Assembly (NCBI GenBank): GCA_041300525.1 | Contig: JBGLNJ010000001.1 | Coordinates: 748,854-812,853, forward strand | Direction of reading: 5' to 3' | Length of the DNA: 64,000 bases | Source: Anaerolineae bacterium | GTDB taxonomy: Bacteria; Chloroflexota; Anaerolineae; Fen-1058 | Part shown: piece by piece, positions 1-64,000 of the stretch | Layout: each line of letters opens with the position of its first letter | Position numbering within the stretch: position 1 is the first letter of the stretch | Notes under the pieces: generated by a model | What the model saw: the letters and a program-made list of their open reading frames with translations, nothing else | Databases searched by the model: none | Told to the model about the DNA's origin: nothing | Translations under genes and position numbers: made by a program

Positions 1-126
1 CACTCCAATAATGAGGCAGTGCTTAGCCAAGTCCAGAAGGATCTTCTTGACCTGGTGACGGCGGTGTCCCCGTCGTTCTACCGCAAGTCTGGATGCAAGC
101 GTTGAAGAGATCTCCAAGTTTTCCAT
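1..126 (-). CDS. ABC transporter permease (second permease, MalG/UgpE-like). Only the 5' end (N-terminus) lies in the window; the gene continues beyond position 1.
   Basis: Reverse strand reads MENLEISSTLASRLAVERRGHRRHQVKKILLDLAKHCLIIGV..., typical of a permease N-terminus. It starts 5 nt after the upstream permease stop. Confidence 0.45.
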   Translation of the reverse strand, partial: MENLEISSTLASRLAVERRGHRRHQVKKILLDLAKHCLIIGV

Positions 127-130
127 GGTC

Positions 131-1093
131 TCATCCTGAATAATAAGTATATCGCTCAGAAACCCGCAGGCTCACGGCAGTGCAGGCCAGGATCACCAGA
201 AACAGAATCCAGGCCATGGCCGAGGCGTACCCCATCTTTAAGAATTGAAAGCCGTTCTGGTAGAGGTAAATGCTGTAAAACAAAGTAGAGTTGAGCGGCT
301 GTCCAACGGGGCTGGTACCAGCATAGTTGGCAGAGCTAACGCGCGAAAAGATATACGCCTGGGTAAAGTACTGAAACATGACGATCATGCCGATGATCAG
401 ATTATAGACCGTGATCGGCGACACCATCGGAATGGTGACATGTCTCATCCGTTGCCACCAGCTTGCGCCATCCAGTTCAGCCGCCTCGAGCAGGTGGACC
501 GGCACGTCTTGGAGGCCAGAGAGATAGATGATCATGGTGTTGCCCGTGCCCCACAGGGCGAGCAAAAGGAGCGCCGGCTTGGACCAGTTGGGATCCCTAA
601 ACCAGTTAGGCCCATCTATGCCGGCAAATCCAAGCGCAGTGTTGAGCAAACCATATTGCGGGTTGAGCACCCATATCCAGAGCAGGGTGCTGGCTACTAG
701 CGGAACGATGGAAGGAATGTAATACATCACCCGATAGATAGATTGGCCTGGCACTTTGATGTTCAACAAGACAGCGCACGAGAAAGAGAACACGAGGATA
801 AGCGGCACCCCGATGACCACTATATAACCCGTATTGGCGAGAGCGATCCAAAAATATTTATCCTTGAACAGGTCAATGTAATTCTTCAATCCCACCCACT
901 TGAGCGCTTGGTGGAAAGAAAAATCGTTAAAGCTGTAGATCAGTGAAGCTACCATCGGATAAAGCGCGAACACCAGAAACCCGATGAGCCAGGGCGAGAG
1001 AAAAAGCATCCCCAGCCGAAAGTTCCTGCGGGTTCGCTTGCTCCAGGTGAAGGGGTTATAGGCACGTTCTACACGGACGGCAGAAGCACTCAT
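131..1093 (-). CDS. Carbohydrate ABC transporter permease (MalF/UgpA family)
   Basis: 320-aa ORF with six TM-like segments and an EAA-loop-like region (LSGLQDVPVHLLEAAELDGAS). Operon context with the SBP and LacI. Confidence 0.85.
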   Translation of the reverse strand: MSASAVRVERAYNPFTWSKRTRRNFRLGMLFLSPWLIGFLVFALYPMVASLIYSFNDFSFHQALKWVGLKNYIDLFKDKYFWIALANTGYIVVIGVPLILVFSFSCAVLLNIKVPGQSIYRVMYYIPSIVPLVASTLLWIWVLNPQYGLLNTALGFAGIDGPNWFRDPNWSKPALLLLALWGTGNTMIIYLSGLQDVPVHLLEAAELDGASWWQRMRHVTIPMVSPITVYNLIIGMIVMFQYFTQAYIFSRVSSANYAGTSPVGQPLNSTLFYSIYLYQNGFQFLKMGYASAMAWILFLVILACTAVSLRVSERYTYYSG

Positions 1094-1183
1094 GGTCCCT
1101 CACTTGTGAGGGTTGTGGGCACGGGTTGCCCACAACCCTCCGCTATGACGTCGGATGTGACATCACATCAAACATCTACTCTG

Positions 1184-2602
1184 CTATTTGACCTGTGCCC
1201 AGGCCTCTTTCAGCTTTGGCTCAAACTCCTTCTGGATGTCGTTCATCAACTTGGCCGGGTCAACGTTTTCGGCCCAGATTTGCTCCTCGGCCTTGCCGAT
1301 CGCGTCGTTGAGTTCCGCGTTGATGGGAGAACTGAGTAGGCCGGAGGAATTGGGGTTGGCCATGATGTCAATAAAGGTCTGGAAATTCTTGATCGTCTTG
1401 AAGCGTGGGTCTTGAGCGGCCGTCTTGCTGCTGGGCAAGTTCGCAAACTGGTACATGATCTCGGCCACGACTTGCGGCGATTCCATCCACGCCAGCAACT
1501 TGGCGGTGGCTTGCTTGTTCTTGGTGCTGGCCGGCACTATGACGATGGTTCCGCCGACCGTCGAGCTGCCATACTTGTCCAGCCTGTTCGCTGCAACGGG
1601 GATCGGGGCCACGCCATAATTCAATTCAGGCGCGAACTTGGGAATGAAATTAGGGCCGGTCACCCACTCGCCGTCTATCGCCATCGCGACTTTGCCGGCG
1701 AAAAAGCCGTTCTCCGAGGAAGCGTAATCGCCAAAGCCCGACTGGAAGTCAAGCACCTTCGCGGCGCCGTACTTTTTGTAGAAACTCTGCGCCCACTTGT
1801 ACGAGTCAATGTTGCCTTGCGAGTTCACCGTCAACGTACGACCGCCATCGGCATAGTTGCTGCCTCCGAATAGGTAGTTGATGGTGCCCTGCTGGCTCCA
1901 CGGAAAGGCGGGGATGAACCCCATCTGGGTATAGTTCCCCTTGGCATCTTTCTTGGTCAGCTTTTCGGCATATTGGTTCAGTTCATCCAGAGTCTTGGGA
2001 GGCTTTTCAGGATCCAGGCCGGCCTCCTCAAAAAGATCCTTGTTCCAGAACAGGGCATTCGTGTCGGTGCCCCAGGGGAGGCATGCCAGCTTGCTGCCCT
2101 GCTCGCACACCACCTTCGCGGCCGGGAAGACGTCGTTCAAGTCGAGGCCGCCCACAGTGGACACTTCTTTGAGATCCAGCGTCAGGCCCTGGTAGGCCAG
2201 GGACTGTGCCAGAGTGGAATTGCTCATCGCGATCACGTCGGGCGCGTCCGAGCTACTCAGCGCCGCCAGGATTTTGTCCATGGGCGCCGGGCAAACGACC
2301 TCCACCTCGACGTTATTGGCCTTGGCGTACTTGGCAAATTCATCCTGGAACAACTTGGGATTATCCGACATTTCGACCCAGACCTTGAGCTTGACGGGAG
2401 CGGGCAGAGCTGTCGGAGGAGTGGTCGGCTTGGGTTGCGGGACGGCAGTCGGCTGGGAAACGGCTGTCGGTTGAGTGACGGCAGTCGGCTGGGGAACAGC
2501 CGTTGGCTGGGGAGCCGGAGTCGCTGCTGGGGCACAGGCAGTCAACAACAGGCTCAACACGACGAACGAGGCCACAAGGGCGAATAGCTGTCGAGTTTTC
2601 AT
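1184..2602 (-). CDS. ABC transporter substrate-binding lipoprotein (family 1 sugar SBP) with a Pro/Thr-rich (PQPTAV)n linker
   Basis: Signal peptide plus lipobox (LLLTAC), tandem PQPTAV linker, and an extracellular solute-binding fold across the length. Confidence 0.85.
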   Translation of the reverse strand: MKTRQLFALVASFVVLSLLLTACAPAATPAPQPTAVPQPTAVTQPTAVSQPTAVPQPKPTTPPTALPAPVKLKVWVEMSDNPKLFQDEFAKYAKANNVEVEVVCPAPMDKILAALSSSDAPDVIAMSNSTLAQSLAYQGLTLDLKEVSTVGGLDLNDVFPAAKVVCEQGSKLACLPWGTDTNALFWNKDLFEEAGLDPEKPPKTLDELNQYAEKLTKKDAKGNYTQMGFIPAFPWSQQGTINYLFGGSNYADGGRTLTVNSQGNIDSYKWAQSFYKKYGAAKVLDFQSGFGDYASSENGFFAGKVAMAIDGEWVTGPNFIPKFAPELNYGVAPIPVAANRLDKYGSSTVGGTIVIVPASTKNKQATAKLLAWMESPQVVAEIMYQFANLPSSKTAAQDPRFKTIKNFQTFIDIMANPNSSGLLSSPINAELNDAIGKAEEQIWAENVDPAKLMNDIQKEFEPKLKEAWAQVK

Positions 2603-2691
2603 CTTCTATCTCTCCTTTGAAATATTTGAGGTTCTTATCCTTTGATGAATAATGTGGTTTCAGGTTTTGTTTTTTTCCTGTAGCACCTCCT

Positions 2692-3723
2692 TCAAGACGA
2701 GCGGGCGGCCGGGCAGCCGCATGACTCTCGAATGACCAGTTCCGTCGGCAACAAGACTAGAGGCTCCGCTTGACCTGTGCGGATCAGGCTCACGAGTTGG
2801 CGCACGGCTATCTTGCCTAAATCGTATGTGGGCGCGCGAACGGTCGTGAGGGGAGGCGTGAGATACGCGGACAAACGCTGATCGTCAAAACCAACCACGG
2901 CCACGTCCTCAGGCACCCGTTTGCCCAACTCTTTCAGGCCCTCCAAGACGCCAATTCCGCCCTCGTCGTCGCCAGAAAAGATCGCGTCTACGGCCACACC
3001 GGACTCGAGCAGTTTCTTGACCGAAGCTTTGGCCGCCTTGCGGTTGAATTCGCCGAGTGCGATCAGGCCGGGATCGAAGGCAATGCCATGCGCTTCCAGC
3101 GCCTCTTGGTAGCCCATCTCGCGCCAGTGCGAGTCTTCGTGTCCTGGGGGGCCTTTGAAGTAAGCGATTCGTCGGCGGCCATGCGCTTCAATCAGGTGCT
3201 CTACGATTTTGCGCGAAGCCGCCTTGTTTTCGACCGTGACACAGGGTATGCTCATAGAATTCGGCGGCGATTGATGGATGAGTACCATCGGGAATCCCTG
3301 TTCGTAACAAAAGGTCAACGCGGCCTCGCTCAAGCTTTCGGCAAAAACCAGTAGCCCGTCTGTATTGTGCGCTCCCAGCGAACGGGGAAACTCTTCACGA
3401 GGGCGAGGGCGGTTGGTGGTGGAGATCAACAAGTCGAAACCTGCTTCGCTGGCGGCGGTTTCTATGCCGTAAAGCAGAGGGGCAAAGAAATCTTCGTGGA
3501 TGTTGGTCAGCAACAGGCCGATGGTATTGGTCTTTCTGGTCGCCAGGTTCCTAGCAGCGGTGCGGGGAACATATTTCAGTTCCGCCACGGCAGCTTGGAC
3601 GCGGGCAATCGTTTCAGGAGCGACTACCGCGGTGTTGTTGAGGACACGGCTGACCGTGGCGACAGAGATTCCCGCGTGTTTGGCGACATCGAATATCGTC
3701 ACGGAAGTTTTGCGACTTGGCAT
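2692..3723 (-). CDS. LacI family transcriptional regulator
   Basis: N-terminal HTH (VTIFDVAKHAGISVATVSRVLNN) followed by a periplasmic-binding-protein-like sugar-binding domain. Confidence 0.9.
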   Translation of the reverse strand: MPSRKTSVTIFDVAKHAGISVATVSRVLNNTAVVAPETIARVQAAVAELKYVPRTAARNLATRKTNTIGLLLTNIHEDFFAPLLYGIETAASEAGFDLLISTTNRPRPREEFPRSLGAHNTDGLLVFAESLSEAALTFCYEQGFPMVLIHQSPPNSMSIPCVTVENKAASRKIVEHLIEAHGRRRIAYFKGPPGHEDSHWREMGYQEALEAHGIAFDPGLIALGEFNRKAAKASVKKLLESGVAVDAIFSGDDEGGIGVLEGLKELGKRVPEDVAVVGFDDQRLSAYLTPPLTTVRAPTYDLGKIAVRQLVSLIRTGQAEPLVLLPTELVIRESCGCPAARSS

Positions 3724-3740
3724 ACGCCATAATCCAGTAG

Positions 3741-3771
3741 AATGTAAGCGTTTTCTGTAAACGCTTACATT
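3741..3771. promoter_or_regulatory. Candidate LacI-family operator: 13-nt perfect inverted repeat AATGTAAGCGTTT-N5-AAACGCTTACATT
   Basis: Perfect palindrome immediately upstream of the LacI gene start. Half-sites resemble the TGTAAGCG/CGCTTACA consensus of LacI-family operators. Confidence 0.45.
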
Positions 3772-4013
3772 ATATCGCAGTTCTCACGCCAAGTCAAGTA
3801 TCGATTTCTGGTGATTACCCACAAGTCCGATTTTGCCTGTAAAATCAAGGGGGCCAAGTGCCCGATTTTCGGCCACATTTCGACTTGTGGGCAATCACCA
3901 GTCAATTTGCAGGGTGATGAATCTTTAGAAATGGGGGTCAGACACGTGCGAAGGTGCGCGGTCAGGGTGACTGGAGACAGAATGCCGTCGTTGGCGCTGG
4001 CAGAGTGATGGAG

Positions 4014-4370
4014 TTATACCCACCCCGCCATCCTGCTATAGAGCATGGCCGCTAGCTCATAGCAAAAGATGGTGAAGCGAGAGTGTGTCTGTAGCCATTT
4101 GTATCCGAAAGCCGGTTCGCCCTCTGAGAACACCGAAAGCCAGTAAAACTCTTTCCAGCCCAGTTTTGTTGCAGTTGCCACCGCGCGTCTTGTGTAGAGG
4201 TCGAGGGTGACCAAGGTGGGGTGTTGCAGATGTTCTGCTTGAACGATGTCCATCGAATAAAGTAGATTCTCAAAGGTATTCAGTGACCGATCTTCTTCGA
4301 TGAGGCTCTCGCGCGGAACACCCAGGCGCATGGCATATTCATGAAGGATGAAAGATGAATTTGGATGCAC
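4014..4370 (-). pseudogene. DUF218 (YdcF/SanA/ElyC-like) C-terminal fragment, N-terminally truncated
   Basis: 118-aa ORF carrying the DUF218-type motif EEDRSLNTFENLLYS. The N-terminal half of the domain is absent, and the first codons are encoded by a heptamer-repeat hairpin. Confidence 0.35.
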
Positions 4371-4409
4371 TTTTCATCCTTCATCCCTCATCCTTCATCC
4401 TTGAAGGGG
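4339..4409. repeat. Inverted heptamer-array hairpin: (ATGAAGG)n ... (CATCCTT)n
   Basis: Tandem 7-nt units on the left arm and their reverse complements on the right arm, centred near 4370. Confidence 0.6.
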
Positions 4410-4413
4410 AAAC

Positions 4414-5088
4414 ATGGCACGCTTTATGCGTTTGGACGTCATCAACACGATTCTGGATATTGGCCTCGTGCCATTATTCTACGACGGCCAAGTCGAGACG
4501 GCGATAGAAATTGTGTCCGCGTGTGCTCGCGGCGGCGCGCGCATCATCGAGTTCACCCATCGCGGCGAGATGGCGTATCCCGTTTTCACAGAGTTGGTCA
4601 AGCATTTCACCCAGGCTGATCCGTCCGTCACTCTCGGCGTCGGCTCGATCATGGATGCGCCGACGGCGGCGCTCTACATGGCCGTCGGCGCGAATTTCAT
4701 CGTTGGTCCCAGCTTCAATCTCGACCTGGCCCGGCTGTGCAACCGGCGCAAGATTCTCTACATACCTGGCTGCGCGACCGAAACCGAAATCGCCAATGCG
4801 GAAGAGATGGGTGCAGAAATCTGCAAAATCTTTCCGGGCGAAGCGGCGGGCGGCCCGAGCTTTATCAGCGCGGTGATGGCGCCGTGCCCGTGGCATCGTT
4901 TGCTCCCGACGGGCGGCGTGGACGCGACCGCAGAGAGCCTCTCAGCGTGGATCAAGGCGGGTGCGGCGGCAGTCGGCATGGGCAGCAAGCTCATCACGGC
5001 GCAGGCCGTCAAGACGCACGATTTCGATAGCATCAGCAACAAGGTGGCGCAGTGCATCGGCTGGATCAAGCAGGCACACGGCAAATAA
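4414..5088 (+). CDS. eda: 2-dehydro-3-deoxy-phosphogluconate / 4-hydroxy-2-oxoglutarate aldolase (KDPG aldolase)
   Basis: 224 aa, class I KDPG aldolase family features throughout (e.g. LPTGGV, GMGSKLI). Confidence 0.8.
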   Translation: MARFMRLDVINTILDIGLVPLFYDGQVETAIEIVSACARGGARIIEFTHRGEMAYPVFTELVKHFTQADPSVTLGVGSIMDAPTAALYMAVGANFIVGPSFNLDLARLCNRRKILYIPGCATETEIANAEEMGAEICKIFPGEAAGGPSFISAVMAPCPWHRLLPTGGVDATAESLSAWIKAGAAAVGMGSKLITAQAVKTHDFDSISNKVAQCIGWIKQAHGK

Positions 5089-5133
5089 GCCGTCACGCGC
5101 CATATTCGATACTCTAACAAGGAGAGGGTTACC

Positions 5134-5949
5134 ATGTCATACTTTGAAAGCGTTCCGAACGCAGCCGACTTGAATCGCCTGCCGTCCAATCCTTTCAAGC
5201 TGCTCGACTTTAATTACCTGATTCTTTCCGAGGGTGACAAGTTCGAAGGCTCGACGGGTGACCGCGAGTTTTGCGCCGTGCTGCTGGGCGGCAGAGGGAC
5301 GTTCACAGTGAACAACCAGACGTTCGCCAACGTCGGCGGTCGGCCCAACGTCTTTTCCGGCAAGCCGCACTCGGTGTACATTCCATGCAGTTCTGACTAT
5401 ACTGTCACTGCGCATGGGCGACTGGAAGTCGGACTGGTCAGCGCGCCGAGCGATTTGAAAACGGCGCCCTATGTCATCGGGCCGGACAAAGTCACGACGG
5501 GCGTGTGGGGCGCGGCCAACTTTTCTCGCAACTTTCACCAGATCCTCACGCTGGCCGGTCAGCCCGAGTTGCCGGCCAAACGGCTCATTGTAGGAGAGAC
5601 CTACACGCCTTCTGGCAACTGGAGCACCTTTCCGCCGCACCGCCATGAAAAGGACGACCTGCCGCGCGAAGCGTATCACGAAGAGCTATATTTCTTCAAA
5701 GTCAGCCCGGCGGATGGCTTTGGCCTCACACGTTACTATAACGACGAGAGTGACACGGGCTATGTCGTCCGTGACAACACGATCTTGATGGCGCCCAAGG
5801 GCTATCACACCGTCGTCAGCGCGCCGGGCTATACGACGTACTATCTGTGGGCGCTGGCGGGCCATCACCGCGTCCAGGCAACTGCCGATGATCCCGCATT
5901 GAGCTGGGTTGGCCGCACTGTGCCGATGCTCAAAGCGTTGGGACACTAA
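5134..5949 (+). CDS. KduI/IolB-family cupin isomerase. Sequence is closest to IolB (5-deoxy-glucuronate isomerase); context suggests a 5-keto-4-deoxyuronate isomerase role.
   Basis: Matches IolB motifs SGNWS.FPPH.H..D.LP...Y.EE.Y and P.GYH.V...PGYT.YYL. Good RBS (AAGGAGAGGG). Adjacent to kduD. Confidence 0.75.
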   Translation: MSYFESVPNAADLNRLPSNPFKLLDFNYLILSEGDKFEGSTGDREFCAVLLGGRGTFTVNNQTFANVGGRPNVFSGKPHSVYIPCSSDYTVTAHGRLEVGLVSAPSDLKTAPYVIGPDKVTTGVWGAANFSRNFHQILTLAGQPELPAKRLIVGETYTPSGNWSTFPPHRHEKDDLPREAYHEELYFFKVSPADGFGLTRYYNDESDTGYVVRDNTILMAPKGYHTVVSAPGYTTYYLWALAGHHRVQATADDPALSWVGRTVPMLKALGH

Positions 5950-6002
5950 CCTGGTAACCTTCCGAACGTTCGCATACCTTTGGAAGGTTGAAGGCATAAG
6001 CC

Positions 6003-6767
6003 ATGATTCTGGATGACTTTCGATTGGATGGTCGTGTTGCGCTCGTGACGGGCGCGTCGCGAGGGCTGGGGCAAGCAATGGCTCTGGCGCTGGCTGAAGC
6101 GGGCGCCGACATTGCCGCACTGGATGTTGAAGACGTAGCACAGACTAACCAAGCTGTGACCGCTCTGGGGCGACGTTTCATGCCGGTTCAGTGCAACTTG
6201 CGGAACGCCTCGGTGGCGGAATTGCAGCAAGTTATTGAACGGGTCGTGACCGAACTGGGCCGGCTCGACATCCTGATCAACAATGCGGGCATTATCCGCC
6301 GCGCGCCGGCCATCGAGTTCAGCGAGACAGATTGGGATGATGTGTTGCAGATCAACCTAAAGGCAATGTTCTTTCTCTCGCAGGCAGTCGCAAAGGTGAT
6401 GGTCAAGCAGGGCAGCGGCAAGATCATCAACATCGCTTCGATGCTCTCATTCCAGGGCGGCATCATTGTGCCATCGTACACGGCCGCCAAGAGCGGCGTG
6501 GCAGGCATCACGCGCGCGTTGGCAAACGAATGGGCCAAACACAACATCAACGTCAACGCGATTGCGCCGGGCTACATGGCGACGGACAACACCGCCGCGT
6601 TGCGCGCCGACCCCGCCCGCGCCACATCCATACTTGACCGGATTCCGGCGGGGCGGTGGGGCACGCCGGACGATTTGAAAGGCGTGGTCGTGTTTCTTGC
6701 TTCGTCAGCCTCGGATTACATGTACGGCGCTATCGTGCCTGTGGATGGCGGCTGGCTGACGAGATGA
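6003..6767 (+). CDS. kduD: 2-dehydro-3-deoxy-D-gluconate 5-dehydrogenase (SDR family)
   Basis: Near end-to-end similarity to KduD (MIL..F.L.GKVA.VTG...GLGQ.MAL.LA.AG.DI...; IINIASMLSFQGGI.VPSYTA.KSGV; NINVNAIAPGYMAT.NT; DGGWL.R). Confidence 0.9.
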   Translation: MILDDFRLDGRVALVTGASRGLGQAMALALAEAGADIAALDVEDVAQTNQAVTALGRRFMPVQCNLRNASVAELQQVIERVVTELGRLDILINNAGIIRRAPAIEFSETDWDDVLQINLKAMFFLSQAVAKVMVKQGSGKIINIASMLSFQGGIIVPSYTAAKSGVAGITRALANEWAKHNINVNAIAPGYMATDNTAALRADPARATSILDRIPAGRWGTPDDLKGVVVFLASSASDYMYGAIVPVDGGWLTR

Positions 6768-6904
6768 GAAAATGCCCTGCGGCGACAAGTTCATGGCAGT
6801 GGGTGTTGCGGCTAGAGTGAGGCAGGCACAACAGGAGCAACGTCCGCAGTCCTGTCGGTCCTCTTGTCAGGTGAAATCTCGTCGGGCATAACGTAAGCGA
6901 TCTC

Positions 6905-6936
6905 ACCTCATCATTCGACACCCGACATTCGATGAT
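6905..6936. repeat. Heptamer-type hairpin repeat (CATTCGA-like units) abutting the comEC start
   Basis: The sequence CATCATTCGACACCCGACATTCGATGATG runs directly into the ATGATG start. Confidence 0.4.
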
Positions 6937-7763
6937 GCCACTTGTTCCCTTCACGCTAAGCTGGCTCGTTGGCATTTGGGGCGCGTCGCGCATCGCGCTG
7001 CCCACGCTTGCGCTCGGCGTTGCAGTGGGCGTGGCAATTTTCGGCCTCGTCCTCGCGTGGCGCGCGCGAAAGCTTTGCTGGATTCTTGTCCTCGCTTTGG
7101 CGGCTGTTCTTGGCGCGCTCCGTTACAACTCAGTGCAGCCTCACTTTGATCAGACCACACTTGCTACATACAACGACCAGCAAAAGCCCGTCGTCGTTGA
7201 AGGAGTCATTGTTGCCGAGCCGGATACGCGCGACACGTACACCAACCTGCGCGTCGAGGCCGACCATCTCCTCATCCTTCAGCTAAGCTCAGGACAAGTC
7301 TCCAATCTCAGCGAGGGTGTAACGCGCACGGTAAAAGGGCTCGTCCTCGTCCAAGCCCCCGCGTTCACCGATTACCACTGCGGTGACCGGCTGAGGGTGG
7401 AAGGCAAACTCCAAACCCCGACCGACTCGCCCGATTTTTCTTATCGCGAGTACCTCGCTCGACAGGGCGTCTACTCGCTCATGTCGCGCCCGCGCGTGAC
7501 GACACTCGCGCGCGATCAAGGCTTTGCTCCGCTTGGATGGCTGTACTCATTCAAGGCGCGCGCCAAGAACATTATCGCGCAAATCCTCCCTGAACCGCAG
7601 GCCTCGCTCCTCACCGGCATTTTGCTGGGCGATGATGCGGCGACTCGCCGCCGGCATTCCCAAGAGCGTGCAGGAAGCGTTTCGCACGACGGGCACCTCG
7701 CACGTGATTGCGATCAGCGGCTATAACGGAACACAAACCATGTTCACTGGACATACCCTTTAG
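6932..7763 (+). pseudogene. comEC: ComEC/Rec2 competence protein, N-terminal part only, with a frameshift (~7640) and premature end
   Basis: The frame starting at 6932 encodes a DUF4131-like N-terminal membrane/OB region up to ...LLTGILLGDDAA. The conserved continuation IPKSVQEAFRTTGTSHVIAISGYN is in another frame (ORF 7524..7763) and stops after ~25 more residues. The ~400-aa competence and metallo-beta-lactamase part is absent. Confidence 0.6.
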
Positions 7764-7769
7764 CCTGAT

Positions 7770-8279
7770 GTGCTCGCTATAGTTTTCCATAACATTCGAG
7801 GCTCCAGCTTTGTCTGGGGCCTTTTTCTTTTCTGGTCACCGGACAGCCAATGGATTGCATTTATGGACGTCAACCTCGGGCCGGATGCTCAACGTCCAAG
7901 GGCTACTCGTGTCTTTCAGCGGGAAGGGGAAGCTTCTCGCATCGTTTACCCGTTCAGCCAGTCTGTGAATGTCGGAAGGCTAGCGTGGAGACCTGATGGG
8001 CGACAAATCTTCTGCGTGTACGACGCCGAAGACAAAAAGAGGTATACACTGTTGCTCAATGCCAACGGCCAGGGCGTGGTAGAGCAGGGCATCGAAAACT
8101 CGTACCAGTTTGTTCCAAGACTTTTGGCCCCAATGGAGTGGAAAATAGCAGGGGCATTATCTAGCAGAGTAACTGCTCACCCTTGCGAGGGTAGCGTGGC
8201 TTGCCCTGCCACCTACGGTTCAAGCACGACTTGCACCTTCGCCGTCTGTCCCGATACTCCCGGCAGGTTGAACAATTGA
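7770..8279 (+). CDS. Possible fragment of a TolB/WD40-like beta-propeller protein (remnant). Low confidence.
   Basis: 169-aa ORF with SPDSQWIAF and WRPDGRQIFCV propeller-blade-like motifs. Local GC drop at 7740-7860; overlaps the 3' end of the minus-strand gene at 8213..8716. Confidence 0.2.
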   Translation: MLAIVFHNIRGSSFVWGLFLFWSPDSQWIAFMDVNLGPDAQRPRATRVFQREGEASRIVYPFSQSVNVGRLAWRPDGRQIFCVYDAEDKKRYTLLLNANGQGVVEQGIENSYQFVPRLLAPMEWKIAGALSSRVTAHPCEGSVACPATYGSSTTCTFAVCPDTPGRLNN

Positions 8280-8716
8280 CTTGCCGCTAGCAACTTGCCG
8301 CCAGCCCGATTGTAGACCAGCCAGCGGAACGGCCCTTTACCCAAATCCTGGCGATACACCCACCAGATTTTTCTGCCCTCTGCGCTCACGACCTCATCGA
8401 GCGTACCGCGCCATCCTTCGACGTCGTGCCAGTCGCCCCAGGCATCTTGCCACTGCACAACCGTCCACGCCTCTGGCCCATGCTTCAGCGTTGCCGGACC
8501 GAATCGAACCTGCAACTCTATCGCCCCCCCACCCTGCCCAACGGCAGGTAACGGGGCTCCCTGGGGCGTCTTGATCGGCGCAGGGCCGGGCGTCCAGGTA
8601 GGCGGCGGCGGTGTGGGCGTCGCAGATTGTTGAGCTGGCGTGGCTCCGGCGGCGAGCCAACTCACCGCAGCCAAGATGCAGAAATTGAGAACGAGCAAAG
8701 GCAACCACTTGCGCAT
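8213..8716 (-). CDS. Secreted hypothetical protein (signal peptide, Pro-rich linker, beta-rich domain)
   Basis: Start chosen at MRKWLPLLVLNFCILAAVSWLAAGA (signal peptide) within the longer ORF 8213..8794. Pro/Thr-rich segment TPTPPPPTWTPGPAP. Confidence 0.5.
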   Translation of the reverse strand: MRKWLPLLVLNFCILAAVSWLAAGATPAQQSATPTPPPPTWTPGPAPIKTPQGAPLPAVGQGGGAIELQVRFGPATLKHGPEAWTVVQWQDAWGDWHDVEGWRGTLDEVVSAEGRKIWWVYRQDLGKGPFRWLVYNRAGGKLLAASQLFNLPGVSGQTAKVQVVLEP

Positions 8717-8798
8717 GATGGCCTCCGATAATTCGGCACAGTCGCTTGCTGTGGGCAGACGACAAATCATCACTATGCCGAATTCTCTGGTCAAGCCG

Positions 8799-9875
8799 CT
8801 AATGCCGAATGACTAGCGGCAAATAGTTATAAACCCAAATAGGGACCGTCAACACCTTGGTCACGCTGTTCACACTATTACTGGCAGTGACGACGGCAGT
8901 ATAGCTGCCCGCAACACCATAGGCACAAGTGACCGTCGCGCCGCTGCGGATCACGCCATCGCCTAGATTCCAAATGTAGTCCACATTGCTGCCCGTGGGG
9001 ACATACGCCATGAATGTGACGATCTCGCCCGGTTGCTTGGGCCCGTTGTGACTCGCCACCAATGCCGTCGTCACTCGCACATCGTCAATGTACCACTCGT
9101 CAGCACTGTTCCCCTCATAGCGGAACGCCAGGTAGTTGGGCTGACTCGCAAAAGCGCCCAGGCTCACCGACACTTGCTCCCATGTTGATTCGGTCCCCGT
9201 CATCACCTGAGCCAATTCCACAAAGTCACCGTCTTTGGGGTCCGGGCTGCCAGTCGAGATCCATATACTGTGCCTGTAATAGTAGGGCGCGTATCGCTCG
9301 AATTGCCAAAAGACGAGTTGGCTTTCGGCGGTCGGCGTCACGCGGCGGGTGATGAGCCACGCATCTTGCATGCCAAAGGCGTCATCGTGAAACGCGCTGT
9401 AAACGCCGCGATACGCGTGAGCGCTGGCACGCTGCCAGTACACTGACGGGGTCAGGATGCTGCTCGACCAGCCCACCGGCAGCCAGGGTCCTTCAAAGCC
9501 TTCGCTCAACAGCGGAGAGGCAATCGGGATATCCACGCTGACGGTCGTCGTTTGTACGTAGGTGACGATCCCGTCGGTGGCAGTGACCATCGCCGTGTAC
9601 CGGCCTACAGTCGGGTAGGTGTGCATCACGACAAAGCCTTCCGCCAAGGTTCCATCAAAGTCCCAAGTGCAAGTGAAAACGCCCGGGACGGTCACTGTTG
9701 CAGTAAGTGTTGTGATCTCGCCCAGCGCAGTGGGGCTGCTACTGGTCACTACAAGCTCACCGCTCTGCGGCGCAGCCCGTATTTGTGGATCGCCAATGGC
9801 TTGAATGGCGAAGGACATGACCATCATCAAACCGAGAACCAGAACGATTGGCAGCACCAGTAACCAGCAGCGCAT
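8799..9875 (-). CDS. Membrane-anchored PKD - MAM-like/cleaved-adhesin-like - PKD protein; paralog of the C-terminal module of the giant protein
   Basis: Start at MRCWLLVLPIVLVLGLMM, preceded by a strong RBS (TAAGGAGGA). PKD motifs (WDFDGT, WNLGDG). Central domain EGFEG...YRGVYSAFHDDAFGMQDAWLITRRV...LAFRYEGNSADEWYIDDVRV aligns with the giant protein segment EGFEGAF...YCAFYDDLFGLQDGWLVTPRV...LAFRYEGNFSDEWCIDDVRV. Confidence 0.7.
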   Translation of the reverse strand: MRCWLLVLPIVLVLGLMMVMSFAIQAIGDPQIRAAPQSGELVVTSSSPTALGEITTLTATVTVPGVFTCTWDFDGTLAEGFVVMHTYPTVGRYTAMVTATDGIVTYVQTTTVSVDIPIASPLLSEGFEGPWLPVGWSSSILTPSVYWQRASAHAYRGVYSAFHDDAFGMQDAWLITRRVTPTAESQLVFWQFERYAPYYYRHSIWISTGSPDPKDGDFVELAQVMTGTESTWEQVSVSLGAFASQPNYLAFRYEGNSADEWYIDDVRVTTALVASHNGPKQPGEIVTFMAYVPTGSNVDYIWNLGDGVIRSGATVTCAYGVAGSYTAVVTASNSVNSVTKVLTVPIWVYNYLPLVIRH

Positions 9876-9961
9876 GGTGTCCTCCTTAGATTGTGGGGTA
9901 ACCCTCACGGAGCAGGTCGCCCGTGCAAGGGCTGGCACAAGACCTGCCCCAACACATAGCT

Positions 9962-12900
9962 TCATGGCCGAGCAGCGGCGCGAACCGAGTAGCCAATACC
10001 ACAGCCGCTCACCGAAGGATCATAGTTGACAATCCGAACGTAAAACGTGCCAATGTGATACGGATGGAACGTCAGGCGCGAAGCAGTTGTCCCTGGAGCA
10101 GCATCGTCGTTCCAATCGAGCAATCGCACACCGTCCGAATCATACAAATAGATGACCGTGTCCACACCCGACAGGTCAAAGGTCTCGACGACGTAGACCG
10201 TGTTTGTATCGGTAACCTGGAAGGTTATCCAGTCAGCATCGTTTGCTTGATGGAAGGTGTGGCGCTGGGCCGTGCCATCCGTGGCAATCACATGCGCCTG
10301 CACCCAAGTATCATCTGGCTCGTAGGTATCTGGGCAAGGTGGCGTATAGTTCTGCATGACCAACGGCAAGTAGGCCAGGCTTCTCACTGGCACAATCATC
10401 GTATCCGTGATCAGGCTCACGCTGTTGCTCACTGTGACCACGACCGTATAGTCGCCCGGCGCCACGTAGGTGTGCGTGACGACCGGGTCGGTCGCCGTTT
10501 GACCGTCGCCCAAATCCCATTGATAGATCGCGTTGGAGCCAGTGGGCAAAGTCGCCGTCATCGTCGTCGCGTGTCCGAGCGGCGTTGGCCCATCGTGTGA
10601 GAGAACCAGCCCGGACGTGACCCGCACATCGTCAATGCACCACTCGTCAGAGAAATTGCCTTCGTAGCGGAAGGCCAGATAGATAGGCCGGTTGGCATAG
10701 TCGCGCAAAGCAACGCGAACCTGTTGCCAGGTGTCTTCGAGGCCAGGTCTCAGTTCCCGGAATTCGAAAAAGCTTCCATCCTTCGGATCGTTGCTGTCCA
10801 ACGAAAGCCACAAGCTGTGCTTGCGATAGAGCGGCGAATAGTTTTCGTACTGCCAAAAGGCAAGTTCGCTCACCAACGTTGGCGTGACGCGCGGCGTGAC
10901 CAGCCAGCCATCTTGCAGCCCAAACAGATCGTCATAGAACGCGCAGTACCGGCCGCCGTGCGAGCGGGCGCCGTCGCGCCGCCACCATTCATCCTCTATG
11001 CGCCCCGTACGCAGCCAACTGGGCGGCGGGAACGCGCCTTCAAAGCCCTCAACCAACATCGGCCAGGCAACGGGAATGTCGGTGGTGATGTGCGCCGTGG
11101 CCATGAGCGTGTTGACCCTGTTGGTCGCGGTGACAATGGCAGTATAGACATTCACCGCCGTGTATACGTGCGTGACCGTTGGCCCGGTCGCCGTCGCGCC
11201 ATCACCCAACGACCACGTCAAGGCCACGTTCGTGCCCGTCGCCGTCGTCGCCGTCAGCACAGTGGTTTCGCCCAAGACCGTCGGCGCACTGGTGATCAGC
11301 GTCAAGCCAGTGACGGGTTGAACAACGAAAGTGTACAATGGCTCTGGCTCGTTATTCAACACGTCGAGGTCAACCTTGCTGGATTCGACGTAGGCTGTGT
11401 TGACCAGAACGCCGGTCGTGGTCAGTGGGACATCCGCCTGCACATTGATCGTAGTGAGGGAATTGGCGTTCAGGTTGCCCAGGTCACACTGCAGTGCGCC
11501 CACTGCTTCGACACAGCCCGGCGGCGCGGCGATCAGGTTGACTTGCGTTGGCAGGTTGACTGCCAGCGTGGCTGTCGTTGCCACGCCCGGGCCGGCATTG
11601 CTGATGACGAACGTGTAGGTGAGCGGGCGACCCGTGATCGCCGGATCGGACGAGACCGCTTGCGAAAGCGAGAGATTAGCGACCGCACTTGATTCGTACA
11701 CAGTCAGGTCGAAAGGACCCGCCTCGCGCGCGTTGCCTGCATGGTCGCGCGCCAGAATGCCCAGCATATAGTTGCCCACCACGTCAAAGCGCGCGTCGTA
11801 GATGAACGTCCATGTGTCGCCATTCAACGTGAGCGTCGGTGTGATCCAGGCGACATTCCCATCGGGCTTGCTCACGTGGATTTGAATAGACTGGGCGCCA
11901 TAGCCATCGCGGACCGTGCCACTGAGCACCAGATTCGTCGTGGCCTGGATCACGCCGGGCAGCGCGGTGGCAACGGTGATTGCAGGCGCGACCACGTCCA
12001 CTAGCAATGTGCGCGTGAGTGGCACAGGCGAGCGGTTGCCAGCGCTATCCACTCCGTAAAAGTAGAGCGTCTGCCACGTGCCGTCGCCCGTCCCAACGAT
12101 AGGCGCAGACGCGTACCAATCGCCGACGGCAGGCGTTACGCCAGGCCTCACGGCATACTGAGCACAGTCTTGCTCCGGCTCGCCGGGCCGCGATGCGCAG
12201 AGCTGCGCCCAACCTGCCTGGCGTTCATCTTGCACCTGTCCACTCAATCCCGCTTCGGCGGGGACGAGCAGATTATCTGCAAACGCCGACAGTGTGGCCG
12301 TGCTCAGGCTGATCGAAGGCGGCGCGCTGTCCACAGTGACGCGCCGTGCAGTCGTCCAATTGCTGGTGTTGCCAAAGCGATCGGCGGCCATCACGCGCAG
12401 ATCGAATTGCGTTCCATCCGCCGCGCCGCCAATGTTCCACAGGCACGACCACTGTCCATCAAACGGCATGGGGTCGAGGCACGTGAGGTAACCCGTGCTG
12501 CCCGTGCCCACATTGCGAACTTCAAGCGTGATCGTCGGTACGCCGGAAGGATCGTCCACCTTGCCGGACACGGTGTTGGTATAGGCGTTGACAAACGCCA
12601 CTGGCAATTCGATCAACGAGCCTTGCGGCGGAAGCGTGTCCACGTCGTGCTGCACCCACAGCCAATCGAATGCTCCGTGTACAGCATCGGCGACGATAGC
12701 ATCCACTTCAGCGGATTGACCGTCGAGCGCGGCGTTGACCGTCGCGGGGATGTTGAGCGTGCCGCTCACATTGTTCAACGCAAACACCTGCGGGCTGCCA
12801 CCCGCCAGTTGCACGCCGCCCCGCGCTGTCACGGTGACGCGCGCGCCAGGCGCAATCAGCACGCCCTCGTTGGTGTAGATGAGCGTGTAGGTGATCGCCT

Positions 12901-15900
12901 GGCCATTGCCCATCAGCGCCGGCTCGCCGGATGGCGTGTCCACCGGCAGCGATAAATCGAGGTCGCCGTCCAGGTTCGCATCGAGGTACTGACCGGGCGC
13001 AAGCACGCCAGGCAAATCGTGTTCGAGGTAGCCGAGTTCGACGCCGGGGGGACTGGCGACCAGGCTCACGCGCAGGTCTGCGGGCGCGAATTGGCCCTGG
13101 TTGGGGCACACGCCATTGCCGAGCGTCGCCCACTCGTACTGCTGCGTGAGCGTAAAGTTTGAGCCAGCGAACGGCAACCCGATCGGGTTGATCACGCGCG
13201 GGCTGTTGAGCGGGTTCTTGTCCGGCATCGTCGCCCACACGCGCAGCGCGGTCTCTTCACTCGCAAGCGCGACCAGTTTGAGCGAGGTGGGCGATCCCAG
13301 CCATGCGCGTGGAACGAGCAGATCGGTGTGCGGTCGTAGATACCCTTCAGGGTGCGGACGCAGGCTGGTATCAAGTGCCCAGTGAGGCGTTGTACCCAAC
13401 GCCGAGTCAATCGTTTGACTGATCCATGCGCTGCCGTTCCAGGTCAATAGTCGCGCCGTGTTTTCATCCTCGACCCACAGGGCATAGTCGGCGGCCAGTT
13501 GGCTGCCATCTTGGGCGGGCAAGGTGATGACCGGGCCAGTGCCGTATGGATCATAGGCGTGCGTCGTCCCGCCGGGCTGCGTGTCGAGATAGATAAACAG
13601 ATCGCCATCGCTGTTCCAGTTTGCCCCAACCCAGGTAAAGCGAAGCGACGCATCACTCTGTGAGGCATCGTCCCACGAGAGATACAACTGCTGGACATCC
13701 TTGAGCGACGAGTGGCTCGGCGCGGCGCGCGCGATCTCGCGATCGGCTCCGATTTGCGAGCAGCCACTCTCCATCCAGCCGTGATATTTCAGGTCAGAAA
13801 TATAGTCGGGCGTGGTGGGGACATCGGCATAGATCGGGCCGACCGTCTGCCACTGCCAGTTGCCATAGATGTCTTGCGCGATGACCTGGGCATAGCGCTG
13901 CTGCGCTTCGCCGATCCACTGTTCGTGATAGCGATTAGCGGCGGGCGCATACGAGGTCAGGCCGGTCGTCGAGGTCGAACTCGGCGTCCAGCCGACGAGA
14001 TAGTTGCCCAGGCCCGCGCCATCGCTGCTGGCCGTCCACGTGATGATGACGGTCGGTGTGTATACATCTCGAATGGTCTGACCGGGCGCAAGGGTCGTGA
14101 ACACGCCTGCGCCATTGGTATAAGCCAGCGTCACGGTGACCGGCGACGGCGGCGCAAGATCAACTGTGACCGTCCGCGTGATCTGCGTGACGTGATTTGC
14201 GGCATCACTCGCGCGAGCGGTCACGGTATAGGGCGCACCATCCGGCTCTGCGCCCAGGTACCACAGGTAACGCCACTCGCCGCGCGCATAGTTAAAAGCC
14301 GCATCGTCCCACGGGCCGCCCGCTGTCGAGACCTGCACCGCCTCCAGCCCGACGCTATCGGTGACGGTGCCGGTGAGCACGACGCGCCCAAGCGAGACCC
14401 GATGCGTCGTCGTCACAACCGTATAACCGAACGTGAGCACGGGGGCCTGGGTGTCTACCGAGATCGTGATCGGCTGCGTCTCGGTCTGCACTTGACCAGT
14501 CCAATCCGAGGCCAGCGCGAGCAACGTGTATCGCCCCTCGCCAGCGGGCGTCCAGCTTGTCGTCCACAGCGTATCCGTCACCGTGCCGCTGGGCCAACTG
14601 GTGCTGATCAAGAATGTGCTGTTGACCGTGACGGTCAGGGTGCACAGCGAATTGACGGCATACGCGCCGACGTTGAGGCTGACGGGATTGAGCGTCGTGA
14701 GCACACTTTCGTGCGTGGGCGTGAGGACAGCCGAGGCCAACGGTGGCGTGTGGCTGGGGAGTGTGCCGGTCACGGTCGTGCAGTGATCGTAGCGGTCACA
14801 CGCGTGCAGCGTCGGCGTGATCGCCTGGTGACCATTGACGATGCACGCGGGCGTCAACCGGTAAAGGCGCGGCGTGCTGGACGTGGTCTGGTTCCACCAG
14901 GCGTCGTCATAGTACTGGCGATCAGCCGCCTGCAGCGCGCACGGGAACTGGAAATTGGCGGTCGTGAGGTTCATATCCTCGACCCAACCCTGGTAGACGG
15001 TCTGGGCCGCGCTGCCATTGCCGCGATAGGTCACGGTGATCGCCGCGCGCGGCGCCAGCGTGTCAATCTCGCCGCGCCAACGATTCCACGTTGCTTGATC
15101 GTCATTACGATTGTTGCGCGTGTCCGTGCCGCGCAGGTTGATTTGATAGGCGCCCTCCAGTCCCACTGGAACCGGATGGCTCCATGTCGTCCCGGTGACG
15201 CCCTCGCCGGATTGGGCCAGCGTCGTGTTGGCCCACGCGCCCGGCGTTTGACCAGCCGGCGTGAACGCGATCTCGAGTCGCTGCACTCCGGCGGCCACGA
15301 CGCTCGGATCGGTGACGACGCCGCTCAATGAGAGTGTTTGCGTAATGGTCGTGGACGAAGGCCCGGTATAGGTCAGCACAGCCACGGGCGGCGTGGTGTC
15401 CACACCCAGCGTGAGCGGCACAGGCGCAGTCTGATTGTTCAGCCGATCGGTCGCGCGAGCGTAGAACGTATAGACGCCCGTCGGGCTGCTCAGAGCCTGG
15501 TTGTCGCTGCCAAAAGCGGGCAAGACATAGTTCACGGCCCACGTGGCGCCGGCCAACGTCGCCGTCTGCCAGCCGCTCCCGTTCGGCGTGAGCAGCGTTG
15601 CGACGCTGTGTGTGCCGACGCCACCAGTGTCGTTCACCGTGCCGCTCATCGCCACTTGCCATCGCCCGGCGGCGTTGCGTGTTGCGCCGACGATGCTGTT
15701 GTCGGGCAGCGCAAAGCTCACGGCGGGCGGTGTTCGATCAAGAACGACGGTAACCAAAGTGGCCGGCCCGACGTTGCCCACCATGTCAATCGCGCGGACG
15801 CGGAGCGTGTGCGCCCCATCGGCAAGTGGGATGTTCCAATTATATGCCCACGATTCTGCGCCGGTTGCCGCTTGCCATGGCCCGCCGTCTTGGCTGACCT

Positions 15901-16708
15901 CGACGCGAGCGACTGCCGAAGTCGAATCGCTTGCGTCGCCGCCAATCGTGAGCGTGCCCGTGACGGCCAGGTATTGCCCGTTCGTGAGTGCGGCAAAGGT
16001 CGCGGTCGGAACGTCGGCGTCCACGGTCATCAGCGTATCGGTCATCACCGAGATCGTTCCCAGCCAGGGCGGAACGTCGTCCATGAACAACTGCGCCAGG
16101 TGCAACTGTGAGTAGGACGAGGCCAGGCCATCGCATTTGGCAAAGTCGGTCGTCGTGCTGCTGCACGCGAGGCTATGGTCGGCAAGGCCCGGCGCGGAAG
16201 TGACGGCCGTAAGATCGTAGCGCGGCGCGGCTGACCCCAGGCCATCCTTGACTCGCCGGGGCGTGCCATCGGCGTTCAACGCGGCATAGCGCACGACGGA
16301 TTGCCAGCAGTCGTTGGTCGCGTTCCAACTCACCACCCATCCGCCCAAGCGCGGCTCGAAAGCGACGGCAGGCACGCCCAATCCATAGTCAGAGCCTTGC
16401 TGGCCGATGGCGCGAGCATTGCCCACCGTGTTGCTCACCACGTCCACGCTGCGCCCCATCACCGATGTGCTGGACTTGTACACGACCATGACCCGGCCCG
16501 TGATGCGATCGGCGGCAACCTGGGTATTAGTAGCAGAACTTGCCAGGGTCCGAAGACTATCGCCGACAGTGTTGCCGTTGCCATCCAGGTAAGCCATTTG
16601 GATGCTGCCCGATGTGTCGTTCTGCCACGTGACCACGTACCGATTGTTGCCTGCCCAGGCCACAGACGGATTGGTGTCGTTGCTCACGCCCCAGTTAGCC
16701 GCGTTCAA
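9962..16708 (-). CDS. Giant extracellular/cell-surface repeat protein (~2,250 aa): N-terminal beta-rich repeats, multiple bacterial Ig-like domains, DUF11 repeats, PKD, MAM-like, PKD, and a C-terminal PPC-like domain. The 5' end is uncertain.
   Basis: Continuous ORF 9962..17368. The upstream ~660 nt overlap secY and the rplO remnant on the opposite strand, so they are unlikely to be coding. Candidate starts: TTG 16708, GTG 16687, ATG 16597. Repeated VD..PP Ig-domain boundaries (LDRTPPAVSF, VDTTPPVAV, VDTQAPVLTF, VDLAPPSPV, VDSAPPSISL, VDVVAPAITV). DUF11-like segment (LTYTFVISNAGPGVATTATLAVNLP). PPC-like C-terminus (YEPDDTW...). Confidence 0.7.
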   Translation of the reverse strand: MNAANWGVSNDTNPSVAWAGNNRYVVTWQNDTSGSIQMAYLDGNGNTVGDSLRTLASSATNTQVAADRITGRVMVVYKSSTSVMGRSVDVVSNTVGNARAIGQQGSDYGLGVPAVAFEPRLGGWVVSWNATNDCWQSVVRYAALNADGTPRRVKDGLGSAAPRYDLTAVTSAPGLADHSLACSSTTTDFAKCDGLASSYSQLHLAQLFMDDVPPWLGTISVMTDTLMTVDADVPTATFAALTNGQYLAVTGTLTIGGDASDSTSAVARVEVSQDGGPWQAATGAESWAYNWNIPLADGAHTLRVRAIDMVGNVGPATLVTVVLDRTPPAVSFALPDNSIVGATRNAAGRWQVAMSGTVNDTGGVGTHSVATLLTPNGSGWQTATLAGATWAVNYVLPAFGSDNQALSSPTGVYTFYARATDRLNNQTAPVPLTLGVDTTPPVAVLTYTGPSSTTITQTLSLSGVVTDPSVVAAGVQRLEIAFTPAGQTPGAWANTTLAQSGEGVTGTTWSHPVPVGLEGAYQINLRGTDTRNNRNDDQATWNRWRGEIDTLAPRAAITVTYRGNGSAAQTVYQGWVEDMNLTTANFQFPCALQAADRQYYDDAWWNQTTSSTPRLYRLTPACIVNGHQAITPTLHACDRYDHCTTVTGTLPSHTPPLASAVLTPTHESVLTTLNPVSLNVGAYAVNSLCTLTVTVNSTFLISTSWPSGTVTDTLWTTSWTPAGEGRYTLLALASDWTGQVQTETQPITISVDTQAPVLTFGYTVVTTTHRVSLGRVVLTGTVTDSVGLEAVQVSTAGGPWDDAAFNYARGEWRYLWYLGAEPDGAPYTVTARASDAANHVTQITRTVTVDLAPPSPVTVTLAYTNGAGVFTTLAPGQTIRDVYTPTVIITWTASSDGAGLGNYLVGWTPSSTSTTGLTSYAPAANRYHEQWIGEAQQRYAQVIAQDIYGNWQWQTVGPIYADVPTTPDYISDLKYHGWMESGCSQIGADREIARAAPSHSSLKDVQQLYLSWDDASQSDASLRFTWVGANWNSDGDLFIYLDTQPGGTTHAYDPYGTGPVITLPAQDGSQLAADYALWVEDENTARLLTWNGSAWISQTIDSALGTTPHWALDTSLRPHPEGYLRPHTDLLVPRAWLGSPTSLKLVALASEETALRVWATMPDKNPLNSPRVINPIGLPFAGSNFTLTQQYEWATLGNGVCPNQGQFAPADLRVSLVASPPGVELGYLEHDLPGVLAPGQYLDANLDGDLDLSLPVDTPSGEPALMGNGQAITYTLIYTNEGVLIAPGARVTVTARGGVQLAGGSPQVFALNNVSGTLNIPATVNAALDGQSAEVDAIVADAVHGAFDWLWVQHDVDTLPPQGSLIELPVAFVNAYTNTVSGKVDDPSGVPTITLEVRNVGTGSTGYLTCLDPMPFDGQWSCLWNIGGAADGTQFDLRVMAADRFGNTSNWTTARRVTVDSAPPSISLSTATLSAFADNLLVPAEAGLSGQVQDERQAGWAQLCASRPGEPEQDCAQYAVRPGVTPAVGDWYASAPIVGTGDGTWQTLYFYGVDSAGNRSPVPLTRTLLVDVVAPAITVATALPGVIQATTNLVLSGTVRDGYGAQSIQIHVSKPDGNVAWITPTLTLNGDTWTFIYDARFDVVGNYMLGILARDHAGNAREAGPFDLTVYESSAVANLSLSQAVSSDPAITGRPLTYTFVISNAGPGVATTATLAVNLPTQVNLIAAPPGCVEAVGALQCDLGNLNANSLTTINVQADVPLTTTGVLVNTAYVESSKVDLDVLNNEPEPLYTFVVQPVTGLTLITSAPTVLGETTVLTATTATGTNVALTWSLGDGATATGPTVTHVYTAVNVYTAIVTATNRVNTLMATAHITTDIPVAWPMLVEGFEGAFPPPSWLRTGRIEDEWWRRDGARSHGGRYCAFYDDLFGLQDGWLVTPRVTPTLVSELAFWQYENYSPLYRKHSLWLSLDSNDPKDGSFFEFRELRPGLEDTWQQVRVALRDYANRPIYLAFRYEGNFSDEWCIDDVRVTSGLVLSHDGPTPLGHATTMTATLPTGSNAIYQWDLGDGQTATDPVVTHTYVAPGDYTVVVTVSNSVSLITDTMIVPVRSLAYLPLVMQNYTPPCPDTYEPDDTWVQAHVIATDGTAQRHTFHQANDADWITFQVTDTNTVYVVETFDLSGVDTVIYLYDSDGVRLLDWNDDAAPGTTASRLTFHPYHIGTFYVRIVNYDPSVSGCGIGYSVRAAARP

Positions 16709-16940
16709 GGCCGGCTCTGAGGTGACGCCGGACGTGTTGGCCGAGGTTGGATTTGTAAAGTCCGCCAAGTTGCCTGTGGTTGTTTTGGGAGGGGGCGAGT
16801 TGCCCCATGCCCTCACGGTCAAAGCGCACCGCTTTTCCAAGTCGGCCCAGCAAAAGATAAAAGCGGCCGGCGGCACAGTCGAGGTGTTGCCGTTCGAGAA
16901 AAAGCGTGGCCACTCCACGAAAGGCAGAAATAACCCATGA
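16674..16940 (+). pseudogene. rplO: Ribosomal protein L15 gene, 3' remnant only (C-terminal ~85 aa); N-terminal Gly/Arg-rich half missing
   Basis: ...VGFVKSAKLPVVVLGGGELPHALTVKAHRFSKSAQQKIKAAGGTVEVL is an L15 C-terminus. Its stop overlaps the secY ATG (ATGA). No reading frame upstream encodes the L15 N-terminus; the giant gene's 5' end lies there on the other strand. Confidence 0.6.
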
Positions 16941-18277
16941 TCCAGGCTGTTCGCAACGCCTTTAATCTGCCGGACCTGCGCCGCAAGATCCTGTACACGT
17001 TCTTGATCATGGCGATCTATCGCCTGGCTTCGCACGTGCCAGTGCCGGGCGTCAACCAGGAAGCGCTGAAGCAGTTGCTCCAGGGTGGGTCGGCGGCCGG
17101 GGGCCTCATCAATCTGCTCGATTTGCTGTCGGGTGGGGCCATCGCCAACTTTAGCGTGTTGGCGATGGGAGTGTATCCCTACATCACGGCCTCGATCATT
17201 GTTCAATTGCTGATACCCATCATCCCGTACCTGGAGAATCTGCAAAAGGAGGGCGAAGCCGGACGGAACAAGATCAACCAATTCACCGTCTATGCGACGA
17301 TCCCGCTCGCGCTTTTGCAGGCCATCGGCCAGATTCGCCTCTTGACGGCCGGCACGGGCGGCGAGCAAGTCCTGCCGAGCTTTGGCTTTACCGGCTCACA
17401 ACTCTTGCCCACGATCACCATTCTAATCACGATGACGGCCGGCACGATGTTCGCCATGTGGCTGGGGCAAATGATTGACGAGCAGGGCATCGGCAACGGC
17501 GTCTCGCTGATTATCTTTGGCGGCATTGTGTCGCGTTTGCCACAAAACATTGGCAGTTTGTTGGTGGATCCTGCCACGCGCTGGGTGTCGTTGACGGCGT
17601 TCATCCTGATCACCGTGTTCACCATTCTGGTGATTGTGTACATGCAGGAAGGCCAGCGGCGCATCCCCGTGCAGTACGGCAAGCGCGTGCGCGGGCGCAA
17701 AGTGTTCGGCGGCGGCAGCACGCACATTCCGCTGCGCATCAACACCGCGGGCATGATCCCGCTGATCTTTGCCCAGTCTATTCTGACGTTCCCGGCGGTT
17801 ATCGCGCAGTTCTTGCCGGGTGCAGGGCAAGTTGGCACGTTTGCGCACACGTTGATCGCCATGTTCAGCGGCGGGCGACGTTCGGCTGCAGGTTTTGGGG
17901 ACTGGACGGCGATTTTTTACTGGACCGTGTATTTCTTGATGGTTGTCGGTTTTACGTACTTTTACACTGACGTGATGATGCAGCAGCAAAACCTGCCGGA
18001 TAACCTGCAAAAGCAAGGCGGGTTTATTCCCGGCATTCGTCCCGGCAAACGGACGGAGGAATACATCAACGGGGTGATGCGCCGGATCACGCTGGTGGGA
18101 TCGTTGCTCCTGGGGTTTGTCGCGGTGCTGCCGTTTCTCGTCAGCCCGATCCTGCCTGGCGCGACCAGCTTTTCGTTCATGAGCACGGGCCTGTTGATCG
18201 TCGTGGGCGTGGTGATTGATACGATGCGCCAGCTTGAAGCGCAGTTACTGATGCGCCACTATGAAGGAATTTTCTAG
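16937..18277 (+). CDS. secY: Preprotein translocase subunit SecY
   Basis: 446 aa, 10-TM SecY topology and motifs (GGLINLLDLLSGGAIANFSVLAMGVYPYITASIIVQLL). Confidence 0.95.
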   Translation: MIQAVRNAFNLPDLRRKILYTFLIMAIYRLASHVPVPGVNQEALKQLLQGGSAAGGLINLLDLLSGGAIANFSVLAMGVYPYITASIIVQLLIPIIPYLENLQKEGEAGRNKINQFTVYATIPLALLQAIGQIRLLTAGTGGEQVLPSFGFTGSQLLPTITILITMTAGTMFAMWLGQMIDEQGIGNGVSLIIFGGIVSRLPQNIGSLLVDPATRWVSLTAFILITVFTILVIVYMQEGQRRIPVQYGKRVRGRKVFGGGSTHIPLRINTAGMIPLIFAQSILTFPAVIAQFLPGAGQVGTFAHTLIAMFSGGRRSAAGFGDWTAIFYWTVYFLMVVGFTYFYTDVMMQQQNLPDNLQKQGGFIPGIRPGKRTEEYINGVMRRITLVGSLLLGFVAVLPFLVSPILPGATSFSFMSTGLLIVVGVVIDTMRQLEAQLLMRHYEGIF

Positions 18278-18320
18278 TCGCGTTCATTCCCACCCTGTGG
18301 GATGGAGAAGGGAGAGGAAT

Positions 18321-19112
18321 ATGGCAGCCAAACGAACCTACCTGATCCTTTTCGGCGCGCAAGGTTCCGGCAAGGGCACACAGGCGCGGATGTTGCAAGA
18401 GTGGCTGGGTGTGCCGCAGGTGGCGACGGGCGATTTGTTCCGCGCGAACCTGGGTCAGGGCACCGAGTTGGGAAAACTTGCCAAGTCGTACATGGATCGC
18501 GGCGAGTTGGTGCCCGATAGTGTGACGGTGGCAATGGTCGAAGATCGGCTCTCACAGCCGGACGCGGCGAAAGGCGCGATTTTTGATGGCTTTCCGCGCA
18601 ACCTGGCGCAGGCTGAGGCGCTCGACGCGATGTTGGCCCAGTGGAACACGGGCATCAAGGCGGCGGTGTACATTCAGCTCGACCGCGATGACCTGATGAA
18701 GCGCATCACGGGCCGGCGCACGTGCAAGAATTGTCAGGCGGTCTATCACGTCGAGTTCACTCCGCCGAAAGTGGCTGGGGTGTGCGATGCGTGCGGCGGT
18801 GAGGTCGTTGAGCGCGCTGACGACGCAGACAAAGTTGCGGTAGCCCGCCGGTTGGATATTTACTTTGAGCAGACCACGCCGGTGATTGATCACTATCGCG
18901 GCAAAAAGCTGCTGAAAGAAGTGGATGGCAGCCTGGGCATTGAAACGGTGCAGCAGGCCATGCGAGCGGCGATCAAGCCGAAACCGGCGCGCAAGGCCAA
19001 GCCGGCAGCCAGGCCCGTCAAGAAGGTGGCCAAGAAGGTGACCAAGAAAGCATCGGTCAAGAAGGCCAAGCCTGTGAAAAAGGCTGCGACCCAGAAAGCT
19101 ACACGCAAGTAG
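18321..19112 (+). CDS. adk: Adenylate kinase (Cys4 Zn lid) with a ~45-aa Lys/Ala/Pro-rich C-terminal tail
   Basis: Start at MAAKRTYLILFGAQGSGKGTQ, preceded by RBS GGAGAAGGGAGAGG. Lid CKNCQ...CDACGG. Tail KPKPARKAKPAARPVKKVAKKVTKKASVKKAKPVKKAATQKATRK. Confidence 0.9.
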   Translation: MAAKRTYLILFGAQGSGKGTQARMLQEWLGVPQVATGDLFRANLGQGTELGKLAKSYMDRGELVPDSVTVAMVEDRLSQPDAAKGAIFDGFPRNLAQAEALDAMLAQWNTGIKAAVYIQLDRDDLMKRITGRRTCKNCQAVYHVEFTPPKVAGVCDACGGEVVERADDADKVAVARRLDIYFEQTTPVIDHYRGKKLLKEVDGSLGIETVQQAMRAAIKPKPARKAKPAARPVKKVAKKVTKKASVKKAKPVKKAATQKATRK

Positions 19113-19120
19113 GGATTGGA

Positions 19121-19151
19121 GACCTGACAGGTTTCTAAAGCCTGTCAGGTC
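19121..19151 (+). other. Perfect 11-bp stem hairpin (GACCTGACAGG-N9-CCTGTCAGGTC) between adk and map
   Basis: Read directly from the sequence. No T-run follows. Confidence 0.4.
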
Positions 19152-19163
19152 TGAACCGGTTCT

Positions 19164-19934
19164 TTGACAATGCCCGTTGTTTTGAAATCGCCCCGCGAGT
19201 TGGAGTTGATGCGCCAGGCGGGTCACATTGTGGCCGAGGTGCTGGCACTGATGGGTGAGATGGTCAGGCCCGGCGTGACAACGGCAGAGTTGAACGCCGC
19301 CGCCGATGCGCTCATCCGCAAGCGCGGCGCGGCGCCGTCGTTCAAGGGGTATCACGGCTTCCCGGCTTCGATTTGCGCGTCCGTCAATACAGAGGTCGTG
19401 CATGGCATTCCGAGCAAGAAGCGCGCGTTGCGCGAGGGCGACCTGATCAGCGTGGACGTGGGAGCGATTTACAAGGGGTACCACGGCGACGCGGCGATGA
19501 CCTACTGCGTGGGCGCGCCCACACCGGAACAGCAGCGGCTGATGGATGTGACGCAGCAAGCGCTGGGGGTGGGCATTGTCCGGGCGCGCGCGGGGAATCG
19601 GCTGTGGGATATTATCCGCGCCATCGAAACGACGGTGCACGCAGCCGGGTACGATGTGCTGCACAACTATCAGGGGCACGGCATCGGACGCGAGATGCAC
19701 GAAGACCCCGGCATCCCGAACTCGCTGTCCGATTCGCGCGGGCGGCCGCCGAACTTGCTCCTGAGGCCGGGGATCACGCTGGCGATTGAGCCGATGGTCG
19801 TGATGGGCAGCGGCGAGCCGAGAGTCCTGGGCGATAATTGGACGGTGGTTTCAGCGGATGGAACGCTCTCGGCGCATTTTGAGCACACGATCGCGATTAC
19901 GAACGGCGAAGCGGAAATCTTGACAAAGTTGTAA
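19164..19934 (+). CDS. map: Type I methionine aminopeptidase
   Basis: 256 aa with MetAP-I metal-ligand motifs (…D…D…H…E…E). The ORF starts on TTG at 19164; the ATG at 19170 is an alternative. Confidence 0.9.
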   Translation: MTMPVVLKSPRELELMRQAGHIVAEVLALMGEMVRPGVTTAELNAAADALIRKRGAAPSFKGYHGFPASICASVNTEVVHGIPSKKRALREGDLISVDVGAIYKGYHGDAAMTYCVGAPTPEQQRLMDVTQQALGVGIVRARAGNRLWDIIRAIETTVHAAGYDVLHNYQGHGIGREMHEDPGIPNSLSDSRGRPPNLLLRPGITLAIEPMVVMGSGEPRVLGDNWTVVSADGTLSAHFEHTIAITNGEAEILTKL

Positions 19935-20033
19935 GGAGTGTCGAATGTCGAGTTCCGAATGTCGAATTTGGAGTTGCACATTTCTCTCATTCGACATTCG
20001 TCAATTGACACTCGACATTCGAGGGGGGTGAGC
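19935..20033. repeat. Inverted heptamer-array hairpin (GTCGAAT/CGAATGT ... CATTCGA units) filling the map-rpmJ spacer where infA normally sits
   Basis: GTCGAATGTCGAGTTCCGAATGTCGAAT ... CATTCGACATTCGTCAATTGACACTCGACATTCG. Its translation forms the spurious N-terminal extension of the rpmJ-frame ORF. Confidence 0.6.
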
Positions 20034-20147
20034 ATGAAAGTAACAGCGTCCGTCAAAAAGCGCTGTCCCAAGTGCAAGATCGTTCGGCGCAAAGGTATCC
20101 TGCGCGTCATTTGTGAGAATCCGAAGCACAAGCAACGGCAAGGGTAG
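20034..20147 (+). CDS. rpmJ: Ribosomal protein L36
   Basis: [37 protein letters not shown] (37 aa), the canonical L36 sequence. Confidence 0.85.
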
Positions 20148-20185
20148 TGGGCGTCATTTGACGCCGACTGTAGTGGAGGAATGAC

Positions 20186-20575
20186 ATGGCACGTATCGCA
20201 GGTGTGGACCTGCCCCGCAACAAGCGGGTGGAAATCGGCCTGACCTATATTTATGGGATCGGCGTGCCGAGCAGCCAAAGGATTCTGGCGCAGGCTGGCA
20301 TCAATCCCGACACGCGCATCAAAGACCTGTCCGAGGCCGAAGTCGGTCTGTTGCGCGAGGTCATCGAGAAGCAGTATAGGGTCGAAGGCGACCTGCGCCG
20401 CGAAGTCTCGATGAACATCAAGCGCATGACGGAAATCGGATGCTATCGCGGCCTGCGTCACCGGCGCAACTTGCCGGTGCATGGGCAACGCACGCGCACC
20501 AACGCGCGCACCAAGCGAGGCGTCAAAAAGACCGTGCCAGGGCGCGGCCGACGGCGCGGAGCGAAGAAGAAGTAA
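20186..20575 (+). CDS. rpsM: Ribosomal protein S13
   Basis: [26 protein letters not shown]... Confidence 0.95.
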
Positions 20576-20587
20576 GCAGGAGGATGA

Positions 20588-20983
20588 ATGGGGCGCAGTC
20601 AACGAGTCAAGCGGACAACCAAGAAAGCCAAGCGGACCGTTTCGCACGGCCAGGCGCACGTCCACGCGACGTTCAACAACACGATTGTCACCATCACCGA
20701 TGGGCAAGGCAACGCCGTGTCCTGGGGCAGCGCGGGCATGGCCGGCTTTAAAGGCAGCCGGAAGAGCACGCCCTACGCCGCCCGGATGGCCGCGCAGTCG
20801 GCGGCCAAGACCGCGATGGACATGGGCATGATGGAAATTGACATCCTTGTCAAAGGGCCTGGCCCTGGACGCGAGCAGGCCATTCGCACATTGCAGTCCG
20901 CCGGCTTGAGGGTCACTTCGATCACCGATGTGACGCCGGTTCCGCACAACGGTTGTCGTCCGCCAAAGAAGCGAAGAGTGTAG
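20588..20983 (+). CDS. rpsK: Ribosomal protein S11
   Basis: ...[23 protein letters not shown]...; 131 aa. Confidence 0.95.
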
Positions 20984-21091
20984 CCGATCAGTGATCAGTT
21001 ACTCTGTCAATCAGTTCTCAGTTATGGTTGGCCGAGTGACTGATTGACTGTTTACCGAGTAACTGAGCAACGATTACTATCAGGAGGAAGC
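20984..21091. repeat. Heptamer-periodic intergenic repeat (GATCAGT / ACTGATTGAC / CCGAGTAACTGAGCAAC motifs). It shares the 17-mer CCGAGTGACTGATTGAC with 23174..23254.
   Basis: GATCAGTGATCAGTTACTCTGTCAATCAGTTCTCAGTTATGGTTGGCCGAGTGACTGATTGACTGTTTACCGAGTAACTGAGCAACGATTAC between rpsK and rpsD. Confidence 0.6.
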
Positions 21092-21739
21092 ATGGCTCGA
21101 ATGATAGGGCCAGTGTGTAAACTGTGTCGTCGGGAAGGCGAGAAGCTGTTCTTGAAGGGCAGCCGGTGCGTGTCGCCCAAGTGCGCGATTGAAAAACGCG
21201 CCTATGCGCCTGGCATGCACGGCCAGTCCGGACAGTTCAAGCGAAGCCGCTCTTCCGACTATAGTGTGCAGTTGAGGGAAAAGCAAAAGGCGCGCCGCAT
21301 CTATGGTGTGCTGGAGAAGCAGTTCCGCCGCTATTTCACCCTGGCGCAACGCAGCAAGGGCCTGACCGGCGCGACGCTGTTGATGATTTTGGAGATCCGG
21401 TTGGATAACGTGGTGTACCGGATGGGCCTGGCCGAGTCCCGCCCTCAGGCGCGGCAGCTTGTCCAGCACGGTCACCTGGATGTGAATGGAGTTCGCACCA
21501 ACACGCCGGCCCATTTGCTCAAAGCGGGCGACGTCGTGAGCCTGCATCCTTCCAGTCGGGACACCGCCTACTTTAAGACGCTGGCCAAGGATATGGAAAA
21601 CCGACCGGCCTCGCCGCAGTGGTTGAGTGTGGATCCGGTCGGGTTGTCGGGGCGTGTGTTGCATCTGCCTTCGCGCGAAGAGCTTGATCTTTCGCTGAAT
21701 GAGCAGTTAATCGTCGAGTACTATTCGCGCAGGCTCTAG
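21092..21739 (+). CDS. rpsD: Ribosomal protein S4
   Basis: Start at [23 protein letters not shown] with RBS AGGAGGA; zinc-ribbon Cys motif. Confidence 0.9.
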
Positions 21740-21783
21740 TCCGTGCCGATGGAACTCTTTGTCATGCCAAATGGAGGCGTCAC

Positions 21784-22779
21784 TTGGCTAGCCTGAGTAT
21801 GGTTCTACCCAAGATCGAATGCGACGCCAGTTCCAAGAACTATGGGCGTTACATTATCGGGCCGCTGGAAAGCGGTTATGGCATTACGCTGGGCAATGCG
21901 CTGCGGCGCGTGCTGCTAAGCTCGTTGCCCGGCGCAGCGATTGCCTCCATCCGGCTGAGCGATGTCCATCACGAGTTTACGGACATCCCGCACGTGAGGG
22001 AGGACATGACCCAGATCATCCTGCAAGTCAAGCAGTTGCGGGTCAAGCTGACGGGTGAGGAACCTGTTCGCTTGCGGCTGGGCGTGCGGGGTGAAGGAAC
22101 GGTCACGGCGGGTGACATCCAGTGTCCGCCGGAAGTCGAGATCATCAACCCGGACCTGTACCTGTTCACGGTGGATAGTGACAAGGCCCGGCTGGAGATG
22201 GAACTGACCGTCGAGCCGGGGCGCGGGTACAGCCCGGCGGATGAGCGGGGGCGGCTGCCCATCGGCGAGTTGCCCGTGGATGCGATCTTTAGTCCCGTGC
22301 GCAAGTGCAACTATGAGATCGAGCGCGCGCGCGTCGGCCAGATGACGAACTATGACAAGCTCATCATGGAAATCTGGACGGACGGCACGCTTCGCCCGCA
22401 AGAGGCGCTCAGCCGCGCCGCACGTATCCTGGTTCAGCATTTCCAGTTGATCTCTGGCGTGACTGAAGAAATCAAGCTGGAAGAAGTGCCGCAGGCGACC
22501 ACGACTATCTCGCAGGAAATCTATGAAACGCCGATCGAGCAGCTCGACCTTTCCGTGCGGGTGTTCAACTCGCTCAAGCGCACCGGCATCACCAACGTGG
22601 GCGAAGTGCTCGAAATGTTGGGCCGGGGTGAAGAGGCCATGTTGACGATCCGCAACTTTGGACAAAAGTCGCTGACCGAGCTTCGCGAAAAGCTGATCGC
22701 CAAGAACTTTTTGAAGGAAGCCGACATGCCACCGGTGGTGATTACGGAAGGCGACGGCGATTCGGAGCAAGAAGAATAG
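21784..22779 (+). CDS. rpoA: DNA-directed RNA polymerase alpha subunit
   Basis: 331 aa with N-terminal assembly domain and alpha-CTD (VRVFNSLKRTGITNVGEV). Confidence 0.95.
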   Translation: MASLSMVLPKIECDASSKNYGRYIIGPLESGYGITLGNALRRVLLSSLPGAAIASIRLSDVHHEFTDIPHVREDMTQIILQVKQLRVKLTGEEPVRLRLGVRGEGTVTAGDIQCPPEVEIINPDLYLFTVDSDKARLEMELTVEPGRGYSPADERGRLPIGELPVDAIFSPVRKCNYEIERARVGQMTNYDKLIMEIWTDGTLRPQEALSRAARILVQHFQLISGVTEEIKLEEVPQATTTISQEIYETPIEQLDLSVRVFNSLKRTGITNVGEVLEMLGRGEEAMLTIRNFGQKSLTELREKLIAKNFLKEADMPPVVITEGDGDSEQEE

Positions 22780-22792
22780 AGGACGTGACACG

Positions 22793-23173
22793 ATGCGACA
22801 TCGAGTAGCTGGCAAGAAACTAAGCCGAACAGCCGATCAGCGCCTGGCGCTGCGGCGCACTTTGATCACCGATCTGTTTCGGTATGGCGCGCTCCAGACG
22901 ACGGAAGCCAAGATTGACGCTATTCGCGGCGCCGCCGAAAAGCTGATCACCAAGGCCAAACGCAGCCTCGCGGCGGGCGACCCGATCAAGGTCGTCAATG
23001 CGCGCCGCCTGGCCGCCGCGCAGTTGACCGACCCAGAGATCGTCAAGAAGCTGTTTGACGAGATCGCGCCCCGGTACGCCGAGCGTCCGGGCGGGTATAC
23101 CAGCGTCCGCAAGTTGGGCCGGCGATTGGGTGACGCCGCGCCGATAGCTTTGCTGGCATTGATCGAGGAGTAG
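22793..23173 (+). CDS. rplQ: Ribosomal protein L17
   Basis: MRHRVAGKKLSRTADQRLALRRTLITDLFRYGALQTTEAK... Confidence 0.9.
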   Translation: MRHRVAGKKLSRTADQRLALRRTLITDLFRYGALQTTEAKIDAIRGAAEKLITKAKRSLAAGDPIKVVNARRLAAAQLTDPEIVKKLFDEIAPRYAERPGGYTSVRKLGRRLGDAAPIALLALIEE

Positions 23174-23254
23174 GTAGTCAATCAGTCGCTCAACTAATCA
23201 GTAATCGGTGACTGAGTAACTGATTGACTGAGCAACTGATCACCGAGTGACTGA
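23174..23254. repeat. Heptamer-periodic intergenic repeat, second copy of the family seen at 20984..21091
   Basis: GTAGTCAATCAGTCGCTCAACTAATCAGTAATCGGTGACTGAGTAACTGATTGACTGAGCAACTGATCACCGAGTGACTGATTGACC. Confidence 0.6.
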
Positions 23255-23992
23255 TTGACCAGGTATAAAGCGACCATCGCGTATGACGGGACGGACTATC
23301 ACGGCTTTCAGCGCCAGGCTCCAGAGCATGAACCGACGATTCAAGGTGAAATAGAGCGGGCGCTGACCCAGATCGGCCAGCCGGGTGTCACCATCCTGGG
23401 CAGCGGGCGCACAGACGCAGGCGTTCACGCCAGCGGTCAAGTGATTGCGTTTAGCGCCGAATGGCGGCACAGCCGGCAAGACTTGCAACGCGCGCTCAAC
23501 GCGACACTCCCGGCGGACATTGCCGTGCTGGACCTGGACGAAGCGGCTTGCGATTTTCACCCGCGTTACGACGCGGTGAGCCGCGAGTACGTTTACACGA
23601 TTTACAATGCGCCTGTGCGGCATCCGCTTTACCGGTTGAACGCGCTGCACATCGCCGATCTACTCGATGTGAAAGCGATGGATGCAGCGGCGGCAGAGCT
23701 GGTAGGCGAGCATGACTTTGCCGCCTTTGGCCTTCCGACGGCAGGAGATGTCACCGTCCGGCGGATGCTGCGAGCGGAATGTCGAGCCGAGTTGCCGTTG
23801 GTGCGGCTGGAACTGGAAGCGAATGGCTTTCTGTACCGCATGGTGCGCAGCATTGCTGGGACGCTGCTCCTGGTAGGGCGGGGCGAGATGACGCGGGATC
23901 AGTTTCGCGCCGTGATGGAATCGCGCGACCGTTCCCGCGCTGGCGCGCCGGTTCCGCCGCAAGGGTTGTGTCTGACGCGCGTGAACTATTGA
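23255..23992 (+). CDS. truA: tRNA pseudouridine(38-40) synthase TruA
   Basis: ...YKATIAYDGTDYHGFQRQ..., including the catalytic Asp region; TTG start. Confidence 0.85.
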   Translation: MTRYKATIAYDGTDYHGFQRQAPEHEPTIQGEIERALTQIGQPGVTILGSGRTDAGVHASGQVIAFSAEWRHSRQDLQRALNATLPADIAVLDLDEAACDFHPRYDAVSREYVYTIYNAPVRHPLYRLNALHIADLLDVKAMDAAAAELVGEHDFAAFGLPTAGDVTVRRMLRAECRAELPLVRLELEANGFLYRMVRSIAGTLLLVGRGEMTRDQFRAVMESRDRSRAGAPVPPQGLCLTRVNY

Positions 23993-24042
23993 CCGATCTG
24001 TAGGGCGATGCGCTTGGCGCCATATCGCCCGGAGTTGAGGAA

Positions 24043-24477
24043 TTGACCGTGAATACATTCGTAACTAAACCAAACGACATCAAACATGATTGGTACGTCG
24101 TGGATGCGCAGGGGCGGACGCTGGGCCGCCTGGCGACCCGCATTGCCACTGTGTTGAAAGGCAAGCACAAGCCCATCTACAGCCCTTCGATGGACACGGG
24201 CGACTATGTGGTTGTCATCAACGCAGAGAAGATCGTTGCCACCGGGCACAAGCTGGACGAAAAGATGTACTATCGTCACACGGGTTATCCTGGCGGTCTG
24301 CGGCAGATTAACTTGCGCGACCAACTGGCCAAGCACCCGGAGCGCGTGATTTCGGCGGCGGTGCGCGGGATGTTGCCGCATAACCGGCTGGGCCGCGCCA
24401 TGTTCAAGAAGCTGAAGGTGTATGCCGGGGCGGAGCATCCGCACGCGGCGCACAAGCCAAAGACGTTGGCACTGTGA
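24043..24477 (+). CDS. rplM: Ribosomal protein L13
   Basis: ...[29 protein letters not shown]... Confidence 0.9.
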
Positions 24478-24555
24478 TTAAGAGTTCCAAAGAGCTTTGA
24501 GTTACTGTTGTGAACGGGAGGCTCGGAGGAACTGCCGGGAACTGGGAGAAAAAGT

Positions 24556-24954
24556 ATGGCAGAACAACAGTATTATGAAGGCATTGGACGGCGCAAGACT
24601 TCGACGGCGCGTGTGCGGTTGCACGTGGGCGGCACCGGCGATATGACCGTCAACGACAAAACCGGCCCGGAATACTTTACGCGCGAGCAGGATTTCCGGC
24701 GATTGGGCGAGTTGCTGACGGCGACAGGCACGGAGGGCCGCTACAATATCACCGTCCATGTGGGCGGTGGCGGCGTCACCGGCCAGGCCGATGCGGCGCG
24801 GATGGGTCTGGCCCGCGCCTTGGTCAAGCTTGACCCGACCTTCCGCGAAGTATTGCGGCGTGGCGGCGCGCTTACTCGCGACGCGCGGGCAAAGGAACGC
24901 AAAAAGCCCGGCCTCAAGCGAGCACGCAAGGCCCCACAGTACACCAAGCGCTAG
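24556..24954 (+). CDS. rpsI: Ribosomal protein S9
   Basis: ...GRRKTSTARVRL..., C-terminal ...KAPQYTKR. Confidence 0.95.
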   Translation: MAEQQYYEGIGRRKTSTARVRLHVGGTGDMTVNDKTGPEYFTREQDFRRLGELLTATGTEGRYNITVHVGGGGVTGQADAARMGLARALVKLDPTFREVLRRGGALTRDARAKERKKPGLKRARKAPQYTKR

Positions 24955-25001
24955 ACTGTTCACGCGCCACATCGCAAGGCGCGGCGCATGGCAAACTGTT
25001 T

Positions 25002-25038
25002 CAGAGGCAAGGCATTTCGCCTTGCCTCTTTGCCTTTT
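25002..25038 (+). terminator. Rho-independent terminator after rpsI
   Basis: GAGGCAAGGC-ATTTC-GCCTTGCCTC stem followed by TTTGCCTTTT. Confidence 0.6.
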
Positions 25039-25201
25039 GGCTGACTTGTCTCTATGGTATAATCGTGTTGTTGGGTGGCTTTGCTCAGGAATGGTAATAG
25101 GCGCGATGAAGAATGGCAGACCCTAGCCGCAGGTTCACCGATTGTGTTCTCCACCCCGAAGGCAGATAATGTTTCGACCGCAGCAGCACAACGGAGATGG
25201 C

Positions 25202-26035
25202 ATGAGCAACACAAACAAAACCATCTTGGTTACCGGCGCTTCCAGTGGCATTGGCCTGGAGACGGCCTTGTATTTTTTTGAGCGGGGGTGGAATGTCATT
25301 GCCACGATGCGCCATCCCGAAAAGCGCCGCACGCCGTTGCATGAAAAAGGCCTGCCGGACCTGGTGCATCTGGATGTCATGGATAGCGTTTCCATCCGCG
25401 CGGCCATTCAGTGCGCGCTCGACAAGTATCGGAAAATTGATGTGCTGGTGAACAATGCCGGCTATGCAGTCTACGGTCCGTTTGAAGGGACCACCCAGGC
25501 GCAGGTGGCACGGCAGTTCGATACTAATGTATTCGGGCTGATGGAAGTAACGCGTGAAATTCTCCCCCATTTCCGCCAGCAGAAAAGTGGAGTCCTTATC
25601 AATGTGGCATCCATGGGGGGGCGGATTGGCTTTCCACTCTATACACTCTATAACAGCACCAAGTGGGCGGTCGAGGGCTTTTCGGAGGCGCTACAATACG
25701 AGTTAAAGCCGCTGAACATCAAGGTCAAAGTAATCGAGCCGGGTGTCATCAAGACGGACTTTTATGATCGCTCAATGGAATCAGCGGACAGTACAGCCTT
25801 TGCGGAAGCTTATGGCGATATTCTGAAACGCGGACAAAATCGCTTCGACGAGACTGCAATGCGCGCAGGCTCCGCTCCACGGGTTGTGGCGCGGGCCGTT
25901 TATCAAGCCGCGACGGATGCCAGTTGGCGTCTGCGGTATCCCGTGGGCAATGACGCATGGCAGGTGTCTTTCCTGCGTTGGTTGTTGCCGGAAGGGATGT
26001 TTTACCGGCTGTTGGAGAAAGCGGTCTTGGATTAA
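25202..26035 (+). CDS. SDR family NAD(P)-dependent oxidoreductase
   Basis: Start at MSNTNKTILVTGASSGIGLE (Rossmann TGxxxGIG); YxxxK catalytic region. Confidence 0.8.
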   Translation: MSNTNKTILVTGASSGIGLETALYFFERGWNVIATMRHPEKRRTPLHEKGLPDLVHLDVMDSVSIRAAIQCALDKYRKIDVLVNNAGYAVYGPFEGTTQAQVARQFDTNVFGLMEVTREILPHFRQQKSGVLINVASMGGRIGFPLYTLYNSTKWAVEGFSEALQYELKPLNIKVKVIEPGVIKTDFYDRSMESADSTAFAEAYGDILKRGQNRFDETAMRAGSAPRVVARAVYQAATDASWRLRYPVGNDAWQVSFLRWLLPEGMFYRLLEKAVLD

Positions 26036-26173
26036 GAACTTTTAACATTTTTCGACCCTTCCTATAGCCAATCTCATCTTTGAGAGATTGCCTGTCGGAG
26101 TGCAGTGCAGTCAGTACGAGCATGGAGCGGCGCTCGGATAAAAGTGTAACAGGTGAACCAGCCAGGGAGACGC

Positions 26174-27649
26174 ATGACGATTACGATTTTGGGCCTGGGG
26201 CCGGGCGATGCCCTGCAGCTTACGCGCGAGGCGTGGCAGGCGCTAGAGACGGCCGGCGAGGTTTATCTTCGAACGGATCGCCACCCGACTGTGCCCGATC
26301 TTCCTTCGGGTCTTGTCCTACATAGTTTTGACGATTTGTACGAGCAAGCTCAAGACTTTGAGCAGGTCTATGCGACGATTGCGGAGGAGATCGTCCGGCT
26401 GGGGCAACGAGCACAAGGCGTGGTCTATGCTGTGCCGGGGCATCCGCTGGTGGGTGAGTCCACCGTCACGCGGATTTTGAAGCAGGCCGAGCAAGCCGGG
26501 CTGCCGGTGCGGATCGTCAATGGAGTCAGCTTTATCGAGCCGATTCTGAACCGGCTGGGGGTAGATGCGCTTGACGGGTTGCAGGTGTGCGATGCGCTTG
26601 ACCTGGCCGCGCGGCATCACCCGCCGCTCAATCCTGACGCGCCCGCCATCGTCGGCCAGCTCTACAGCCGCGAGGTGGCATCCGACGTCAAGCTCACGCT
26701 GATGAATCAATACCCGGACGATCACCCGGTCAAACTGTTGCACGCTGTGGGCACGCCCGAGGAGTGCGTCGAGACATCGCCGCTGTACGAGATAGATCGC
26801 AGCAATGCTCTGGATCACCTGATGTCGCTGTACATCCCGCCGCTGCCACGGCCCGGCGCGTTCGAGACGTTTCAGGAAACCATCGCTCACCTGCGCGCGC
26901 CGGACGGTTGCCCGTGGGATCGCGAGCAGACGCACGCTTCGCTGCGTCGCAACCTGCTCGAAGAAGCGTACGAAGTCTTGGACTCACTGGACGCCGATGA
27001 TCCGGCTGCGCTGCGGGAAGAGTTGGGCGACCTGCTGTTGCAGATCGTGCTGCACAGCCAGATCGCCGTCGAGGATGGCGAGTTCAGCATGGCCGACGTG
27101 GTCGCGGCGATTGACGCCAAGATCAAGCGCCGCCACCCGCACGTCTTTGGCGATGTCCAGGTGAGCGGCGTCGGAGAATTGTTTGCCAATTGGGAAGCTA
27201 TCAAAAAAGCCGAGCGCGCGGACAATGGCAATGGCGAGAGGTCTGCGCTCGACGGCGTCCCACGCGCTCTGCCCGCGCTGGCGCAGGCCGAAGCCTTTGG
27301 GGATCGTGCGTCGCGTGTGGGCTTTGATTGGCCGAGCGTGGATGGCGTGCTCGACAAAGTAGCCGAGGAAATCAACGAGATGCGAGAGGCGCACAGCGAG
27401 CCACAGCGCGCCGACGAGTTCGGCGACCTGTTGTTTGCGCTGGTCAATGTCGCGCGATGGCTAAAGATTGATCCGGAAGCCGCGCTGAAGACCGCAAATG
27501 GCAAGTTCGCTAATCGTTTCCGCCAGGTGGAAGCGCAAGCGCGGGCGCAGTCGCGCGATCTCAAGGGAATGACCCTGGCTGACCTGGACGCATTGTGGGA
27601 GTCGGCCAAGCGGAATGGCGGCCAAGCCCTTTCGCCATCGTCGCCGTAG
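26174..27649 (+). CDS. mazG: YabN-like bifunctional protein: N-terminal tetrapyrrole (corrin/porphyrin) methylase-like domain plus C-terminal MazG nucleotide pyrophosphohydrolase domains
   Basis: ITILGLGPGD methylase-fold start, followed by tandem MazG EExxE/D regions (REELGDLLLQI, ADEFGDLLFALV). Confidence 0.8.
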   Translation: MTITILGLGPGDALQLTREAWQALETAGEVYLRTDRHPTVPDLPSGLVLHSFDDLYEQAQDFEQVYATIAEEIVRLGQRAQGVVYAVPGHPLVGESTVTRILKQAEQAGLPVRIVNGVSFIEPILNRLGVDALDGLQVCDALDLAARHHPPLNPDAPAIVGQLYSREVASDVKLTLMNQYPDDHPVKLLHAVGTPEECVETSPLYEIDRSNALDHLMSLYIPPLPRPGAFETFQETIAHLRAPDGCPWDREQTHASLRRNLLEEAYEVLDSLDADDPAALREELGDLLLQIVLHSQIAVEDGEFSMADVVAAIDAKIKRRHPHVFGDVQVSGVGELFANWEAIKKAERADNGNGERSALDGVPRALPALAQAEAFGDRASRVGFDWPSVDGVLDKVAEEINEMREAHSEPQRADEFGDLLFALVNVARWLKIDPEAALKTANGKFANRFRQVEAQARAQSRDLKGMTLADLDALWESAKRNGGQALSPSSP

Positions 27650-27659
27650 GAGGGCCTCT

Positions 27660-28301
27660 ATGCAAGAGCTGTGGAATTTATTTCTGCGATTTGCCGGGCT
27701 GATCGCGCTGGTCTGCGCGGTTGCCGCCGCCTATAACCTCGCCATGGCTTACCGTGCCCATCGCACCGCGCGGTCGGCGCTGTTCGACGCGGAACGCCAG
27801 GTGATGAATGACCGCGTGAGCCGCTCCGGTGTCATCGGCTTGGTGTTGCTGGGCGTGACCTTGTTGTTCTTTGCGCTGGCGGTGATGGGCGGAGGAAGCG
27901 CCGCGCCCGCCGAGCAGCCAACGCGCGTGCCGACGCGCACGAGCACGCCGCGCGCAGGCGGTACGCCGGCCCAGCCTGGCACGCCCACCTCGTTGCCGAC
28001 TTTGGCCGGGCCGACAGTGCCGCCCCCTCCGGGAGCGACCAAGACGCCGTCGCCCGCGACGCCGACGAGATCCGCCACAGGCGGCAGCAAGACGGCCGTC
28101 GTCACGGGGACGGCAGACGTAGGCGGGTTGAAGCTGCGTCAGACGCCGAATGGCGAGATCATTGACTCGCTGGCGGATGGCACGGTCGTGGAGCTTTTGA
28201 ACGAAACCAAGACCGAAGTGGGCATCGAGTGGCAGAGGGTCCGCGATGCCAAGAACCGCGAAGGTTGGGTGGCCGGGCAGTATTTGATTATCAATCCATA
28301 G
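27660..28301 (+). CDS. Membrane-anchored/secreted protein with Pro/Thr-rich linker and C-terminal SH3b-like domain
   Basis: Start MQELWNLFL... with RBS TAGGAGGG. Linker PTRVPTRTSTPRAGGTPAQPGTPTSLPTLAGPTVPPPPGATKTPSP. C-terminal SH3b-like domain (GLKLRQTPNGEIIDSLADGTVVELL...WVAGQYL). Confidence 0.6.
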   Translation: MQELWNLFLRFAGLIALVCAVAAAYNLAMAYRAHRTARSALFDAERQVMNDRVSRSGVIGLVLLGVTLLFFALAVMGGGSAAPAEQPTRVPTRTSTPRAGGTPAQPGTPTSLPTLAGPTVPPPPGATKTPSPATPTRSATGGSKTAVVTGTADVGGLKLRQTPNGEIIDSLADGTVVELLNETKTEVGIEWQRVRDAKNREGWVAGQYLIINP

Positions 28302-28395
28302 ACCCAAAGGGTTTCAGTCAAACCGAAGGTTAGGTCGCGCAACACCAACAGCGACAGGTCCTGCGTTACCCAAACAAATCAATCACTGCTATGCT

Positions 28396-28674
28396 ATGAG
28401 CAAGGAGACTTTAACCGAGCAGGTTGATAACGAGGAAGATGAGTTGCGCCCTGAGTACGATTTATCCCAGTTGCTCAAAGGTGGCATTCGAGGCAAGTAC
28501 ACTGAAAGATACAAAGCGGGCACGAATCTGGTTTTGTTAGAACCGGATGTGGCGCAAGCTTTTCCTGACGACGAAGCAGTTAACGAGGCCCTGCGTCTGG
28601 TAATGCAAATCTCTAAACTTCATATTCAGGCAGATGCTTCATCGCCAGTCCAAAGCGAGGCCTACCTTGGATAA
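28396..28674 (+). CDS. Small BrnA-like/CopG-type antitoxin-like protein (orphan)
   Basis: 92 aa with ELRPEYDLSQLLKGGIRGKY ... NLVLLEPDVAQAFPDDEAVNEALRLVMQ, resembling RHH/BrnA-type antitoxins. No cognate toxin gene is adjacent. Confidence 0.3.
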   Translation: MSKETLTEQVDNEEDELRPEYDLSQLLKGGIRGKYTERYKAGTNLVLLEPDVAQAFPDDEAVNEALRLVMQISKLHIQADASSPVQSEAYLG

Positions 28675-28676
28675 TA

Positions 28677-29576
28677 TCAGTATTGAGCACGACTTTTGCA
28701 CCTTAAAAACTGATCCCCATAACATTCAAGCCTAGGCGATTCCGAAACGTTTTCGCCAGCCCGAGGCAATACTCGCCCTACCTCCACTCCGATTCTCATA
28801 GAGTGGGGCAGGAACCCCTTGGTTAGCTGGTAGAGCCTCCAGCCAACCATGATATGCCATATCATCAAGAGCAATCCGGCGGCGGGTATGAAGCAGACAG
28901 CTAACAGCTCGCTATCTACCGTTGGCACAAAGGCAAAAGCAATGCAATAAGCCAAATCAAACGCACTTGCCAGAATTCCCACATAAGCGGTTGCCCGGTT
29001 GAACACAGCGCTCCGCAGCATGACAACTGAGGCAATCATACCGGCAACGGCAATGAAAAGCAAGCTTATATACCCCCCCGTGCCAGGATGAGAGCCAAGA
29101 TCGCTGAAACGATTGATAGCCAGCATCGCCTGCCCGGCTGCCAGCAACATGGTTCTCTGCGCTTCGGTTGTCGCGGCCGCGTATTGATCGCTGAGGGAAA
29201 GCATGGAGAAAGCCATGTTCGAGGCAAAGTAAACCGCTATCCCAAAAAAGCCCAGGGTCGTAGCGATGGCCATGTAGCTTTTATTAGCTCGCTCAAGGAC
29301 AGCATAGAGGGCGAGAAACATCAAGCCCACAAGAGCATAGTTAACAAGGTCAAAGATGTTGAGGTAAGAGAGTCCCAGGAGCCGATTGCTCTGAAGGAGC
29401 GCAAACCAGTTGCTTACAGTGGCAGGGGAGGGATGCTTGCTGAAAAGCCCGATTTCCGCAGCGATGTTCCTTCTGAAGAGTACACCTGCAATAAGGGCAG
29501 CCACTCCGCCGACTCTGTAGAGGCTCTCCCAGCCGGAGTCTAGAGTTTCGGCATTGGCAACTTTCATGATTTCCAT
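28677..29576 (-). CDS. Polytopic membrane protein of unknown function
   Basis: Start at MEIMKVANAE with RBS GGAAAGGAAGA. About 7 hydrophobic segments. The longer ORF to 29792 lacks an RBS. Confidence 0.55.
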   Translation of the reverse strand: MEIMKVANAETLDSGWESLYRVGGVAALIAGVLFRRNIAAEIGLFSKHPSPATVSNWFALLQSNRLLGLSYLNIFDLVNYALVGLMFLALYAVLERANKSYMAIATTLGFFGIAVYFASNMAFSMLSLSDQYAAATTEAQRTMLLAAGQAMLAINRFSDLGSHPGTGGYISLLFIAVAGMIASVVMLRSAVFNRATAYVGILASAFDLAYCIAFAFVPTVDSELLAVCFIPAAGLLLMIWHIMVGWRLYQLTKGFLPHSMRIGVEVGRVLPRAGENVSESPRLECYGDQFLRCKSRAQY

Positions 29577-29892
29577 TCTTCCTTTCCATTTTGTCCGATG
29601 AACGGCTGGCGTCGCCGGCCACCTGGCATTTATTCGGGATACTTGATTGTACTCCCAAAAGGCGGGGGGACACAAGTGGCCCCACACGGTCAGCGGGGTT
29701 GAAGAGACTCGTGGAAAGTACGTTGAGGTGAAACAAGCAGCAAGCGGGAGGCGTTCAAGGGGGTTCGAGTCCGATGGCTCATAGGGGTGCATGTCCGAGC
29801 GGTGGCAGCGTGATATTTGCGTAAAGACCCGGCGCTAGAGTTGGTGCAGCTGGCGATCCCGCGCCGCGTCTACACGCAGACCCTCCCGATGA

Positions 29893-29943
29893 CCGACGGA
29901 GGACGAACGACGAATGACATGGTCGTTCATCCTCCGTCATTCA
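29893..29943. repeat. Inverted heptamer-array hairpin (GGAGGAC GAACGAC GAATGAC ... GTCGTTC ATCCTCC GTCATTC) overlapping the stop codon of the channel gene
   Basis: Read directly from the sequence. Confidence 0.6.
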
Positions 29944-30398
29944 ACATTCCGCTTGCGCAATTCCTCCAAGATCGCATCCAGCCGTTCGATCATCACCTGC
30001 TGCCCCACGTCCGAGGCTGTGGCCGCTCTATGAGGCAGATCGAGCAACTCGTCCGTCAACGAAGGGCCCACGGTCATGGCCAGGGTTGCAATCGCTCGTC
30101 CCGCCTGCGTTTGCGCAAAGATATCGGCATAGCCCACCGAGAGGCACGTGCCGATATAGTACAGCGCATCCACAAACGTCTTGATCTTGGGATTCGCATC
30201 GCGCTCGGCCAGGTAGAACGCCGCCGACGTTCCCAGCAAGAACCCCGCCAGCGATTCCATCGGGTAACGGGTCAGGCGCTCGACGATCTCGGATTCGATC
30301 TCGCCGCGCTTGTCCACGACCCCGCGCCAGGCCTCGACGACTTGCGCGCTGGAAATGCCCGTAAAGGTTTTCAGCATATCAGGAGTGGACTTTATCAC
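29937..30398 (-). CDS. Two-TM pore-loop ion channel (Ion_trans_2 / KcsA-like) with non-canonical filter SVGYAD
   Basis: TM1 LAGFLLGTSAAFYLA, pore helix and filter FVDALYYIGTCLSVGYADIF, TM2 AGRAIATLAMTVGPSL. The GTG start overlaps the pspA stop (GTGA). Confidence 0.5.
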   Translation of the reverse strand: MIKSTPDMLKTFTGISSAQVVEAWRGVVDKRGEIESEIVERLTRYPMESLAGFLLGTSAAFYLAERDANPKIKTFVDALYYIGTCLSVGYADIFAQTQAGRAIATLAMTVGPSLTDELLDLPHRAATASDVGQQVMIERLDAILEELRKRNVE

Positions 30399-30841
30399 GG
30401 CGTTCTTCTCCCAGACTTGTCGCTCTTTGCACGGCGAGCCTCTTGAGCCTTGTCCTGCAACGCGGCTACGGATGCCTTCATCTCGGCCACCACCTGCCGC
30501 TGATGATCGAGCTTTTTCTGCGATTCCTCGGCCACGCGCTCATACGCCATCTTGCGCTTGAGCGCCCGACGCGCCTGCTCTTCATCACCCGCTTTCAACG
30601 ACGCATCGGTCTTGGCGTCCCATTCCGCGCCTGAGGCCCGCGCGGCTTGCACCTGTTTCTCAAGCTGGTGCTGCTGCGCGATAGCCGCTGCGACGGCATC
30701 TCTGGCTTGCGCGATCCCTTCATCCATCTCGGCCAGATAGTGCGCCACAACGTCCTGCGGATCGGCCTCGTCCATCAGCAGGTCGCTCAGATTGACTTGG
30801 AGTAGAGCAGCAATGCGCCGGGATAGCTTTAGGTTTGACAT
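30395..30841 (-). CDS. pspA: PspA/IM30 (Vipp1) family protein, short 148-aa form
   Basis: Coiled-coil with PspA N-terminal signature (LLQVNLSDLLMDEADPQDVVAHYLAEMDEGIAQARDAVA...). Confidence 0.7.
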   Translation of the reverse strand: MSNLKLSRRIAALLQVNLSDLLMDEADPQDVVAHYLAEMDEGIAQARDAVAAAIAQQHQLEKQVQAARASGAEWDAKTDASLKAGDEEQARRALKRKMAYERVAEESQKKLDHQRQVVAEMKASVAALQDKAQEARRAKSDKSGRRTP

Positions 30842-30935
30842 TCGACTTGATGCGAACGACGGACGTTCGATTCCGTCATTCGTCGTTCGTCACGCGAAGC
30901 GTCCCTCTTTAGGGGGGTTCGCCATTCGCCATTCG
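30842..30935. repeat. Heptamer-periodic hairpin repeat (TTCGTCA / GCCATTC units) between flotillin and pspA
   Basis: ...TCCGTCATTCGTCGTTCGTCACGCGAAGCG...GTTCGCCATTCGCCATTCGTCATGAC. Confidence 0.55.
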
Positions 30936-33065
30936 TCATGACTTGGCCGCTGCGGCATAGCGCAGATAGATATCTTCAAAGTTGGCGTCGGCCAGGAAGG
31001 GCAGCAGCGCCAACGCCGCGCGCGCCTGGGCGACGGCGGGCTTGTCGGCCTCGGCGGCCTTGGCTTCCAGTTGATCGAGCACCTGGCTCACGGTCTGCTT
31101 CTTGAGCTTGTTCACGTCCAGCGTGCGATCCACCACGGCCATGAGCTGTGGCATGAGGGTCGCCACCTGCTCCAGCGTCATCCTCTGGCCGGGCTGTTCT
31201 TTCTTGCCGTTGCCCATCACTTTGTCGAGCAACTGGCTGCCCAGTTCCTTGACCTGCGGCGGCACCGCGCCCACCACGTCATTCATCCCTTCGGCAAACG
31301 ACATCAGGCGCAGGATGCTTTCGGCGGCATCGGGCGTGCCATACATCTTGATCTGCATGTTAGCAATCGCCGCGCCGATAGCTTGCGCGCGCGCCACACC
31401 GATCTGAACCTGGGCATCAAGCTGCATGCGCTGCAACTCTAACTTTTGGCTCACGTTGTCGAACGCCGCCAACGCTTCGGCCTTGGCCTTTTGGCCTTCG
31501 GCTTCGGCCAACCCCTTGGCCTTGACCGTCTCGGCTTCGGCCAGACCTTTGGCGCGGATGACCTCGGCCTCGACCTGGGTGGCCTCGGCCTTGGCGCGGA
31601 TCACGTCAGCCTCTGCCGTGCCTTGCAAGCGAGACGCCTCGGCTTTGGCGCGCAAGACTTCGGCTTCGGCCAGACCGATCGCGCTGGAGCGAGCGCGTTC
31701 GGCGTCGGCGAGCATCTTTTCGGCGTCGCTTTCGGCCTGCGCTTGAGTGCGTTTGGTTTCGGCCTGCTTTTGCGCCGCCTCGAACTCGGCCTGGGCGATT
31801 TGCTTGAGCGCAGCCGCTTGCGCTTCGGCATCGCGAACCTTTTTCAGCACCTCGATCTCGACGGCATTCTTGCGGTCAATCATCAAGCGCTGCGCGTCGC
31901 GCTCGGCCTGAATGACCTGGATAGCGGCCTCACGCCTGGCCCTGGCCGTCTCTTCGACGGTCGTGACGTCCTGCGCGGCCTGCTCGCGTTGAGCGGACAC
32001 CAACAAGCGTTCTTTTTCCGCCGCCTCACGCTTTTGCTGCTCGGTGAGCACCGCGATCTGTTTGGTCTGCTCGGTCACTTCGCTGGCCTGGTTGCGCACA
32101 ATTTCGGCCACCTGGTATTCCTGCTTCTTGCGCTCGTCCTGCACCAGGATGGTCTGCTCCATCTCGATCTCGGACAACTTGACCGCGCGCTCTTTGGCGA
32201 TGCGCCCCTGTTCCGCCGATTGCTCCTGCTCATAGATAGACTTGTCGGCGGTGGATTTTTCGACCGCCTGGCGCGTGCGCACCTCGCGGTTTTGCGTGGC
32301 GGTGGCAAAAGCCAGGTCTTGCTCCATGGTCAGCTTTTCTTTAGCCGTGTTAATGTCGCGTTGTTTGATCTCGACTTCGGTCTTGCGCTCGATGTCGTTG
32401 CGCTCGCGCTGCGCTGCCTGAATGACCTGAGCATTGGCGCGGGCCACCTGAGCGCCGAACACGTCGTCGGTGCCGAACGAGCCTTGACGGGCCGCCTTGA
32501 GCGTGAGGATGCTCACGCTTTCCAGCACCAGGCCGTTTTCCTCCAGGTCGCTCTTGACGCGGTTTTGGACTTCCATGATAAACTTTTCGCGTTCCTGGTG
32601 CAGGCTCATCAAGGTAAAGGTGGCGGCCACATCGCGCAGCGCGCCGTCGAGCTTGGCCTCGACCAGCGTCTTGATGGCATTCGCGTCCACGGACTTTAAT
32701 CCAATCGTGCGCGCGGCGTCAATGATGCCTTCCACCGTCGGGCTGACCTTGATGTAAAAAATAGCCTTGATGTCCGCATACTGCGGGTCTTTGGTGAGGA
32801 GCGCGTTCTGCTCGGTGCGCTCGATCTCGATTGCCATCGTGCCCAGGTCTACCCACGTGACCATGTGGATGAACCCGAACACCCACGACCCGCCGTTCAT
32901 CACGACCTTGGGCGGGGCGTCGGGCTTGCGCAAAAATCCGCCCGTGCGCACGAACGCCCGGTTGGCTGGCGCTTTGACGTAGGACTTGGCAATCATCGCA
33001 AAGAACACCAAGACTGCGATGCCGACAAGACAAGAGATGGTGACTGCTAGTAACATGGGATCCAT
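30936..33065 (-). CDS. Flotillin-like protein (SPFH/band-7 domain plus a long Ala/Glu-rich coiled coil), 709 aa
   Basis: N-terminal TM, SPFH domain (...GGSWVFGFIHMVTWVDLGTMAIEIE...), and extended EA-repeat flotillin-type coiled coil. Confidence 0.85.
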   Translation of the reverse strand: MDPMLLAVTISCLVGIAVLVFFAMIAKSYVKAPANRAFVRTGGFLRKPDAPPKVVMNGGSWVFGFIHMVTWVDLGTMAIEIERTEQNALLTKDPQYADIKAIFYIKVSPTVEGIIDAARTIGLKSVDANAIKTLVEAKLDGALRDVAATFTLMSLHQEREKFIMEVQNRVKSDLEENGLVLESVSILTLKAARQGSFGTDDVFGAQVARANAQVIQAAQRERNDIERKTEVEIKQRDINTAKEKLTMEQDLAFATATQNREVRTRQAVEKSTADKSIYEQEQSAEQGRIAKERAVKLSEIEMEQTILVQDERKKQEYQVAEIVRNQASEVTEQTKQIAVLTEQQKREAAEKERLLVSAQREQAAQDVTTVEETARARREAAIQVIQAERDAQRLMIDRKNAVEIEVLKKVRDAEAQAAALKQIAQAEFEAAQKQAETKRTQAQAESDAEKMLADAERARSSAIGLAEAEVLRAKAEASRLQGTAEADVIRAKAEATQVEAEVIRAKGLAEAETVKAKGLAEAEGQKAKAEALAAFDNVSQKLELQRMQLDAQVQIGVARAQAIGAAIANMQIKMYGTPDAAESILRLMSFAEGMNDVVGAVPPQVKELGSQLLDKVMGNGKKEQPGQRMTLEQVATLMPQLMAVVDRTLDVNKLKKQTVSQVLDQLEAKAAEADKPAVAQARAALALLPFLADANFEDIYLRYAAAAKS

Positions 33066-33168
33066 TGTGCGCCTCCTCTATATGATACTTGACGAGTGAA
33101 ATGTGATGCGCGCAGCGCGCCTCACAATCCGCCGGCATGACGACAAACAGCTTGTTCGCCTTGCCGTG

Positions 33169-33498
33169 TTAGCGCCTGGGATGCAGCAGATTCATGCCGG
33201 CGCTGATCAAGGTATTGGCAAGCCCCACGGCAATGTAGAGCAAGACAATCGGCAAACCATAGGCCAGAATCTCTGCGGGCACCGTCAACAGTCCACCTTC
33301 CCAGCCGATGGACAGACGATCCGGGAACAACTGTCGGAAAAAAGCCAACTCTTTGGGGTCAACGAATAGCGAATAGATCTCCAACAACACCCCCAACGCC
33401 GCCCCCAGACCGCTCAGAATCAAAACGTAGCCCATCCCGTTTTTCAGATTCACCGGCTTGTAGAGGGTATCGAATTGACCGCCTGGTTCCTGTATCAT
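33169..33498 (-). CDS. Small two/three-TM membrane protein (operon partner of the NfeD-like gene and flotillin)
   Basis: 109-aa ORF with hydrophobic helices (YVLILSGLGAALGVLLEIYSLF; ILAYGLPIVLLYIAVGLANTLI). Start may be the internal MGYVLIL at 33435. Confidence 0.4.
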   Translation of the reverse strand: MIQEPGGQFDTLYKPVNLKNGMGYVLILSGLGAALGVLLEIYSLFVDPKELAFFRQLFPDRLSIGWEGGLLTVPAEILAYGLPIVLLYIAVGLANTLISAGMNLLHPRR

Positions 33499-33527
33499 GT
33501 CAACCTCAGCCTATCGCCTTTCACGCC

Positions 33528-34355
33528 TCACATCTCCGACGGCACGACGATAAACACCTTCTTGGCCGTGTCGTACTCGACCAGAATCACTTCGGTATCG
33601 CGCGGGATGGCGGGCTTGCCCGGATCAACCACGGCGAACACGGTGATGAGCGTGCCGCCCACATCGCGCAGCTTGACCTGGCCGTACTTTTCGTCCACCT
33701 GCGGGCTGACGACATACCCGCGCCGGCTCACCAGCCGCTTGACCGAGGTGGCCGTGCTGGAAAAGGCCGGCACCGCACGACCGATGAATACCGCCACGCG
33801 CGAAGTCAACAAGAATGCAAGGAACAAGTCCAAAAGTAAAACGACAACCAGCGCCCAACCGGGATAGGGACGGAATACGCCAACCACAGAGGCATTGGCA
33901 ATCCAGCCCAAAATTCCAAACCCGCCCAGCAATACCAGCAGAATCATGGTTACGGGCGCCTGACCCACGCCCAGGAATTGCAGCGCCCCCGCCCACGCGG
34001 GCAGGCTTCCCGCGTCGTGGCTTACGTCGTGGTCCACATCGTGGTCAACATCGTGATCCATATCGTGGCCCAGGTCGGCGTCGTGCTCCACGGCGAGGTC
34101 GTGGTCTACCGCCACATCGTGATCTAGGGCGAGGTCGTGATCCACGGCAAGATCGTGATCTAGAGCGAGGTCATGCTCCAGGCTGACGTCGTGATCCAGG
34201 TCAACGTGAACATCTGCGTCGGCATCGGCATCGTGATCTTGTTCCAGGCCGAGGAACTGTAAAGCCGAAAGACCGAGGAAGGCCAGGAGCGCCAACGTGA
34301 ACGGGATATTGTACCAGGCGGTGGCGAATGTCCACAGGTCAACGAGAGCTTTCAC
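33528..34355 (-). CDS. NfeD-like (YuaF-type) membrane protein with C-terminal OB-fold and an inserted His-Asp hexapeptide repeat tract
   Basis: GTG start after RBS AAGGAAAAAG (VKALVDLWTF...). HD-repeat DHDADADADVHVDLDHDVSLEHDLALDHDLAVDHDLALDHDVAVDHDLAVEHDADLGHDMDHDVDHDVDHDVSHD. C-terminal NfeD OB-fold (GYVVSPQVDEKYGQVKLRDVGGTLITVFAVV...VEYDTAKKVFIVVP). Confidence 0.65.
   Translation of the reverse strand: MKALVDLWTFATAWYNIPFTLALLAFLGLSALQFLGLEQDHDADADADVHVDLDHDVSLEHDLALDHDLAVDHDLALDHDVAVDHDLAVEHDADLGHDMDHDVDHDVDHDVSHDAGSLPAWAGALQFLGVGQAPVTMILLVLLGGFGILGWIANASVVGVFRPYPGWALVVVLLLDLFLAFLLTSRVAVFIGRAVPAFSSTATSVKRLVSRRGYVVSPQVDEKYGQVKLRDVGGTLITVFAVVDPGKPAIPRDTEVILVEYDTAKKVFIVVPSEM
33990..34240 (-). 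repeat. In-frame ~18-nt tandem repeat encoding (D-H-D-[LV]-A-[LV])n
   Basis: DNA periodicity GGCGAGGTCGTGATCCAC / GGCAAGATCGTGATCTAG / AGCGAGGTCATGCTCCAG on the plus strand. Confidence 0.6.
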
Positions 34356-34554
34356 GTTACTTTTTCCTTGCCGTCGGCAAAGCCAGAGGCGCGCGAGAGG
34401 CTCTGCGACGATGCGCGGGTTGCTGCCCATTCAGGAATCTGGTTCGGCCTTGATTCTATCACACGTCTACCCGGGAATCAACTCCGGGAGGCGAACCGAA
34501 GCGGACAGTTGGCTGACACAAACGGAAAGGCCCTGTTGGATTCACGATTTTTCC

Positions 34555-35304
34555 TCACTCGGGCCGGTGACTGCTTTTCTCCGACCGCCGGGACAAGCTC
34601 ACCAACGAGATACCCAGCGCCACCAGCCCGACGACCTGTGCCGCACGCCATCCGCCCGGCAGCAAAAGACTATCCGCGCGAAAAGCTTCCAGGAACACGC
34701 GTTGAGCGGAATACAATGCCAGGAACAATAGCGTCGCCGTGCCAGGCTTTGGATGACGACGCAGCATCACGAGCAACACGAGCAGGGTCGCCAGCATTGC
34801 CAACATCTCATAGATTTGAGTCGGGTGACGCTCCATGTCCCACAACTCGATGGCCCACGGCAGCGTCGAAGGCGTCCCGTAAGCTTCGCCGGAGAACAAA
34901 TTCGACAGCGAGACCGCAGCAAGCAAGAAGGCCGCGCCCGGCGTCAGCGCGTCGAGCCAGCGCGCAGTGAGCAACTTGTTACGCCAGGCATACAGCGCCC
35001 CGACCGACACGCCCACACCCCATCCTCCTGTCGCATCCAGCGTGCTCAAGTTCAGCGAGACAATGCCCAGTGGGTCGCCTGCAAATGCCGTCCAGTGTGT
35101 CAAGACGTACCACACCCGCGCGCCGAGGATGCCGGCAACCGCCGCGTAAAAGCCGGGGTTGTAGACGTCGTCGTCCTTCAGCCCAAAAGTCTTGGCTCCG
35201 CGCGCCGCCACCCACAGCGCCGCCCCAAAGCCAAATATGACGATCAGGCCAGGCAACTGCACCACCACGGGGCCGATGTGTATCACTGGCGCCGGAAAAA
35301 TCAC
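34555..35304 (-). CDS. lgt: Prolipoprotein diacylglyceryl transferase
   Basis: ...APVIHIGPVVVQLPGLIVIFGFG... and HPTQIYEML align to Lgt signatures. Confidence 0.8.
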   Translation of the reverse strand: MIFPAPVIHIGPVVVQLPGLIVIFGFGAALWVAARGAKTFGLKDDDVYNPGFYAAVAGILGARVWYVLTHWTAFAGDPLGIVSLNLSTLDATGGWGVGVSVGALYAWRNKLLTARWLDALTPGAAFLLAAVSLSNLFSGEAYGTPSTLPWAIELWDMERHPTQIYEMLAMLATLLVLLVMLRRHPKPGTATLLFLALYSAQRVFLEAFRADSLLLPGGWRAAQVVGLVALGISLVSLSRRSEKSSHRPE

Positions 35305-35319
35305 GCCGCTGCTCCATCA

Positions 35320-35360
35320 TCAGACGAAGGACGAAAGGCCATCGTTCGTCCTTCGTCATT
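35320..35360. repeat. Inverted heptamer-array hairpin (GACGAAG GACGAAA ... CGTTCGT CCTTCGT CA) between lgt and the tlpA-like gene
   Basis: Read directly from the sequence; it overlaps the tlpA-like stop codon. Confidence 0.55.
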
Positions 35361-35883
35361 TCATCAAGTCCGTGACTTTGCTCTCAATGGCGGCCTTCGT
35401 CAGCGGCCCACCTACAATCATGTCACGGATCGTTCCATCGCGCCCGATAAAGAGCGTCGTCGGCAGGCCCTGCACCCGGTAAAGCGCAAGCGCCTCGCCA
35501 TCCGAATCGAGCGCCACCGGGAAGGTCAATCCGATGCCCGCCACGAATTGGGTCACAACGTCTTGCGGCTCGGCGACGTCTACGCCGATGATCACCAGGC
35601 CCTCGTCACGATGATTCTTGTAGACCTCCTCGAACGCCGGCAACTCGGCGCGGCAAGGCGGGCACCACGTGGCCCAAAAGTTGACGATCACCGGCTTGCC
35701 GATCTGCCGAGAAAGGGTGAACGTTCCGCCGTCGAGCGTGGGAAGAGAAATGTCCGGCGTGGCGCGCCGGGCGCGCTCGCGTGTTGCCAGCGCCCCCGGC
35801 GCACGCGAGGCAATTGTCCACGCCGCGCCTGCGACGAGGATTACCACGATCAATACATTCCACTGAGCACGAAAGAGTTTCAT
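35356..35883 (-). CDS. TlpA/ResA-family thiol:disulfide oxidoreductase (thioredoxin fold, membrane-anchored)
   Basis: Start MKLFRAQWNVLIVVILVAG (signal anchor); WATWCPPCRAELP active site. Confidence 0.8.
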   Translation of the reverse strand: MKLFRAQWNVLIVVILVAGAAWTIASRAPGALATRERARRATPDISLPTLDGGTFTLSRQIGKPVIVNFWATWCPPCRAELPAFEEVYKNHRDEGLVIIGVDVAEPQDVVTQFVAGIGLTFPVALDSDGEALALYRVQGLPTTLFIGRDGTIRDMIVGGPLTKAAIESKVTDLMK

Positions 35884-36147
35884 TTTTCGGATGTGGGAGT
35901 GATAAAGGAATAGGCTTGGCGGTGCCGGTATTTTAGCCCACTTGCAGCGGTTGCGCAACAGGTCGCTTTGCGGGGCAAGTTTCAGTTCTAGTATTTGAGA
36001 GTTGGGGATTATGATGTTATAATGAGATTGGAGACTGTCTGAATTCAGCGAGCGCCGGCTTTTGGCGAACACGCCGCAAATCGGCGTTCCAGTGCCAGCC
36101 GACTGTTGTGTTCCGTCTTTCAGACAAGCTCTCAAGGAGGCAACAGC

Positions 36148-36417
36148 ATGAAGATAGAGTTGGACGACAAGGAACAAAAGGTGTTGAACACGCTGGCTCG
36201 CAGCGGCGTGATGAGCCCCAGCCAGGTATCGGCCGAAACATGGATCCTTCCCGGCGACACGCTGGCAGTGATCAAATCGCTGGCCGACGCAGGGCTGGTG
36301 CAGATGCGCGAAGACGCCGACAGCACCGACGGCAAGCTGGTGGCGCTCACGGCTCAGGCTCGTGACCTTTTAGACATGGGAAACAAGCGGCAAGTGAAAC
36401 TCTTTAGCAAGAGGTGA
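36148..36417 (+). CDS. Small winged-helix/HTH-like protein (89 aa), unknown function
   Basis: RBS AAGGAGG; MKIELDDKEQKVLNTLARSGVMSPSQVSAE... Its stop overlaps the next gene's start. Confidence 0.45.
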   Translation: MKIELDDKEQKVLNTLARSGVMSPSQVSAETWILPGDTLAVIKSLADAGLVQMREDADSTDGKLVALTAQARDLLDMGNKRQVKLFSKR

Positions 36418-36420
36418 TGT

Positions 36421-37479
36421 ATGGCCCCACTCCCCGGCGCGGAAGCCACACCGCCCTCCACCAATGAACCTCGGCGAGGGCCAGGCGGCTGGACAGTTTT
36501 GACTGTCCTGCTGCTCCTGGCCCTCGCCGTTTTTCTCGCCTTCCCCATGCAGACCGTCTCGCTTCAACCGTGGGTACCCGCGCTGCAAGCTCAACTGCGT
36601 ACTGGGGTCGGCCAGGGCTGGCCGTATGTCGCCGTCGCGCTGCTGGGCGCGATTGTCGGTCTGGCTGAGATCGTGTCCACCTTTCCCAACTATCCGCGCG
36701 AGGCGCTCCGCACGCGCTGGGCGCAGAATCTTGTCCTGGTCAACGCCGTTGCCGCCCCGCTGGCCTTGGCGGTCGTGCAGATTTATGCGCCCACGACCAA
36801 CTTGATCCTGACGGTGCTCGGCGTGGGCATCGGCTTTCAGGCCATCATCCGCACCCGCTTTACGCTCGCCAGGCAGATCGGCGGATCGGGCGAAGGCGAC
36901 GTGAGCCTCAACCTGGGTTGGCTGTACGAACAGTTCCAAAACCTGTGCAAGACGCAAATTGACCTGGAGCTGATGAACGGCCGCCGGACAGCGGTGACAC
37001 GCCTGATCGAACGCTATCCGACGCTGGCCGAGCTGCACGACATTGCCGAGTACACCGTCATCGCGCGCGCCACGCTCACGCCCGATGAGGAAAAGGCCAA
37101 GCAGGCCGATTTGGACCGATTGTTCGACCCGAAAGCGCCGGCCAACGTCGCGCGGACCGGCTTGGCCCTGATAATCCTGGAAAACGGCGGGCAGGCTTAC
37201 GTGGACCTGCTCCTCAGCCAACCCGCCGTGCCTGTCAAATCCACCTCGCCTGAGAGCGTCGTCAAAAGCCTGATTGACAGGTACTCGCTCAACGACCTGG
37301 TTGCGCTCGCCCTGCGCCTGATGACGTCGCAGCAGGAACAAAACTGGGTTCAGCAGGCCGCGCAGCCTGCGCCCGGCATGAACGAAGCCAGCCAGAAAGC
37401 CTTCATCGCCCGCTTTTTGGTGGAGCGCATCGGCGCAGAGACCGTGTTAAAAGCCCTGACCGAACCTCCCACAGAATAA
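36421..37479 (+). CDS. Membrane protein of unknown function (4-5 TM N-terminal half plus soluble C-terminal half)
   Basis: 352-aa ORF translationally coupled to the small HTH gene. No recognisable catalytic motif. Confidence 0.45.
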   Translation: MAPLPGAEATPPSTNEPRRGPGGWTVLTVLLLLALAVFLAFPMQTVSLQPWVPALQAQLRTGVGQGWPYVAVALLGAIVGLAEIVSTFPNYPREALRTRWAQNLVLVNAVAAPLALAVVQIYAPTTNLILTVLGVGIGFQAIIRTRFTLARQIGGSGEGDVSLNLGWLYEQFQNLCKTQIDLELMNGRRTAVTRLIERYPTLAELHDIAEYTVIARATLTPDEEKAKQADLDRLFDPKAPANVARTGLALIILENGGQAYVDLLLSQPAVPVKSTSPESVVKSLIDRYSLNDLVALALRLMTSQQEQNWVQQAAQPAPGMNEASQKAFIARFLVERIGAETVLKALTEPPTE

Positions 37480-37512
37480 CTGGCTCAGGCTTGCTGGTCG
37501 CGATTCGAGGTT

Positions 37513-38817
37513 CTACTTGCCGAACGTGATCCGGTAGATAACCCCGCCCTTGTCGTCGCTAACCATCAAGCTGCCGTCCGGCGCGACGGCCAACCCCACG
37601 GGCCGCCCCGAAACCTGACCGCCCTTCAGCCAACCTGTGGCAAAGTCCTTCACCAGCCCGGGGGGCTTGTCGCCGTCGAGCGGCACAAACACCACCTTGT
37701 AACCGGTGGGCACGCTGCGATTCCATGAGCCGTGGAACGCAATGAACAAGCCGTTGCGATATTCGGATGGGAACTGTGCGCCGGCGTAAAACGCCAACCC
37801 CAGCGGGGCCGAGTGTGCCTGCATTTCGACGACCGGCTTGGCGACGCCATCGCACGCGCCGGGATTGCCAAATTCGGGGTCAATGATGCGCCCACTGTGA
37901 CAGCGCGGCCATCCGGCGTCCAGGCCGTCTTTGACGATGTAGATCGTTTCGGGCGGGTTGTCGTCGCCGAGCCAGTCGCGTCCCATGCCGGTGGCCCATA
38001 GCTCGCCGGTGCGCGGATTGATCGCCAAGCCAACGGCATTCCGCAATCCGCGCGCGAACACGCGCCCATTCTTGCCGTCCACATCGTATACCATCACAGC
38101 AGCGCGGCGCTCGTCTTTTTCAATACACACGTTGCAGCTCGACCCGATCGAAACGTACAGCTCGCCCGTGGGGCCAAACAACACGGTGCGTGTGTTGTGA
38201 CCACCGGACGGCAGGCCATCAATCACTACACTCCGCTTGATGGCGCGATGCGTGATGGGATCAAGCTCGAGCCGCGTGATGCGCGTCGTCTCGCCGACAT
38301 ACAGCGAACCATCCGATGCGAATGCCAGTGAGGACGGCGCGATGAGATTCTCGGCCACGACGATGGGCGCATCGGCCACGCCATCGTCGTTGGCATCCAC
38401 CAATGCCACAATCCTGTTGGCTCCACGCTCGGCCACATACAACACGCCATCCGGCCCATAGGTCATAAAGCGCGGCCCGTTGAGCCGGGCAAAGAGAGTA
38501 GCGCGAAAACCGGACGGCAGTTGCACATCGGTTGCGATAGGAGCACGATTGACCGGCGTCGGCTTGGGCAAGGCTGTGGCCGTCGGTGAAACGGCTGGAG
38601 GTGGAGACACGACGAGTGGCGTTGACGTGGCAGGTGGAGTTGGTGCGCTAGTTGGCGGTAAGCTCACAAGCGGCAAAGTAGCAGGCGAAATTGGCGTACC
38701 AGTCGGCGGCACGCTCGCGATTGGCGCGGCCTTACATGCCGCCACCAAACACATCAGCAAGACAGCGCCGACACACCCGAGTCGACACCTCCTCACAGGT
38801 CTCCATTCATCATTCAA
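37513..38817 (-). CDS. PQQ-dependent sugar (glucose/sorbosone) dehydrogenase family lipoprotein
   Basis: Lipobox LLMCLVAAC, Pro/Thr/Ser linker, six-bladed propeller motifs (GPDGVLYVAERGANRIVAL; GPDGSLMVSDDKGGVIYR). Annotated start is inside a heptamer repeat; the likely true start is the GTG at ~38796. Confidence 0.75.
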   Translation of the reverse strand: MNDEWRPVRRCRLGCVGAVLLMCLVAACKAAPIASVPPTGTPISPATLPLVSLPPTSAPTPPATSTPLVVSPPPAVSPTATALPKPTPVNRAPIATDVQLPSGFRATLFARLNGPRFMTYGPDGVLYVAERGANRIVALVDANDDGVADAPIVVAENLIAPSSLAFASDGSLYVGETTRITRLELDPITHRAIKRSVVIDGLPSGGHNTRTVLFGPTGELYVSIGSSCNVCIEKDERRAAVMVYDVDGKNGRVFARGLRNAVGLAINPRTGELWATGMGRDWLGDDNPPETIYIVKDGLDAGWPRCHSGRIIDPEFGNPGACDGVAKPVVEMQAHSAPLGLAFYAGAQFPSEYRNGLFIAFHGSWNRSVPTGYKVVFVPLDGDKPPGLVKDFATGWLKGGQVSGRPVGLAVAPDGSLMVSDDKGGVIYRITFGK

Positions 38818-38851
38818 TATTCGTCACTCGTCACTCGACATTCGTCATTCA
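38797..38851. repeat. Heptamer tandem array (CATTCAT CATTCAA TATTCGT CACTCGT CACTCGA CATTCGT CATTCAT) between the acyl-CoA dehydrogenase stop and the PQQ-DH start
   Basis: Read directly from the sequence. The ORF's MNDEW start is encoded by GAATGAT GAATGGA units. Confidence 0.6.
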
Positions 38852-40576
38852 TCAAAACGGGCTGGCCAGAACAACGTCTCTGACTTGCAGCGGCGTTGGA
38901 TCGGCGGCCTGAATCGCCGCGGCCGCGCCTCGCACCTTGGGCAAATGCTCGGCGATGTAGACGTGAGCCATCGCCCGCTTCCTGTCTGAGGCGCGCGCGT
39001 CTCGCAGCAGCAGCCACGAGTTGACCACATACGCCGCCATGTCCATCACGTCGGAAGCGTAATACTCGATCACGGGCGTGTCACACTCTTTCAAGTGATC
39101 GGCGCACCGGTTGAAAAGTGCGGTCGCGTCCATCACCTGATTCTTGAGCGGGGCCAGCTCCAGGCCATAGTCCTGCGCGGCCCAGTCGTTCAACAAGTCG
39201 TCGAGCGCGTGGCCCAACAACTTGCCGATGACGGCGACCACTTGCATTTGGCTGGTGCCCTCATAAATGTTCGTCACGCGAACGTCGCGGTAATGGCGCT
39301 CCACATTAAACTCGCGCATGTAACCGACGCCGCCATGAACTTGCATCGCCTGGTAACAGACGCGGTTGCCCATCTCGGTGGCATAATACTTGGTCAGCGG
39401 CGTCAGGGTTTCGGCCAGCTTGCTGGCCCGCTTGAGGCGCGCTCGATCCGCCGGGTCCGGCTTGGCGCTTTCGGCGATGCGCCGGTCGTAGGCCTTTTCC
39501 AAATCCACCCAGCGCCCGGCTTCGCAAACCAACGCCCGCACCGACTCGATCTCACTCCGCATCGTCAGGAGCATACGAGTCACAGCCGGCAGGTTGCGAA
39601 TGGCCTGATTGAACTGGACACGCTCGTGAGCATAGCGGTGCGCTTCGCGATAGGCGGCTTCGGCAATGCCCAGCGCCTGGGCCGATACCGCCAGCCGCGC
39701 GCCGTTCATCAACCCCATCGCATAACGAATCAGTCCCATGCGCCGCTTGCCGATCAACTGCGCCGGCGTGTTGTTGTACTGGATTTCGCACGTCGGCGAA
39801 GCGTGCAGGCCGACTTTGTTTTCGATGCGGCGGATCTGAACCGTCTCGTCCTTTTCCACCAGGAACAGCGAAAGGCCGCGTGGATCGGTCGTGCCCTCTT
39901 CGCTCCGGGCCAGCACCACCATAATCTCGGCGCAGCCGTTGGTGATGAAGCGCTTGACGCCGTTGATGCGCCACACGCCGGCCGCCTCGTCAAACGTGGC
40001 GCGCGTCTGCACCGATCCCAAATCGGACCCGGCGTCCGGCTCGGTGAGCACCATCGCGCCCGCCACCTCGCCGCGGGCAAAACGAGGCAACACGCGCGCT
40101 TTCATCTCTTCGCTGCCAAACTCGCTGATGGACGAGGCGATCTCTTGCAGCCCGAAAACCGTCATCAGCCCGGCCTCGGCGCGCGAGACGATCTCGACCA
40201 TCATCTGGTAGATCGTCTCCGGCAAGTTCATCCCGCCGTATTCCCACGGCAGCATTATCCCCATCAGCTCGGCCTGCTTGAGCGCCTTGAGCGCGTCTTG
40301 AGTGGCAGCCGAGTAACGCACCTGGCCTGCCTCGAAATGCGCGCCCTCTTCATCCGCTTCCGCCGCGCGCGGAGCGACCACCGTCGCGCAGATTTCGCCG
40401 AGCACTTTTAACAGGATGCCGTAATTATCTTTGGCGTCCTCATAGTGACGCGGCGCGGAGGGATACTTTTCTCGATAGGTGTAACCCTTTTCTCGAATTT
40501 CGACGACCTCGCGCAAGTCGGTCCTATCCAGATAAAACTGAAGGTCAAGGTTATCCAGGAAAAAATTTTCGGCCAT
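38852..40576 (-). CDS. Acyl-CoA dehydrogenase family protein (long, ~570 aa)
   Basis: ACAD N, middle and C-terminal domain motifs (GGMNLPETIYQMMVEI...; YEGTSQMQ). Confidence 0.85.
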   Translation of the reverse strand: MAENFFLDNLDLQFYLDRTDLREVVEIREKGYTYREKYPSAPRHYEDAKDNYGILLKVLGEICATVVAPRAAEADEEGAHFEAGQVRYSAATQDALKALKQAELMGIMLPWEYGGMNLPETIYQMMVEIVSRAEAGLMTVFGLQEIASSISEFGSEEMKARVLPRFARGEVAGAMVLTEPDAGSDLGSVQTRATFDEAAGVWRINGVKRFITNGCAEIMVVLARSEEGTTDPRGLSLFLVEKDETVQIRRIENKVGLHASPTCEIQYNNTPAQLIGKRRMGLIRYAMGLMNGARLAVSAQALGIAEAAYREAHRYAHERVQFNQAIRNLPAVTRMLLTMRSEIESVRALVCEAGRWVDLEKAYDRRIAESAKPDPADRARLKRASKLAETLTPLTKYYATEMGNRVCYQAMQVHGGVGYMREFNVERHYRDVRVTNIYEGTSQMQVVAVIGKLLGHALDDLLNDWAAQDYGLELAPLKNQVMDATALFNRCADHLKECDTPVIEYYASDVMDMAAYVVNSWLLLRDARASDRKRAMAHVYIAEHLPKVRGAAAAIQAADPTPLQVRDVVLASPF

Positions 40577-40656
40577 GAAATGTTCTCCTCCCTCTCCTAC
40601 CCCCTGCCCTCTCCCGCTCCCAAATTTGGGAGGGGGTGAGGGGTGGGCAAGGGCAG

Positions 40657-41286
40657 TTATTTCGCTTTCTCGCGCAAGGCGCGAATGAGCATGGGAATCA
40701 CTTTTGCCACGTCGCCGACGATCTTGTAGTGCGCGATTGAAAAGATCGGCGCGTTGGGATCGGTGTTGATGGCAATGATCTTGGACGACTCGCTCATCCC
40801 GGCTCGATGCTGGATCGCGCCCGAGATGCCCGCCGCAATGTACAATCGGGGCACCGTGCGCCCGCTCTCCGCTTCGATAAAAGCGGCGAGTCGTTCGAGC
40901 TTTTCCGCAATGACCTCGTGATAATCATCGCCCCAGGCGTAGCGTGCCACAACCCCCACCCCCCGCCCCCGCGTGCGCGCCGCGTGCGGGAGAGGGGAGT
41001 AGTAGTTCATCGCCACCACGACGACGGAGCGGGCCGAGGGCAACAGCTCGCGCACGTCCGCGCGACGCGCGACGGCGTCAGGTCGCGCGAGGTAGCTCAT
41101 TCCGCCGTGATGGCCGCGCGCGAGCCAATCGGTGTAGCGCGCGTGCGTCGTCGCCGCCCCTGCCGCCGTCACGCCGGCGAGGTCAAAACCGATTTCGCGC
41201 GCCTCGCGTTTGATGCGCTCGGCGAGTGTCTTTTCTTCAGAAGACGTCATCGCCGAAAGTATACAACTCTCCCGCAGGTTTGCCAA
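40657..41286 (-). pseudogene. Chimeric ORF: QueG (epoxyqueuosine reductase) N-terminal ~140 aa fused in frame to EtfA C-terminal ~65 aa
   Basis: N-terminal part [12 protein letters not shown]...[16 protein letters not shown]...[10 protein letters not shown]...[12 protein letters not shown] is QueG-like. C-terminal part [62 protein letters not shown] is EtfA-like. Neither the QueG Fe-S domain nor the EtfA N-terminal domain is present. Confidence 0.6.
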
Positions 41287-41629
41287 CCTGCGGGAGGGTA
41301 AAGGTTGTCGCGCAAAATTTCTAGTCGCAGCGCCGGAACATTAAAAAAAGGCCGCTCGCGCCGGAAAATCAACCTTGGCTAGAGCGGCCTCGTATAAGGC
41401 CCGGAATCTTGAATGATGACTCGAGTGGGGCCGGGCGCTGTAATACGCCAGACTCAGAAAGTGAAGAAGAGGGTGGGTGTGCTACTCAACTCAATCCAGT
41501 AAGGTAAGCGATAAAGTTAGAAACCCAACCCCACTCGCAGCTTTATCATATCCCAAAATGCAAAATGTGCCGTTAGCGTTGTGTTGCAATTGTATGAATA
41601 TTGCATTGCAACCCAAAGGGTCTGGTAGT

Positions 41630-42640
41630 TCAGCTTTCCCACGTTGGCTTTGCGCCGGTTGCTTCGAGTCTTTCCTTCTCCGGGTTGTAGCGGAACAGCG
41701 GCTGGAGTACGTAACGGTCATTTTCCAGTCCTCGCAGTTCCACGATCTGCGTGATCTTGCGCTTGCCGGACGGCAATCGTTCCTGATACACGATCAGCCG
41801 CAGCGCGGAAGCGATCGTGCGGCGAATGTCGCTCAGGCCCAGGCCGAGGTTTGCCATCAGGCACATCGCCTCCAGCCGGTTGAGCGCATCTTCCACGCTG
41901 TCTGCGTGCGTGTTCATGAGGCCAACGTGCCCACGGCTCATGATCTGGAGCGCGCGCATCGCCTCCGACCCCCATATCTCGCCGATGACGAGCCAGTCCG
42001 GTCTCATGCGCGCCGCCGTGTCGAGCAGGTCGGCAAACGAGACGTTGGCTGGGCCGCCGGCTTCGAGGCAAAGGCAACGTAGATGGCTCACCCGCATTTC
42101 CTGTATCGCTTCGACGACAATGACGCGCTTTTCCGGCGGGATCAATTCGGCGATGCGGCTTGCCAGAGTGGTTTTGCCGGAAGAGGCGCCGCCCGCGATC
42201 AACGTGATCACGTTCGCACGCATCGCGCGCTGCAGGAATTCGTATGTTTCTTGGGTGACGGCGCCGAACTCTATCAGTTTTTCCCACGTGATCTCGCGCG
42301 CGAGCGTGCCCAGCATCCGCCGGATGACCAGGCACGGGCTATCCGGCGCGGTCGGCGGGATGACGGCCATCATGCGGTTGCCGTCGGGAAAGCGCACATC
42401 GGCGCACGTCTTGTGTGGGCCGAGCGTGATGCCCTCCAGCGCCAGGACGGCATCCATCACCGCGCGAATGTCCTCTGGCGATGTGAAGGGCGAGGCGATG
42501 TCCTGCAATTGTTGACCCTCGGTGGAACGGCGTTCGACGTACACACGGTCGGGCGCGTCTACCATGATCTCGTTGACGGTTTCGTCCTGGTAAAGTGGGG
42601 CGAGCGGCCCCAGCGCATTGAGCAATTCGTTCTCGTTCAT
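41630..42640 (-). CDS. CpaF/TadA/VirB11-family secretion ATPase (orphan)
   Basis: Walker A GGASSGKTT, Asp/His boxes. Start MNENELLNALGPL. No cognate platform or pilin genes nearby. Confidence 0.75.
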   Translation of the reverse strand: MNENELLNALGPLAPLYQDETVNEIMVDAPDRVYVERRSTEGQQLQDIASPFTSPEDIRAVMDAVLALEGITLGPHKTCADVRFPDGNRMMAVIPPTAPDSPCLVIRRMLGTLAREITWEKLIEFGAVTQETYEFLQRAMRANVITLIAGGASSGKTTLASRIAELIPPEKRVIVVEAIQEMRVSHLRCLCLEAGGPANVSFADLLDTAARMRPDWLVIGEIWGSEAMRALQIMSRGHVGLMNTHADSVEDALNRLEAMCLMANLGLGLSDIRRTIASALRLIVYQERLPSGKRKITQIVELRGLENDRYVLQPLFRYNPEKERLEATGAKPTWES

Positions 42641-42748
42641 GGTTGCCTCCTGTCGCTTGATTTGCAGACAGTATAGTCCAAATCGCCTCGCCGCCGCTTC
42701 CGCCATTACCACAGGTGAGACCCTCGCCAAGACCACAGGGAAATGTCC

Positions 42749-44023
42749 CTATCCTCCCATCTCGACGGCCACCACGTCATAATAGGTGCCGGCCCCAAAG
42801 CCGTCAAACAGCACGTGATCGCCGGGTTTCAAGCTGACCAGCTTCCGAAGGAAGGCGATCATATTCGACGCCGCGCTCACGTTGCCAAAGTCGCTCAAGA
42901 GCCACGGCATCGGAAAACGAATACCTTCTTTCAGCAGGTGCTTTTCTATGAGCTGGTTGATCTTCAAGTTAGCATGGTGGACAATCGCCACGGCGATTTG
43001 TTTTCCGGGCGTGCCCAATTCGGCCATGCGTTTCTGATACGACTGGTAGACATTCCGCACGGCAACGACGCCGGATCGGACAAAGAGCTTGACCATGCCC
43101 ATCGGTCCGGCCATCACCACCGACCCCGCCTCGTCTTCCGGCTCGTGCATCAGCCCGGCAACACGAAAATGGTTCTCCCCCGCCTGGGACGCCTCGATCG
43201 CCGACTGACCTCCAACTCTTGTGCGCGAGTGCGGGTAGGACATGCGCACTTGCAGCAGCCCCTCTTCATCATACACTTCGTGCGTTCCGCCCGCCAGGAA
43301 CTTGACTGTCCGGCCCGGAATCACTCCGATAACTCCTGCGCCGGTTCCAAACAACTGGAGCGCCTGTGTGTCGCGGGCGCGCCGCATGTACCGGCTCAAT
43401 CCCTCGATCCCGCCGACCAGAATCTTTTTGCCATGCAATTCTTCGGCCAGGTTTAGGGGCAGTTGCCGGTTGATGGGCAGTTCCGGATTCAATGCCAAGT
43501 GCAGTCCGGCCACGGAACCGTCACAGGCCTTGTGAAGGCTCACCTTCAGCGCGCTGTCCGGAATCCCGGCTTCTCTCGCGATACGCGCCGTATAGTCGGC
43601 CGTTGCCGGCGCGGTGAGGCCGATCAGCACAGCCTGGACTTGAGTTGGATCCCAGCCACTGGCGTGGGCTGCTTCAGTCAGTAACCGGGCGCCCACTTGC
43701 ACTTCCAGCTCGATATCCTCCTCGTCAGACAGCTTGGGAAGATGATGCCGGTGCGTGAATCCCAACTCGGAGAGGTGCAATCTCTCTTCATCCCGGAGTG
43801 GATGACCCAGGCGCTCTTCGATCAGGTCGGGCAAAGTGGCATTATCGTAACACTTGCCCCAGGTTCCATACGCCCCCCCGATCCCGACCTCGGCATTAGA
43901 AACCCGCTCAATACCCAGCGGGATTCCGTGCCCAACCGGGATTTCCTCGACCTGTACCTGAGGGCGATCAAAGAAGGAACCGGTTGCAGTTGGCGTGGCC
44001 TGTGTTGTTTCGATCTCATTCAT
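42749..44023 (-). CDS. 3-oxoacyl-ACP synthase III (FabH)-like condensing enzyme with a ~100-aa N-terminal extension
   Basis: Cys HKACDGSVAGL, His HHANLKINQL, and C-terminal GFGAGTYYDVVAVE. Confidence 0.7.
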   Translation of the reverse strand: MNEIETTQATPTATGSFFDRPQVQVEEIPVGHGIPLGIERVSNAEVGIGGAYGTWGKCYDNATLPDLIEERLGHPLRDEERLHLSELGFTHRHHLPKLSDEEDIELEVQVGARLLTEAAHASGWDPTQVQAVLIGLTAPATADYTARIAREAGIPDSALKVSLHKACDGSVAGLHLALNPELPINRQLPLNLAEELHGKKILVGGIEGLSRYMRRARDTQALQLFGTGAGVIGVIPGRTVKFLAGGTHEVYDEEGLLQVRMSYPHSRTRVGGQSAIEASQAGENHFRVAGLMHEPEDEAGSVVMAGPMGMVKLFVRSGVVAVRNVYQSYQKRMAELGTPGKQIAVAIVHHANLKINQLIEKHLLKEGIRFPMPWLLSDFGNVSAASNMIAFLRKLVSLKPGDHVLFDGFGAGTYYDVVAVEMGG

Positions 44024-44109
44024 GTTCCTTACCCTCGCAGAAAAAGAGTAACTCGCTGGCTCATGGTATTAACACCACGCTGCTCAGATAGTTGTGTCAA
44101 TGGCACGAG

Positions 44110-44550
44110 TTATGCTGTATGTCCTGCCCCAATCCACCCCTGCCTCAACCCATACGTCGCCGCCTCCGTCCGCGAATTTGTTCCGGTTTTATTGAACACC
44201 GAATTCATGTGAAACTGGATCGTCCGCTCACTCAAGCCCAGCCGATAAGCGATCTCTTTGTTCGTCAGCCCGTCAGCGGCGAGCGTCAGCACTTGCAGTT
44301 CGCGTGGCGAGAAAGGGTGAGCGGCAAGGGAGAGTGGTTCGAGCGTGGCCTGCGCGTCGCGGGCTTCGGCGAGCGCCTGGCGGGCCAGTTCGCCGAGCGC
44401 GGCCACCGCCGCCCGCGCCGGATAATTGTCGGACGGCAAAGCACGCTCGTAGGCGCGGGCCTGGGCCGTGAGGAGATCGAGCGTGTCTATCAGCCCGGCG
44501 AGCAGCGCGGACGGCGCATCAGGACCCGATGTTTCTTGTGTGGAGGCCAT
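44110..44550 (-). CDS. LuxR-family transcriptional regulator (C-terminal HTH)
   Basis: LSPRELQVLTLAADGLTNKEIAYRLGLSERTIQFHMNSVFNK. Confidence 0.75.
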   Translation of the reverse strand: MASTQETSGPDAPSALLAGLIDTLDLLTAQARAYERALPSDNYPARAAVAALGELARQALAEARDAQATLEPLSLAAHPFSPRELQVLTLAADGLTNKEIAYRLGLSERTIQFHMNSVFNKTGTNSRTEAATYGLRQGWIGAGHTA

Positions 44551-44727
44551 AGATTTACGGCATCATGATCTGGCGAGCGTGCTTGTCTGTCGGTTGATGA
44601 GAGCAGGGTGTAAATATCACCAGTATCATTCTAGCATAAAACGGCGCTCTTGTGCAGCGACTTTGCGCATTGGGGCGGATTCTGTTATAGTTGCGAACGT
44701 CAAAAGAAAAATGTCGAAGGACAAAGA

Positions 44728-46386
44728 GTGAATCGTAAAGTTTTGATCATCGGCCTGGACGGCGCGACGTGGACGAACCTCCAGCCGTGGATTGACGCGG
44801 GCAAGCTGCCGCACCTGGGTCAACTCGTGGCCGACGGCGCGGCCGGCCCGCTGACGACGACGATCCCGCCCGTGTCGGCTTCGGCGTGGGTGTCGTTCGC
44901 CACAGGCTGCAACCCCGGCCAGCACGGCGCATTCGACTTTGTGTTCCCCCGCCCAAATGCTTACGACATCGGCGTGGTCAACGTCAATGTGCGCAGCGTG
45001 GCGCCGTTCTGGAAGGTGATCGAGGATGCGGGCGGACAGGTGGGGCTGGCGAGCGTTCCCATCACCTACCCGCCGCAGCCCATCCACGGCTGGACGGTGT
45101 GCGGGTTCCTCGTGCCCAACGAGCAGGCCGCGTATACTCAACCGCCCGAACTCAAGGAGCAAATCAAAGCGGCGGGCCTCACCTGGCCGCTGCACGAGTT
45201 CGAGGGCAACCGCAGCCGCGACCCGCGCAAGTTTCTTCAAGACATGCGGTACTTTGACGAGTCGCGCACGCAGGTGGTGACGTGGCTGATGCGCAATCGC
45301 CCGTGGGATTTGGTGTCGTTCGTCATCAAGACGACGGACACGACCCAGCACGAAATCTGGCACCTGCTCGATCCGCAACATCCACGCCACGATGCCGCGA
45401 TGGCCGCGCGCGTGAAGGACGACATCCTGGCGTATTTCCAGGCGATGGATGCGTGCGTGGGCCAACTGGTCCAAGCGGCCGGGCCGGGGGCGACCGTCGT
45501 CGTGATGAGCGATCACGGCGGCGGGCCGTTCGAGAAATTCTTTCACGTCAACAACTGGCTGGCTTTGCAAGGGTTCCTCAAGTTCAAGCGGACGCCGCTG
45601 ACCCTGGTCAAGCGCGCGCTGTTTGCGGCCGGCTTTACGCCCATCACCGCACTCAAGATCGTCAACCTGCTGCGATTGGGCAAGCTGCGCAAGAACGTCA
45701 AGCGCGGGCGCGGGCGCGGCTGGATGGGGCAACTGTTCCTCAGTTTGCGCGACGTGGATTGGACGCGCACTCGCGCATTTTCCATCGGCAACTTTGGGCA
45801 GATTTACATCAACGCAAAGGGCGCGCGGCCGCAAGGCATTGTCGAGCCGGGCGACGAGTACGAAGCTGTGCGCGACAAAATCATTCGGCAAGCACTCGCA
45901 TTGTGCGATCCCGAAACAGGCGATGCCGTCATCCGCGCAGCGTACAAGCGCGAGGAGCTGTATCACGGCGGGCGGCTGAACTATGCGCCCGACATTATCC
46001 TGCACACCGACCGCAGCAAGTACGTCTCCTTCGGCCACGCCGATTTTGGGAGCAACAAGCTCATCGAGCCTTCCATCGGACAGACCGGGCATCACACCAT
46101 GGAGGGCATCGTGATCCTGCGCGGCGCGGACATTCCGGCTGGCGTGCGCGTCGAGGGCGCGAACATCATGGACATTGCGCCGACGGTGCTGGCGCTCATG
46201 GGTCTGGATGTGCCGGAGGAGATGGATGGCAAGGTGCTGCTTGGAGTGGAGACAGGGGGACAAGGTGACAGGGAAGTTGGCAGAGGAATAGGGGAACAGG
46301 AGAACAGAGGAGAGGAAAATCCATATTCTGAGGAAGATGAGGCGCAGGTGATGGAGCGCCTGCGCGAGTTGGGATATGTTGCCTAA
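44728..46386 (+). CDS. Alkaline phosphatase superfamily protein (type I phosphodiesterase / nucleotide pyrophosphatase-like), paralog A
   Basis: GTG start; VLIIGLDGATW...TTIPPVSASAW metal-site motifs; SDHGGG. Acidic C-terminal tail. Confidence 0.8.
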   Translation: MNRKVLIIGLDGATWTNLQPWIDAGKLPHLGQLVADGAAGPLTTTIPPVSASAWVSFATGCNPGQHGAFDFVFPRPNAYDIGVVNVNVRSVAPFWKVIEDAGGQVGLASVPITYPPQPIHGWTVCGFLVPNEQAAYTQPPELKEQIKAAGLTWPLHEFEGNRSRDPRKFLQDMRYFDESRTQVVTWLMRNRPWDLVSFVIKTTDTTQHEIWHLLDPQHPRHDAAMAARVKDDILAYFQAMDACVGQLVQAAGPGATVVVMSDHGGGPFEKFFHVNNWLALQGFLKFKRTPLTLVKRALFAAGFTPITALKIVNLLRLGKLRKNVKRGRGRGWMGQLFLSLRDVDWTRTRAFSIGNFGQIYINAKGARPQGIVEPGDEYEAVRDKIIRQALALCDPETGDAVIRAAYKREELYHGGRLNYAPDIILHTDRSKYVSFGHADFGSNKLIEPSIGQTGHHTMEGIVILRGADIPAGVRVEGANIMDIAPTVLALMGLDVPEEMDGKVLLGVETGGQGDREVGRGIGEQENRGEENPYSEEDEAQVMERLRELGYVA

Positions 46387-46461
46387 TGCGTACTGCGTGC
46401 TGCGTAATGAAACACGGAATACGCAGTACGCAATACGTAGCACGAAGCACATTCTAATTCG
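46387..46461. repeat. Inverted heptamer-array hairpin (TGCGTAC TGCGTGC TGCGTAA ... ACGCAGT ACGCAAT ACGTAGC ACG), copy 1, flanking the GT2 gene
   Basis: Begins inside the TAA stop of the upstream gene. Perfect 12-nt arms TGCGTACTGCGT / ACGCAGTACGCA. Confidence 0.65.
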
Positions 46462-47421
46462 ATGGACACGTTACTCGACCTATCTATCGTTCTTCCCGTA
46501 TACAACGAAGCAGGCGCGTTGCCGGCGTTGCATGCCGAACTCACGGCTTGCCTTTCTGCGTTGGGCCGGGCCTATGAGATCATTGCCGTGGACGACGGCT
46601 CGCGCGACGAGAGCCTGGCAATCCTCAAGCAGTTGGCCGCATCCGATCCGCACTTGATCGTCATCGCGCTGCGGCGCAACTTTGGGCAGACGGCGGCGTT
46701 CGCGGCGGGTTTCGACCATTCGCGCGGCGGCGTGGTGATCACGCTGGACGCCGACGGCCAGAACGACCCGGCGGACATCCCGGCCATCCTGTCCAAGCTC
46801 GACGAGGGCTATGACATCGTCTCCGGCTGGCGGCAGAATCGCAAAGAGCCGTTCTTCCTGCGGCGGCTGCCATCCATCGTCGCCAACTGGCTGATCTCGC
46901 GCTCGACGGACGTAAAGCTGCACGACTATGGCTGCTCGCTCAAAGCGTACCGGATCGAGGTGGTCAAGAACGTGCGCCTCTACGGCGAGCTGCACCGCTT
47001 TATCCCGGCGCTGGCTTCGTGGATGGGCGTCAAAATCGCCGAGACGCCGGTCAAGGACCGCAAGCGCACGCATGGCAAGAGCAAGGTCGGCCTTGACCGC
47101 ACCTGGCGCGTCCTGCTCGACCTGCTGACGGTTTCGTTTCTGCTGAGTTATAGCGCGCGCCCGATGCAGTTGTTCGGCGGGCTGGGGCTGGTATCGTTCG
47201 GAATCGGGACGCTGATTGCCTTGTATCTGTCCGCGCTCAAGTTGCTCTATGGCGCCAGCTTGTCTAACAAGCCTTCGCTGTGGCTGGCCGTTCTGCTGAT
47301 CGTCGTTGGCGTGCAGTTCATTTCGCTGGGCCTGATTGCCGAGATGATGACGCGTACGTACCACGAGACGCAGAACAAGCCGATTTATGCGGTGAGGGAA
47401 ATCGTCAAACGTGATGCGTAA
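46462..47421 (+). CDS. GT2 polyprenyl-phosphate glycosyltransferase (DPM1/GtrB/ArnC-like) with C-terminal TM helices
   Basis: LSIVLPVYNE...DDGSRD...TLDADGQND...GWRQNRKE, plus two C-terminal TM helices. Confidence 0.85.
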   Translation: MDTLLDLSIVLPVYNEAGALPALHAELTACLSALGRAYEIIAVDDGSRDESLAILKQLAASDPHLIVIALRRNFGQTAAFAAGFDHSRGGVVITLDADGQNDPADIPAILSKLDEGYDIVSGWRQNRKEPFFLRRLPSIVANWLISRSTDVKLHDYGCSLKAYRIEVVKNVRLYGELHRFIPALASWMGVKIAETPVKDRKRTHGKSKVGLDRTWRVLLDLLTVSFLLSYSARPMQLFGGLGLVSFGIGTLIALYLSALKLLYGASLSNKPSLWLAVLLIVVGVQFISLGLIAEMMTRTYHETQNKPIYAVREIVKRDA

Positions 47422-47500
47422 CGTACTTCGTACTGCGTAATGCATAACGGGACAGAGCACAAAGTACGCAGTACGAAACACGTAGCACGTCTGCTACCTG
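47422..47500. repeat. Inverted heptamer-array hairpin, copy 2 (CGTACTT CGTACTG CGTAATG ... TACGCAG TACGAAA CACGTAGCACG), in direct orientation relative to copy 1
   Basis: Shares ...GTACTGCGTAATG... and ...ACGCAGTACG.AA.ACGTAGCACG with copy 1. It also begins inside the upstream TAA stop. Confidence 0.65.
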
Positions 47501-47599
47501 AGACGCGCGTTTAGAAGTATAATAGCGAGTGTCAGATTACGTGTTTTCCGTCTGACTGCAGTTCGCTGACCACTGGCAGAACCACGGGAAGGAAGACCC

Positions 47600-48349
47600 A
47601 TGCCGGAAGAATACAATAAACTTGCGGAGGGCATTGTCAAAGGCTCCGTCCCGATGGTCGCCAGCTTTGTCGAACGCTACGTCTCGGACGACGAGCCTGG
47701 CTTTTTCGTGGGCGACCGGGAACACGTCGAAGGTGACATCCGCGTTCACGTGACGGTGTTCGGGCAACTGGAGCAAGCCAACTCGCACCTCACGGACTCG
47801 ATTCAAATGGGCGTGGTGGATTTGCAGCAGTTGCCTGACGGGCGTGTATGGATGGTGGTCGGCGCGCTGCCTACGCTGGCAGAAACCGAAGCCTGGTTGA
47901 CCGATCTGTATTCGGCGATGGTGCGCCGGATGGCGGCGCGGCTGGTGCAGTTTGGATTCCTGGACGCGCCGAACCGCCCGCGATTGCGGGCAGCTTCTAC
48001 GATGGCGCTGACGCAGGTGGCTCAGGCGCTCAAACCGCCCAAGCCTGTTCCCGCGCCACAACCGCCTCCCACGCCGGCCGCGTCGGCTGCGTCGGCTGCG
48101 CCGATAGCGCAAGCCGCCGAACCGCCCCAAGCTGCTACGCCTGTCAGGCCGAGTGTGGCAACTGCGTCGGCCAGCGCGCCCGTCGCGCCTGCGCACCGGG
48201 TTGTGCCTTCGCCGTCAGCCCCTTCGCCTGACCTGTTCAGCCCGCCGTCCTTCCAGCAACTCGATCTCGTGCTCACGATTGCGATGGTGTTCATCTGGGT
48301 GGCGGCATGCGGACTGTTGTTTTACCTCTTGACCCTGTTGTTGAAATGA
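47600..48349 (+). CDS. Hypothetical protein with Pro/Ala-rich linker and C-terminal TM anchor
   Basis: 249 aa; C-terminal LVLTIAMVFIWVAACGLLFYLLTLLL. Stop overlaps the next gene's ATG (ATGA). Confidence 0.5.
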   Translation: MPEEYNKLAEGIVKGSVPMVASFVERYVSDDEPGFFVGDREHVEGDIRVHVTVFGQLEQANSHLTDSIQMGVVDLQQLPDGRVWMVVGALPTLAETEAWLTDLYSAMVRRMAARLVQFGFLDAPNRPRLRAASTMALTQVAQALKPPKPVPAPQPPPTPAASAASAAPIAQAAEPPQAATPVRPSVATASASAPVAPAHRVVPSPSAPSPDLFSPPSFQQLDLVLTIAMVFIWVAACGLLFYLLTLLLK

Positions 48350-49983
48350 ACCGACTCCTCGTGATCGGACTGGACGGGGCAACGCTCGACCTCGTTCGCC
48401 CCTGGGCCGCGCAAGGCCATCTTCCCCACCTCGCCAAGCTCATCGCCGAAGGAACGCACGGGCCGCTCGAATCCACGCTGCCACCGGTCACGTCGCCGGC
48501 GTGGCCGTCGTTCGTCACCGGCAAGAACCCGGGCCGCCACGGCGTATTTGATTTCATCCGCCCGCGGACGGGCGGCCTGCGTACAGGCGCGTTCGACATG
48601 GTCAACGCCAGCCAGATTGACGGGCGGATGATTTGGGAATACCTCTCGGACACAGGGCTGACGTGCGGCGTGCTCAACGTGCCGATCACCTACCCACCGC
48701 GCAAGGTCAACGGGTACCTCGTGCCCGGCCTGCTCAGTCCCGACCAGGGCAAGACGACCTACCCGCCGGAATACCTGGCGCCTTACGAGGCAGAGCTTGG
48801 CCCGTATCGGCTGACGCCGCGTGTCTCATACAAGGCGGGCAACGAAGATGCCTTCATCGCCGACATTGCCGACCTGATCGAGACGCAGGCGCGTTACGCG
48901 CTGCGCCTGATGCGCGATCATCCGACAGATTTCACGATGGCGCATTTCCTGGCGACGGACATTAGCCAGCACGCGCTATGGAAACATCAGGACCCGACTC
49001 ACCCGGCGCACGATCCCGCGCAGGCGGCGCGCTACGGCAACGCCATCCGCGACATTTACGCGCGGCTCGACGCTGTCCTCGGCCAGATGATGGCGCTGGC
49101 GCCCGATGCAACGGTCATCGTGATGAGCGATCACGGGTTCGGGCCGCTGCATCGCATCGTCAACCTGAATATGCTGTTCCTCGAAGCGGGACTGCTCGCG
49201 CTCAAGCCGACGCCGTGGGTGCGTCTGCGCGCGTGGGCGTTCAAGCGCGGGCTCACGCCGGCGGCTGTGTGGAAGGTCATCGAGCGTGTTGGCCTGCAGA
49301 ACATGGTCTGGCGCGTGAGCAAGAAAGCGCGCAACGAGGTCGTGGGCAAATTCCTGGGTTTCGAGGATGTGGACTGGTCACGCACGCTGGCGTATTCGAT
49401 GGGGCACGTGGGCCAGGTGTACGTCAACCTCAAGGGGCGAGAGCCGCAGGGCATCGTTGAGCCGGAGGATTACGTGGCGGTGCGCGAGCGCGTCATCGGC
49501 GTGCTCAAGACCTTGGGCGACCGCGAGGGATCGCCCTTACATATTGATCGCATCATCCCGCGCGAAGAGACGGCGTCTGGCCCGTACCTCGACCGCGCGC
49601 CCGATCTGCACGTGGTGATGGATGGTTATCGCACCATTGCGTTTCCGCTATTCGCCGTGGACGGCAAGATCGTCACGCGGCAGATTCGGGGCGATTCGGG
49701 CTGCCATCGCCTGCACGGCGTGTTCATCGCGCGCGGCGCGGGCATTGCTCACGGCGAGATTGCGGGCGCGCGCATCATTGACCTCGCGCCGACGATCCTG
49801 CACCTGATGAACGTCCCCGTGCCGGACGACATGGACGGGCGTGTGCTGACCGAGGCGCTCGTCACGCCGCGCCCGGTCGAGACGCAGACTGCCCTGCCTG
49901 CCTCGCACGCGCAACAAGACTTTACCGCCGAAGAAGCCGCCGAGGTGGAAGAGAGGCTGAGGGCGCTAGGCTATCTAGGTTGA
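48346..49983 (+). CDS. Alkaline phosphatase superfamily protein (type I phosphodiesterase / nucleotide pyrophosphatase-like), paralog B
   Basis: MNRLLVIGLDGATLDL...TLPPVTSPAW; SDHGFG. Same architecture as 44728..46386. Confidence 0.8.
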   Translation: MNRLLVIGLDGATLDLVRPWAAQGHLPHLAKLIAEGTHGPLESTLPPVTSPAWPSFVTGKNPGRHGVFDFIRPRTGGLRTGAFDMVNASQIDGRMIWEYLSDTGLTCGVLNVPITYPPRKVNGYLVPGLLSPDQGKTTYPPEYLAPYEAELGPYRLTPRVSYKAGNEDAFIADIADLIETQARYALRLMRDHPTDFTMAHFLATDISQHALWKHQDPTHPAHDPAQAARYGNAIRDIYARLDAVLGQMMALAPDATVIVMSDHGFGPLHRIVNLNMLFLEAGLLALKPTPWVRLRAWAFKRGLTPAAVWKVIERVGLQNMVWRVSKKARNEVVGKFLGFEDVDWSRTLAYSMGHVGQVYVNLKGREPQGIVEPEDYVAVRERVIGVLKTLGDREGSPLHIDRIIPREETASGPYLDRAPDLHVVMDGYRTIAFPLFAVDGKIVTRQIRGDSGCHRLHGVFIARGAGIAHGEIAGARIIDLAPTILHLMNVPVPDDMDGRVLTEALVTPRPVETQTALPASHAQQDFTAEEAAEVEERLRALGYLG

Positions 49984-50033
49984 ATATCGAATGACGAGTG
50001 CGAGTGTCGAACAGTTGACCCGCCTTCCCTGCC
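49984..50033. repeat. Short heptamer-type repeat (TCGAATGACGAGTGCGAGTGTCGAAC)
   Basis: Read directly from the sequence. Confidence 0.35.
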
Positions 50034-50060
50034 GTGCTAGAATATCGGCGAAGGAGTAAG

Positions 50061-50357
50061 ATGTCTACGCAAGTAACTTATGTGACCATTCCTGTGTCGC
50101 CTGAAATCATTGAACAACTCCCGCCTGACCCGATAACGCGGGAGCAAGTTCTGGGACTCGGCCTGCGGCAATGGCGGATTCGCCAGGCGTTGGAAGATTA
50201 CCGGCAAGGGCGTGGCACACTAGCCTATGCCGCCGAACGGGCTGGCGTCTCGATACGCGAGATCACCCCACTGGCATACGCCTATGGCCTAACGCCCTCA
50301 GTTGATCCTGACTGGCTCTCCGATACCCTCACACTCGACCAGGCTTTGCAACTATGA
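50061..50357 (+). CDS. UPF0175-family antitoxin-like protein
   Basis: RBS AAGGAG; ...RIRQALEDYRQGRGTLAYAAERAGVSIREITPLAYAYGL..., typical of UPF0175. Confidence 0.6.
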   Translation: MSTQVTYVTIPVSPEIIEQLPPDPITREQVLGLGLRQWRIRQALEDYRQGRGTLAYAAERAGVSIREITPLAYAYGLTPSVDPDWLSDTLTLDQALQL

Positions 50358-50875
50358 TCGCCGTTGCCGACACCGGCCCGTTGCTCGCGCTGGCGAAAGT
50401 CAATGCTCTGGATTTGCTTGCGCATCTCTTTCAGCAAGCTGTCATAACACCCGCTGTGTTCACCGAAGCGATCACCGCCGGTTTGGCTCAGAACGCGCCG
50501 GATGCTTACATCTTGGAAGCTGCTGTCAAAAATGGCCGATTGCAAATGCGCGTTCCCAAGCCGCTCGCGCTTCCTCGCCCTGCTTTCATTCATCGCGGCG
50601 AAGAGGAAAGTATTCGTTTGGCCATTGAACTGGCTGCCGATTGTTTGCTGGTGGACGATCTCGATGCGCGGCGCGCAGCTATAGACAACTTTGCAGCGGC
50701 AGGTGTGTCTACCTCGGTCAAGGGCACACTTGGCGTGATTGTGACCACTTATCAGCAAAAGTATCTGGCGCGAGAACAAGCGGTGGATTTAGTGAATGCT
50801 CTCAAGGCTCGCCCTGATATCTGGATCAGCAGGAAATTGTGTGATCAGGTGATTCGCACAATCCAAAAATACTAG
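50354..50875 (+). CDS. DUF3368 PIN-like nuclease toxin
   Basis: MIAVADTGPLLALAKVNALDLL... DUF3368 signature. 4-nt overlap with the upstream antitoxin gene. Confidence 0.65.
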   Translation: MIAVADTGPLLALAKVNALDLLAHLFQQAVITPAVFTEAITAGLAQNAPDAYILEAAVKNGRLQMRVPKPLALPRPAFIHRGEEESIRLAIELAADCLLVDDLDARRAAIDNFAAAGVSTSVKGTLGVIVTTYQQKYLAREQAVDLVNALKARPDIWISRKLCDQVIRTIQKY

Positions 50876-50969
50876 TTACCCAGTGCTCGGCCAATGGCGG
50901 CACAGGATTTTCTAAACCAAAAGCGCGGCCCGTCAACCAACCGGGCCGCGCCTTTGTTTGAATCCGGGA

Positions 50970-52589
50970 TTAGCGCACGAGCGACAGCGCCACCTGGCCG
51001 AGCAGCGCCAACACGCCCAGTCCCATGAGCGCGTACACCGCAAACTGGGCCAGCGGGTATACCCAGGACGTGACTTTTTGCCCATCGTCCAGTACCAGCT
51101 CCCGCAGCTCGAATACCGGTTGCGGCACGCGACGGAACCATCCCCGCGCCACGCCACTTTGGCCCACAAATTTTTCGGCGCGCAACAAGCCGAACAGAAA
51201 CTCGAACAGCCGCCACGGCTGGCGATAGTCCAGCACGATAAATCCGCTGGAATCTTGCAGGACGAGGTCTTTGCTATAGAACAGTCCCGGCACGCCTCGC
51301 CCGATCACGCGCCCTCGGAGCGTGCCCGGCGCCGCGCGCACTCGGCTTACTTTCACCTCGCCGACCAAGCCCTTGATCTCGCGTTCGGGTGAAAGGTCGG
51401 GCGGGTACATAAAGCGGCGCTGGAGCCACCAGGTCACGCTCCACACCAGCAGGCCCGCGCCCACGCCCGCCAGCGGCAGGCTGAGCAGCACGCCCGCGCC
51501 GGCCAGCGCCAAGCCCATCACAAAGCCGATCCAGGCAAGTTGGTTGACCGCCAGATCAACCAGGAACTCGCCCCAGTAGCTTTCCGTCTGCACTTCGCGA
51601 AAGGCGAACGACGGCGCTCGGCCTTGCGCTTCGCATTGCTTTTCCAGCGCCTTGATGCGCTTGGCCGGCAGCGGGTGGCTGGACGATAGCTCGTACCAAC
51701 CCGCCCACGGATTCCACAAGTCCCACTTCATGGCTTCTGTCATGGACGCCGCCGACAGGTTGCCCGTGCCGGCTCCGGTCAATGCCAGCACGTTGGCGAC
51801 TCGGGGGTCAAAGATGCCAAAGGCGCGCGCAGCCTGCATGCGCACATCGTTCTTGGCTTCGCCGGACTCGGGCGCGCGCGCCAGGCCATAAGCGATCTTG
51901 ACCAAGCCGGTTGCCAGCGCGTCGGGGTTGCCCGTCACTTCTCCGGCGAAGCGGTCGGCGTAATACTCGCGCACGCGGCTGAGGAGCAGCACAATGAACT
52001 GGCTGACCACGTAAGCGACGTACGCCAGCAGCCCGGCGAGCGCAATGTAGCCGCCGCTCCTGCGCGAACGGCCGCTCCCGCGCGTGGCAAACCACAGCGT
52101 ATACAGCACCAACGGCGCCACTGCCGCCACCGTCATTACCACAAAATCCCAGTGCGCGATGTGGCCCATCTCGTGGCCCACGACCGCCTGCACCTCTTGA
52201 GGGTCGAGCATTTGCAGCAGCCCGCGCGTGACGACCAATCGCGCGTTGCCCGGATAGTGCCCGAAGGTAAAGGCATTCGGATTGCCGTCGTCAATCACGC
52301 CAAAACGCGGTTGAGGGATATTGCGCTCTTGGCACGTGCGCGCGATGAAAGCTGCCAGTTGGGGATTGAATTGCGCGGGGTCCGTCCATTGAATCTTGTA
52401 AATCCATTGCAGGATGAACGGCCCTAGCGCATATTGCAATGCCAGCACGATTACGGCGAACGGCACGGCCAGCCAGACCGGCAGCCCCGTCGCCAGCAGC
52501 GCCATGATGCCAACCGCAAACACCAGCCCGAACAACAAGGTCAGCACGATAACGGAACGGATAGCTAAATTGACCATTGTGCCTCCCAA
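50970..52589 (-). CDS. M48-family Zn metallopeptidase (HtpX/Oma1-like), multi-TM, with extended C-terminal region
   Basis: HEMGHIAHWD HExxH motif; multiple TM segments; 539 aa; TTG start. Confidence 0.75.
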   Translation of the reverse strand: MGGTMVNLAIRSVIVLTLLFGLVFAVGIMALLATGLPVWLAVPFAVIVLALQYALGPFILQWIYKIQWTDPAQFNPQLAAFIARTCQERNIPQPRFGVIDDGNPNAFTFGHYPGNARLVVTRGLLQMLDPQEVQAVVGHEMGHIAHWDFVVMTVAAVAPLVLYTLWFATRGSGRSRRSGGYIALAGLLAYVAYVVSQFIVLLLSRVREYYADRFAGEVTGNPDALATGLVKIAYGLARAPESGEAKNDVRMQAARAFGIFDPRVANVLALTGAGTGNLSAASMTEAMKWDLWNPWAGWYELSSSHPLPAKRIKALEKQCEAQGRAPSFAFREVQTESYWGEFLVDLAVNQLAWIGFVMGLALAGAGVLLSLPLAGVGAGLLVWSVTWWLQRRFMYPPDLSPEREIKGLVGEVKVSRVRAAPGTLRGRVIGRGVPGLFYSKDLVLQDSSGFIVLDYRQPWRLFEFLFGLLRAEKFVGQSGVARGWFRRVPQPVFELRELVLDDGQKVTSWVYPLAQFAVYALMGLGVLALLGQVALSLVR

Positions 52590-52596
52590 TCCGTAC

Positions 52597-52702
52597 TCAA
52601 TGTCATTAAGATAAGCGTAGCATAGCCCCTTGTGGGCGTCTTTCCAAGCGCGGAAACGGGCACAAGGCCCTACGCTACGGCCCTAACTTAACGACAGTCA
52701 AT
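52597..52702. repeat. ~100-bp repeat element, copy A (inverted relative to copy B at 56587..56690)
   Basis: TCAATGTCATTAAGATAAGCGTAGCATAGCCCCTTGTGGGCGTCTTTCCAAGCGCGGAAACGGGCACAAGGCCCTACGCTACGGCCCTAACTTAACGACAGTCAAT. Its reverse complement matches copy B with ~1 mismatch over ~97 nt. Confidence 0.8.
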
Positions 52703-52949
52703 AGCGTATTTGCAGGGTTTCATTGGGGCTCCTCACATAATGTACGGATAGCAAGGAGCCAATTATACCGTCGGATTACTTTTGAGACACGGTAGTAGTA
52801 GCGTCTGCCATGCAAAACATGACACGCGCCCGTATCGAATCGCTGCATCATGCGCTTGACAGTACCATCAGAGTGTGGTATCTTTCGGGCCGTCAGCAGC
52901 ACATTGAGAATATAACCTAAAGACGTTGAATCGGACGAGTAACCGTCGG

Positions 52950-53303
52950 GCGGATTTCAGAGAGTCGGTGGAGGTGGTGAGACACCGATATTCCAAAAGG
53001 CGGCGAATGGACCGAGGAGTCGCAAGGGCAAACGGTGGGGCGGCATCCTGATGCCGCCGCCAAGTAGCCCAAGCCGGAAATCGCCCCCGTTATCGCGGCA
53101 GAAGGTATCGAGAACATTTCTCCGTACCTGCAAGAGTGGGACTGGCTCGCGTTTCGTTTCATACGGACGCGATTTTTGTTTATCGAGCGAGGACGACCAG
53201 TCTCAATAGGGTGGCACCACGGGAGCAAGGTTATTCATAACCAACCTCTCGTCCCTTTGGATGCGCAGAATTCTGCGGGCACAAGGGGACGAGAGGTTTT
53301 TTA
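52950..53303 (+). ncRNA. T-box riboswitch leader (probable tRNA-Trp specificity) with intrinsic terminator, upstream of trpE
   Basis: T-box core AATAGGGTGGCACCACGGG (~53204-53222). Terminator CCTCTCGTCCC...GGGACGAGAGG-TTTTTTATT (53245-53303). Upstream AGAGA motif and a candidate specifier GAAUGGA (UGG = Trp codon). Confidence 0.55.
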
Positions 53304-53365
53304 TTCTCCCTTCTTCCTTGTAGGGAGAAGGGCGGCCCACAGTAGTGGGCAGGGGGATGAGCGTG

Positions 53366-54853
53366 ATGTACCAACCGACCTATTCCGAATTTGAGGCGCT
53401 GGCCGCGCGCGGCAATTTGATTCCGGTCTATCGTGAGATCAACGTGGATTTGGAGACGCCTGTGTCAGTCTATTTGAAATTGCGCGGCGAGGGCAAATCG
53501 TTCCTGCTCGAATCGGTCGAGGGCGGCGAGCAACTGGCGCGCTATTCGTTCCTCGGCGTGAATCCCGCGCGGGTGCTGACGCTGCGCGGCGACCAAGTGA
53601 CGATTCGTAATCACGCGCGCGTCGAACAGTTTTCGCTCGACGGGCGTGACCCGCTGGAGGCGTTGCGGGGATTCCTCGCGCCGTATCAATCGCTGCCGGT
53701 GGCAGCGCGCAGCGTGCCGCGCTTTTTCGGCGGCGCGGTCGGGTATCTCGCTTACGACATCGTGCGCCACATCGAGCGACTGCCCAACACCGCGCGCGAT
53801 GAGCTTGATCTCCCCGATGCGATGTTTCTGTTGGCGGACACCGTCATCGCCTTCGACCACGTCAAGCATCGCGCGCTCGTCATCGCCAATGCGCATGTTG
53901 AGGGTAACCCGAGCGCCGCTTACGACGACGCGGTGGCGCGCATCGAGCACCTCATCGCGCGCTTGAATCAGCCGATGCCGAAGCCTTCTCCTGCGCCCTC
54001 CCGCAATGGTCACGCTCTCGAATCGAACGTTTCGCCGGAGCAGTACGCGCAGAGGGTGGAGCGCGCGAAGGAATACATCGCCGCCGGCGACATTTTCCAG
54101 GTCGTCCTTTCGCAGCGGTTTGGGCGTGAGACGCGCGCAGACGCCTTTTCGATTTACCGCGCGCTGCGGCGTTTGAACCCGTCGCTGTACATGTTCTTTT
54201 TGGACTTGCGCGAAATGCAGTTTATCGGCTCGTCCCCCGAAGTCCTGGTGCGGCTCGAAGACGGCCTGGCGCAGCTCAACCCCATCGCTGGGACGCGCCC
54301 GCGCGGCGCAGACGAGGCCGCCGACGCCCGCCTTGAAGAAGAACTGCGCGTGGATCCGAAAGAGCGCGCGGAGCACGTCATGCTGGTGGATTTGGGACGC
54401 AACGATTTGGGGCGCGTGTGCGAGTACGGCTCGGTGCAGGTGCCCGATTTCATGACCGTCGAAAGATACTCGCACGTGATGCACCTCGTCTCACGCGTCA
54501 CCGGCAAGCTGCGCGCCGAGTTGGACGGGTTCGACTTGCTCCGCGCGACCTTTCCCGCCGGGACCGTTTCCGGCGCGCCCAAAGTCCGCGCGATGGAGAT
54601 CATTGAAGAACTCGAAGGCACGCGGCGTGGGCCGTATGCGGGCGCGGTCGGCTATCTGGGATTCCCCGTCGCCGGCAAGGGCAATATGGATTTTTGTATC
54701 ACGATTCGCACCATCGTTCAACGCGGGCCACAGGCGTTCATCCAGGCCGGCGCGGGCATCGTGGCCGATTCCGATCCGATGCGCGAGCATCAAGAGTGCG
54801 TGAACAAGGCCCGCGCCCTGGCCGAAGCGATCCGATTGGCGGAAGAAGGCTAG
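53366..54853 (+). CDS. trpE: Anthranilate synthase component I
   Basis: Chorismate-binding-enzyme C-terminal motifs (GAVGYLGF...G..DFCITIRT) and N-terminal Trp-feedback region (LLESVEGGE). Confidence 0.9.
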   Translation: MYQPTYSEFEALAARGNLIPVYREINVDLETPVSVYLKLRGEGKSFLLESVEGGEQLARYSFLGVNPARVLTLRGDQVTIRNHARVEQFSLDGRDPLEALRGFLAPYQSLPVAARSVPRFFGGAVGYLAYDIVRHIERLPNTARDELDLPDAMFLLADTVIAFDHVKHRALVIANAHVEGNPSAAYDDAVARIEHLIARLNQPMPKPSPAPSRNGHALESNVSPEQYAQRVERAKEYIAAGDIFQVVLSQRFGRETRADAFSIYRALRRLNPSLYMFFLDLREMQFIGSSPEVLVRLEDGLAQLNPIAGTRPRGADEAADARLEEELRVDPKERAEHVMLVDLGRNDLGRVCEYGSVQVPDFMTVERYSHVMHLVSRVTGKLRAELDGFDLLRATFPAGTVSGAPKVRAMEIIEELEGTRRGPYAGAVGYLGFPVAGKGNMDFCITIRTIVQRGPQAFIQAGAGIVADSDPMREHQECVNKARALAEAIRLAEEG

Positions 54854-54944
54854 GTTTTTCTCCGCGAATCACGCGAATCCCCGCCAATCTTTCTGATTCG
54901 CGCCCATTCGCGTTATTCGCGGAAAAAGATATGGAGGCTAACCC

Positions 54945-55517
54945 ATGATTCTCGTCATAGACAATTACGATTCTTTCACCTACAACCTCGTCCAGTACCT
55001 GGGCGAGCTGGGCGCGGAGCTGCGCGTCTTTCGCAACGACGCCGTGACGCCGGACGAGATCAAGCGACTCTCGCCCTCACACATCGTCATTTCTCCTGGC
55101 CCCGGCGGCCCAGGCGACGGCGGCATCTCGACCGGCGTCATCCGCGAGTTTCATCGTGACGTGCCCCTCCTGGGCGTGTGCCTGGGACACCAGTGCATCG
55201 GACACGTGTTCGGCGGCGTGGTGGGACGCGCGCCGCGTTTGATGCACGGCAAAACCTCGGCGGTTTATCACGATGGGCGCGGCGTCTTTGAAGGCGTACC
55301 GAGTCCGTTCGAGGCGGGCCGTTATCACTCGCTCATCGTCCAGGAACCGCTGCCGGACGAATTGCGCGTCACGGCCTTTACCAAGGAAGGCGAAGTGATG
55401 GGCCTTCGCCACAAGCGTTATCCGCTCGAAGGAGTGCAGTTTCACCCTGAGAGTGTGCTGACCAGATTCGGCAAACAGATCCTCAAAAACTTTTTAGACT
55501 ATGGAGGCCAAGCGTGA
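54945..55517 (+). CDS. trpG: Anthranilate synthase component II / glutamine amidotransferase (TrpG/PabA type)
   Basis: [23 protein letters not shown]...; catalytic GVCLGHQ. Confidence 0.9.
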
Positions 55518-56536
55518 TCCGCGAATCAATCGCCAAACTGATGGATGATCAGAACCTGACACTCGCCGAAGCCGAAAGTGTGATGAACGAGATCATGGAC
55601 GGCTTGGCGACACACGCGCAGATGGCGGCGTTCCTGACGGCGCTGCGTTTGAAAGGCGAGACGGTGGACGAGATCACCGGCTGCGCGAAGGTGATGCGCG
55701 ACAAAGCGGTGGCGGTCCAGCCGACCCGTACGGATCTGGTGGACACGGCCGGCACGGGCGGCGACGGCGCGGACACGTTCAACATTTCCACGACGGCCGC
55801 ATTCGTCATCGCCGGCGCGGGACTGGGCGTGGCCAAGCACGGCAATCGGGCCGTGTCGAGCCAGAGTGGCAGCGCGGATGTGCTCGAGGCGCTCGGCGTG
55901 AACCTCGATCTGACGCCGGTCCAGGTGGCACGGTGCATTGACGAGATCGGCCTCGGGTTTTTGTTCGCCCAAAAGCTGCACCCCGCGATGAAGAACGTCG
56001 CGCCGGTCCGCAAAGAACTCGGCATCCGCACCATCTTTAACATCCTCGGCCCGCTGACGAATCCCGCGCGCACGCCCGCGCAGATCGTGGGCGTGTACGA
56101 CGCGCGGCTCACGACGACGATGGCGCACGTTTTGCACGCGCTCGGCGCGCGCGCCGCATTTGTGTTTCACAGCGAGGACGGCCTGGACGAGCTCACGACG
56201 ACGGGCATTAACCAAGTCGCACGTTTTGACAACGGCACGGTTTACGAAGGGGAACTGGATGCGTGCGCGTTGGGGCTGGCGCGCGCCTCGCGCGCCGACT
56301 TGCGTGGCGGTCGCCCCGATCAGAACGCGCAGACCACCCAGAACGTCCTCTCCGGCGCAGAGTGCGGTCCCAAGCGCGACGTGGTGGCGTTGAACGCGGC
56401 GGCGGCACTTGTCGCCGGCGGCAAGGCGCGTGACCTCCGGGAAGGTCTCGAACGCGCGAGCGATTCAATGGATTCAGGCGGGGCCATGCGCGTACTGGAT
56501 GGCCTGGTGGCGTTGAGCAACAGTTTTAGATTGTAG
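55514..56536 (+). CDS. trpD: Anthranilate phosphoribosyltransferase
   Basis: ...[22 protein letters not shown]...; 340 aa. Confidence 0.9.
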
Positions 56537-56586
56537 ATTTCAGGTTGCAGATTTTAGATTAGCCGTCCCATTCTAACAATCCGCAA

Positions 56587-56690
56587 TTCAATGTCGTTAA
56601 GTTAGGGCCGTAGCGTAGGGCCTTGTGCCCGTTTCCGCGCTTGGAAAGACGCCCACAAGGGGCTATGCTACGCTTATCTTGATGACATTG
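56587..56690. repeat. ~100-bp repeat element, copy B (inverted relative to copy A), between trpD and trpC
   Basis: ATTCAATGTCGTTAAGTTAGGGCCGTAGCGTAGGGCCTTGTGCCCGTTTCCGCGCTTGGAAAGACGCCCACAAGGGGCTATGCTACGCTTATCTTGATGACATTGA. Confidence 0.8.
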
Positions 56691-56716
56691 ATCCGCAATT
56701 TAGGATCGGAAATCCA

Positions 56717-57529
56717 ATGATTCTTGATGACATTACCGCAAACACGCGCGCCGAGGTAACCGAGCGGCGTCGGCGTGTTCCACTTGCAGACATGCGCGCC
56801 CGCGCGGAATTGGCGCCGCCCGCGCGAGATTTTGAAAGCGTGCTCAAACACGAGCACGTCGCGCTGATTGCCGAAGTCAAATGGGCATCGCCTTCGCGCG
56901 GCGCGCTGCGCGCCGAGTTGGACCCGGCACAACTGGCGCGCGTCTATGCCAAGAGCGGCGCATCTGCCATTTCGGTCTTGACCGACGCCAAGTATTTCCA
57001 CGGCAGCCTGGCCGACCTGGAAGGCGCGCGCGCAGCGGTTGACGTGCCGGCGCTGCGCAAGGATTTCGTCGTGGACGAGTACCAGCTTTACGAAGCGCGC
57101 GCGCACCGGGCTGACGCGGCCCTCCTCATCGCGCGGATTCTGTCGGATGCCCAACTGCGCGATTACCTCGCGCTGGCGCGTTCGCTCGGCTTGGGCGCGC
57201 TGACCGAAGTTCACGATGAGGCGGAACTCGACCGCGCGCTGGCGGCGGAGGCGCGCATCATCGGCATCAACAATCGCAACCTGGCTGATTTTACCGTTAG
57301 CCTGGCGACGACAGAGCGGCTCGCGCCGCGCATCCCGCCCGGAAAAATCATCGTGGCTGAGAGCGCCATCTTTACCCGTGCAGATGTTGAGCGTGTCGCG
57401 CGAGCGGGCGCGCACGCGGCGCTCGTCGGTGAAGCCTTGATGCGCGCGGGAGACGTGGGGGCGAAAGTCAAGGAACTGTGCCAGGTCGCGTTTTGCCTCC
57501 TGCACCTTGCGCCCTGCGATTTGAGTTGA
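56717..57529 (+). CDS. trpC: Indole-3-glycerol phosphate synthase
   Basis: ...ALIAEVKWASPSRG...; 270 aa. Confidence 0.9.
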   Translation: MILDDITANTRAEVTERRRRVPLADMRARAELAPPARDFESVLKHEHVALIAEVKWASPSRGALRAELDPAQLARVYAKSGASAISVLTDAKYFHGSLADLEGARAAVDVPALRKDFVVDEYQLYEARAHRADAALLIARILSDAQLRDYLALARSLGLGALTEVHDEAELDRALAAEARIIGINNRNLADFTVSLATTERLAPRIPPGKIIVAESAIFTRADVERVARAGAHAALVGEALMRAGDVGAKVKELCQVAFCLLHLAPCDLS

Positions 57530-57535
57530 ACCAAT

Positions 57536-58264
57536 ATGACCTACGTCAAAATCTGCGGCATCACGAATCTGGACGACGCACTGGCAGCGGCAGAGGCGGG
57601 CGCAGACCTGTTGGGCTTTGTGTTCTTTTCCCGCTCGCCGCGCTGCATTGACCTGGAACGCGCGGGCGAAATCGTCGCGGCGCTCAAGCGGCGTGGCAAC
57701 GCTCTGCGTTTTGTCGGCGTGTTTGTGAACGAGCCGCTTGAGCGGGTGCGCGCGATTGCGGCGACCGCCCAACTCGATGTGGCGCAACTGCACGGCGACG
57801 AATCGCCGGAGATGGTGAGTGACTTGTCATCGCTCGGAGTTGAAACTCTGAGCTGCAAAACGACGCCGGATCAATCCGGCTTCCCAGCCTCATTCATGGG
57901 GCGCGGTAGATTGATCGCCGTGCGAGCATTGCGCCCGCGCCATGAAGCCGAGGCGCAGGCACAGGTGGAAGAGTATCGCGCTGCGGTGAACGGGAACGTG
58001 CCCGCGTTCATCGTGGACGCCTTTGACACGCAGCGATTCGGCGGGACCGGCGCGCGCGCCGATTGGGACATTGCCGCGCGAATCGCGCGCGAGTTCCCCA
58101 TCTTGTTGGCAGGTGGTTTGAATGTGGACAACGTCACGGAAGCCATTCGTGTCGTCCGACCCTGGGGCGTAGATGTGTCGTCCGGCGTCGAGCGCGCGCC
58201 GGGACTCAAAGACCAAGATAGAGTACGGCAGTTTGTTCGAGCGGCGAAAGGCGCACGTGGATGA
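57536..58264 (+). CDS. trpF: Phosphoribosylanthranilate isomerase (slightly extended, 242 aa)
   Basis: MTYVKICGITNLDDALAAAEAGADLLGFVF... Confidence 0.85.
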   Translation: MTYVKICGITNLDDALAAAEAGADLLGFVFFSRSPRCIDLERAGEIVAALKRRGNALRFVGVFVNEPLERVRAIAATAQLDVAQLHGDESPEMVSDLSSLGVETLSCKTTPDQSGFPASFMGRGRLIAVRALRPRHEAEAQAQVEEYRAAVNGNVPAFIVDAFDTQRFGGTGARADWDIAARIAREFPILLAGGLNVDNVTEAIRVVRPWGVDVSSGVERAPGLKDQDRVRQFVRAAKGARG

Positions 58265-58318
58265 GGCGAAAGACGGGGGAAGAAAACTCTGATCCTTCGT
58301 CGGGAATTGCGAGGTGAC

Positions 58319-59494
58319 ATGAACGGACGATTCGGACCTTATGGGGGCCAGTTTGTCCCCGAAACACTGATGCCTGTGCTGGCAGAGTTGGAAGAATCGC
58401 TCAATGCGGCGCTGGCCGATCAAGAATTCTGCGCGCAACTGGCCGACCTGGCCGCGCATTACTCGGGCCGGCCCACGCCGCTCTATTTTGCGCGGCGGCT
58501 GACGGAATATTGCGGCGGCGCGAAAATCTATCTCAAGCGTGAAGACCTGGCCCACACCGGCGCGCATAAAATCAACAACGCGCTCGGACAAGGGTTGCTG
58601 GCGCGGCGTATGGGCAAGGCGCGCATCGTGGCGGAAACAGGCGCGGGACAGCACGGCGTCGCGTCGGCGGCAGTGTGCGCGATGCTCGGCCTTCAGTGCG
58701 TCGTCTACATGGGCACGGAAGACATGCGCCGTCAAGCGCCGAATGTGTTTCGCATGAAATTGCTGGGCGCCGAGGTGCGCCCGGTGGATGGCGGCAGCGC
58801 CACACTCAAGGATGCCATCAACGAAGCCATCCGCGATTGGGTGACGAACGTCCGCGACACGCATTACCTGCTCGGCTCCGCGCTCGGCCCGCATCCTTAT
58901 CCGATCATGGTGCGCGAATTTCAATCCGTCATCGGCCACGAGGCGCGCGCGCAAATCCTGGACGCGGAAGGCCGGCTGCCGGATTTGCTCATCGCGTGCG
59001 TCGGCGGCGGGTCGAATGCTATCGGTTTGTTTGATGCTTTCCGCGACGACGACGTCGCCCTGCTCGGCGTCGAGGCGGGCGGATTGGGGATTGCCTCAGG
59101 CCAGCACGCGGCGCGGTTTGCCGAGGCGCGGCCTGGCGTGTTGCAGGGGACGTACACCTACGTCTTGCAAGACGACGACGGTCAGATTCGCGGCACGCAC
59201 TCGGTTTCGGCCGGGTTGGACTATGCCGCCGTCGGCCCGGAGCACGCTTACTTGCGCGACACCGAGCGCTCGGGTTACACCTATGCCACCGACGATGAGG
59301 CGCTCAACGCGTTCGCCAAGCTGTCGCAGATCGAAGGCATCATCCCTGCGCTCGAATCGGCGCATGCAGTGGCGGAGACGATCAAGCGAGCGCCTATGAT
59401 GAAGCGCGACCAGATTATCCTGGTGAATTTATCGGGGCGCGGCGACAAGGACTTGCAGACCGTTATGGATGCTGGAATGGCGAATGACGAATGA
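58319..59494 (+). CDS. trpB: Tryptophan synthase beta subunit
   Basis: [18 protein letters not shown]...; PLP-binding [10 protein letters not shown]-terminal MANDE* is encoded by a heptamer repeat. Confidence 0.9.
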
Positions 59495-59540
59495 CGAAGG
59501 CATAGTTCATCTTTCGTCGTTCGTCCTTCGTCAGTCTTGA
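59474..59540. repeat. Inverted heptamer-array hairpin (GAATGGC GAATGAC GAATGAC GAAGG ... CTTTCGTCGTTCGTCCTTCGTC) spanning the trpB stop
   Basis: Read directly from the sequence; the TGA stop lies within the GAATGAC unit. Confidence 0.6.
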
Positions 59541-59550
59541 TAGGAGAGGC

Positions 59551-60342
59551 ATGAGCCGATTAGACGAAACTTTCGCCCGATTGAAAACGGAACGTCGCGC
59601 GGCGTTGATGCCATACCTGCCGCTCGGATTCCCGACGCTGGACGTGTCTCGGCAACTGATTCGCGCGGCAGCCGACGCGGGCGCAGATGTCATTGAACTG
59701 GGCGTCCCTTTCAGCGACCCGTTGGCGGACGGCCCGGTGATTCAACGCGCCACATACGCCGCGCTGCAAAACGGCATGACGCTGGCGGAATGTTTCGAGA
59801 TGGCGCGTAAAGCGCGCCAGGCGGGCGTGACGGTTCCTCTCGTCTTGATGGGCTATTACAATCCCATCTTGCGATTCGGCGTCGAAGCATGCGCGCGCGC
59901 AGCGCAAGACGCGGGCGCGGACGGCTTTATCGTGCCGGATTTGCCGCCTGAAGAAGCGGGCGCGTTGGACGCAGCCTGCCGTGCCCGTGAACTCGATTTG
60001 ATTTTTCTGGCCGCGCCGACGAGCACGGCTGAACGATTGCGCCTCATCGCTGAGGCGACGCGCGGGTTCATGTACCTGGTGTCCGTCGTCGGCGTCACGG
60101 GCGCGCGAGAGCGGATGGCCGCCGACCTCACCGAATTTGTGGCGCGCGTGCGGACCGCCACGACGAAACCGGTGTGCGTGGGCTTTGGCATCGCCAACGC
60201 AGAGACGGCGCGAGCCGTCGCCGGATGCGCGGACGGCGTGATCGTGGGCAGCGCGCTCGTCTCGCGGATTGGGGAAGCCGAGCACGCAGTTCGTGCGGCT
60301 CAACAGTTCATCGCAGAATTGCGCGCGGCGATAGATGCTTGA
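59551..60342 (+). CDS. trpA: Tryptophan synthase alpha subunit
   Basis: ...ELGVPFSDPLADGPVIQ... Confidence 0.9.
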   Translation: MSRLDETFARLKTERRAALMPYLPLGFPTLDVSRQLIRAAADAGADVIELGVPFSDPLADGPVIQRATYAALQNGMTLAECFEMARKARQAGVTVPLVLMGYYNPILRFGVEACARAAQDAGADGFIVPDLPPEEAGALDAACRARELDLIFLAAPTSTAERLRLIAEATRGFMYLVSVVGVTGARERMAADLTEFVARVRTATTKPVCVGFGIANAETARAVAGCADGVIVGSALVSRIGEAEHAVRAAQQFIAELRAAIDA

Positions 60343-60497
60343 CAAAGAGATATGATGTGGTAAACTACTGCCCACTTGAGGCCTGTCATGCCGAGACTCT
60401 ATTCGACCTTTGCGTTTTATTATTACTTTTATTTTACCGCCATAGCGCGGGGTCGAATCGTCACGCCGAACGACTAGGCTAGTCGAACGAGATTCAA

Positions 60498-60533
60498 AAG
60501 AGCGTGGGATTTCAACCCCACGCTCTTTTTGTT
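60498..60533 (+). terminator. Rho-independent terminator after trpA
   Basis: AGAGCGTGGG-ATTTCAA-CCCACGCTCT followed by TTTTTGTTTATC. Confidence 0.6.
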
Positions 60534-60551
60534 TATCTTTTTCCATCGTCA

Positions 60552-60608
60552 CCCTTGCGAAGGTTTTCGCTGATTTCGCAGCGGACGCCGGGCCAACCTT
60601 CGCAAGGG
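60552..60608 (+). promoter_or_regulatory. 14-bp-stem hairpin (CCCTTGCGAAGGTT-N29-AACCTTCGCAAGGG) in the aroH 5' leader
   Basis: Perfect inverted repeat ending 20 nt before the aroH ATG. Confidence 0.35.
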
Positions 60609-60628
60609 CGGTTCCTGGGAGTTTCAGC

Positions 60629-60994
60629 ATGGCTTTGCGTGGAATCCGTGGCGCGACGACGGCGCGAGAAAACACCAGCGAGGCGATTCTGGATGCGACG
60701 CGTGAACTGCTCGACGCCCTAATCCAGGCGAACAATCTGTGCGCGGCGGACATTGCCAGCATCTATTTCACGGTGACGCCAGACCTGGACGCCGCGTTCC
60801 CGGCGGCGGCCGCGCGGAGCCTGGGGTGGAGTGACGTCGCCCTGCTCGACGCGCAGGCTCCGCGCGTGACGAATGACGTGCCCCGTTGCATCCGCGTGCT
60901 GATTCATTGGAACACCGACCGGGCTGACCACGACGTCCGGCACGTGTATTTGCACGGCGCATGCGTTTTGAGGCCCGACCGCGCCGGTGATTGA
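60629..60994 (+). CDS. aroH: Chorismate mutase, AroH class (monofunctional, ~120 aa)
   Basis: MALRGIRGATTARENTSEAILDATRELL...DIASIYFTVTPDLDAAFPAAAARSLGW...RHVYLHGACVLRPD matches B. subtilis AroH-type chorismate mutase. Confidence 0.8.
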   Translation: MALRGIRGATTARENTSEAILDATRELLDALIQANNLCAADIASIYFTVTPDLDAAFPAAAARSLGWSDVALLDAQAPRVTNDVPRCIRVLIHWNTDRADHDVRHVYLHGACVLRPDRAGD

Positions 60995-61057
60995 ATCGGA
61001 GGCCGAAATGGTTTCGAGTCGCGCGACCAGCGTGGCTGAAGCGATTGGGCGGACAGC

Positions 61058-61930
61058 GTGAAGGAGCCTCCCTTTTCACTGCGCGATGCGACGGTCGCCA
61101 TCGTCGGCCTCGGCTTGATGGGCGGCTCGTTGGCGATGGCGCTGCGCGCCCGGAACGCTTGCCGGAAAATCCTGGGCATCACTCGCAACGCTGCCGCGCG
61201 CCAGGCGATTCTTTCCGGCGCGGTCGTAGATGCAGCCAGTGCGGATTTGACTCTGGCTGCCGAGGCAGATGTCATCATCTTGGCGACGCCGGTGCGCGCC
61301 ATTCTCGACCAACTCCCGCAGGTCGGCGCAATCGCGCGCGGGGGAGCTATCATTATGGACTTTGGGTCTACTAAACTCGAAATCACTCACGCGATGGAAG
61401 CCTTGCCGGCTCACGTCGAACCGGTCGGCGCGCACCCGATGTGCGGCAAAGAAATGTTCGGGTTCGATGCCGCCGACGCGGACCTGTATCGCAATGCTGT
61501 GTTTGTCTTGACGCCGCTCGCCCGGGCATCCGCTTCCACCCTGGCTTTTGCGGAATCACTTGCCGTCATGCTGGGCGCGCGTCCTGTCGTTCTCGACCCG
61601 GCGCGGCACGATAAAATCGTCGCGGCCATCAGCCATCTGCCTTTTGCGCTGGCCGCAACGCTGATGACGACCGCCAATGAACTCGCCCGCGCCGATGATT
61701 CGTTGTACGTTCTGGCCGCGAGCGGTTTCCGCGATACTTCGCGCCTGGCTGCCGGCGATACGACGATGATGCTCGACATCCTGCTGACCAACCACGAAAA
61801 CGTGGCCGCCACGCTGCGTGCTTACGCGCAGCATCTGGACGAGCTGGCCGAGTTGATTGACCGGCAAGACGAGACTGCGCTGTGCGCCATTTTGCAGGAC
61901 GCAGCCATGAAACGTCGCCGTCTCTTTTGA
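61058..61930 (+). CDS. tyrA: Prephenate (or arogenate) dehydrogenase
   Basis: Rossmann IVGLGLMGGSLAMAL and the TyrA core. Confidence 0.8.
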   Translation: MKEPPFSLRDATVAIVGLGLMGGSLAMALRARNACRKILGITRNAAARQAILSGAVVDAASADLTLAAEADVIILATPVRAILDQLPQVGAIARGGAIIMDFGSTKLEITHAMEALPAHVEPVGAHPMCGKEMFGFDAADADLYRNAVFVLTPLARASASTLAFAESLAVMLGARPVVLDPARHDKIVAAISHLPFALAATLMTTANELARADDSLYVLAASGFRDTSRLAAGDTTMMLDILLTNHENVAATLRAYAQHLDELAELIDRQDETALCAILQDAAMKRRRLF

Positions 61931-61962
61931 TTTCGGATTCGGAAATTCAGCGGAGGAGAAAC

Positions 61963-62799
61963 GTGACACGAGTAACTTTTCAAGGCGTCGCCGGAGCTTA
62001 TTCGGAGGAGGCCACCCGCCAGTTCTTTGGCTCGGAGGTGGAAGGCGTTCCGTGCAAGAGACTGGAGGACATGTTCGCTGCTGTGGAAAGCGGCGATGCC
62101 ACCTATGGAATGTTGCCAGTGGAGAACGCCGTCGCCGGTTCCGTGACCGGGTCCTACGAACTGCTGATGGAGCACGACTTGCGCGTCCGGGCCGAGGTGA
62201 TTTTCCGCGTGCGCCACATGCTGATGGCCGCACCGGGCGCCAAGATAGGCGACCTGAAGCGCGTGCGGTCGCACCCGCAGGCGTTAGCCCAGTGCGAACG
62301 ATACCTGATTCGCCGTGGTTTGGAGCCTGTGCCCGCTTTTGACACAGCCGGCAGCGCGCGCGACTTGGCTCAGAATCCCGAACTGGAGACCGGCGCCGTC
62401 GCCGGCGCGCTGGCCGCCGAGTTGTACGGCCTGGAGATTCTCGACCGAGGCATCGAGGACCTGGCTTTTAACTACACTCGTTTCTTCGTTCTGGGCCTGG
62501 AAGATCCGTCCCGTTCCCAGCGCAGCAAGACCTCGCTCGTGTTCACCACGCGACACCAACCCGGCGCCTTGTACGAAAGCCTGGGCGAGTTTGCCAGGCG
62601 CGGCGTCAATCTATCCAAGATCGAGTCGCGCCCCCGCCGCAACCAGCCGTGGCAATACCTCTTTTACTTGGACTTTGAAGGCCATTGGCAAGACCCGCAA
62701 TGCGAGGCGGCGATCATGGCGTTGTTGCGCCGTTCTTCGTTCGTCAAATTGCTCGGCTCTTACCCGGCGGCGACGACGCCGGTAGACGATGAGCCGTAA
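61963..62799 (+). CDS. pheA: Prephenate dehydratase with C-terminal ACT domain
   Basis: GTG start after RBS GGAGGAG. ...[12 protein letters not shown]...[10 protein letters not shown]...TRF... plus ACT region. Confidence 0.85.
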
Positions 62800-62812
62800 G
62801 GAGGGCCCCAGC

Positions 62813-63847
62813 ATGTCAAAAGGTGAAACCAATATCATCATCGTGATGCGCAAAGGCGCGATGGCTCGCCAGATCGCCAACGTCATCGCCCGCGTCGAGC
62901 AGATGGGGTGTCAGACGTATATCTCGGAAGGCGAGGAGCACACCACTATCGGCGTCGTCGGCAACGGTCGCCCCCTGAATCGCGAGCAGATCGAGCTGAT
63001 GGATGGCGTCGAGCGAACGGTGCCCATCCTGCGGCCTTTCAGACTGGCCAGCCGCGAGTTCCACCCGCAAGACACGGTCGTCCCGATCAACGGGATCGCG
63101 GTCGGCGGCGAGCGGGTGATTGTGATGGCCGGCCCGTGCGCTGTCGAAAGCCGCGAGCAACTGATGGAGACTGCGCGCGCCGTAAAGTCAGCCGGGGCGC
63201 ACGTCTTGCGCGGTGGGGCGTTCAAGCCGCGCTCTTCTCCTTATAGTTTCCAGGGCTTGGGTGAGGAGGGCCTAAAGCTGCTGGCCCAGGCGCGCGAGGA
63301 GACAGGGCTTCCCGTCGTCACCGAAGTGATGGACTCCGACACCGTGCCGCTGGTCACCACTTACGCCGACATTCTCCAGATCGGCGCGCGCAACATGCAA
63401 AACTATTCGTTGCTGCACGCGGTCGGCCAGGCGCAGCGGCCGGTGCTGCTCAAGCGTGGCTTGATGTCCACCATCGAGGAATTGTTGATGGCCGCCGAGT
63501 ACATTCTCTCTCACGGCAACAACCGCATCATCCTGTGCGAGCGCGGCATCCGCACCTTTGAGCCTTATACGCGCAACACACTCGACATCAGCGCCGTGCC
63601 GTTGATCAAACAACTCTCCCATCTGCCGGTGATCGTTGACCCCAGCCATGCGACGGGCAAGTGGGAATTGGTCGAGCCGGTCTCGCGGGCGGCTGTGGCA
63701 GCCGGAGCCGACGGGCTGGAGATCGAGGTGCATCCCCATCCCGAAGAAGCGCTCTCGGATGGCGCGCAATCCCTCAAACCGGCGCGTTTCGCCGCGCTGA
63801 TGGAGAGCCTGCGGCCTATCGCGCAAGCCGTGGGACGGAGGATGTGA
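62813..63847 (+). CDS. 3-deoxy-7-phosphoheptulonate (DAHP) synthase, type I-beta, with N-terminal ferredoxin-like/ACT regulatory domain
   Basis: N-terminal regulatory domain ([26 protein letters not shown]) followed by a KDO8PS-like barrel (...AGPCAVES...[19 protein letters not shown]...VDPSHATG). Confidence 0.85.
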
Positions 63848-63924
63848 CGGTGGATTTTAGGAGAGTGCAATTAAGGGGGCAATGTCGCCGTTTGAGATTG
63901 GAGATTTTAGATTTGGGAGCATCC

Positions 63925-64000
63925 ATGTCTGAATTGCATATCTCTCCCGCGAATCACTCGCTGCACGGGAGCATCCGCGTCCCTGCCGACAAGTCCATCT
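63925..64000 (+). CDS. aroA: 3-phosphoshikimate 1-carboxyvinyltransferase (EPSP synthase), 5' end only
   Basis: MSELHISPANHSLHGSIRVPADKSI..., the typical AroA N-terminus (…G.I.VPGDKSISHR). Truncated by the window end. Confidence 0.6.
   Translation, partial: MSELHISPANHSLHGSIRVPADKSI

Follow-up and report, generated by a model that had tools for sequence, protein, structure and literature searches.

Gene order and domain layout at the locus

The window, which is the whole 64,000-nucleotide stretch of Anaerolineae DNA analysed here, contains a long minus-strand open reading frame that terminates at 9962. At its other end, this frame abuts head-to-head a 5'-truncated rplO gene upstream of secY. 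Two co-oriented genes for smaller secreted proteins come after it. The features, in order of coordinate, were as follows:

8213..8716 (-): third co-oriented gene, 167-aa secreted protein
8799..9875 (-): small paralogue, 358 aa, secreted copy of the giant's head
8802-8831 (-): small paralogue, C-terminal tail YNYLPLVIRH
8844-9047 (-): small paralogue, second PKD domain
9072-9512 (-): small paralogue, choice-of-anchor J domain
9531-9755 (-): small paralogue, first PKD domain
9795-9875 (-): small paralogue, signal/anchor helix
9881..9887 (-): Shine-Dalgarno AAGGAGG, read from the sequence, 5-nt spacer to the small-gene ATG (9875)
9962..16690 (-): giant surface-protein gene, 3' fragment of 2,242 codons plus stop
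9965..10342 (-): PPC-like domain at the C-terminus, carrying two conserved Cys (YTPPC...GC), Pfam PPC, sub-threshold
10343..10372 (-): internal YLP-box-like motif and linker (YLPLVMQNYT), then PPC
10394..10591 (-): giant cassette, PKD 2, best Pfam PKD stretch (residues 2040-2105)
10619..11056 (-): giant cassette, choice-of-anchor J (MAM/cleaved-adhesin-like jelly roll), NF038128
11069..11305 (-): giant cassette, PKD 1, Pfam PKD, aligning to the first PKD of the small protein
11348..11674 (-): DUF11 (CLIPPER) domain, Pfam PF01345 and TIGR01451
11675..16111 (-): Ig-like beta-sandwich array (Big_7/Big_13 at 15737-16009, Big_3_3 at 12299-12454)
12659-13921 (-): conserved region of about 420 aa inside the Ig-like array, no Pfam match
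16109..16690 (-): repeated 'xxVAWxGxxYxVVW' blades, from alignments to P0002, L004, L005 and L086
16690..16691: sharp nucleotide boundary, join of two unrelated, mutually truncated segments
16692..16940 (+): rplO 3' remnant (ribosomal protein L15, about residues 83-158), from Pfam and tblastn with the L15 of L006
16937-18277: secY, directly downstream of the rplO remnant, SecY by Pfam

The giant fragment was composed of known extracellular modules. The blade repeat domain, a putative type read from the sequence pattern, is severed by the join, and further blades lie upstream in relatives. The Ig-like array contained eight VDxxPP domain boundaries and matches to Big_7, Big_13 and Big_3_3, in agreement with the sequence-only reading of Ig-like domains. 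The conserved region without a Pfam match gave a poor AF2 model (residues 930-1395, pLDDT 52.6). DUF11 was present above the gathering score (PF01345 47.5-50.9 bits), and TIGR01451 gave 25 bits. Only one stretch passed, at residues 1679-1787 (47.5 bits), and therefore the earlier description of DUF11 repeats was not shown.

The C-terminal end was named PPC-like by the same reading. This assignment was not confirmed by Pfam PF04151, whose gathering score is 25.9 bits: the protein as a whole scored 17.5 bits, and its C-terminus taken alone scored 23.9 bits (E 7.9e-5). The NF038127 score was 26.8 bits against a cut-off of 29. The end is conserved in P0001, L004, L005, P0051, P0067 and L095, and precomputed PPC hits exist in P0067 and the L094 ORF.

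PKD domains (PF00801, gathering score 23.5 bits) were detected in both proteins at 87.8 bits in the giant and 70.9 bits in the small protein, with two stretches in each flanking the central domain. In a BLASTP alignment spanning 319 aa, residues 1802-2120 of the giant and residues 41-358 of the small protein were 49% identical (E 6e-96), and the similarity continued through the central domain, beyond the PKD domains. The small gene thus re-uses the head cassette of the giant behind its own N-terminal hydrophobic signal helix, as had been proposed, and both proteins carry YLPLV. An exact look-up of the small protein's sequence found no record. The third-gene protein has a signal peptide, a Pro-rich linker and a Trp-rich domain, and gave no family match.

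The join at 16690|16691 and the missing 5' part of the giant gene

The giant had been read as a complete ORF of about 2,250 aa. This did not hold, because the frame is cut at 16690 and the proposed TTG start (16708) falls antisense to the rplO remnant. In tblastn and BLASTP alignments, homology to the family begins immediately left of 16690, where the first codon aligns to residue 1987 of P0002, 1862 of P0004, 1678 of P0005 and 1856 of P0006. Relatives of the giant span 3,550-4,334 aa. As judged from these alignments, the 5' part of the gene, about 1,700-2,100 codons, is missing, and the fragment is the C-terminal ~55% of a membrane-anchored family of about 4,000 aa. Any annotation or model of the ORF should accordingly treat it as a fragment.

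Full-length homologues contain a signal peptide and 5-7 transmembrane segments. Neither feature was found in the fragment. The N-terminal signal/anchor, TSP3 repeats and 4-5-helix block of the giant Chloroflexota envelope family are absent from the window copy because it is cut at 16690, and not because its architecture is different. Contig searches recovered no close relative (>85% identity) running through the missing 5' part. A search of genome contigs with the first 400 aa of the fragment returned no relatives, and a search of metagenome contigs that started from an N-terminal alignment returned distant relatives only (25-50% identity).

On the other side of the join, the rplO remnant matched Pfam Ribosomal_L27A at 60.5 bits over profile positions 18-72 of 72, and nucleotide homology to the spc operon of L006 begins sharply at 16691. 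An independent contig from a near-identical MAG (L092, GCA_041300535.1) maps to 16692-26497 at 99.97% and starts 1 nt from the join. Assemblies of the same population also break within these genes, namely L001 at 16603, L003 at ~12922 and L093 inside the small gene. The sequence comparisons indicate that 16690|16691 most probably marks the end of a contig or a chimeric assembly join rather than a biological junction.

A real genomic inversion or rearrangement with breakpoints in rplO and the giant gene was weighed against this reading. It would leave a promoterless, signal-less, 5'-truncated pseudogene beside secY. The window reads in this way as it stands, with no spacer or run of N at the join, and the tetranucleotide composition is alike on both sides and does not separate them. 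No repeats or palindromes were found at the join. However, rplO is an essential single-copy gene that here lacks its first ~82 codons, the remainder of the spc operon is not in the window, and the contig of the 99.97%-identical population stops 1 nt from the join without crossing it. The 2,242-codon fragment also has no stop or frameshift, and its uniform dN/dS of 0.23 against a 92%-identical relative is unexpected for a dead fragment unless the event was very recent. A real truncation is therefore very improbable. A non-biological join at this point may touch other findings nearby.

The choice-of-anchor J head and its YLP-box-like tail

The central domain of both cassettes passed the curated cut-off of NF038128 (30 bits), with 56.3 bits in the small protein (residues 122-268) and 35.1 bits in the giant (residues 1885-2030). 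All 22 aligned relatives scanned were also above the cut-off. NF038128 is widespread, with 1,865 cluster representatives at E<=1e-3, and often occurs in multiple copies per protein. NF038128 proteins are secreted, multi-domain and variable in their C-terminal signals; the small protein combines an N-terminal hydrophobic helix with a YLP-type tail that scores below the YLP-box cut-off. In each protein here, a single J copy stands between two PKD domains, and a YLP-type tail takes the place of a classical sorting domain.

In the AF2 model (pLDDT 86), the central domain is predicted to have a MAM/cleaved-adhesin-like jelly-roll beta-sandwich fold, and it superposed on solved structures of this group. 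The closest structural match was a protein-binding cleaved-adhesin domain and MAM domains came next, which agrees with the PKD - MAM-like - PKD order proposed earlier and with an extracellular, adhesin-like fold rather than an intracellular one. The system compared was the cleaved-adhesin domains of Porphyromonas gingivalis gingipains and HagA (PF07675; PDB 4itc, Kgp K1). Neither central domain matched Pfam PF07675 even at E<=10, PF07675 was present in some relatives only, and a sequence search of the PDB gave no significant match to the central domain. Gingipains and HagA also belong to another phylum with a different envelope, and neither a protease domain nor a T9SS C-terminal domain is present in the two proteins here.

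Membership in the MAM family itself (PF00629; meprin, RPTPmu, neuropilin) was rejected. The scores of 16.4 bits (small) and 14.5 bits (giant) were below the gathering score of 26.4, and the conserved Cys were absent. MAM domains have four conserved Cys, whereas the small-protein domain has none and the giant domain has two at non-equivalent positions.

Of the 139 relatives retrieved, 77 had the tail (V/I)YLPLV(L/I/V)(R/K) among their 13 C-terminal residues. Two models describe an ultrashort C-terminal motif of this type as a 'YLP-box putative sorting motif', NF050076 with a cut-off of 15 bits and NF053834 with a cut-off of 10 bits, and tails of homologues exceeded these cut-offs. The C-terminal tail of the small protein reached 12.3 bits with NF050076, below the cut-off, and gave no hit with NF053834. 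In the giant, the motif lies inside the protein, 126 residues short of the C-terminus, and matched neither model; in contrast to the YLP-box models, it is followed by NYTPPC and the PPC-like domain. A sortase-type LPXTG signal was ruled out, as no transmembrane helix or basic tail comes after the motif. To our knowledge, no sorting enzyme or mechanism is known for the YLP-box, and no relevant paper came up in a literature search on YLPLV/YLPLI, 'YLP-box' and sorting signals in Chloroflexota.

Conservation and proposed role of the cassette

A giant gene with cassette, YLP motif and PPC also has the small gene behind it in L001, L003, L004, L005, L094 and L095. The third gene comes next after the small gene in all of these except L005, and the order of giant, small and ~170-aa secreted protein genes was found in five to six other lineages. 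The window fragment has 90% aa identity to its counterpart in L001 (P0001). The flanking genes listed for the cassette differ between L005, L094 and L095, and the SDR neighbour in the window is shared only by L093, from the same population.

Within the wider family of giant Chloroflexota envelope proteins, P0002-P0007 are unnamed and showed 46-56% identity over 51-81% of the fragment. P0010 and P0012, named 'LamG-like jellyroll fold domain-containing protein' by NCBI, showed 32-33% identity over 51%. The order of the Ig-like domains and of the conserved central region is shared between the fragment and these proteins. The C-termini vary, with the J cassette, YLP and PPC in the window subfamily, a bare YLP tail in P0007 and P0010, and PKD plus a transmembrane anchor without the cassette in P0002 and L086. 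L086 has no small paralogue downstream.

The earlier reading described a partial tandem duplication of the sort typical of diversifying adhesin or S-layer-associated loci. The paralogy of the heads stands, and the copies are adjacent, co-oriented and 49% identical. However, lineages whose giants share just 43-67% identity still keep the pair, and in the tree the small proteins and the giant cassettes fell into separate clades. At the nucleotide level, the two copies showed 66% identity over 371 nt. Their longest shared word was 15 nt, and on this ground recent gene conversion between them was rejected. The dN/dS values were 0.23 for the giant, 0.28 for the small gene and 0.20 for the third gene, and every 250-codon window gave 0.11-0.31, so positive selection was rejected. 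Pfam and NCBIfam scans of the giant fragment and the small protein detected no SLH or other S-layer anchoring domain, and the proposed S-layer association was thus not supported. A recent or diversifying origin is therefore extremely improbable. The recurrence across lineages, the separate clades and the dN/dS of 0.23-0.28 argue that the duplication is old and under purifying selection. A different question is what the heads bind. They might be carbohydrate-binding modules rather than strict adhesins and serve the cell by capturing polysaccharide, with the small protein as a free or tethered glycan-binding protein. We consider this unlikely, since the top structural match was the protein-binding cleaved-adhesin domain and then MAM, the same scans found no glycoside hydrolase or lyase domain in the giant fragment or the small protein, and no sugar-catabolism gene was listed beside the cassette in L005, L094 or L095.

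The best explanation of the whole, with a probability of roughly 0.65, is that three surface-protein genes form a conserved cassette in an uncultured Anaerolineae (Thermoflexales-like) bacterium and that the window covers its 3' end. Full-length members of the giant family begin with an N-terminal signal/anchor, bacterial TSP3 repeats and 4-5 transmembrane helices, and continue with ~2,400 beta-sandwich residues predicted to be extracellular. In this subfamily the protein ends in a binding head of PKD, choice-of-anchor J, PKD, the YLP-box-like motif and the PPC-like domain. From this layout we infer a surface location, a ligand, a part for the small protein and cleavage or sorting at the YLP motif, as follows. 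The long beta-sandwich stalk would hold the choice-of-anchor J head at a distance from the membrane. By analogy with its structural neighbours, the gingipain cleaved-adhesin, MAM and CBM modules, this head would bind a ligand, either protein or glycan. The small protein, an old paralogue of the head alone with its own signal sequence and YLP-box-like tail, would be a separately exported copy that binds the same ligand or docks homotypically to the giant's head. The YLP tail would serve as a sorting or retention signal, and the PPC domain after the giant's YLP motif may be a processed extension.

A stronger version of this model appears quite unlikely. In it, the triad would be a dedicated Chloroflexota surface-assembly module, the YLP box a true sorting or attachment signal without a transmembrane helix, and the giant's PPC a cleaved pro-domain, while the mini-paralogue would dock on or cap the giant's head through homotypic J contacts. 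The giant is otherwise an ordinary large surface protein of known modules, and a new mechanism is not demonstrated. The giant, its mini-paralogue and the small secreted protein form a reproducible synteny in Anaerolineae, and they provide a test system for the uncharacterised YLP-box and choice-of-anchor J.

Gene models and the join at 16690|16691

The features of the locus were as follows.
9962-17368, minus: mechanical ORF of the giant surface protein, one very long reading frame
8799-9875, minus: small-protein gene, 358 aa from its real start (ATG 9875), within an ORF of 388 codons downstream of the giant ORF
9881-9887: Shine-Dalgarno AAGGAGG, with a 5-nt spacer to ATG 9875
8213-8716, minus: third gene, 167 aa, with a signal peptide, a Pro-rich linker and a Trp-rich domain of ~110 aa
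from 16937: secY, followed by adk

The sequence-only reading had described the giant as a protein of about 2,250 aa starting at TTG 16708. This gene model was wrong, because homology starts in the middle of the family at 16690 and the start codon is antisense to rplO. In tblastn and BLASTP searches, giant-family homology began at the first codon left of 16690, corresponding to residue 1987 of P0002, 1862 of P0004, 1678 of P0005 and 1856 of P0006 among the retrieved homologues. The closest relatives have 3,550-3,880 aa (P0002, P0004-P0007 and P0010), and giants in syntenic loci reach 4,240 (L004) and 4,334 aa (L005). Full-length relatives carry an N-terminal signal/anchor and bacterial TSP3 repeats. 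They also have transmembrane segments at two places, one or two around residue 300 and a block of 4-5 helices at about 1,060-1,230. Signal/anchor, TSP3 repeats and transmembrane segments are all missing from the window fragment. It retains an intact frame of 2,242 codons, and the cut lies within a repeated "VAW...VVW" blade domain, away from any domain boundary.

The remainder of the ORF up to 17368 was also rejected as coding, being antisense to rplO and secY. The mechanical ORF runs stop-free for ~680 nt here (16691-17368, minus), opposite rplO and the start of secY; this stretch is a non-coding, high-GC antisense reading frame.

On the right side, ribosomal protein L15 is represented by its C-terminal half alone, encoded in the 246 nt ahead of secY. 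The Pfam Ribosomal_L27A match spans positions 18-72 of a 72-position profile, and rplO enters at codon ~83 at the join. L30, S5, L18 and L6 were found nowhere in the window. The closest genome locus for this side was L006, from an Anaerolineae MAG (SecY 89% identity), whose spc operon is normal (L6-L18-S5-L30-L15-SecY). Its nucleotide similarity to the window covers 16691-18275 at 82% and ends abruptly at 16690|16691. Together with the giant-family homology starting at 16690, this boundary indicates that two unrelated genes, both lacking their 5' ends, abut head to head at a single base.

Such a junction could be a real rearrangement, a contig end or a chimeric assembly join. The composition of the two sides did not discriminate between these. 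The exact SecY protein occurs on one other record, JBFYTQ010000203.1 of GCA_041300535.1 (L092). This contig aligns to 16692-26497 of the window (9,806 nt, 3 mismatches), so its start lies 1 nt away from the join. The locus is also interrupted in other assemblies of this or a closely related population: L001 ends at 16603, L003 near 12922 and L093 inside the small gene. Compared with the L001 copy (92% identical), the giant fragment had an even dN/dS of 0.23 throughout, and rplO is essential. Because of the L092 start, the other breaks, the intact and constrained frame and the essentiality of rplO, a contig end or chimeric join was favored over a real rearrangement by odds of roughly nine to one. 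Findings spanning 16690|16691 would then be artefacts, and a flag on this non-biological join is a useful outcome.

The cassette and its paralogue

The giant and the small gene have the same orientation, with 86 nt between them. BLASTP gave 49% identity over 319 aa (E 6e-96), aligning giant residues 1802-2120, counted from 16708, with small-protein residues 41-358. The aligned region includes both PKD domains as well as the central domain, so the two proteins are true paralogues, with a similarity far above chance. Pfam detected two PKD stretches in each protein, and also one DUF11, Big_7, Big_13 and Big_3_3 in the giant, which has eight VDxxPP-type domain boundaries. Thus, the paralogy and domain reading proposed earlier held, and the gene model did not.

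The central domain had been called MAM-like or cleaved-adhesin-like. This description held at the fold level; by sequence, the domain belongs to neither the Pfam MAM nor the Cleaved_Adhesin family. MAM matches were weak (16.4 and 14.5 bits; gathering score 26.4). NCBIfam NF038128 (choice-of-anchor J domain) scored 56.3 and 35.1 bits, both over the curated cut-off of 30, and matched 22 of 22 aligned relatives. The AlphaFold2 model of the small protein had a mean pLDDT of 86. The domain is widespread: among 1.84 billion cluster representatives, all of them scanned, it had 1,865 matches at E<=1e-3 and 657 at E<=1e-10, often in several copies in large proteins.

The same order, a giant with PKD, choice-of-anchor J, PKD, YLP and PPC and then a small paralogue, was found in L001, L003, L004, L005, L094 and L095. 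Except in L001 and L003, these giants are only 43-55% identical to the window giant over long stretches. Family members ending in PKD and a transmembrane anchor (P0002/L002 and L086) have no cassette, and L086 has no small paralogue downstream. In a neighbor-joining tree of the choice-of-anchor J and PKD2 region, four giant cassettes formed one clade and four small proteins another. At the nucleotide level, the window's two copies are 66% identical over 371 nt, and the longest word they have in common is 15 nt. The small gene had a dN/dS of 0.28 and the third gene one of 0.20, and the giant stayed at or below 0.31 in every 250-codon stretch. Given this recurring order, the separate clades, the diverged copies and the low dN/dS, the duplication is old and both copies are kept by purifying selection. 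No sign of diversification appeared in dN/dS, the tree or the copy comparison. The pair is paralogous as proposed, the duplication is neither recent nor diversifying, and the S-layer link found no support.

The YLP box and the C-terminal domain

Two homology searches returned 139 Chloroflexota-type proteins (P0001-P0139). In 77, the motif (V/I)YLPLV(L/I/V)(R/K) lies within the last 13 residues, with 0-5 residues after it (e.g., P0007, P0015 and P0090). In another 30 it is internal; NY(T/V)(P/A)P often comes next, and then another domain, which is either PPC-like (the giant's case) or a region starting APDLVV. Where the C-terminal motif would lie, homologous giants of other lineages have a transmembrane helix and an Arg-rich tail. 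The short NCBIfam models NF050076 (sort_motif_YLP) and NF053834 (ultrashort_CTERM) both describe a "YLP-box putative sorting motif". Homologues' tails clear these cut-offs; the window small-protein tail, at 12.3 bits, fell short of the required 15, and neither YLP-box model matched the internal copy in the giant. In the AlphaFold2 model, the small protein's final 12 residues form no secondary structure and are predicted less confidently, so the C-terminus fits a free tail rather than a PKD-fold strand. A literature search found no publication on the motif and no known sorting enzyme.

The giant's domain after the motif is PPC-like below threshold (23.9 vs 25.9 bits); the domain, including two Cys, is conserved in relatives. 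P0003, P0004 and P0006 carry an insertion 'RRRYPYTIYLPLVLSEAEGL...' with a YLP box in a loop (~residues 1590, 3394 and 3441), where the window protein has no insert. Their other short inserts, for example 'LRQAQGS' and 'PSTSSGHRTA', look like translated GC-rich repeats.

Neighboring genes and proposed function

The third gene, encoding a secreted protein (~170 aa across loci), comes next in most of the syntenic loci; in L001, L003, L004, L094 and L095 it directly follows the small paralogue. Its product had no Pfam match. KDPG/KHG aldolase, KduI and short-chain dehydrogenase genes lie in a row at 4414-6767 (plus), resembling a uronate-catabolism cluster 2-4 kb from the surface-protein genes. 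In the related loci with flanks shown (L005, L094 and L095), the genes given beside the cassette include no uronate-type ones. At L094 1-9400, precomputed gene calls are minus-strand only; tblastn detects a member of the giant family on the plus strand at 3120-9395 and a PPC at 9572-9934. Either the gene calls of this MAG are wrong here or its giant gene carries a frameshift.

All modules of the locus come from known, mostly uncharacterized families. The small protein, which is exported, shares a binding-type head with the extracellular portion of the giant, a membrane-anchored protein, and the two genes are conserved together. By analogy with cleaved-adhesin, MAM and CBM modules, the head may bind a protein or glycan ligand, held away from the cell by a beta-sandwich stalk. 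The small protein would either offer this ligand a second head, free or tethered, or be a partner docking by homotypic contact. The YLP box may be a signal for sorting or retention, and the PPC-like domain may be an extension that is processed. The conserved three-gene synteny could serve as a test of the YLP-box hypothesis.

What the first reader, a model, noticed from the sequence alone, without database searches (positions are those of the whole stretch)
16597..16940. Ribosomal operon junction: rplO reduced to its 3' half where the giant gene ends; giant gene has no ATG or signal peptide at its 5' end
The plus strand at 16674..16940 encodes an unmistakable L15 C-terminus, translationally coupled to secY. 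The L15 N-terminal ~60 residues are not encoded in any frame upstream. Instead, the minus-strand giant ORF runs through this region: its repeat-bearing N-terminus (SVAWAGNNRYVVTWQND...) begins ~16700, and its artefactual extension continues over secY. Either the giant-gene locus was inserted into rplO (so L15 must be supplied elsewhere or be dispensable), or this is an assembly chimera. The giant gene's candidate starts (TTG 16708, GTG 16687, ATG 16597) lack a Sec signal, which is odd for an extracellular protein.
Basis: seen in the sequence. Interest (0 to 1): 0.65.

Follow-up and report, generated by a model that had tools for sequence, protein, structure and literature searches.

The report
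Contig join, not a broken rplO
The half ribosomal-protein L15 gene that abuts a headless giant gene is where two unrelated metagenome contigs were pasted end to end in a concatenated "genome" record, so it is an assembly artefact and not biology.

Summary
At window 16690/16691 a minus-strand giant gene loses its 5' end. At the same base, rplO begins at codon 84 of 165 and is coupled to secY.

It is not an insertion into rplO. It is a blunt join of two contigs. Four lines of evidence support this:

- **Homology stops at the join.** Every relative's homology ends there, on both sides.
- **Sibling MAGs break there.** A sibling MAG of the same species (GCA_041300535.1) has one contig ending at L15 codon 78 and another starting at window 16692, only 15 nt apart. 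A 97%-identical contig (ENA k141_3299382) crosses the point with an intact 165-aa L15 followed by secY.
- **The window holds four more such joins.** They lie at about 4.38, 28.82, 40.85 and 52.59 kb. One creates a QueG|ETF-alpha fusion ORF. The pieces measure about 12,310, 12,133, 12,022 and 11,742 bp. That is the signature of length-sorted contigs concatenated without spacers into the 5.2 Mb source record.
- **The rest of the operon is on the same record.** S14 and S8 of the spc operon sit elsewhere on it.

The giant gene lacks a signal peptide because about 2,020 N-terminal codons are on another contig. In a 90%-identical relative those codons include a Sec-type leader.

Verdict: not a real feature. 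Interest is very low.

The parts
9962..16690 (-). 3' portion (2,243 codons, about 53%) of a giant secreted or surface-protein gene. It carries Big_7, Big_13, Big_3_3, DUF11 and 2x PKD domains. It is cut at its 5' end by the end of a contig.
   Evidence: Pfam; window 8191..16690 matches L002 18594..10139 at 90.2% nt and stops at 16690, while L002 continues; the relative's gene continues about 6.06 kb further 5' to a start bearing a signal peptide.
16690..16692 (.). Junction J1: blunt join of two contig ends. Base 16691 can be assigned to either side, so the position is uncertain by 1 nt.
   Evidence: giant-gene homology ends at 16690 and rplO homology starts at 16691; sibling MAG contig JBFYTQ010000203.1 starts at 16692; alignments of the closest relatives (L005, L088-L092, L095, L099, L118) start at exactly 16691 and those of more distant ones at 16708-16774; none extends left of 16691.
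16691..16940 (+). rplO (uL15) codons 84-165 plus the last base of codon 83. The stop codon overlaps the secY start (ATGA).
16602..16690 (+). Spurious N-terminal extension of the 112-aa ORF that the public record's gene caller annotated (P0001). It is antisense of the giant gene, not L15.
16691..17368 (-). Artefactual read-through extension of the giant ORF, antisense to rplO and secY.
16937..18277 (+). Intact secY, followed by adk, map, rpmJ, rpsM, rpsK, rpsD, rpoA, rplQ, truA, rplM and rpsI.
   Evidence: (gene table with Pfam).
4350..4413 (.). Junction J0, placed only within this interval. The DUF218 gene 4014..4370(-) lacks its first 44 profile positions.
28823..28824 (.). Junction J2. The 3' end of a DUF4386 gene is replaced by unrelated sequence.
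   Evidence: sibling contig JBFYTQ010000642.1 is 99.99% identical over window 39827..28824, then diverges completely. Sibling JBFYTS010000447.1 ends at 28934.
40845..40846 (.). Junction J3. The queG 5' part (about 145 codons) is fused in frame to the last 62 codons of etfA, giving the chimeric ORF 40657..41286(-).
   Evidence: the chimeric 197-aa protein P0238 occurs only on the 5.2 Mb record; sibling contig JBFYTR010000516.1 ends at 40852, 6 nt from the join.
52587..52588 (.). Junction J4 (probable), in the non-coding stretch upstream of the M48 peptidase gene.
   Evidence: sibling contig JBFYTQ010000717.1 matches 45905..52587, then diverges for its last 242 nt; 52588-64000 is a coherent trp/aro operon.

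Best explanation
The window comes from a 5,201,286-bp public record that is not a real chromosome. It is the contigs of a metagenome-assembled genome (Chloroflexota, Anaerolineae/Thermoflexales lineage), sorted by decreasing length and pasted together with no spacer.

Position 16690/16691 is one of these paste points. On the left is a ~12.3-kb contig whose end fell inside a giant surface-protein gene. On the right is a 12,133-bp contig whose start fell inside rplO, at codon 84. In the organism, rplO is intact and sits in the usual rpsE-rpmD-rplO-secY order. The assembler simply failed to bridge about 15 nt in a stretch that is almost invariant among co-occurring relatives.

The giant gene has no start codon or signal peptide here because its first ~2,020 codons lie on another contig.

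Shown directly: the break points, the intact gene in conspecific contigs, the recurrent contig ends in sibling MAGs, and the series of joins. Inferred: who did the concatenation (submitter or a downstream pipeline), and why the assembly graph breaks at exactly this spot.
For: 1. **Both genes are cut at the same base.** Giant-gene homology to the 90%-identical contig L002 ends at 16690, while L002 continues at least 10 kb. rplO homology in the closest relatives' contigs (79-92% nt) starts at exactly 16691 (more distant ones at 16708-16774), and none reaches left of 16691, although those contigs continue upstream with intact rplO.

2. **The sibling MAG splits rplO at the same place.** In GCA_041300535.1 (99.9% identical), contig 203 starts at window 16692. 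Contig 164 carries S17...S5-L30 and L15 codons 1-78 and ends 15 nt earlier. Only the codons for PVNLD are unassembled.

3. **A conspecific contig crosses the point.** L170 (ENA ERZ27247851 k141_3299382) is 97.3% identical to the window. It carries an intact 165-aa L15 with the same C-terminal tail, followed by secY.

4. **The source record lacks an L15 N-terminal half but holds other spc genes.** No L15 N-terminal half was found on the record. S14 (P0311) and S8 (P0346) are on it, elsewhere.

5. **Four more blunt joins truncate unrelated genes.** They lie at about 4.38, 28.82, 40.85 and 52.59 kb. Sibling-MAG contig ends fall within 6-110 nt of two of them.

6. **The piece lengths are near-equal and strictly decreasing.** They are about 12,310 (12,278-12,341, because J0 is only placed within 4350-4413), 12,133, 12,022 and 11,742 bp. 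For random breakpoints P is about 5e-7.

7. **Genes inside each piece are coherent.** One example is the complete trp/aro operon at 53.3-63.8 kb.
Against: I could not retrieve the 5.2 Mb record itself, its accession or its assembly metadata, and no reads. So the concatenation is inferred from sequence patterns, not documented. J0 and J4 lie in or near non-coding DNA and are placed less exactly than J1-J3. A contig start shared to within 1 nt between two assemblies is unusual. It needs the (plausible, untested) assumption that the sibling MAGs share pipeline and population structure.
Confidence: 0.95

Rival explanations
1. An assembler-level chimera: a genuine long contig in which the assembler or a scaffolder wrongly bridged two graph dead-ends at 16.69 kb, rather than a post-assembly concatenation of a contig list.
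For: This would also give a blunt junction truncating both genes and would coincide with a graph break seen in a sibling MAG.
Against: It does not explain five joins in 64 kb. It does not explain the strictly decreasing, near-equal piece lengths or the unrelated gene content of neighbouring pieces.
Confidence: 0.03
2. A real rearrangement in this strain (an inversion, or insertion of the giant-gene locus) broke rplO and the giant gene. L15 would then be dispensable or supplied elsewhere.
For: The junction is present in a public record. A shared contig break in a sibling MAG could in principle reflect population heterogeneity at a real breakpoint. The ComEC scar at about 7.7 kb shows that the lineage does carry at least one real gene remnant.
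Against: The sibling MAG's two contigs carry L15 codons 1-78 and 84-165 with only 15 nt between them, and a 97%-identical contig reads straight through. No reciprocal junction product (L15 N-terminal half) is on the record. The L15 fragment shows no decay. secY would lose its operon promoter (inference from spc-operon organisation). The same kind of cut recurs every ~12 kb.
Confidence: 0.015
3. A sequencing frameshift or indel hides the L15 N-terminus, which is really encoded just upstream in another frame.
Against: All three plus-strand frames upstream of 16691 lack any L15-like sequence. That DNA is 90% identical to a relative's giant gene right up to 16690.
Confidence: 0.002

Closest known systems
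Concatenated or pseudo-chromosome MAG records (contigs joined without N spacers) and chimeric contig joins
   Same: Blunt junctions cut unrelated genes. Chimeric ORFs are created across the joins (L15 fragment with an antisense leader; QueG|ETF-alpha). The pieces are ordered by length. The missing gene halves sit on other pieces.
   Different: Nothing differs in kind. I could not see the record's metadata, so I cannot say whether the submitter or a downstream pipeline did the joining.
Bacterial spc operon end: rpsE-rpmD-rplO-secY-adk-map
   Same: The right-hand contig carries rplO(84-165)-secY-adk-map-rpmJ-rpsM-rpsK-rpsD-rpoA-rplQ. rplO and secY have the ATGA overlap. Relatives and a sibling MAG show the full S17...S5-L30-L15 upstream part.
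   Different: In the window the operon is cut at L15 codon 84 by the contig end. No infA lies between map and rpmJ in this lineage.
Giant multi-Ig/PKD surface proteins of Chloroflexota (Big_7, Big_13, Big_3_3, DUF11, PKD, PPC-type C-terminus)
   Same: The domain content of the retained 2,243 residues matches. In the 90%-identical relative the gene has an N-terminal signal peptide, hydrophobic segments and TSP3-type repeats.
   Different: The window copy is only the C-terminal ~53%. Its function was not examined, and the relative's gene is reconstructed across long-read frameshifts.

Membership tests
uL15 (bacterial ribosomal protein L15, Pfam PF00828 Ribosomal_L27A) | C-terminal globular domain matching PF00828 | tested here: met
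   60.3 bits (cut-off 21.5), profile positions 17-72 of 72; 98% identical to the L15 of a conspecific contig over residues 84-165.
uL15 (bacterial ribosomal protein L15, Pfam PF00828 Ribosomal_L27A) | Gly/Arg/Lys-rich N-terminal extension (residues 1-83 here) contiguous with the C-terminal domain | tested here: not met
   Absent from all frames of the window. Present on a separate contig of the sibling MAG (L169), and contiguous in L170, L088 and L005. So the window ORF is a fragment, not a complete uL15 gene.
spc operon context | rplO preceded by rpsE-rpmD and followed by secY | tested here: inconclusive
   The downstream half is met. The upstream half is missing from the window but present for the same species on another contig and on the same 5.2 Mb record for S8 and S14.
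Length-sorted concatenation of MAG contigs (artefact class) | Blunt junctions where homology to relatives stops on both sides and unrelated genes are truncated | tested here: met
   J1. J3. J0. J2 and J4.
Length-sorted concatenation of MAG contigs (artefact class) | Independent assemblies of the same population have contig ends at or next to the junctions and never read across them | tested here: met
   J1: contig 203 starts at 16692 and contig 164 ends 15 nt before. J2: sibling contig ends at +79 and -110 nt. J3: sibling contig end at 6 nt. The junction-spanning ORFs P0001 and P0238 occur only on the 5.2 Mb record.
Length-sorted concatenation of MAG contigs (artefact class) | Successive piece lengths monotonically ordered | tested here: met
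   About 12,310, 12,133, 12,022 and 11,742 bp. Simulation gives P ~5e-7 for random breakpoints.
Length-sorted concatenation of MAG contigs (artefact class) | Read or metadata evidence: no reads span the joins, and a contig list matches the pieces | not testable with these tools
   The 5.2 Mb record could not be fetched (searches returned only sibling contigs). No reads are available.
Sec-dependent secreted giant Ig/PKD protein | N-terminal signal peptide | tested here: not met
   Not present in the window because the 5' ~6.06 kb is missing. In the relative L002 the reading frame series starts with MKRSRALPWALIVVCVLALTPFVYPAVTTSADQ. This is my visual reading; no signal-peptide predictor was run.
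Sec-dependent secreted giant Ig/PKD protein | Tandem extracellular Ig-like and PKD domains | tested here: met
   PKD x2, PKD_4, Big_3_3, DUF11, Big_7, Big_13.

The most novel reading that the evidence does not exclude
The evidence does not strictly exclude that the recurrent break inside rplO (codons 78-84), seen to within 1 nt in two assemblies, marks a real strain-level discontinuity in the population. An example would be a recombination boundary within the spc operon between co-existing lineages, rather than a purely technical graph break. A further, still less likely reading is that the window-type join exists in a minority of cells.
Probability: 0.03. Interest if true: 0.35.

Novelty: not a real feature. 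Interest (0 to 1): 0.04.

Why it matters
It has no biological importance. rplO is intact in this species, and the giant protein presumably has a normal signal peptide.

It matters practically. The source record behaves as a 5.2 Mb 'contig' in public collections, yet it contains a paste point about every 12 kb in this region. Each one can produce false pseudogenes, false gene fusions and false synteny. Two such false ORFs are already in protein databases: the 112-aa 'L15' P0001 and the 197-aa QueG|ETF-alpha P0238. Any other finding from this genome that depends on gene adjacency or truncation should be checked against these joins.

Tried and rejected
1. **Missing genes elsewhere in the window.** I searched the window for the L15 N-terminus, L30 and S5 with tblastn. 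Nothing was found.

2. **Inversion within the window.** I looked for the giant gene's missing 5' part in the window with blastn and tblastx against L002. Nothing was found.

3. **Inversion or translocation elsewhere in the source genome.** A search with the closest relative's L15 residues 1-83 returned no protein from the 5.2 Mb record. A genome-contig scan with the relative's 5' giant-gene part gave no hits. The species is not among the GTDB representatives.

4. **Segmental duplication.** I considered that L001's two ends might be repeat boundaries. I rejected this because the window continues coherently through 26497 and the exact SecY is on only two contigs.

5. **The ComEC truncation and frameshift at about 7.65-7.71 kb as another paste point.** I rejected this because it lies inside sibling contig JBFYTQ010000245.1 with the same sequence and would break the length order.

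6. **Exact look-ups that failed.** The junction ORF P0001, the 388-aa gene and the acyl-CoA dehydrogenase returned nothing. The look-up of P0091 gave a contig that stops short of J0.

7. **Literature.** A search for the MAG accessions and the SRA run found no papers.

8. **Left flank of J2.** Comparison with relatives was uninformative.

Full report
**What is at the coordinates**

The plus strand from 16692 (CAG, Gln) to the TGA at 16938-16940 encodes 82 residues, QLAAFKAGSEVTPDVLAEVGFVKSAKLPVVVLGGGELPHALTVKAHRFSKSAQQKIKAAGGTVEVLPFEKKRGHSTKGRNNP. These match Pfam PF00828 (uL15) over profile positions 17-72 of 72. The stop overlaps the secY ATG at 16937 in an ATGA, and secY (16937..18277) is intact. 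The 30 codons between the ATG at 16602 and 16691 have no L15 similarity. No L15 N-terminus, L30 or S5 is encoded anywhere in the 64 kb.

On the minus strand, ORF 9962..17368 (2,468 codons) carries Big_7, Big_13, Big_3_3, DUF11 and PKD domains. Its part to the right of 16690 is only antisense read-through of rplO and secY.

**Both genes are cut at the same base**

The closest relative of the giant gene is an ENA long-read contig (L002, ERZ25039461 contig_70359). It aligns to window 8191..16690 at 90.2% nt identity, and the alignment stops at 16690, while L002 runs on for more than 10 kb. In L002 the protein reads ...TLVRLDAP|GASNDTDPSVAWAGNNRYVVTWQ. The window reads ...NAANW|GVSNDTNPSVAWAGNNRYVVTWQ.

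Upstream in L002, same-strand ORFs linked by long-read frameshifts continue for about 6.06 kb. They reach a start that reads MKRSRALPWALIVVCVLALTPFVYPAVTTSADQ, a typical signal peptide by eye. So the window copy lacks roughly 2,020 N-terminal codons, which explains the 'missing' ATG and Sec signal.

On the other side, the contigs of the closest secY relatives that I fetched align to the window starting at exactly 16691. This holds for the GTDB representative L005 at 79% nt and for JGI contigs L088-L092, L095, L099 and L118 at 79-92% nt. The more distant relatives begin 17-83 nt further right (16708-16774), and none aligns to the left of 16691. All of these contigs continue upstream with the rest of rplO and the S10-spc operon.

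**The same species has an intact rplO**

An exact-protein look-up of SecY returned contig JBFYTQ010000203.1 of MAG GCA_041300535.1. It equals window 16692..26497 with 3 mismatches and starts exactly at the junction.

The S8 protein shared by the source record and this MAG led to contig JBFYTQ010000164.1 (L169). It carries S17-L14-L24-L5-S14-S8-L6-L18-S5-L30 and then L15 codons 1-78, running off the contig end. Using L088 as a ruler, that end lies 15 nt before the start of contig 203. Only the codons for PVNLD are unassembled.

An ENA MEGAHIT-style contig (L170, ERZ27247851 k141_3299382) is 97.3% identical to the window and 97-98% identical to L169. It reads straight through and encodes a 165-aa L15 with the same ...RGHSTKGRNNP tail, followed by secY. 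The ~120 nt upstream of the break are almost invariant among conspecific and related contigs. This is a plausible, but inferred, reason why de Bruijn-graph assemblies of this community stop there.

**The source is a pseudo-molecule**

The junction-spanning 112-aa ORF (P0001), SecY and several neighbouring proteins are recorded on an NCBI 'contig' of 5,201,286 bp. That record has no protein with an L15 N-terminal half. It does carry S14 and S8 of this species elsewhere.

Scanning the rest of the window revealed the same kind of cut four more times:

| Join | Position | What is cut |
|---|---|---|
| J0 | 4350-4413 | DUF218 gene lacks profile positions 1-44 |
| J2 | 28823/28824 | Sibling contig JBFYTQ010000642.1 is 99.99% identical to 39827..28824, then diverges completely; the DUF4386 gene loses its true 3' end |
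| J3 | 40845/40846 | ORF 40657..41286 is the first ~145 residues of QueG fused in frame to the last 62 residues of ETF-alpha. This 197-aa protein exists only on the 5.2 Mb record. A third sibling MAG's contig, JBFYTR010000516.1, ends 6 nt from the join |
| J4 | 52587/52588 | Sibling contig JBFYTQ010000717.1 diverges here |

The pieces between joins measure about 12,310 (12,278-12,341), 12,133, 12,022 and 11,742 bp. The last piece runs at least 11,413 bp to the window end. They are near-equal and strictly decreasing. Five random breakpoints in 64 kb do this with P about 5e-7.

Inside each piece the genes are whole and coherent. Examples are the complete trpE-G-D-(C)-F-B-A, tyrA, pheA, aroG block at 53.3-63.8 kb and the ribosomal/alpha operon at 16.7-25 kb. 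Neighbouring pieces are functionally unrelated.

This is what a length-sorted contig FASTA looks like after being concatenated without spacers.

**Explanation and rivals**

The best explanation (about 95%) is that 16690/16691 is a paste point between two contigs. rplO and the giant gene are each intact in the organism.

- An assembler-level chimera in a true long contig (about 3%) would explain one join. It would not explain five joins with ordered lengths.
- A real rearrangement (about 1.5%) is contradicted by three things: the sibling contigs holding the two rplO halves 15 nt apart, the read-through conspecific contig, and the absence of any reciprocal product.
- A hidden frameshift is excluded. 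The upstream DNA is giant-gene sequence right up to the join.

I could not document who made the concatenation, because the record itself and its metadata were not retrievable. I also had no read-level support.

**Comparison with the known, and verdict**

The right-hand piece is an ordinary spc/alpha operon tail. The left-hand piece ends in an ordinary, if very large, multi-Ig/PKD surface-protein gene of a Thermoflexales-like Chloroflexota MAG (for the lineage of the nearest genomes). Nothing here is a new biological feature.

The practical lesson is that this record generates false truncations, fusions and adjacencies at every paste point. Two such false ORFs are already in public protein collections.

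Interest is about 0.04. Novelty: not a real feature.

Noticed in passing
window 6932-7726 (+), especially ~7650 and ~7712: The ComEC-like gene (DUF4131 N-terminal domain) has a frameshift near 7650 and stops abruptly after ...FRTTGTSHVIAISGYN at about 7712. It is followed by a PD40-like fragment (7770..8279). The same sequence is present inside sibling MAG contig JBFYTQ010000245.1. So this looks like a real pseudogene or rearrangement scar, or a misassembly shared by both assemblies. It is not a paste point.
   Followed up: partly
window 40657-41286 (-): In-frame chimeric ORF: QueG N-terminal DUF1730 domain fused to the last 62 residues of ETF-alpha. It was created by paste point J3 and is already present as a 197-aa 'protein' (P0238) in the public collection.
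   Followed up: yes
window 25067-26170: A short-chain dehydrogenase gene (25142..26035) lies between rpsI and the MazG-like gene. It is present in this species and in L088 (92-93% nt). It is absent at the same place in the more distant relatives L005, L006, L009 and L092, so it is a lineage-specific ~1.1 kb indel.
   Followed up: partly
window 19934-20034: No infA lies between map and rpmJ, and there is no IF1-like sequence anywhere in the window (tblastn, E<=1). The closest relatives' contigs have the same tight map-rpmJ spacing.
   Followed up: partly
window 8799-9965 (-): The 388-aa gene immediately downstream of the giant gene (ATGA overlap) repeats the giant protein's C-terminal module: PKD domains and an FEG...W region. 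It is about 66% nt identical to the corresponding part of the relative's giant gene (L002 15703-16162).
   Followed up: no
window 4341-4384: An imperfect inverted repeat (ATGAAGGATGAAAG ... CTTTTCATCCTTCAT) followed by CATCC-rich repeats lies right at paste point J0, between the truncated DUF218 gene and the KDPG-aldolase-like gene. It could be a contig-end artefact or a natural hairpin.
   Followed up: no
J1 16692, J2 28745-28934, J3 40852 (sibling contigs L001, L085, L086, L178): Three sibling MAGs with consecutive accession prefixes (GCA_041300445.1 JBFYTS, GCA_041300495.1 JBFYTR and GCA_041300535.1 JBFYTQ; most likely the same project) end contigs within 1-110 nt of the source's contig ends. 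So the assembly graph of this population breaks at recurrent spots. The cause (strain mixtures, or conserved k-mers shared with relatives) was not determined.
   Followed up: partly
L002 4079-18594: The relative's giant gene (about 4,250 codons) is broken into many called genes by frameshifts, as in uncorrected long-read assemblies. Its N-terminal part includes hydrophobic segments and TSP3-type Asp-rich repeats. LVIVD-repeat genes lie divergently upstream.
   Followed up: no

Follow-up and report, generated by a model that had tools for sequence, protein, structure and literature searches.

A histone H1-like, lysine-rich C-terminal tail on the adenylate kinase of an Anaerolineae bacterium and its relatives

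Adenylate kinase (Adk), a soluble enzyme familiar from textbooks, serves as a model in the study of enzyme dynamics, and energy buffering in bacteria is usually treated as spatially uniform. Among the solved bacterial Adks, those of Geobacillus stearothermophilus and Bacillus subtilis (PDB 1zin and 1p3j) share with the protein described here a complete core, the P-loop, the catalytic arginines and a four-cysteine (Cys4) lid, as well as the position of the gene within a secY-adk-map operon. Solved Adks of 203–245 residues match residues 4–219 of the query at E-values of 1e-60 to 1e-74, and none of the solved Adks listed (181–245 residues) aligns beyond query residue 219. Compared with the solved bacterial enzymes, the present Adk carries an additional 45 highly basic residues, predicted to be disordered, and has a pI of 9.9. 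Targeted adenylate kinases exist in eukaryotes, including the flagellar ADKs of trypanosomes, which have N-terminal targeting extensions, and the nuclear AK6/hCINAP/Fap7. By analogy, these enzymes are alike in concept, in that a core is joined to a segment that directs it to a site of nucleotide turnover or to a ribonucleoprotein; however, their extensions, mechanisms and lineages are different.

[quoted passage not shown] Additionally, some relatives have SPAKK/SPVKK motifs that recall the SPKK of H1. The winged-helix globular domain of H1 (PF00538) is absent from the protein (Pfam scan, E <= 0.1; kinase families only), so the likeness is compositional only and common descent with H1 is without evidence. 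Within bacteria, tails of similar composition are found in AlgP and PhaF (KPAA), Hlp/HupB and Mycobacterium smegmatis Ku (PAKKA), and Chlamydia Hc2 (PF07382), and these H1-like tails resemble the present one in being C-terminal, built from short repeats, variable in length and predicted to be disordered. The same Pfam scan (E <= 0.1) found no PF07382 (HC2) match in the tail; two members of its clade (P0049 and P0053) have precomputed PF07382 matches there. Having neither the H1 globular domain nor an HC2 match, the tail probably falls outside both families.

The bacterial precedents give some idea of what such tails do. AlgP, an H1-like protein with a net charge of +55, was found by a screen for enrichment with polyphosphate (polyP) granules, localizes to those granules and, in vitro, binds DNA; even spacing of the granules depends on its KPAA C-terminal domain (PMC9239181). 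The region of PhaF that is homologous to the AlgP tail binds directly to RNA and stimulates translation (PMC12818456), and in mycobacterial Hlp and Ku it is the PAKKA repeats that contact DNA (PMC3553676). In Escherichia coli YihI and RNase R, Lys-rich disordered segments bind polyP, and lysine-to-arginine changes abolish the gel shift (PMC12345225). The known H1-like tails sit on DNA-, RNA- or granule-associated proteins, whereas the tail considered here sits on a soluble nucleotide kinase, and it has 45 residues in comparison with the 154-aa KPAA repeat region within the 195-aa C-terminal domain of AlgP. As far as the searches show, Adk and the H1-like polycationic tail are both known and their combination is apparently undescribed: a full-text literature search returned no relevant paper on an adenylate kinase with a lysine-rich, histone-like or C-terminal tail extension, and the database names given to the tailed proteins, in both of the clades discussed below, are 'adenylate kinase' only.

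The gene lies in a 64 kb stretch of DNA (64,000 nucleotides; hereafter the window) from an Anaerolineae bacterium, among secY, map, rpmJ, rpsM, rpsK, rpsD, rpoA, rplQ and truA; the window also holds the trp operon, aromatic amino-acid genes, sugar-utilization genes and others, with no gene for polyphosphate or for a nucleoid protein among them. Since adk stands beside ribosomal-protein genes in tailless relatives as well, this position is ancestral and uninformative on the tail. The adk frame runs unbroken on the + strand from ATG 18321 to TAG 19110–19112 and comprises 263 codons, the start at ATG 18321 matching the homolog N-terminus MA(A)KRTYL. A longer ORF with its start at 18261 overlaps the end of secY and is without support, as the homologs all begin MA(A)KRTYL. 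The features of the gene are as follows.

18310..18317, + strand: putative ribosome-binding site GGGAGAGG, purine-rich, with the ATG 3 nt downstream (read from the sequence)
18321..18974, + strand: Adk catalytic core, residues 1–218, long type with LID (PF00406, PF05191, NF001380, AlphaFold2)
18354..18380, + strand: P-loop GAQGSGKGT, residues 12–20 (translation; family alignment A1)
18723..18794, + strand: LID, Cys4 zinc-type motif CKNC...CDAC, with C135, C138, C155 and C158 (translation; PF05191)
18975..19109, + strand: polycationic C-terminal tail, predicted to be disordered, residues 219–263, 45 aa (composition, AlphaFold2, orthologs)
19019..19048, + strand: 12-nt tandem repeat CAAGAAGGTGAC x2.5, encoding VKKVAKKVTKK (Tandem Repeats Finder; direct-repeat family D1)
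19110..19112, + strand: stop codon TAG (read from the sequence)
19111..19164, + strand: very stable hairpin across the adk-map spacer, with a perfect core stem at 19121–19151

Judged on all of the sequence-level defining features tested, residues 1–218 are a complete long-type Adk with a Cys4 lid, and the encoded protein is a predicted functional adenylate kinase (2 ADP <-> ATP + AMP). The Pfam families ADK (PF00406; residues 10–195) and ADK_lid (PF05191; residues 132–167) score 158.7 and 61.6 bits against cut-offs of 26.8 and 26.6, respectively, and the window protein scores 273.2 against the cut-off of 251 of the NCBIfam equivalog NF001380 and 232 against the 168 of TIGR01351. In a 48-sequence family alignment (A1), G12, G17, K18, G19 and T20 of the P-loop are invariant, as are R41, R93, R128, R132, R165, R177, D89, D167 and D168; in the lid, C135, C138 and C155 do not vary, and C158 is conserved to at least 90 %. 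With the family alignment as its input, AlphaFold2 returned a core of alternating strands and helices with pLDDT >90 and a pTM of 0.75. A curated 335-position adenylate kinase model, NF010381 (PRK13808.1), scored 152.4 bits against its cut-off of 426, the match covering profile positions 3–127 only.

The tail, K219–K263, reads KPKPARKAKPAARPVKKVAKKVTKKASVKKAKPVKKAATQKATRK and consists of 17 K, 10 A, 5 P, 5 V, 3 R, 3 T, 1 S and 1 Q, without any D or E; lysine thus makes up 37.8 %, alanine 22.2 %, proline 11.1 % and arginine 6.7 %, and the net charge is +20. Relative to the protein background in the window (K 3.2 %, R 8.5 %), lysine is enriched 12-fold and arginine is unenriched, the probability of drawing at least 17 lysines in 45 residues at that background being about 2e-14. 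The ribosomal proteins of the window, in contrast, are Arg-rich (R 12.4 %, K 7.8 %). The tail hence uses lysine against the GC and arginine bias of the organism, which counts against a neutral or non-binding role. Based on AlphaFold2 (residues 221–263; pLDDT 46–56, without secondary structure), the tail is predicted to be intrinsically disordered. Residues at about 226–240 (AKPAARPVKKVAKKVTKK) have a helical hydrophobic moment of up to 0.87, presenting V/A/T on one face and K on the other, and the tail contains one KPAA as well as the 2.5 copies of the 12-nt repeat unit (VxKK). The core alone has a net charge of 0 and a pI of 6.7, and tailless sisters have more acidic cores, with a median net charge of -5; compensation for an acidic core is therefore ruled out as the reason for the tail, which renders the whole enzyme cationic rather than neutralizing it. 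A search with the 45-aa tail alone, for other domains with similar tails, produced 26 candidates, none of which scored, presumably because so short and low-complexity a query scores poorly in HMMER.

When the 64 kb window is read in all six frames, only the tail reaches a density of 8 or more lysines per 30 residues. Neither in the window nor in the operon flanks of the clade loci L001–L005 do neighbouring ribosomal proteins have Lys-rich tails. An operon- or proteome-wide Lys-rich trend is unsupported within the window and the related-locus flanks, and the Lys-rich tail is specific to Adk within the 64 kb window and the flanks of the ribosomal-protein operon at the clade loci.

Several observations bear on whether core and tail are genuinely one protein. 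At 0.78, the GC3 of the tail is close to that of the core (0.74), and an identical 263-aa ORF recurs both on a MAG contig at NCBI (GCA_041300445.1) and on an independently assembled Logan contig (SRR28346265). A 77 %-identical ortholog with a tail of its own sits in the same L15-secY-adk-map-L36-S13-S11-S4-rpoA context, and ortholog tails of 23–71 residues stay in frame despite many indels. The fusion is real. A first, sequence-only reading of this DNA had described an Adk core with a P-loop and Cys4 lid, followed by an H1-like Lys/Ala/Pro-rich tail of about 45 residues; Pfam, NCBIfam and alignment A1 bear out the core, and the coordinates, peptide and composition of the tail all hold. That reading had named as its own refutation a separate small ORF behind a missed stop; with no stop between core and tail and with coding-like GC3, this explanation falls away.

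The same reading had proposed a survey of Adk lengths in related genomes, and the survey finds the tail clade-wide. Basic tails of 23–71 residues are present in 64 of the 65 full-length ortholog clusters at 74–100 % core identity, the exception being P0061, a tailless protein of 218 aa, and are found in 0 of 38 clusters at 55–64 % core identity, which include Ardenticatena and other Chloroflexota and all of which have ends of 2–17 neutral or acidic residues. When the cores are placed in a neighbour-joining tree, the tailed proteins are monophyletic and sister to a tailless Ardenticatena-like group. The nearest species-representative genome is that of an uncultured Anaerolineae MAG (L005; 80 % identity), whose Adk is tailed, and a scan of the species-representative genomes found no other tailed Adk; long matches in L007 and in some Streptomyces were tblastn read-through rather than genuine tails. 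Conservation clade-wide makes the phenomenon broader than the single gene in the window.

Within the tailed clade, median identity to the window protein is 49.5 % in the tail and 81 % in the core. Nevertheless, the net charge per residue of the tail remains between 0.30 and 0.52 (median 0.425), with K at about 34 %, R at about 8 % and acidic residues nearly absent. Such fast sequence divergence together with steady charge is what a disordered region shows when selection acts on its composition and charge and not on a fold. The termini of the tail are better conserved than its middle, the usual start being IKPKPxRK and most tails ending in [ST]-R-K. Near-identical relatives differ in tail length by the in-frame gain or loss of repeat-sized units, and these unit-sized differences, along with the 12-nt repeat, indicate that the tail expands and contracts by slippage. 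At the level of sequence, these comparisons show that the clade keeps the tail for its bulk properties, namely a length of about 40–70 residues, a charge of +0.3 to +0.5 per residue, lysine over arginine and a near-absence of acidic residues, and not for its exact sequence. As for its origin, a Lys-rich ORF is lacking at the L006–L013 loci (6.7–12.8 kb) of tailless Chloroflexota, and a small basic gene that was already there and then became fused to adk was rejected as a source; the probable origin of the tail is a lengthening of adk at its 3' end, followed by growth via slippage of short Lys-codon repeats.

Tailed Adks are also found in the Gammaproteobacteria. An exhaustive representative search with the window protein revealed Adks of 338–473 residues, with matches reaching the tail of the query, whose C-termini are long Lys-rich tracts. 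When one of these (P0249, NOX43941.1, 'Gammaproteobacteria bacterium') was used as the query of a follow-up search, 119 clusters were returned, all with E. coli-like N-termini and with tails of 92–343 residues (median 175). The net charge of the tails has a median of +58 over all 119 and ranges from +42 to +109 among the 40 listed. Many of the tails are made of KKK(V/A/T) repeats with little proline and are often preceded by an acidic linker, and many have precomputed Pfam HC2 (PF07382) matches; the long-tailed clusters include one named Candidatus Tenderia, and P0303 and P0279 are further examples. Against the curated NF010381 model, the gammaproteobacterial proteins reach 142–220 bits, the cut-off being 426. 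Like the window protein, they combine an Adk core with a C-terminal tail that is Lys-rich, acid-poor and of low complexity; they are unlike it in their independent origin, longer tail, low proline content and PFK/adk/hemB context. Indeed, the neighbour-joining tree places the gammaproteobacterial tailed Adks in a clade of their own that is distant from the tailed clade of the Chloroflexota, and the existence of two separate tailed clades implies that basic tails on Adk arose at least twice. At the four gammaproteobacterial loci examined, adk was next to hemB in every case, and three of the four have, close by, a phosphofructokinase-family gene in divergent orientation and a pyrophosphatase of the soluble or the H+-pumping kind, one of these three also having PhoU_div and PHO4. 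As in the window, the Adk tail was the only genuine Lys-rich ORF at the two gammaproteobacterial loci scanned (L085 and L086). The window tail is the modest version, and the gammaproteobacterial cases are extreme and convergent.

With regard to function, the balance tips slightly towards the tail being an electrostatic tether of Adk to an abundant intracellular polyanion. Acting in this way, the tail would hold the enzyme to the polyanion dynamically and without sequence specificity. The most probable target would be nucleic acid, whether nucleoid DNA and/or RNA, including ribosomes, which is ranked first because it is the dominant cellular polyanion, and the re-equilibration of ADP, ATP and AMP might thereby be concentrated at sites of high nucleotide turnover. 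Clade-wide conservation, selection on composition instead of sequence, the specificity for lysine, the specificity for Adk, convergence, the cationic character of the whole protein and the precedents of AlgP, PhaF, Hlp, Ku, YihI and RNase R are counted in favour of a tether. The absence of a tail from P0061, a close relative, suggests that the tail may be dispensable. Two further observations speak against tethering: nearly every K/A/P tail that serves as a precedent belongs to a protein already acting on DNA, RNA or granules, not to a soluble metabolic enzyme, and a tail of 45 residues is short relative to those of AlgP or the gammaproteobacterial Adks. The sequence-only reading had proposed a tether to nucleic acid or ribosomes, which appears reasonable by analogy with the KPAA and PAKKA tails that bind DNA or RNA. 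It is too narrow, however, since the same type of tail takes AlgP to polyP granules and Lys-rich regions bind polyP. Moreover, its ribosomal part found no specific support, the tail being Lys-rich and the ribosomal proteins of the window Arg-rich, and the suggestion that the tail is of a type typical of ribosome-associated proteins is not borne out by the neighbouring ribosomal proteins, which have no such tails in the window or at the related loci.

Among the other explanations, the one that fares best, though it is rather unlikely, makes polyP the specific partner: the tail would bind polyP chains or granules and so place Adk beside PPK2/PAP or PPK1, with the result that the sequence polyP + AMP -> ADP -> ATP would run locally. 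That Adk works together with polyP:AMP phosphotransferase to regenerate ATP from polyP is known, according to the statement in PMC8776046 that refers to Resnick and Zehnder 2000, and a PAP activity of E. coli PPK1/Adk is among the work cited in PMC3163519. The residence of H1-like AlgP on polyP granules (PMC9239181) is in keeping with this idea, and the choice of lysine over arginine in the window tail fits the loss of polyP binding upon lysine-to-arginine change (PMC12345225). The phosphofructokinase-family gene and pyrophosphatase by adk at three of the four gammaproteobacterial loci, with PhoU_div/PHO4 at one, point in the same direction; that neighbourhood, however, speaks of pyrophosphate rather than polyP. 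On the other side, genes for polyphosphate are absent from the 64 kb window, Adk is missing from the polyP binders of E. coli (PMC12345225), and the precedent tails bind DNA and RNA equally well.

Less probable still, and clearly improbable, is that the tail has no binding role, being either a tolerated low-complexity expansion or a segment whose effect is on Adk itself, whether as a tag for solubility or an 'entropic bristle', by modulating LID/NMP dynamics or by attracting anionic nucleotides locally. Slippage-prone repeats, variable length and fast evolution are in keeping with such a role, and the tailless state of the close relative P0061 agrees with it. Yet the tail persists across 74–100 % core identity with steady charge density, few acidic residues and conserved termini, its lysines are chosen against the genomic GC/arginine bias, and the larger, independent expansion on Adk in another phylum argues for Adk-linked selection. 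That the tail instead forms short cationic amphipathic helices that bind anionic phospholipids and keep Adk at the cytoplasmic membrane, near ATP synthase and transporters, is very improbable: the hydrophobic moment of up to 0.87 at residues of about 226–240 is high, but the non-polar face consists of Val, Ala and Thr only, without Leu, Phe, Ile or Trp, a proline recurs every 10–12 residues, AlphaFold2 predicts no helix, and the long gammaproteobacterial tails, being near-pure and very highly charged K/A/V/T repeats, are closer to what is typical of polyanion binders. An artefact, in which a separate small ORF or non-coding DNA is read through after a missed stop or frameshift, is already refuted by the continuous frame, the coding-like GC3, the identical ORF in independent assemblies and the in-frame tails of 64 ortholog clusters, and has nothing specific in its favour; a suspicious junction does exist in the window, 1.6 kb upstream, at about 16.69 kb.

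Should the tail indeed tether Adk to a polyanion, the implications would extend beyond one gene. Tails with a charge of +20 in the Anaerolineae and a median of +58 in the Gammaproteobacteria suggest that adenylate equilibration may be polyanion-localized in some bacteria. In its broadest form, which is doubtful but deserves a place here, polycationic Adk tails would be a convergent and hitherto undescribed bacterial device for spatial adenylate homeostasis that works by docking on polyP granules or on nucleoid/RNA condensates. If so, the equilibration of ATP, ADP and AMP, and possibly the conversion of polyP to ATP, would be confined to a defined compartment and not spread over the whole cytoplasm, and tail length, from 45 to >300 residues, would tune how long Adk resides there. 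Core energy metabolism would thereby be tied to H1-like disordered tails, polyphosphate granules and bacterial condensates. If, on the other hand, the tail were merely tolerated low complexity, the matter would reduce to a minor annotation note.

Lastly, some minor features of the locus concern RNA rather than protein. At gathering thresholds, Rfam had no match anywhere in the window, and a scan for promoters and terminators around adk returned no match, the hairpin across the adk-map spacer not registering there as a canonical intrinsic terminator. By RNA folding, this hairpin has a free energy of -32.8 kcal/mol (z = -6.4), and its sequence occurs once in the window.

Lysine-rich extensions of adenylate kinase (Adk) are also carried by Gammaproteobacteria, at four loci with a long-tailed adk:

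L085, 4001-5299, long-tailed adk
L086, 4001-5218, long-tailed adk
L087, 5001-6215, long-tailed adk
L088, 5001-6668, long-tailed adk

The Lys-rich tails encoded at these loci span 190-343 residues, and the median net charge across the whole gammaproteobacterial clade is +58. Synteny of adk with hemB is present at all four loci, a divergent PFK-family gene together with a soluble or H+-pumping pyrophosphatase is found at three of them (L086, L087 and L088), and L086 additionally has PhoU_div and PHO4 downstream. Chloroflexota relatives of 394-461 aa (proteins P0057, P0065, P0069, P0089, P0114 and others) look like tandem, or double, fusions of nucleotide kinases, in which the second half joined to Adk is either Adk-like or cytidylate-kinase-like. 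Proteins of 1000-2700 aa in the representative search (P0121-P0131) contain 5-10 Adk-like stretches each. The curated NCBIfam 'adenylate kinase' equivalog model NF010381 (PRK13808.1), which at 335 positions is well beyond normal Adk length, may describe one more extended-Adk lineage.

Within the window, the surroundings of adk include the following features:

8799-9965, minus strand, 388-aa paralog-like protein with PKD domains, coming after the giant gene
9962-~16690, minus strand, giant repetitive gene, with an ORF listed at 2468 aa
16600-16940, junction region, where truncated L15 meets an apparently truncated minus-strand gene near 16690
19111-19164, hairpin occupying the adk-map spacer and beginning at the adk stop codon
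20034-20147, L36 (rpmJ)
26153-27649, ORF fusing tetrapyrrole-methylase-like (PF00590) and MazG domains

The spacer hairpin is exceptionally stable (-32.8 kcal/mol, z = -6.4), with a perfect 11-bp core at 19121-19151. Since it has no U-run, a canonical terminator is ruled out; the hairpin might instead act in mRNA stability or processing, or tune expression. Further downstream, infA is absent between map and rpmJ (19934-20147), as it is in the related locus L003, and the ORF listed at 19938-20147 exceeds the true L36 by 32 codons.

Upstream of secY, ribosomal protein L15 is represented only by its C-terminal half (residues 84-157 of 158, at 16692-16913); in relatives, secY is preceded by L18, S5, L30 and the first half of L15, none of which the window contains. 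The adjoining giant gene apparently lacks its own 5' end there. Because two 5'-truncated genes thus face each other head to head, the junction suggests either a chimeric assembly join or a genuine rearrangement. In the ORF listed for the giant gene, the initial ~225 codons lie antisense to secY and L15. The giant product is repetitive, rich in Thr, Ser and Val, and probably located at the cell surface; the 388-aa PKD protein shares its C-terminal module, with a terminus reading ...YLPLV(I/M). Elsewhere in the window, the tetrapyrrole-methylase-like domain of the fusion ORF is joined to MazG nucleotide pyrophosphohydrolase domains.

Follow-up and report, generated by a model that had tools for sequence, protein, structure and literature searches.

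Tandem heptanucleotide repeats, known from bacteria since 1990, are still poorly understood. Cyanobacterial short tandemly repeated repetitive (STRR) heptamers, reportedly described by Mazel in 1990, and the long simple-sequence-repeat (long-SSR) heptanucleotides occur only in non-coding DNA and in large numbers in certain lineages, with polymerase slippage proposed as their origin. The STRR units CCCCAGT and CAACAGT contain a CAGT/ACTG core. REP/BIME and REPIN elements of Enterobacteria and Pseudomonas share one conserved consensus throughout a genome and have a cognate RAYT transposase; REP elements are thought to affect the upstream gene, both in the stability of its mRNA and in its translation.

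The long-SSR heptanucleotide class of prokaryotes goes back to Mrazek 2007, as summarised in PMC4679880 and PMC4692102. In Xanthomonas campestris and X. axonopodis about 90% of GGGAATC tandem heptamers are intergenic, and each genome holds 70-75 convergent array pairs for which a stem-loop or cruciform is possible. These arrays lie 28 nt from the upstream and 160 nt from the downstream ORF, are rare between divergent genes, and differ in length and presence among close species (Rehm et al. 2015, PMC4692102). Direct repeats of TAACTGA occur in marine Beggiatoaceae and in some Cyanobacteria and Bacteroidetes; a single unit dominates, and one case in 170 is inverted (MacGregor 2015, PMC4679880). 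Chloroflexota go unmentioned in the TAACTGA paper, and no description of such repeats in Chloroflexota was found in the literature searched.

The stretch of DNA analysed here (64,000 nt, hereafter the window) comes from an uncultured Anaerolineae/Thermoflexales MAG. Using a lag-k scan with a run criterion of at least 15 of 21 matches at lag 7, we found 13 period-7 runs in the window against 0.7 in shuffled sequence (~18-fold), and 0-2 runs at periods 4, 5, 8, 10, 11 and 13. Intergenic DNA makes up only 9.1% of the window, yet 11 of the 13 period-7 runs are located there (binomial P = 2e-10), while the syntenic 50-kb region of E. coli has a single such run, within coding sequence. Across 1.43 Mb from 76 Anaerolineae loci, period 7 gave 104 intergenic and 27 coding runs; period 8 gave 29 intergenic runs, and periods 4, 5, 10, 11 and 13 gave 2-7. 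The heptamer arrays thus share the defining properties of long-SSR/STRR-type repeats, three or more tandem copies of a 7-nt unit (TRF) that are in excess over other non-triplet periods and confined to non-coding DNA. Convergent array pairs of the Xanthomonas type are likewise found among the arrays of this lineage: 47 of the 104 (~45%) have at least two inverted units no more than 90 nt away, as compared with 3 and 9 for control patterns. This mirrored-array architecture is present in Anaerolineae MAGs including Thermoflexales, Promineifilaceae and Ardenticatenaceae.

An initial sequence-only reading of the window had proposed intergenic hairpins that form a dispersed class, united by architecture and not by a common consensus, and the results agree with it: the 89 arrays in co-directional spacers are built from about 80 different units. 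That reading was to be given up if period 7 were no more frequent than in shuffled sequence or if the elements were restricted to the window; the excess over shuffles, largely intergenic, and the 104 intergenic runs in loci across the lineage speak for it on both counts. Two of its qualifiers have to be dropped. The class is not “genome-specific”, the same architecture being found throughout several Anaerolineae groups, and the periodicity is not strictly 7 nt, since periods 7, 8 and 9 all occur. Its statement that more than twelve loci share one architecture stands in part: the sharing loci number ten, all significant two-armed hairpins, once two direct arrays (38797 and 49984) and a marginal member (6905) are subtracted from the 13 listed. 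The hairpin loci 4339, 19935, 29893, 30842, 35320, 46387, 47422 and 59474 have folding z-scores of -2.6 to -6.3. Absent from its list were the loci 56523-56600, 63887-63919 and 54854-54944. The placement at gene boundaries that it described, including map/rpmJ, rpsK/rpsD and rplQ/truA, was confirmed by Pfam-annotated gene calls on an identical public contig.

The focal locus (19935-20033), with GTCGAAT-type heptamers in the left arm and ATTCGAC-type heptamers in the right, contains a plus-strand hairpin of GAATGTC-type units and their mirror (19935..20022; TRF and folding) that fills the map/rpmJ spacer. It begins 1 nt past the map stop codon, and the rpmJ ribosome-binding site GAGGGGGG follows directly after its last pair. 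Folded as RNA, it has an energy of -41.3 kcal/mol (z = -5.5), and none of 200 shuffled sequences was as stable. The rpsK/rpsD spacer is filled by a plus-strand hairpin at 20984..21085 (-37.6 kcal/mol, z = -3.7) with TCAGT-type left units and ACTGA-type right units in mixed 7- and 8-nt spacing, whose stem base extends as far as the opening G residues of the rpsD ribosome-binding site. The rplQ/truA spacer is filled by a third plus-strand hairpin at 23174..23257 (TRF period 8/16; -31.4 kcal/mol, z = -3.9). Its right arm, composed of 8-nt units (GTGACTGA GTAACTGA TTGACTGA GCAACTGA ... GTGACTGA), continues into the TTG start of truA without an adjacent ribosome-binding site; downstream genes other than truA retain a clear Shine-Dalgarno sequence.

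Outside the ribosomal cluster, the hairpin at 4339..4409 combines ATGAAGG-type units with a mirrored CCTTCAT-type array (TRF period 7 in both arms; RNA fold -28.4 kcal/mol, z = -3.4) and is flanked by divergent genes, a DUF218 gene on the minus strand and a KDPG aldolase gene on the plus strand (Pfam). The marginal member at 6905..6936 (plus strand), upstream of a DUF4131 gene, has two to three CATTCGA-like units in a short palindrome seen in the sequence and was not detected by the period-7 scan. On the minus strand, a hairpin of GACGAAC/GACGAAT units and their mirror at 29893..29943 (-34.1 kcal/mol, z = -6.3) sits at the 3' end of an ion-channel-domain gene (Pfam). A composite minus-strand element at 30842..30935, between a Band_7/SPFH gene and a PspA-family gene (TRF; -36.1 kcal/mol, z = -2.6; Pfam), consists in sense-strand order of the stop codon, direct CGAATGG units, a small hairpin and a GACGAAC-type hairpin. 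The short hairpin GACGAAGGACGAA / TTCGTCCTTCGTC at 35320..35360 (minus strand; -21.8 kcal/mol, z = -5.7) separates a thioredoxin-like gene from lgt (Pfam). Two plus-strand hairpins of one unit family stand on opposite sides of one GT2 gene: TGCGTAC units with a mirrored GTACGCA array at 46387..46461 (TRF; -29.2 kcal/mol, z = -4.5), flanked by a phosphodiesterase gene and the GT2 glycosyltransferase gene (Pfam), and a TGCGTAC/GTACGCA hairpin at 47422..47500 (TRF; -27.2 kcal/mol, z = -2.8).

Mirrored arms are missing from some arrays. Seven GAATGAC/GAGTGAC units (sense strand; TRF 7.3 copies) form a direct array at 38797..38851 on the minus strand, which fills the gap between the acyl-CoA dehydrogenase stop codon and the following gene's ribosome-binding site and is unstructured (-2.7 kcal/mol, z = +1.36). 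The weak plus-strand array at 49984..50033 (CGAATGA CGAGTG CGAGTGT CGAACAG, recognised in the sequence) also lacks a mirror arm. A promoter scan called none of the elements but placed one promoter-like site (TTGACC, 17 nt, TAGAAT) across the 3' part of this array. A direct GAGATTT/TAGATTT array 3' of the DAHP synthase gene (63887..63919, plus strand; TRF and period scan) forms no clear hairpin (z = -1.1). Plus-strand elements are also located between trp genes (Pfam). The trpE/trpG spacer is filled by a hairpin of 9-nt units, CGCGAATCN and its mirror (54854..54944; spacer fold -37.3 kcal/mol). Between trpD and trpC, a TAGATTG/CAGATTT array with a partial AATC-type mirror arm (56523..56600; TRF 4.9 copies; period scan; z = -2.3) provides the trpD stop codon. 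The trpB/trpA hairpin of GAATGAC/GAATGGC units and their mirror (59472..59540; TRF; -33.8 kcal/mol, z = -4.7) holds the trpB stop codon (TGA, 59492-59494) inside its third left-arm unit.

The elements run from the upstream stop codon to just short of the next ribosome-binding site. Arrays are a median of 0.5 nt away from the stop codon, which 47% of them overlap; between array and called start the median is 18.5 nt, an approximate value because genes in related loci were called with a simple home-made caller. Spacers with two-armed elements have a median length of 117 nt, of which the stop-to-array and array-to-start distances together account for only about 28 nt. Array density per kb is 0.56 in co-directional, 0.76 in convergent and 0.23 in divergent spacers, and the GC content of elements is about 45% against about 60% genome-wide. 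In Anaerolineae genomes these elements inflate spacer length and can mask start codons, and they probably contribute to contig breaks in Anaerolineae MAGs.

Comparison with related genomes, which the sequence-only reading had suggested, showed orthologous spacers that are empty, filled with other units, or inverted. At rplQ/truA, the two genes overlap in one relative, L012 (GAGGAGTGAGATACC), and most relatives have an element-free spacer of at most 14 nt, while in the window and in locus L011 the spacer is ~80 nt long with units GAGTGACT and GAGTAACT similar to the L012 junction. These units resemble the ancestral junction, and it is mainly from this one spacer that local seeding appears probable. 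In relatives, rpsK/rpsD units begin with the stop codon (TAGTCNNN), and a hairpin is retained in this spacer across a family-level clade (L011-L026) despite total sequence turnover. The map/rpmJ spacer among relatives is empty, holds other units, or holds a non-periodic hairpin; in L006 the focal element is reverse-complemented in situ, loop included (alignment score 93 vs 64 direct). Orthologous rpsD/rpoA hairpins differ in sequence and all fold, with double changes at 8 of 23 consensus pairs. In one set of map/rpmJ strain variants every stem substitution keeps pairing (series U-A, U.G, C-G); in other variants reference pairs are broken, yet the fold is equal or better. Strain-level covariation comes from three ribosomal spacers, because exact-protein look-ups of genes beside non-ribosomal elements gave only one or two contigs each. 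The complementarity of the two arms reaches 0.66 when they are in register, 0.57-0.61 when they are shifted by 7 and 0.35-0.40 when they are out of phase. Since both arms are repeats, the stem can re-pair one unit out of register, which makes it tolerant of units gained or lost.

Of 70 elements, 50 are more stable when folded as the sense strand and 20 when folded as the antisense strand. This was dropped as a sign of selection on RNA, as 534 non-heptamer spacers are equally biased (395 vs 136); the advantage of the sense strand is due to spacer composition. On the sense strand there are 52 G-G and 8 C-C mismatches, a difference that probably comes from G richness.

We give roughly even chances to the explanation that the elements are simple-sequence-repeat palindromes that grew locally and that correspond, in Anaerolineae, to the long heptanucleotide repeats known from cyanobacteria, Xanthomonas and Beggiatoaceae. 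A unit of 7-9 nt would be seeded from gene-junction sequence and then multiplied by replication slippage; fold-back template switching or between-arm recombination would mirror the array, giving two arrays of opposite polarity. Because units that are not a multiple of three shift the reading frame, arrays would survive only between genes, where they may expand until they reach the stop codon on one side and the next ribosome-binding site on the other, the limits between which they are observed. As the operons are ordinary and the elements have no terminator features, they are presumably transcribed, and in the mRNA they would form long, imperfect hairpins between cistrons. Such a hairpin may persist as the configuration least disturbing to operon expression: it would keep the stop codon near the start region despite ~100 inserted bases, so that translational coupling could survive, and it could also shield the 3' end of the upstream cistron. 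In this explanation read-through of the elements by RNA polymerase, folding of the hairpins in vivo and any effect on coupling or stability are proposed. Against it, covariation between arms could reflect homogenisation of palindromes at the DNA level instead of selection on RNA, and slippage alone leaves the 7-nt preference and the enrichment of the ACTG core unexplained.

The sequence-only reading likened the elements to REP/MITE sequences or to a structured-RNA class, and neither likeness is supported. Mobile hairpins of the REP/REPIN or MITE kind, spread by a transposase acting in trans, would account for elements that are dispersed, intergenic and hairpin-shaped, that are missing from orthologous sites in relatives and at one site lie in the opposite orientation, and whose unit families are common to neighbouring elements; a fixed-consensus palindrome, AGACTTCSGAAGTCT, is even present as a pair in both L017 and L022, in different spacers. 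We nevertheless regard mobility as very improbable. The copies have no common consensus or fixed sequence, no terminal inverted repeats distinct from the arrays were seen, and there is no transposase among the ~40 Pfam-annotated genes of the window. In the one filled/empty comparison, at rplQ/truA, no clear target-site duplication was seen; GAGTRR stands at both ends of the filled site and is better read as a trace of local seeding, because it is the same as the repeat unit and as the ancestral junction, which the units there resemble. Moreover, arrays differ by whole units, like slippage products, and the inversion can be accounted for by between-arm recombination. As for a structured-RNA class, comparison of the entire window with Rfam found nothing at gathering scores, an E-value search of 19900-23300 gave only chance miRNA-hairpin matches (E = 0.14-0.5), and orthologous spacers hold unrelated sequences. 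That the elements act as Rho-independent terminators or attenuators is scarcely credible. They do lie directly 3' of stop codons, and divergent spacers contain fewer of them than co-directional and convergent ones, but none is followed by a U-tract and none was called by a terminator scan, while canonical terminators with a GC-rich stem and a T run are found elsewhere (3' of rpsI at 25003-25029, called by the same scan, and in 50876-50969). Their stems are AT-rich compared with the genome, long and mismatched, and they occupy mid-operon positions in essential operons (rpsK/rpsD, trpB/trpA). The elements are neither intrinsic terminators, fixed-consensus mobile elements nor a conserved RNA family.

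Two further readings assign the elements a function. Long imperfect stems could be selected as processing or stability elements in polycistronic mRNA (for example RNase III substrates, 3'-exonuclease barriers or partial attenuators) that set different expression of neighbouring cistrons. Strong hairpin z-scores, the rpsK/rpsD hairpin that outlasts sequence turnover, compensatory changes in stems and a 3'-end location like that of E. coli REP elements are in line with this, as is the general occurrence of structured spacers in these genomes (z < -2 in 43% of non-heptamer spacers). It nevertheless seems rather unlikely, given patchy presence at one junction among close relatives, tolerance of the inverted copy in L006 and unstructured direct arrays in equivalent positions (38797-38851); nor was a strand-specific G.U signature found, G.U and A.C mismatches on a Watson-Crick-only skeleton numbering 61 and 51, which is not significant. 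Alternatively, the arrays could be sites for a protein that reads single 7-nt units on RNA or single-stranded DNA, the hairpin being secondary; by analogy with what was suggested for Beggiatoaceae TAACTGA repeats, the reader might be a cold-shock-domain or S1-like protein. ACTG/CAGT-core units are enriched (24 of 104 vs 8.3 expected, z = 5.9), a bias that hints at a sequence-reading factor, and tandem NNACTGA is the commonest unit family (34 vs 1-10 for permuted cores), its orientation being mixed across loci (13 forward, 17 reverse) because most are hairpin arms. Units also resemble each other more within one genome than between genomes, with neighbouring elements sharing unit families: 11.8% of same-locus comparisons are within one mismatch as against 3.1% between different genomes (permutation P = 4e-4). 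The start-abutting rplQ/truA array without a ribosome-binding site has a described parallel in BOGUAY (PMC4679880), and Nostoc heptamer repeats are reported to have modest regulatory effects (bioRxiv 10.1101/2022.06.06.494920). Against a reader protein, the ACTG core is missing from most units and there is almost one unit per locus; periods 8 and 9 are present, units in a hairpin would be double-stranded, and exact TAACTGA is at chance level in the window (4 copies vs 2.0 expected; 14 of 100 shuffles reach 4). We judge this reading improbable.

A separate use of the units as three-frame stop pads was rejected, the excess of stop-containing units being weak (48 sense and 39 antisense vs ~35 expected). 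More speculatively, distant, mostly filamentous lineages (Cyanobacteria, Beggiatoaceae, some Bacteroidetes, Anaerolineae) might have in common a dedicated activity that writes or maintains ACTG-core heptad arrays, which Anaerolineae would use as register-sliding intercistronic hairpins that set translational coupling. We see only a small chance of this; if true, the arrays would be a sequence-degenerate, architecture-defined layer of operon regulation instead of repeat debris.

Regarded as locally grown repeat palindromes, the elements are not new in kind; they are another lineage's version of known heptamer repeats, with the inverted GGGAATC arrays of Xanthomonas, TAACTGA repeats and cyanobacterial STRR as nearest precedents. 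They extend the heptanucleotide-repeat phenomenon to Chloroflexota (Anaerolineae), in which the mirrored-array hairpin is the common form and takes all the space from stop codon to ribosome-binding site; ribosomal-protein and tryptophan operons are no exception. Closely related metagenomic genomes hold one and the same site in empty, filled, re-registered and inverted form, which makes two questions testable by comparison: the origin of the elements, by local slippage and mirroring or by transposition, and the constraint upon them, on pairing or on sequence.

Compared with REP/BIME elements, they are likewise intergenic palindromes at gene 3' ends within operons and few in divergent spacers, but they have no consensus and are built from tandem units, without a transposase among the genes annotated; even their loops are unrelated to one another. 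They share with STRR sequences the tandem non-coding heptanucleotide and the enriched CAGT/ACTG core. They differ in that the mirrored-array hairpin is the common form and consensus STRR arrays are absent: no triple of the STRR units CCCCAGT, TTGGTCA or CAACAGT was found with up to two substitutions in the window or 75 related loci. TAACTGA repeats are similar in having an ACTGA-core heptamer in intergenic positions and in ribosomal-protein operons, and the right arm of the window's rplQ/truA element (..GTAACTGA..GTGACTGA|TTG) and that of L011 fit the start-codon-abutting TAACTGA arrangement of the orange Guaymas “Maribeggiatoa” (BOGUAY). In Anaerolineae, however, ACTGA is just one of many unit families; its units frequently have 8 nt and in most cases face a mirrored TCAGT array, and TAACTGA triple units occur in only two related loci. 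Xanthomonas, although it belongs to a different phylum, offers intergenic tandem heptamers in convergent pairs, nearer to the upstream ORF and poorly represented in divergent spacers, as here. Its repeats have a single G-rich consensus per genome with quadruplex potential, whereas GGGAATC arrays were found neither in the window nor in related loci, and the Anaerolineae elements are AT-rich (~45% GC), have nearly one unit per locus and fill the spacers between stop codon and ribosome-binding site, including those of ribosomal-protein and trp operons.

Between the map stop codon and the rpmJ start, interval 19935-20033 consists of GGAGTGTCGAATGTCGAGTTCCGAATGTCGAAT, a loop and CATTCGACATTCGTCAATTGACACTCGACATTCGAG; Tandem Repeats Finder (TRF) reports period 7 in both the left and the right arm, and the RNA fold (-41.3 kcal/mol) is more stable than its shuffles (z = -5.5). 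A lag-k identity scan, with a run defined as at least 15 of 21 matches and block shuffles as control, returned 13 period-7 runs in the window versus 0.7 in shuffles, 11 of them in intergenic DNA, which makes up 9.1% of the window (P = 2e-10). The intergenic enrichment proposed in the sequence-only reading is thereby borne out. Periods 4, 5, 8, 10, 11 and 13 gave 0-2 runs each, and a syntenic 50-kb stretch of E. coli K-12 contains one period-7 run, which is intragenic. The thirteen loci listed in that reading as having one architecture are less uniform: ten are two-armed hairpins (z from -2.6 to -6.3), 38797-38851 is a seven-unit direct array without a mirror arm that is less structured than shuffles (z = +1.36), 49984-50033 is a weak direct array, and 6905-6936 is a marginal member. 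The 7-nt periodicity, described there as strict, applies to the two-armed hairpins except for two with a period near 8, namely 20984-21091, where 7- and 8-nt units are mixed, and 23174-23254 (TRF period 8/16). Missing from the list were 56523-56600 (trpD/trpC), 63887-63919 and 54854-54944, the last having a 9-nt unit and otherwise the same architecture. The best promoter-like site of the region (50015-50043; TTGACC, 17 nt, TG-TAGAAT) shares sequence with the 3' portion of the weak array at 49984-50033 and lies immediately 5' of ORF 50034-50357. In-frame tandem repeats of 18/36/54 nt at 34027-34198 and 2426-2537, within ORFs 33528-34430 (weak YqiJ_N match) and 1184-2602, are coding repeats with no relation to the heptamer class.

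An identical copy of the window's RpsM is encoded on NCBI, ENA, JGI and Logan assembly contigs, among them MAG GCA_041300535.1, where the gene order is also the same (adk-map-rpmJ-rpsM-rpsK-rpsD-rpoA-rplQ-truA-rplM-rpsI). The hairpins are present again in independent assemblies and are therefore no assembly artefacts. An RpoA scan of species-representative genomes matched Anaerolineae (Chloroflexota) only, and the best matches (84-88% identity) carry the label Thermoflexales or Anaerolineae. Across the window and 75 RpoA-matched loci (1.43 Mb, genes assigned by a simple codon-model call), 104 period-7 runs are intergenic versus 27 coding, and the class is thus not limited to the window; intergenic runs number 2-7 for periods 4, 5, 10, 11 and 13, and 29 for period 8. 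The same design with very different units (TAGGGAC, CAGTTGT, GAGTGGC, GGATGAA and others) is found in Ca. Promineofilum, Ardenticatenaceae and groundwater MAGs, many of whose elements fold into 5-bp helices with 2x2 mismatches between them. The trait, initially taken to be genome-specific, is therefore lineage-wide.

The elements are AT-rich (~45% GC versus ~60% for the genome) and occupy a narrowly defined position. Within co-directional spacers, arrays lie a median of 0.5 nt from the upstream stop codon, and 47% overlap it; for trpB and trpD of the window, this stop codon falls inside a repeat unit. The array ends a median of 18.5 nt before the called start, approximately a ribosome-binding site plus spacing. 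Spacers with two-armed elements have a median length of 117 nt, and the unpaired remainder, both sides summed, is ~28 nt. Array density per kb is 0.76 in convergent, 0.56 in co-directional and 0.23 in divergent spacers. At least two reverse-complement units lie within 90 nt of 47 of the 104 arrays, versus 3 for reversed-only and 9 for complemented-only control units. In register, 66% of positions are complementary between the two arms; a one-unit slide leaves 57-61%, and an out-of-phase alignment 35-40%. The stem can therefore re-pair after unit gain or loss. Internal-loop mismatches in the stems of heptamer elements across loci are strongly strand-asymmetric (52 G-G versus 8 C-C, sense strand), which may reflect the G richness of sense-strand spacers. 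Unit sequences are extremely diverse, but not completely so. Elements of the same locus are more alike than elements of different genomes (P = 4e-4), and common unit families link window neighbours 46387 and 47422, 20984 and 23174, and 29893, 30842 and 35320.

According to Pfam annotation, the neighbours are ordinary operons: the ribosomal alpha-operon region, a Band_7-PspA-ion channel cluster, a phosphodiesterase/GT2 cluster, lgt with a thioredoxin-like gene, an acyl-CoA dehydrogenase gene, and an aromatic amino-acid cluster in the order trpE, 9-nt hairpin, trpG-trpD, heptamer element, trpC-trpF, small hairpin, trpB, heptamer hairpin, trpA, running on to a DAHP synthase gene and then an array. 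A minus-strand ORF (9962-17368, up to 2468 aa) adjoins and nominally overlaps rplO and secY (16602-18277, plus strand); the ribosomal cluster therefore starts at rplO, without upstream spc-operon genes. The infA gene is missing between map and rpmJ in the window. The elements have no match in Rfam and were rejected as members of its RNA families. Among co-directional spacers of 45-160 nt in the window and 25 related loci, z is below -2 in 43% of the 163 heptamer-free spacers (median z = -1.65) versus 75% of the heptamer-bearing ones. Spacers of these genomes are typically strongly structured, and the heptamer hairpin is thus one of several ways to an intercistronic hairpin. Structured heptamer-free spacers of the window include 19113-19163 (adk/map, perfect 15-bp stem), 40577-40656 (long GC-rich stem) and 5950-6002.

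Conserved synteny allows orthologous spacers to be compared; they turn over rapidly and retain foldability. The rplQ/truA spacer is at most 14 nt in most relatives. In the relative L012 the two genes overlap (GAGGAGTGAGATACC), and rplQ codons GAGGAG precede the truA GTG; the last rplQ codons could act here as the truA ribosome-binding site. The window and L011 have ~80 nt here, with units GAGTGACT and GAGTAACT resembling the L012 junction, and L023 and L019 have unrelated hairpins. The rpsK/rpsD spacer (87-213 nt) is hairpin-rich in all close relatives (L011-L026), with differing units and periods; several have units starting with the stop codon (TAGTCNNN), and L022 has three such direct units only. 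More distant Anaerolineae (L030, L032, L034-L039) have, immediately 5' of rpsD, a conserved GGTGTAAACACACC hairpin and then GTGTGGAGGAAGCC; this candidate S4 autoregulatory leader is lacking in the window. Between map and rpmJ, L012 has a heptamer hairpin with a different unit (GGTATCA), L011 and L022 have hairpins without periodicity, and more distant relatives have short spacers. TTGGA-type heptamer hairpins between rpsD and rpoA in six relatives differ in sequence and all fold, with double changes at 8 of 23 pairs in an uncertain alignment. Close relatives L013-L021 have a conserved hairpin, GCGGTCGAGCGGTTGGCCAGATGGTTCGATCGC, ~60-20 nt 5' of rpoA (e.g. L019:9945-9985), which has covarying stem positions and directly precedes the rpoA ribosome-binding site. 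The window, where the rpsD/rpoA spacer is only 44 nt, lacks this hairpin, possibly an uncharacterised leader or processing element. A REP-like, fixed-consensus palindrome of ~40 nt, in which two AGACTTCSGAAGTCT copies form a perfect hairpin, coexists with heptamer hairpins in different spacers of two MAGs (L017:9912-9945, rpsD/rpoA; L022:8159-8191, map/rpmJ).

Strain variants of map/rpmJ carry three stem substitutions, all of which keep pairing (series U-A, U.G, C-G); in two other spacers reference pairs are broken and the fold is equal or better by re-registering. In L006, which encodes an identical RpsM, the map/rpmJ element matches the reverse complement of the window element from end to end, including the loop (alignment score 93 versus 64 direct). 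This is an in-situ inversion, of the kind that recombination or template switching involving both arms would produce.

The reading we prefer, with about an even chance of being correct, is that of locally slipped, mirrored, transcribed hairpins that keep translational coupling. Units would derive from junction sequence and be multiplied by slippage, arrays would be mirrored through fold-back copying, and they would persist only where a 7-nt indel spares reading frames. Transcribed inside operons, they would then fold, leaving the stop codon and the next start region effectively ~25-30 nt apart, so that coupled translation would survive the insertion; the folded form may also shield the upstream 3' end. 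The clearest case for stop/start proximity by folding is truA (23255), whose TTG start, without an adjacent Shine-Dalgarno/ribosome-binding site, is paired in the basal stem, facing the rplQ stop codon.

Hairpins selected for regulation or processing seem unlikely. Two tests for selection at the RNA level spoke neither for nor against it: the sense strand folds better than the antisense strand in 50 versus 20 elements, the same bias is seen in heptamer-free spacers (395 versus 136), and the excess of G.U over A.C stem mismatches (61 versus 51) is not significant. That heptad arrays are protein-binding sites is argued mainly from a TAACTGA-like arrangement and from the ACTG bias (an ACTG/CAGT core in 24 of 104 units versus 8.3 expected, z = 5.9; tandem NNACTGA the commonest family, with 34 occurrences versus 1-10 for permuted cores), and we regard it as decidedly unlikely. 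Mobile REP/MITE-like elements are improbable, the shared sequence of such elements being absent among ~80 distinct heptamers in 89 arrays, and a terminator role is extremely improbable, as the terminator scan found no U-tract 3' of the elements and called none of them terminator-like; a textbook terminator lies 3' of rpsI at 25003-25029.

The heptamer-hairpin class is real, statistically robust and lineage-wide, and belongs to a known but unexplained kind whose oldest example is the STRR heptamers of cyanobacteria. In the literature searched, we found no paper on heptamer repeats of this type in Chloroflexota. The closest precedent is the Xanthomonas GGGAATC repeat, whose arrays are ~90% intergenic, nearer the upstream ORF and rare between divergent genes, with 70-75 cases per genome of two arrays converging into potential stem-loops (PMC4692102). 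The ACTGA family resembles the TAACTGA direct repeats found just 5' of start codons in Beggiatoaceae, Cyanobacteria and Bacteroidetes, for which a translational role and S1, Csp or CsrA-like binders were proposed; the same paper relays an earlier proposal that polymerase slippage favours heptamers (PMC4679880). Modest regulatory effects were reported for Nostoc heptamer repeats (bioRxiv 10.1101/2022.06.06.494920). The Anaerolineae elements have the generic features of long SSRs and fit none of the specific consensuses of STRR, Xanthomonas or TAACTGA repeats. Their empty, filled, re-registered and inverted alleles make an unusually good comparative system for the origin and constraints of heptamer repeats. 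They differ from the precedents in phylum, in the near absence of a fixed unit, in the dominance of the hairpin form, and in the tight stop-codon-to-ribosome-binding-site fit in core operons.
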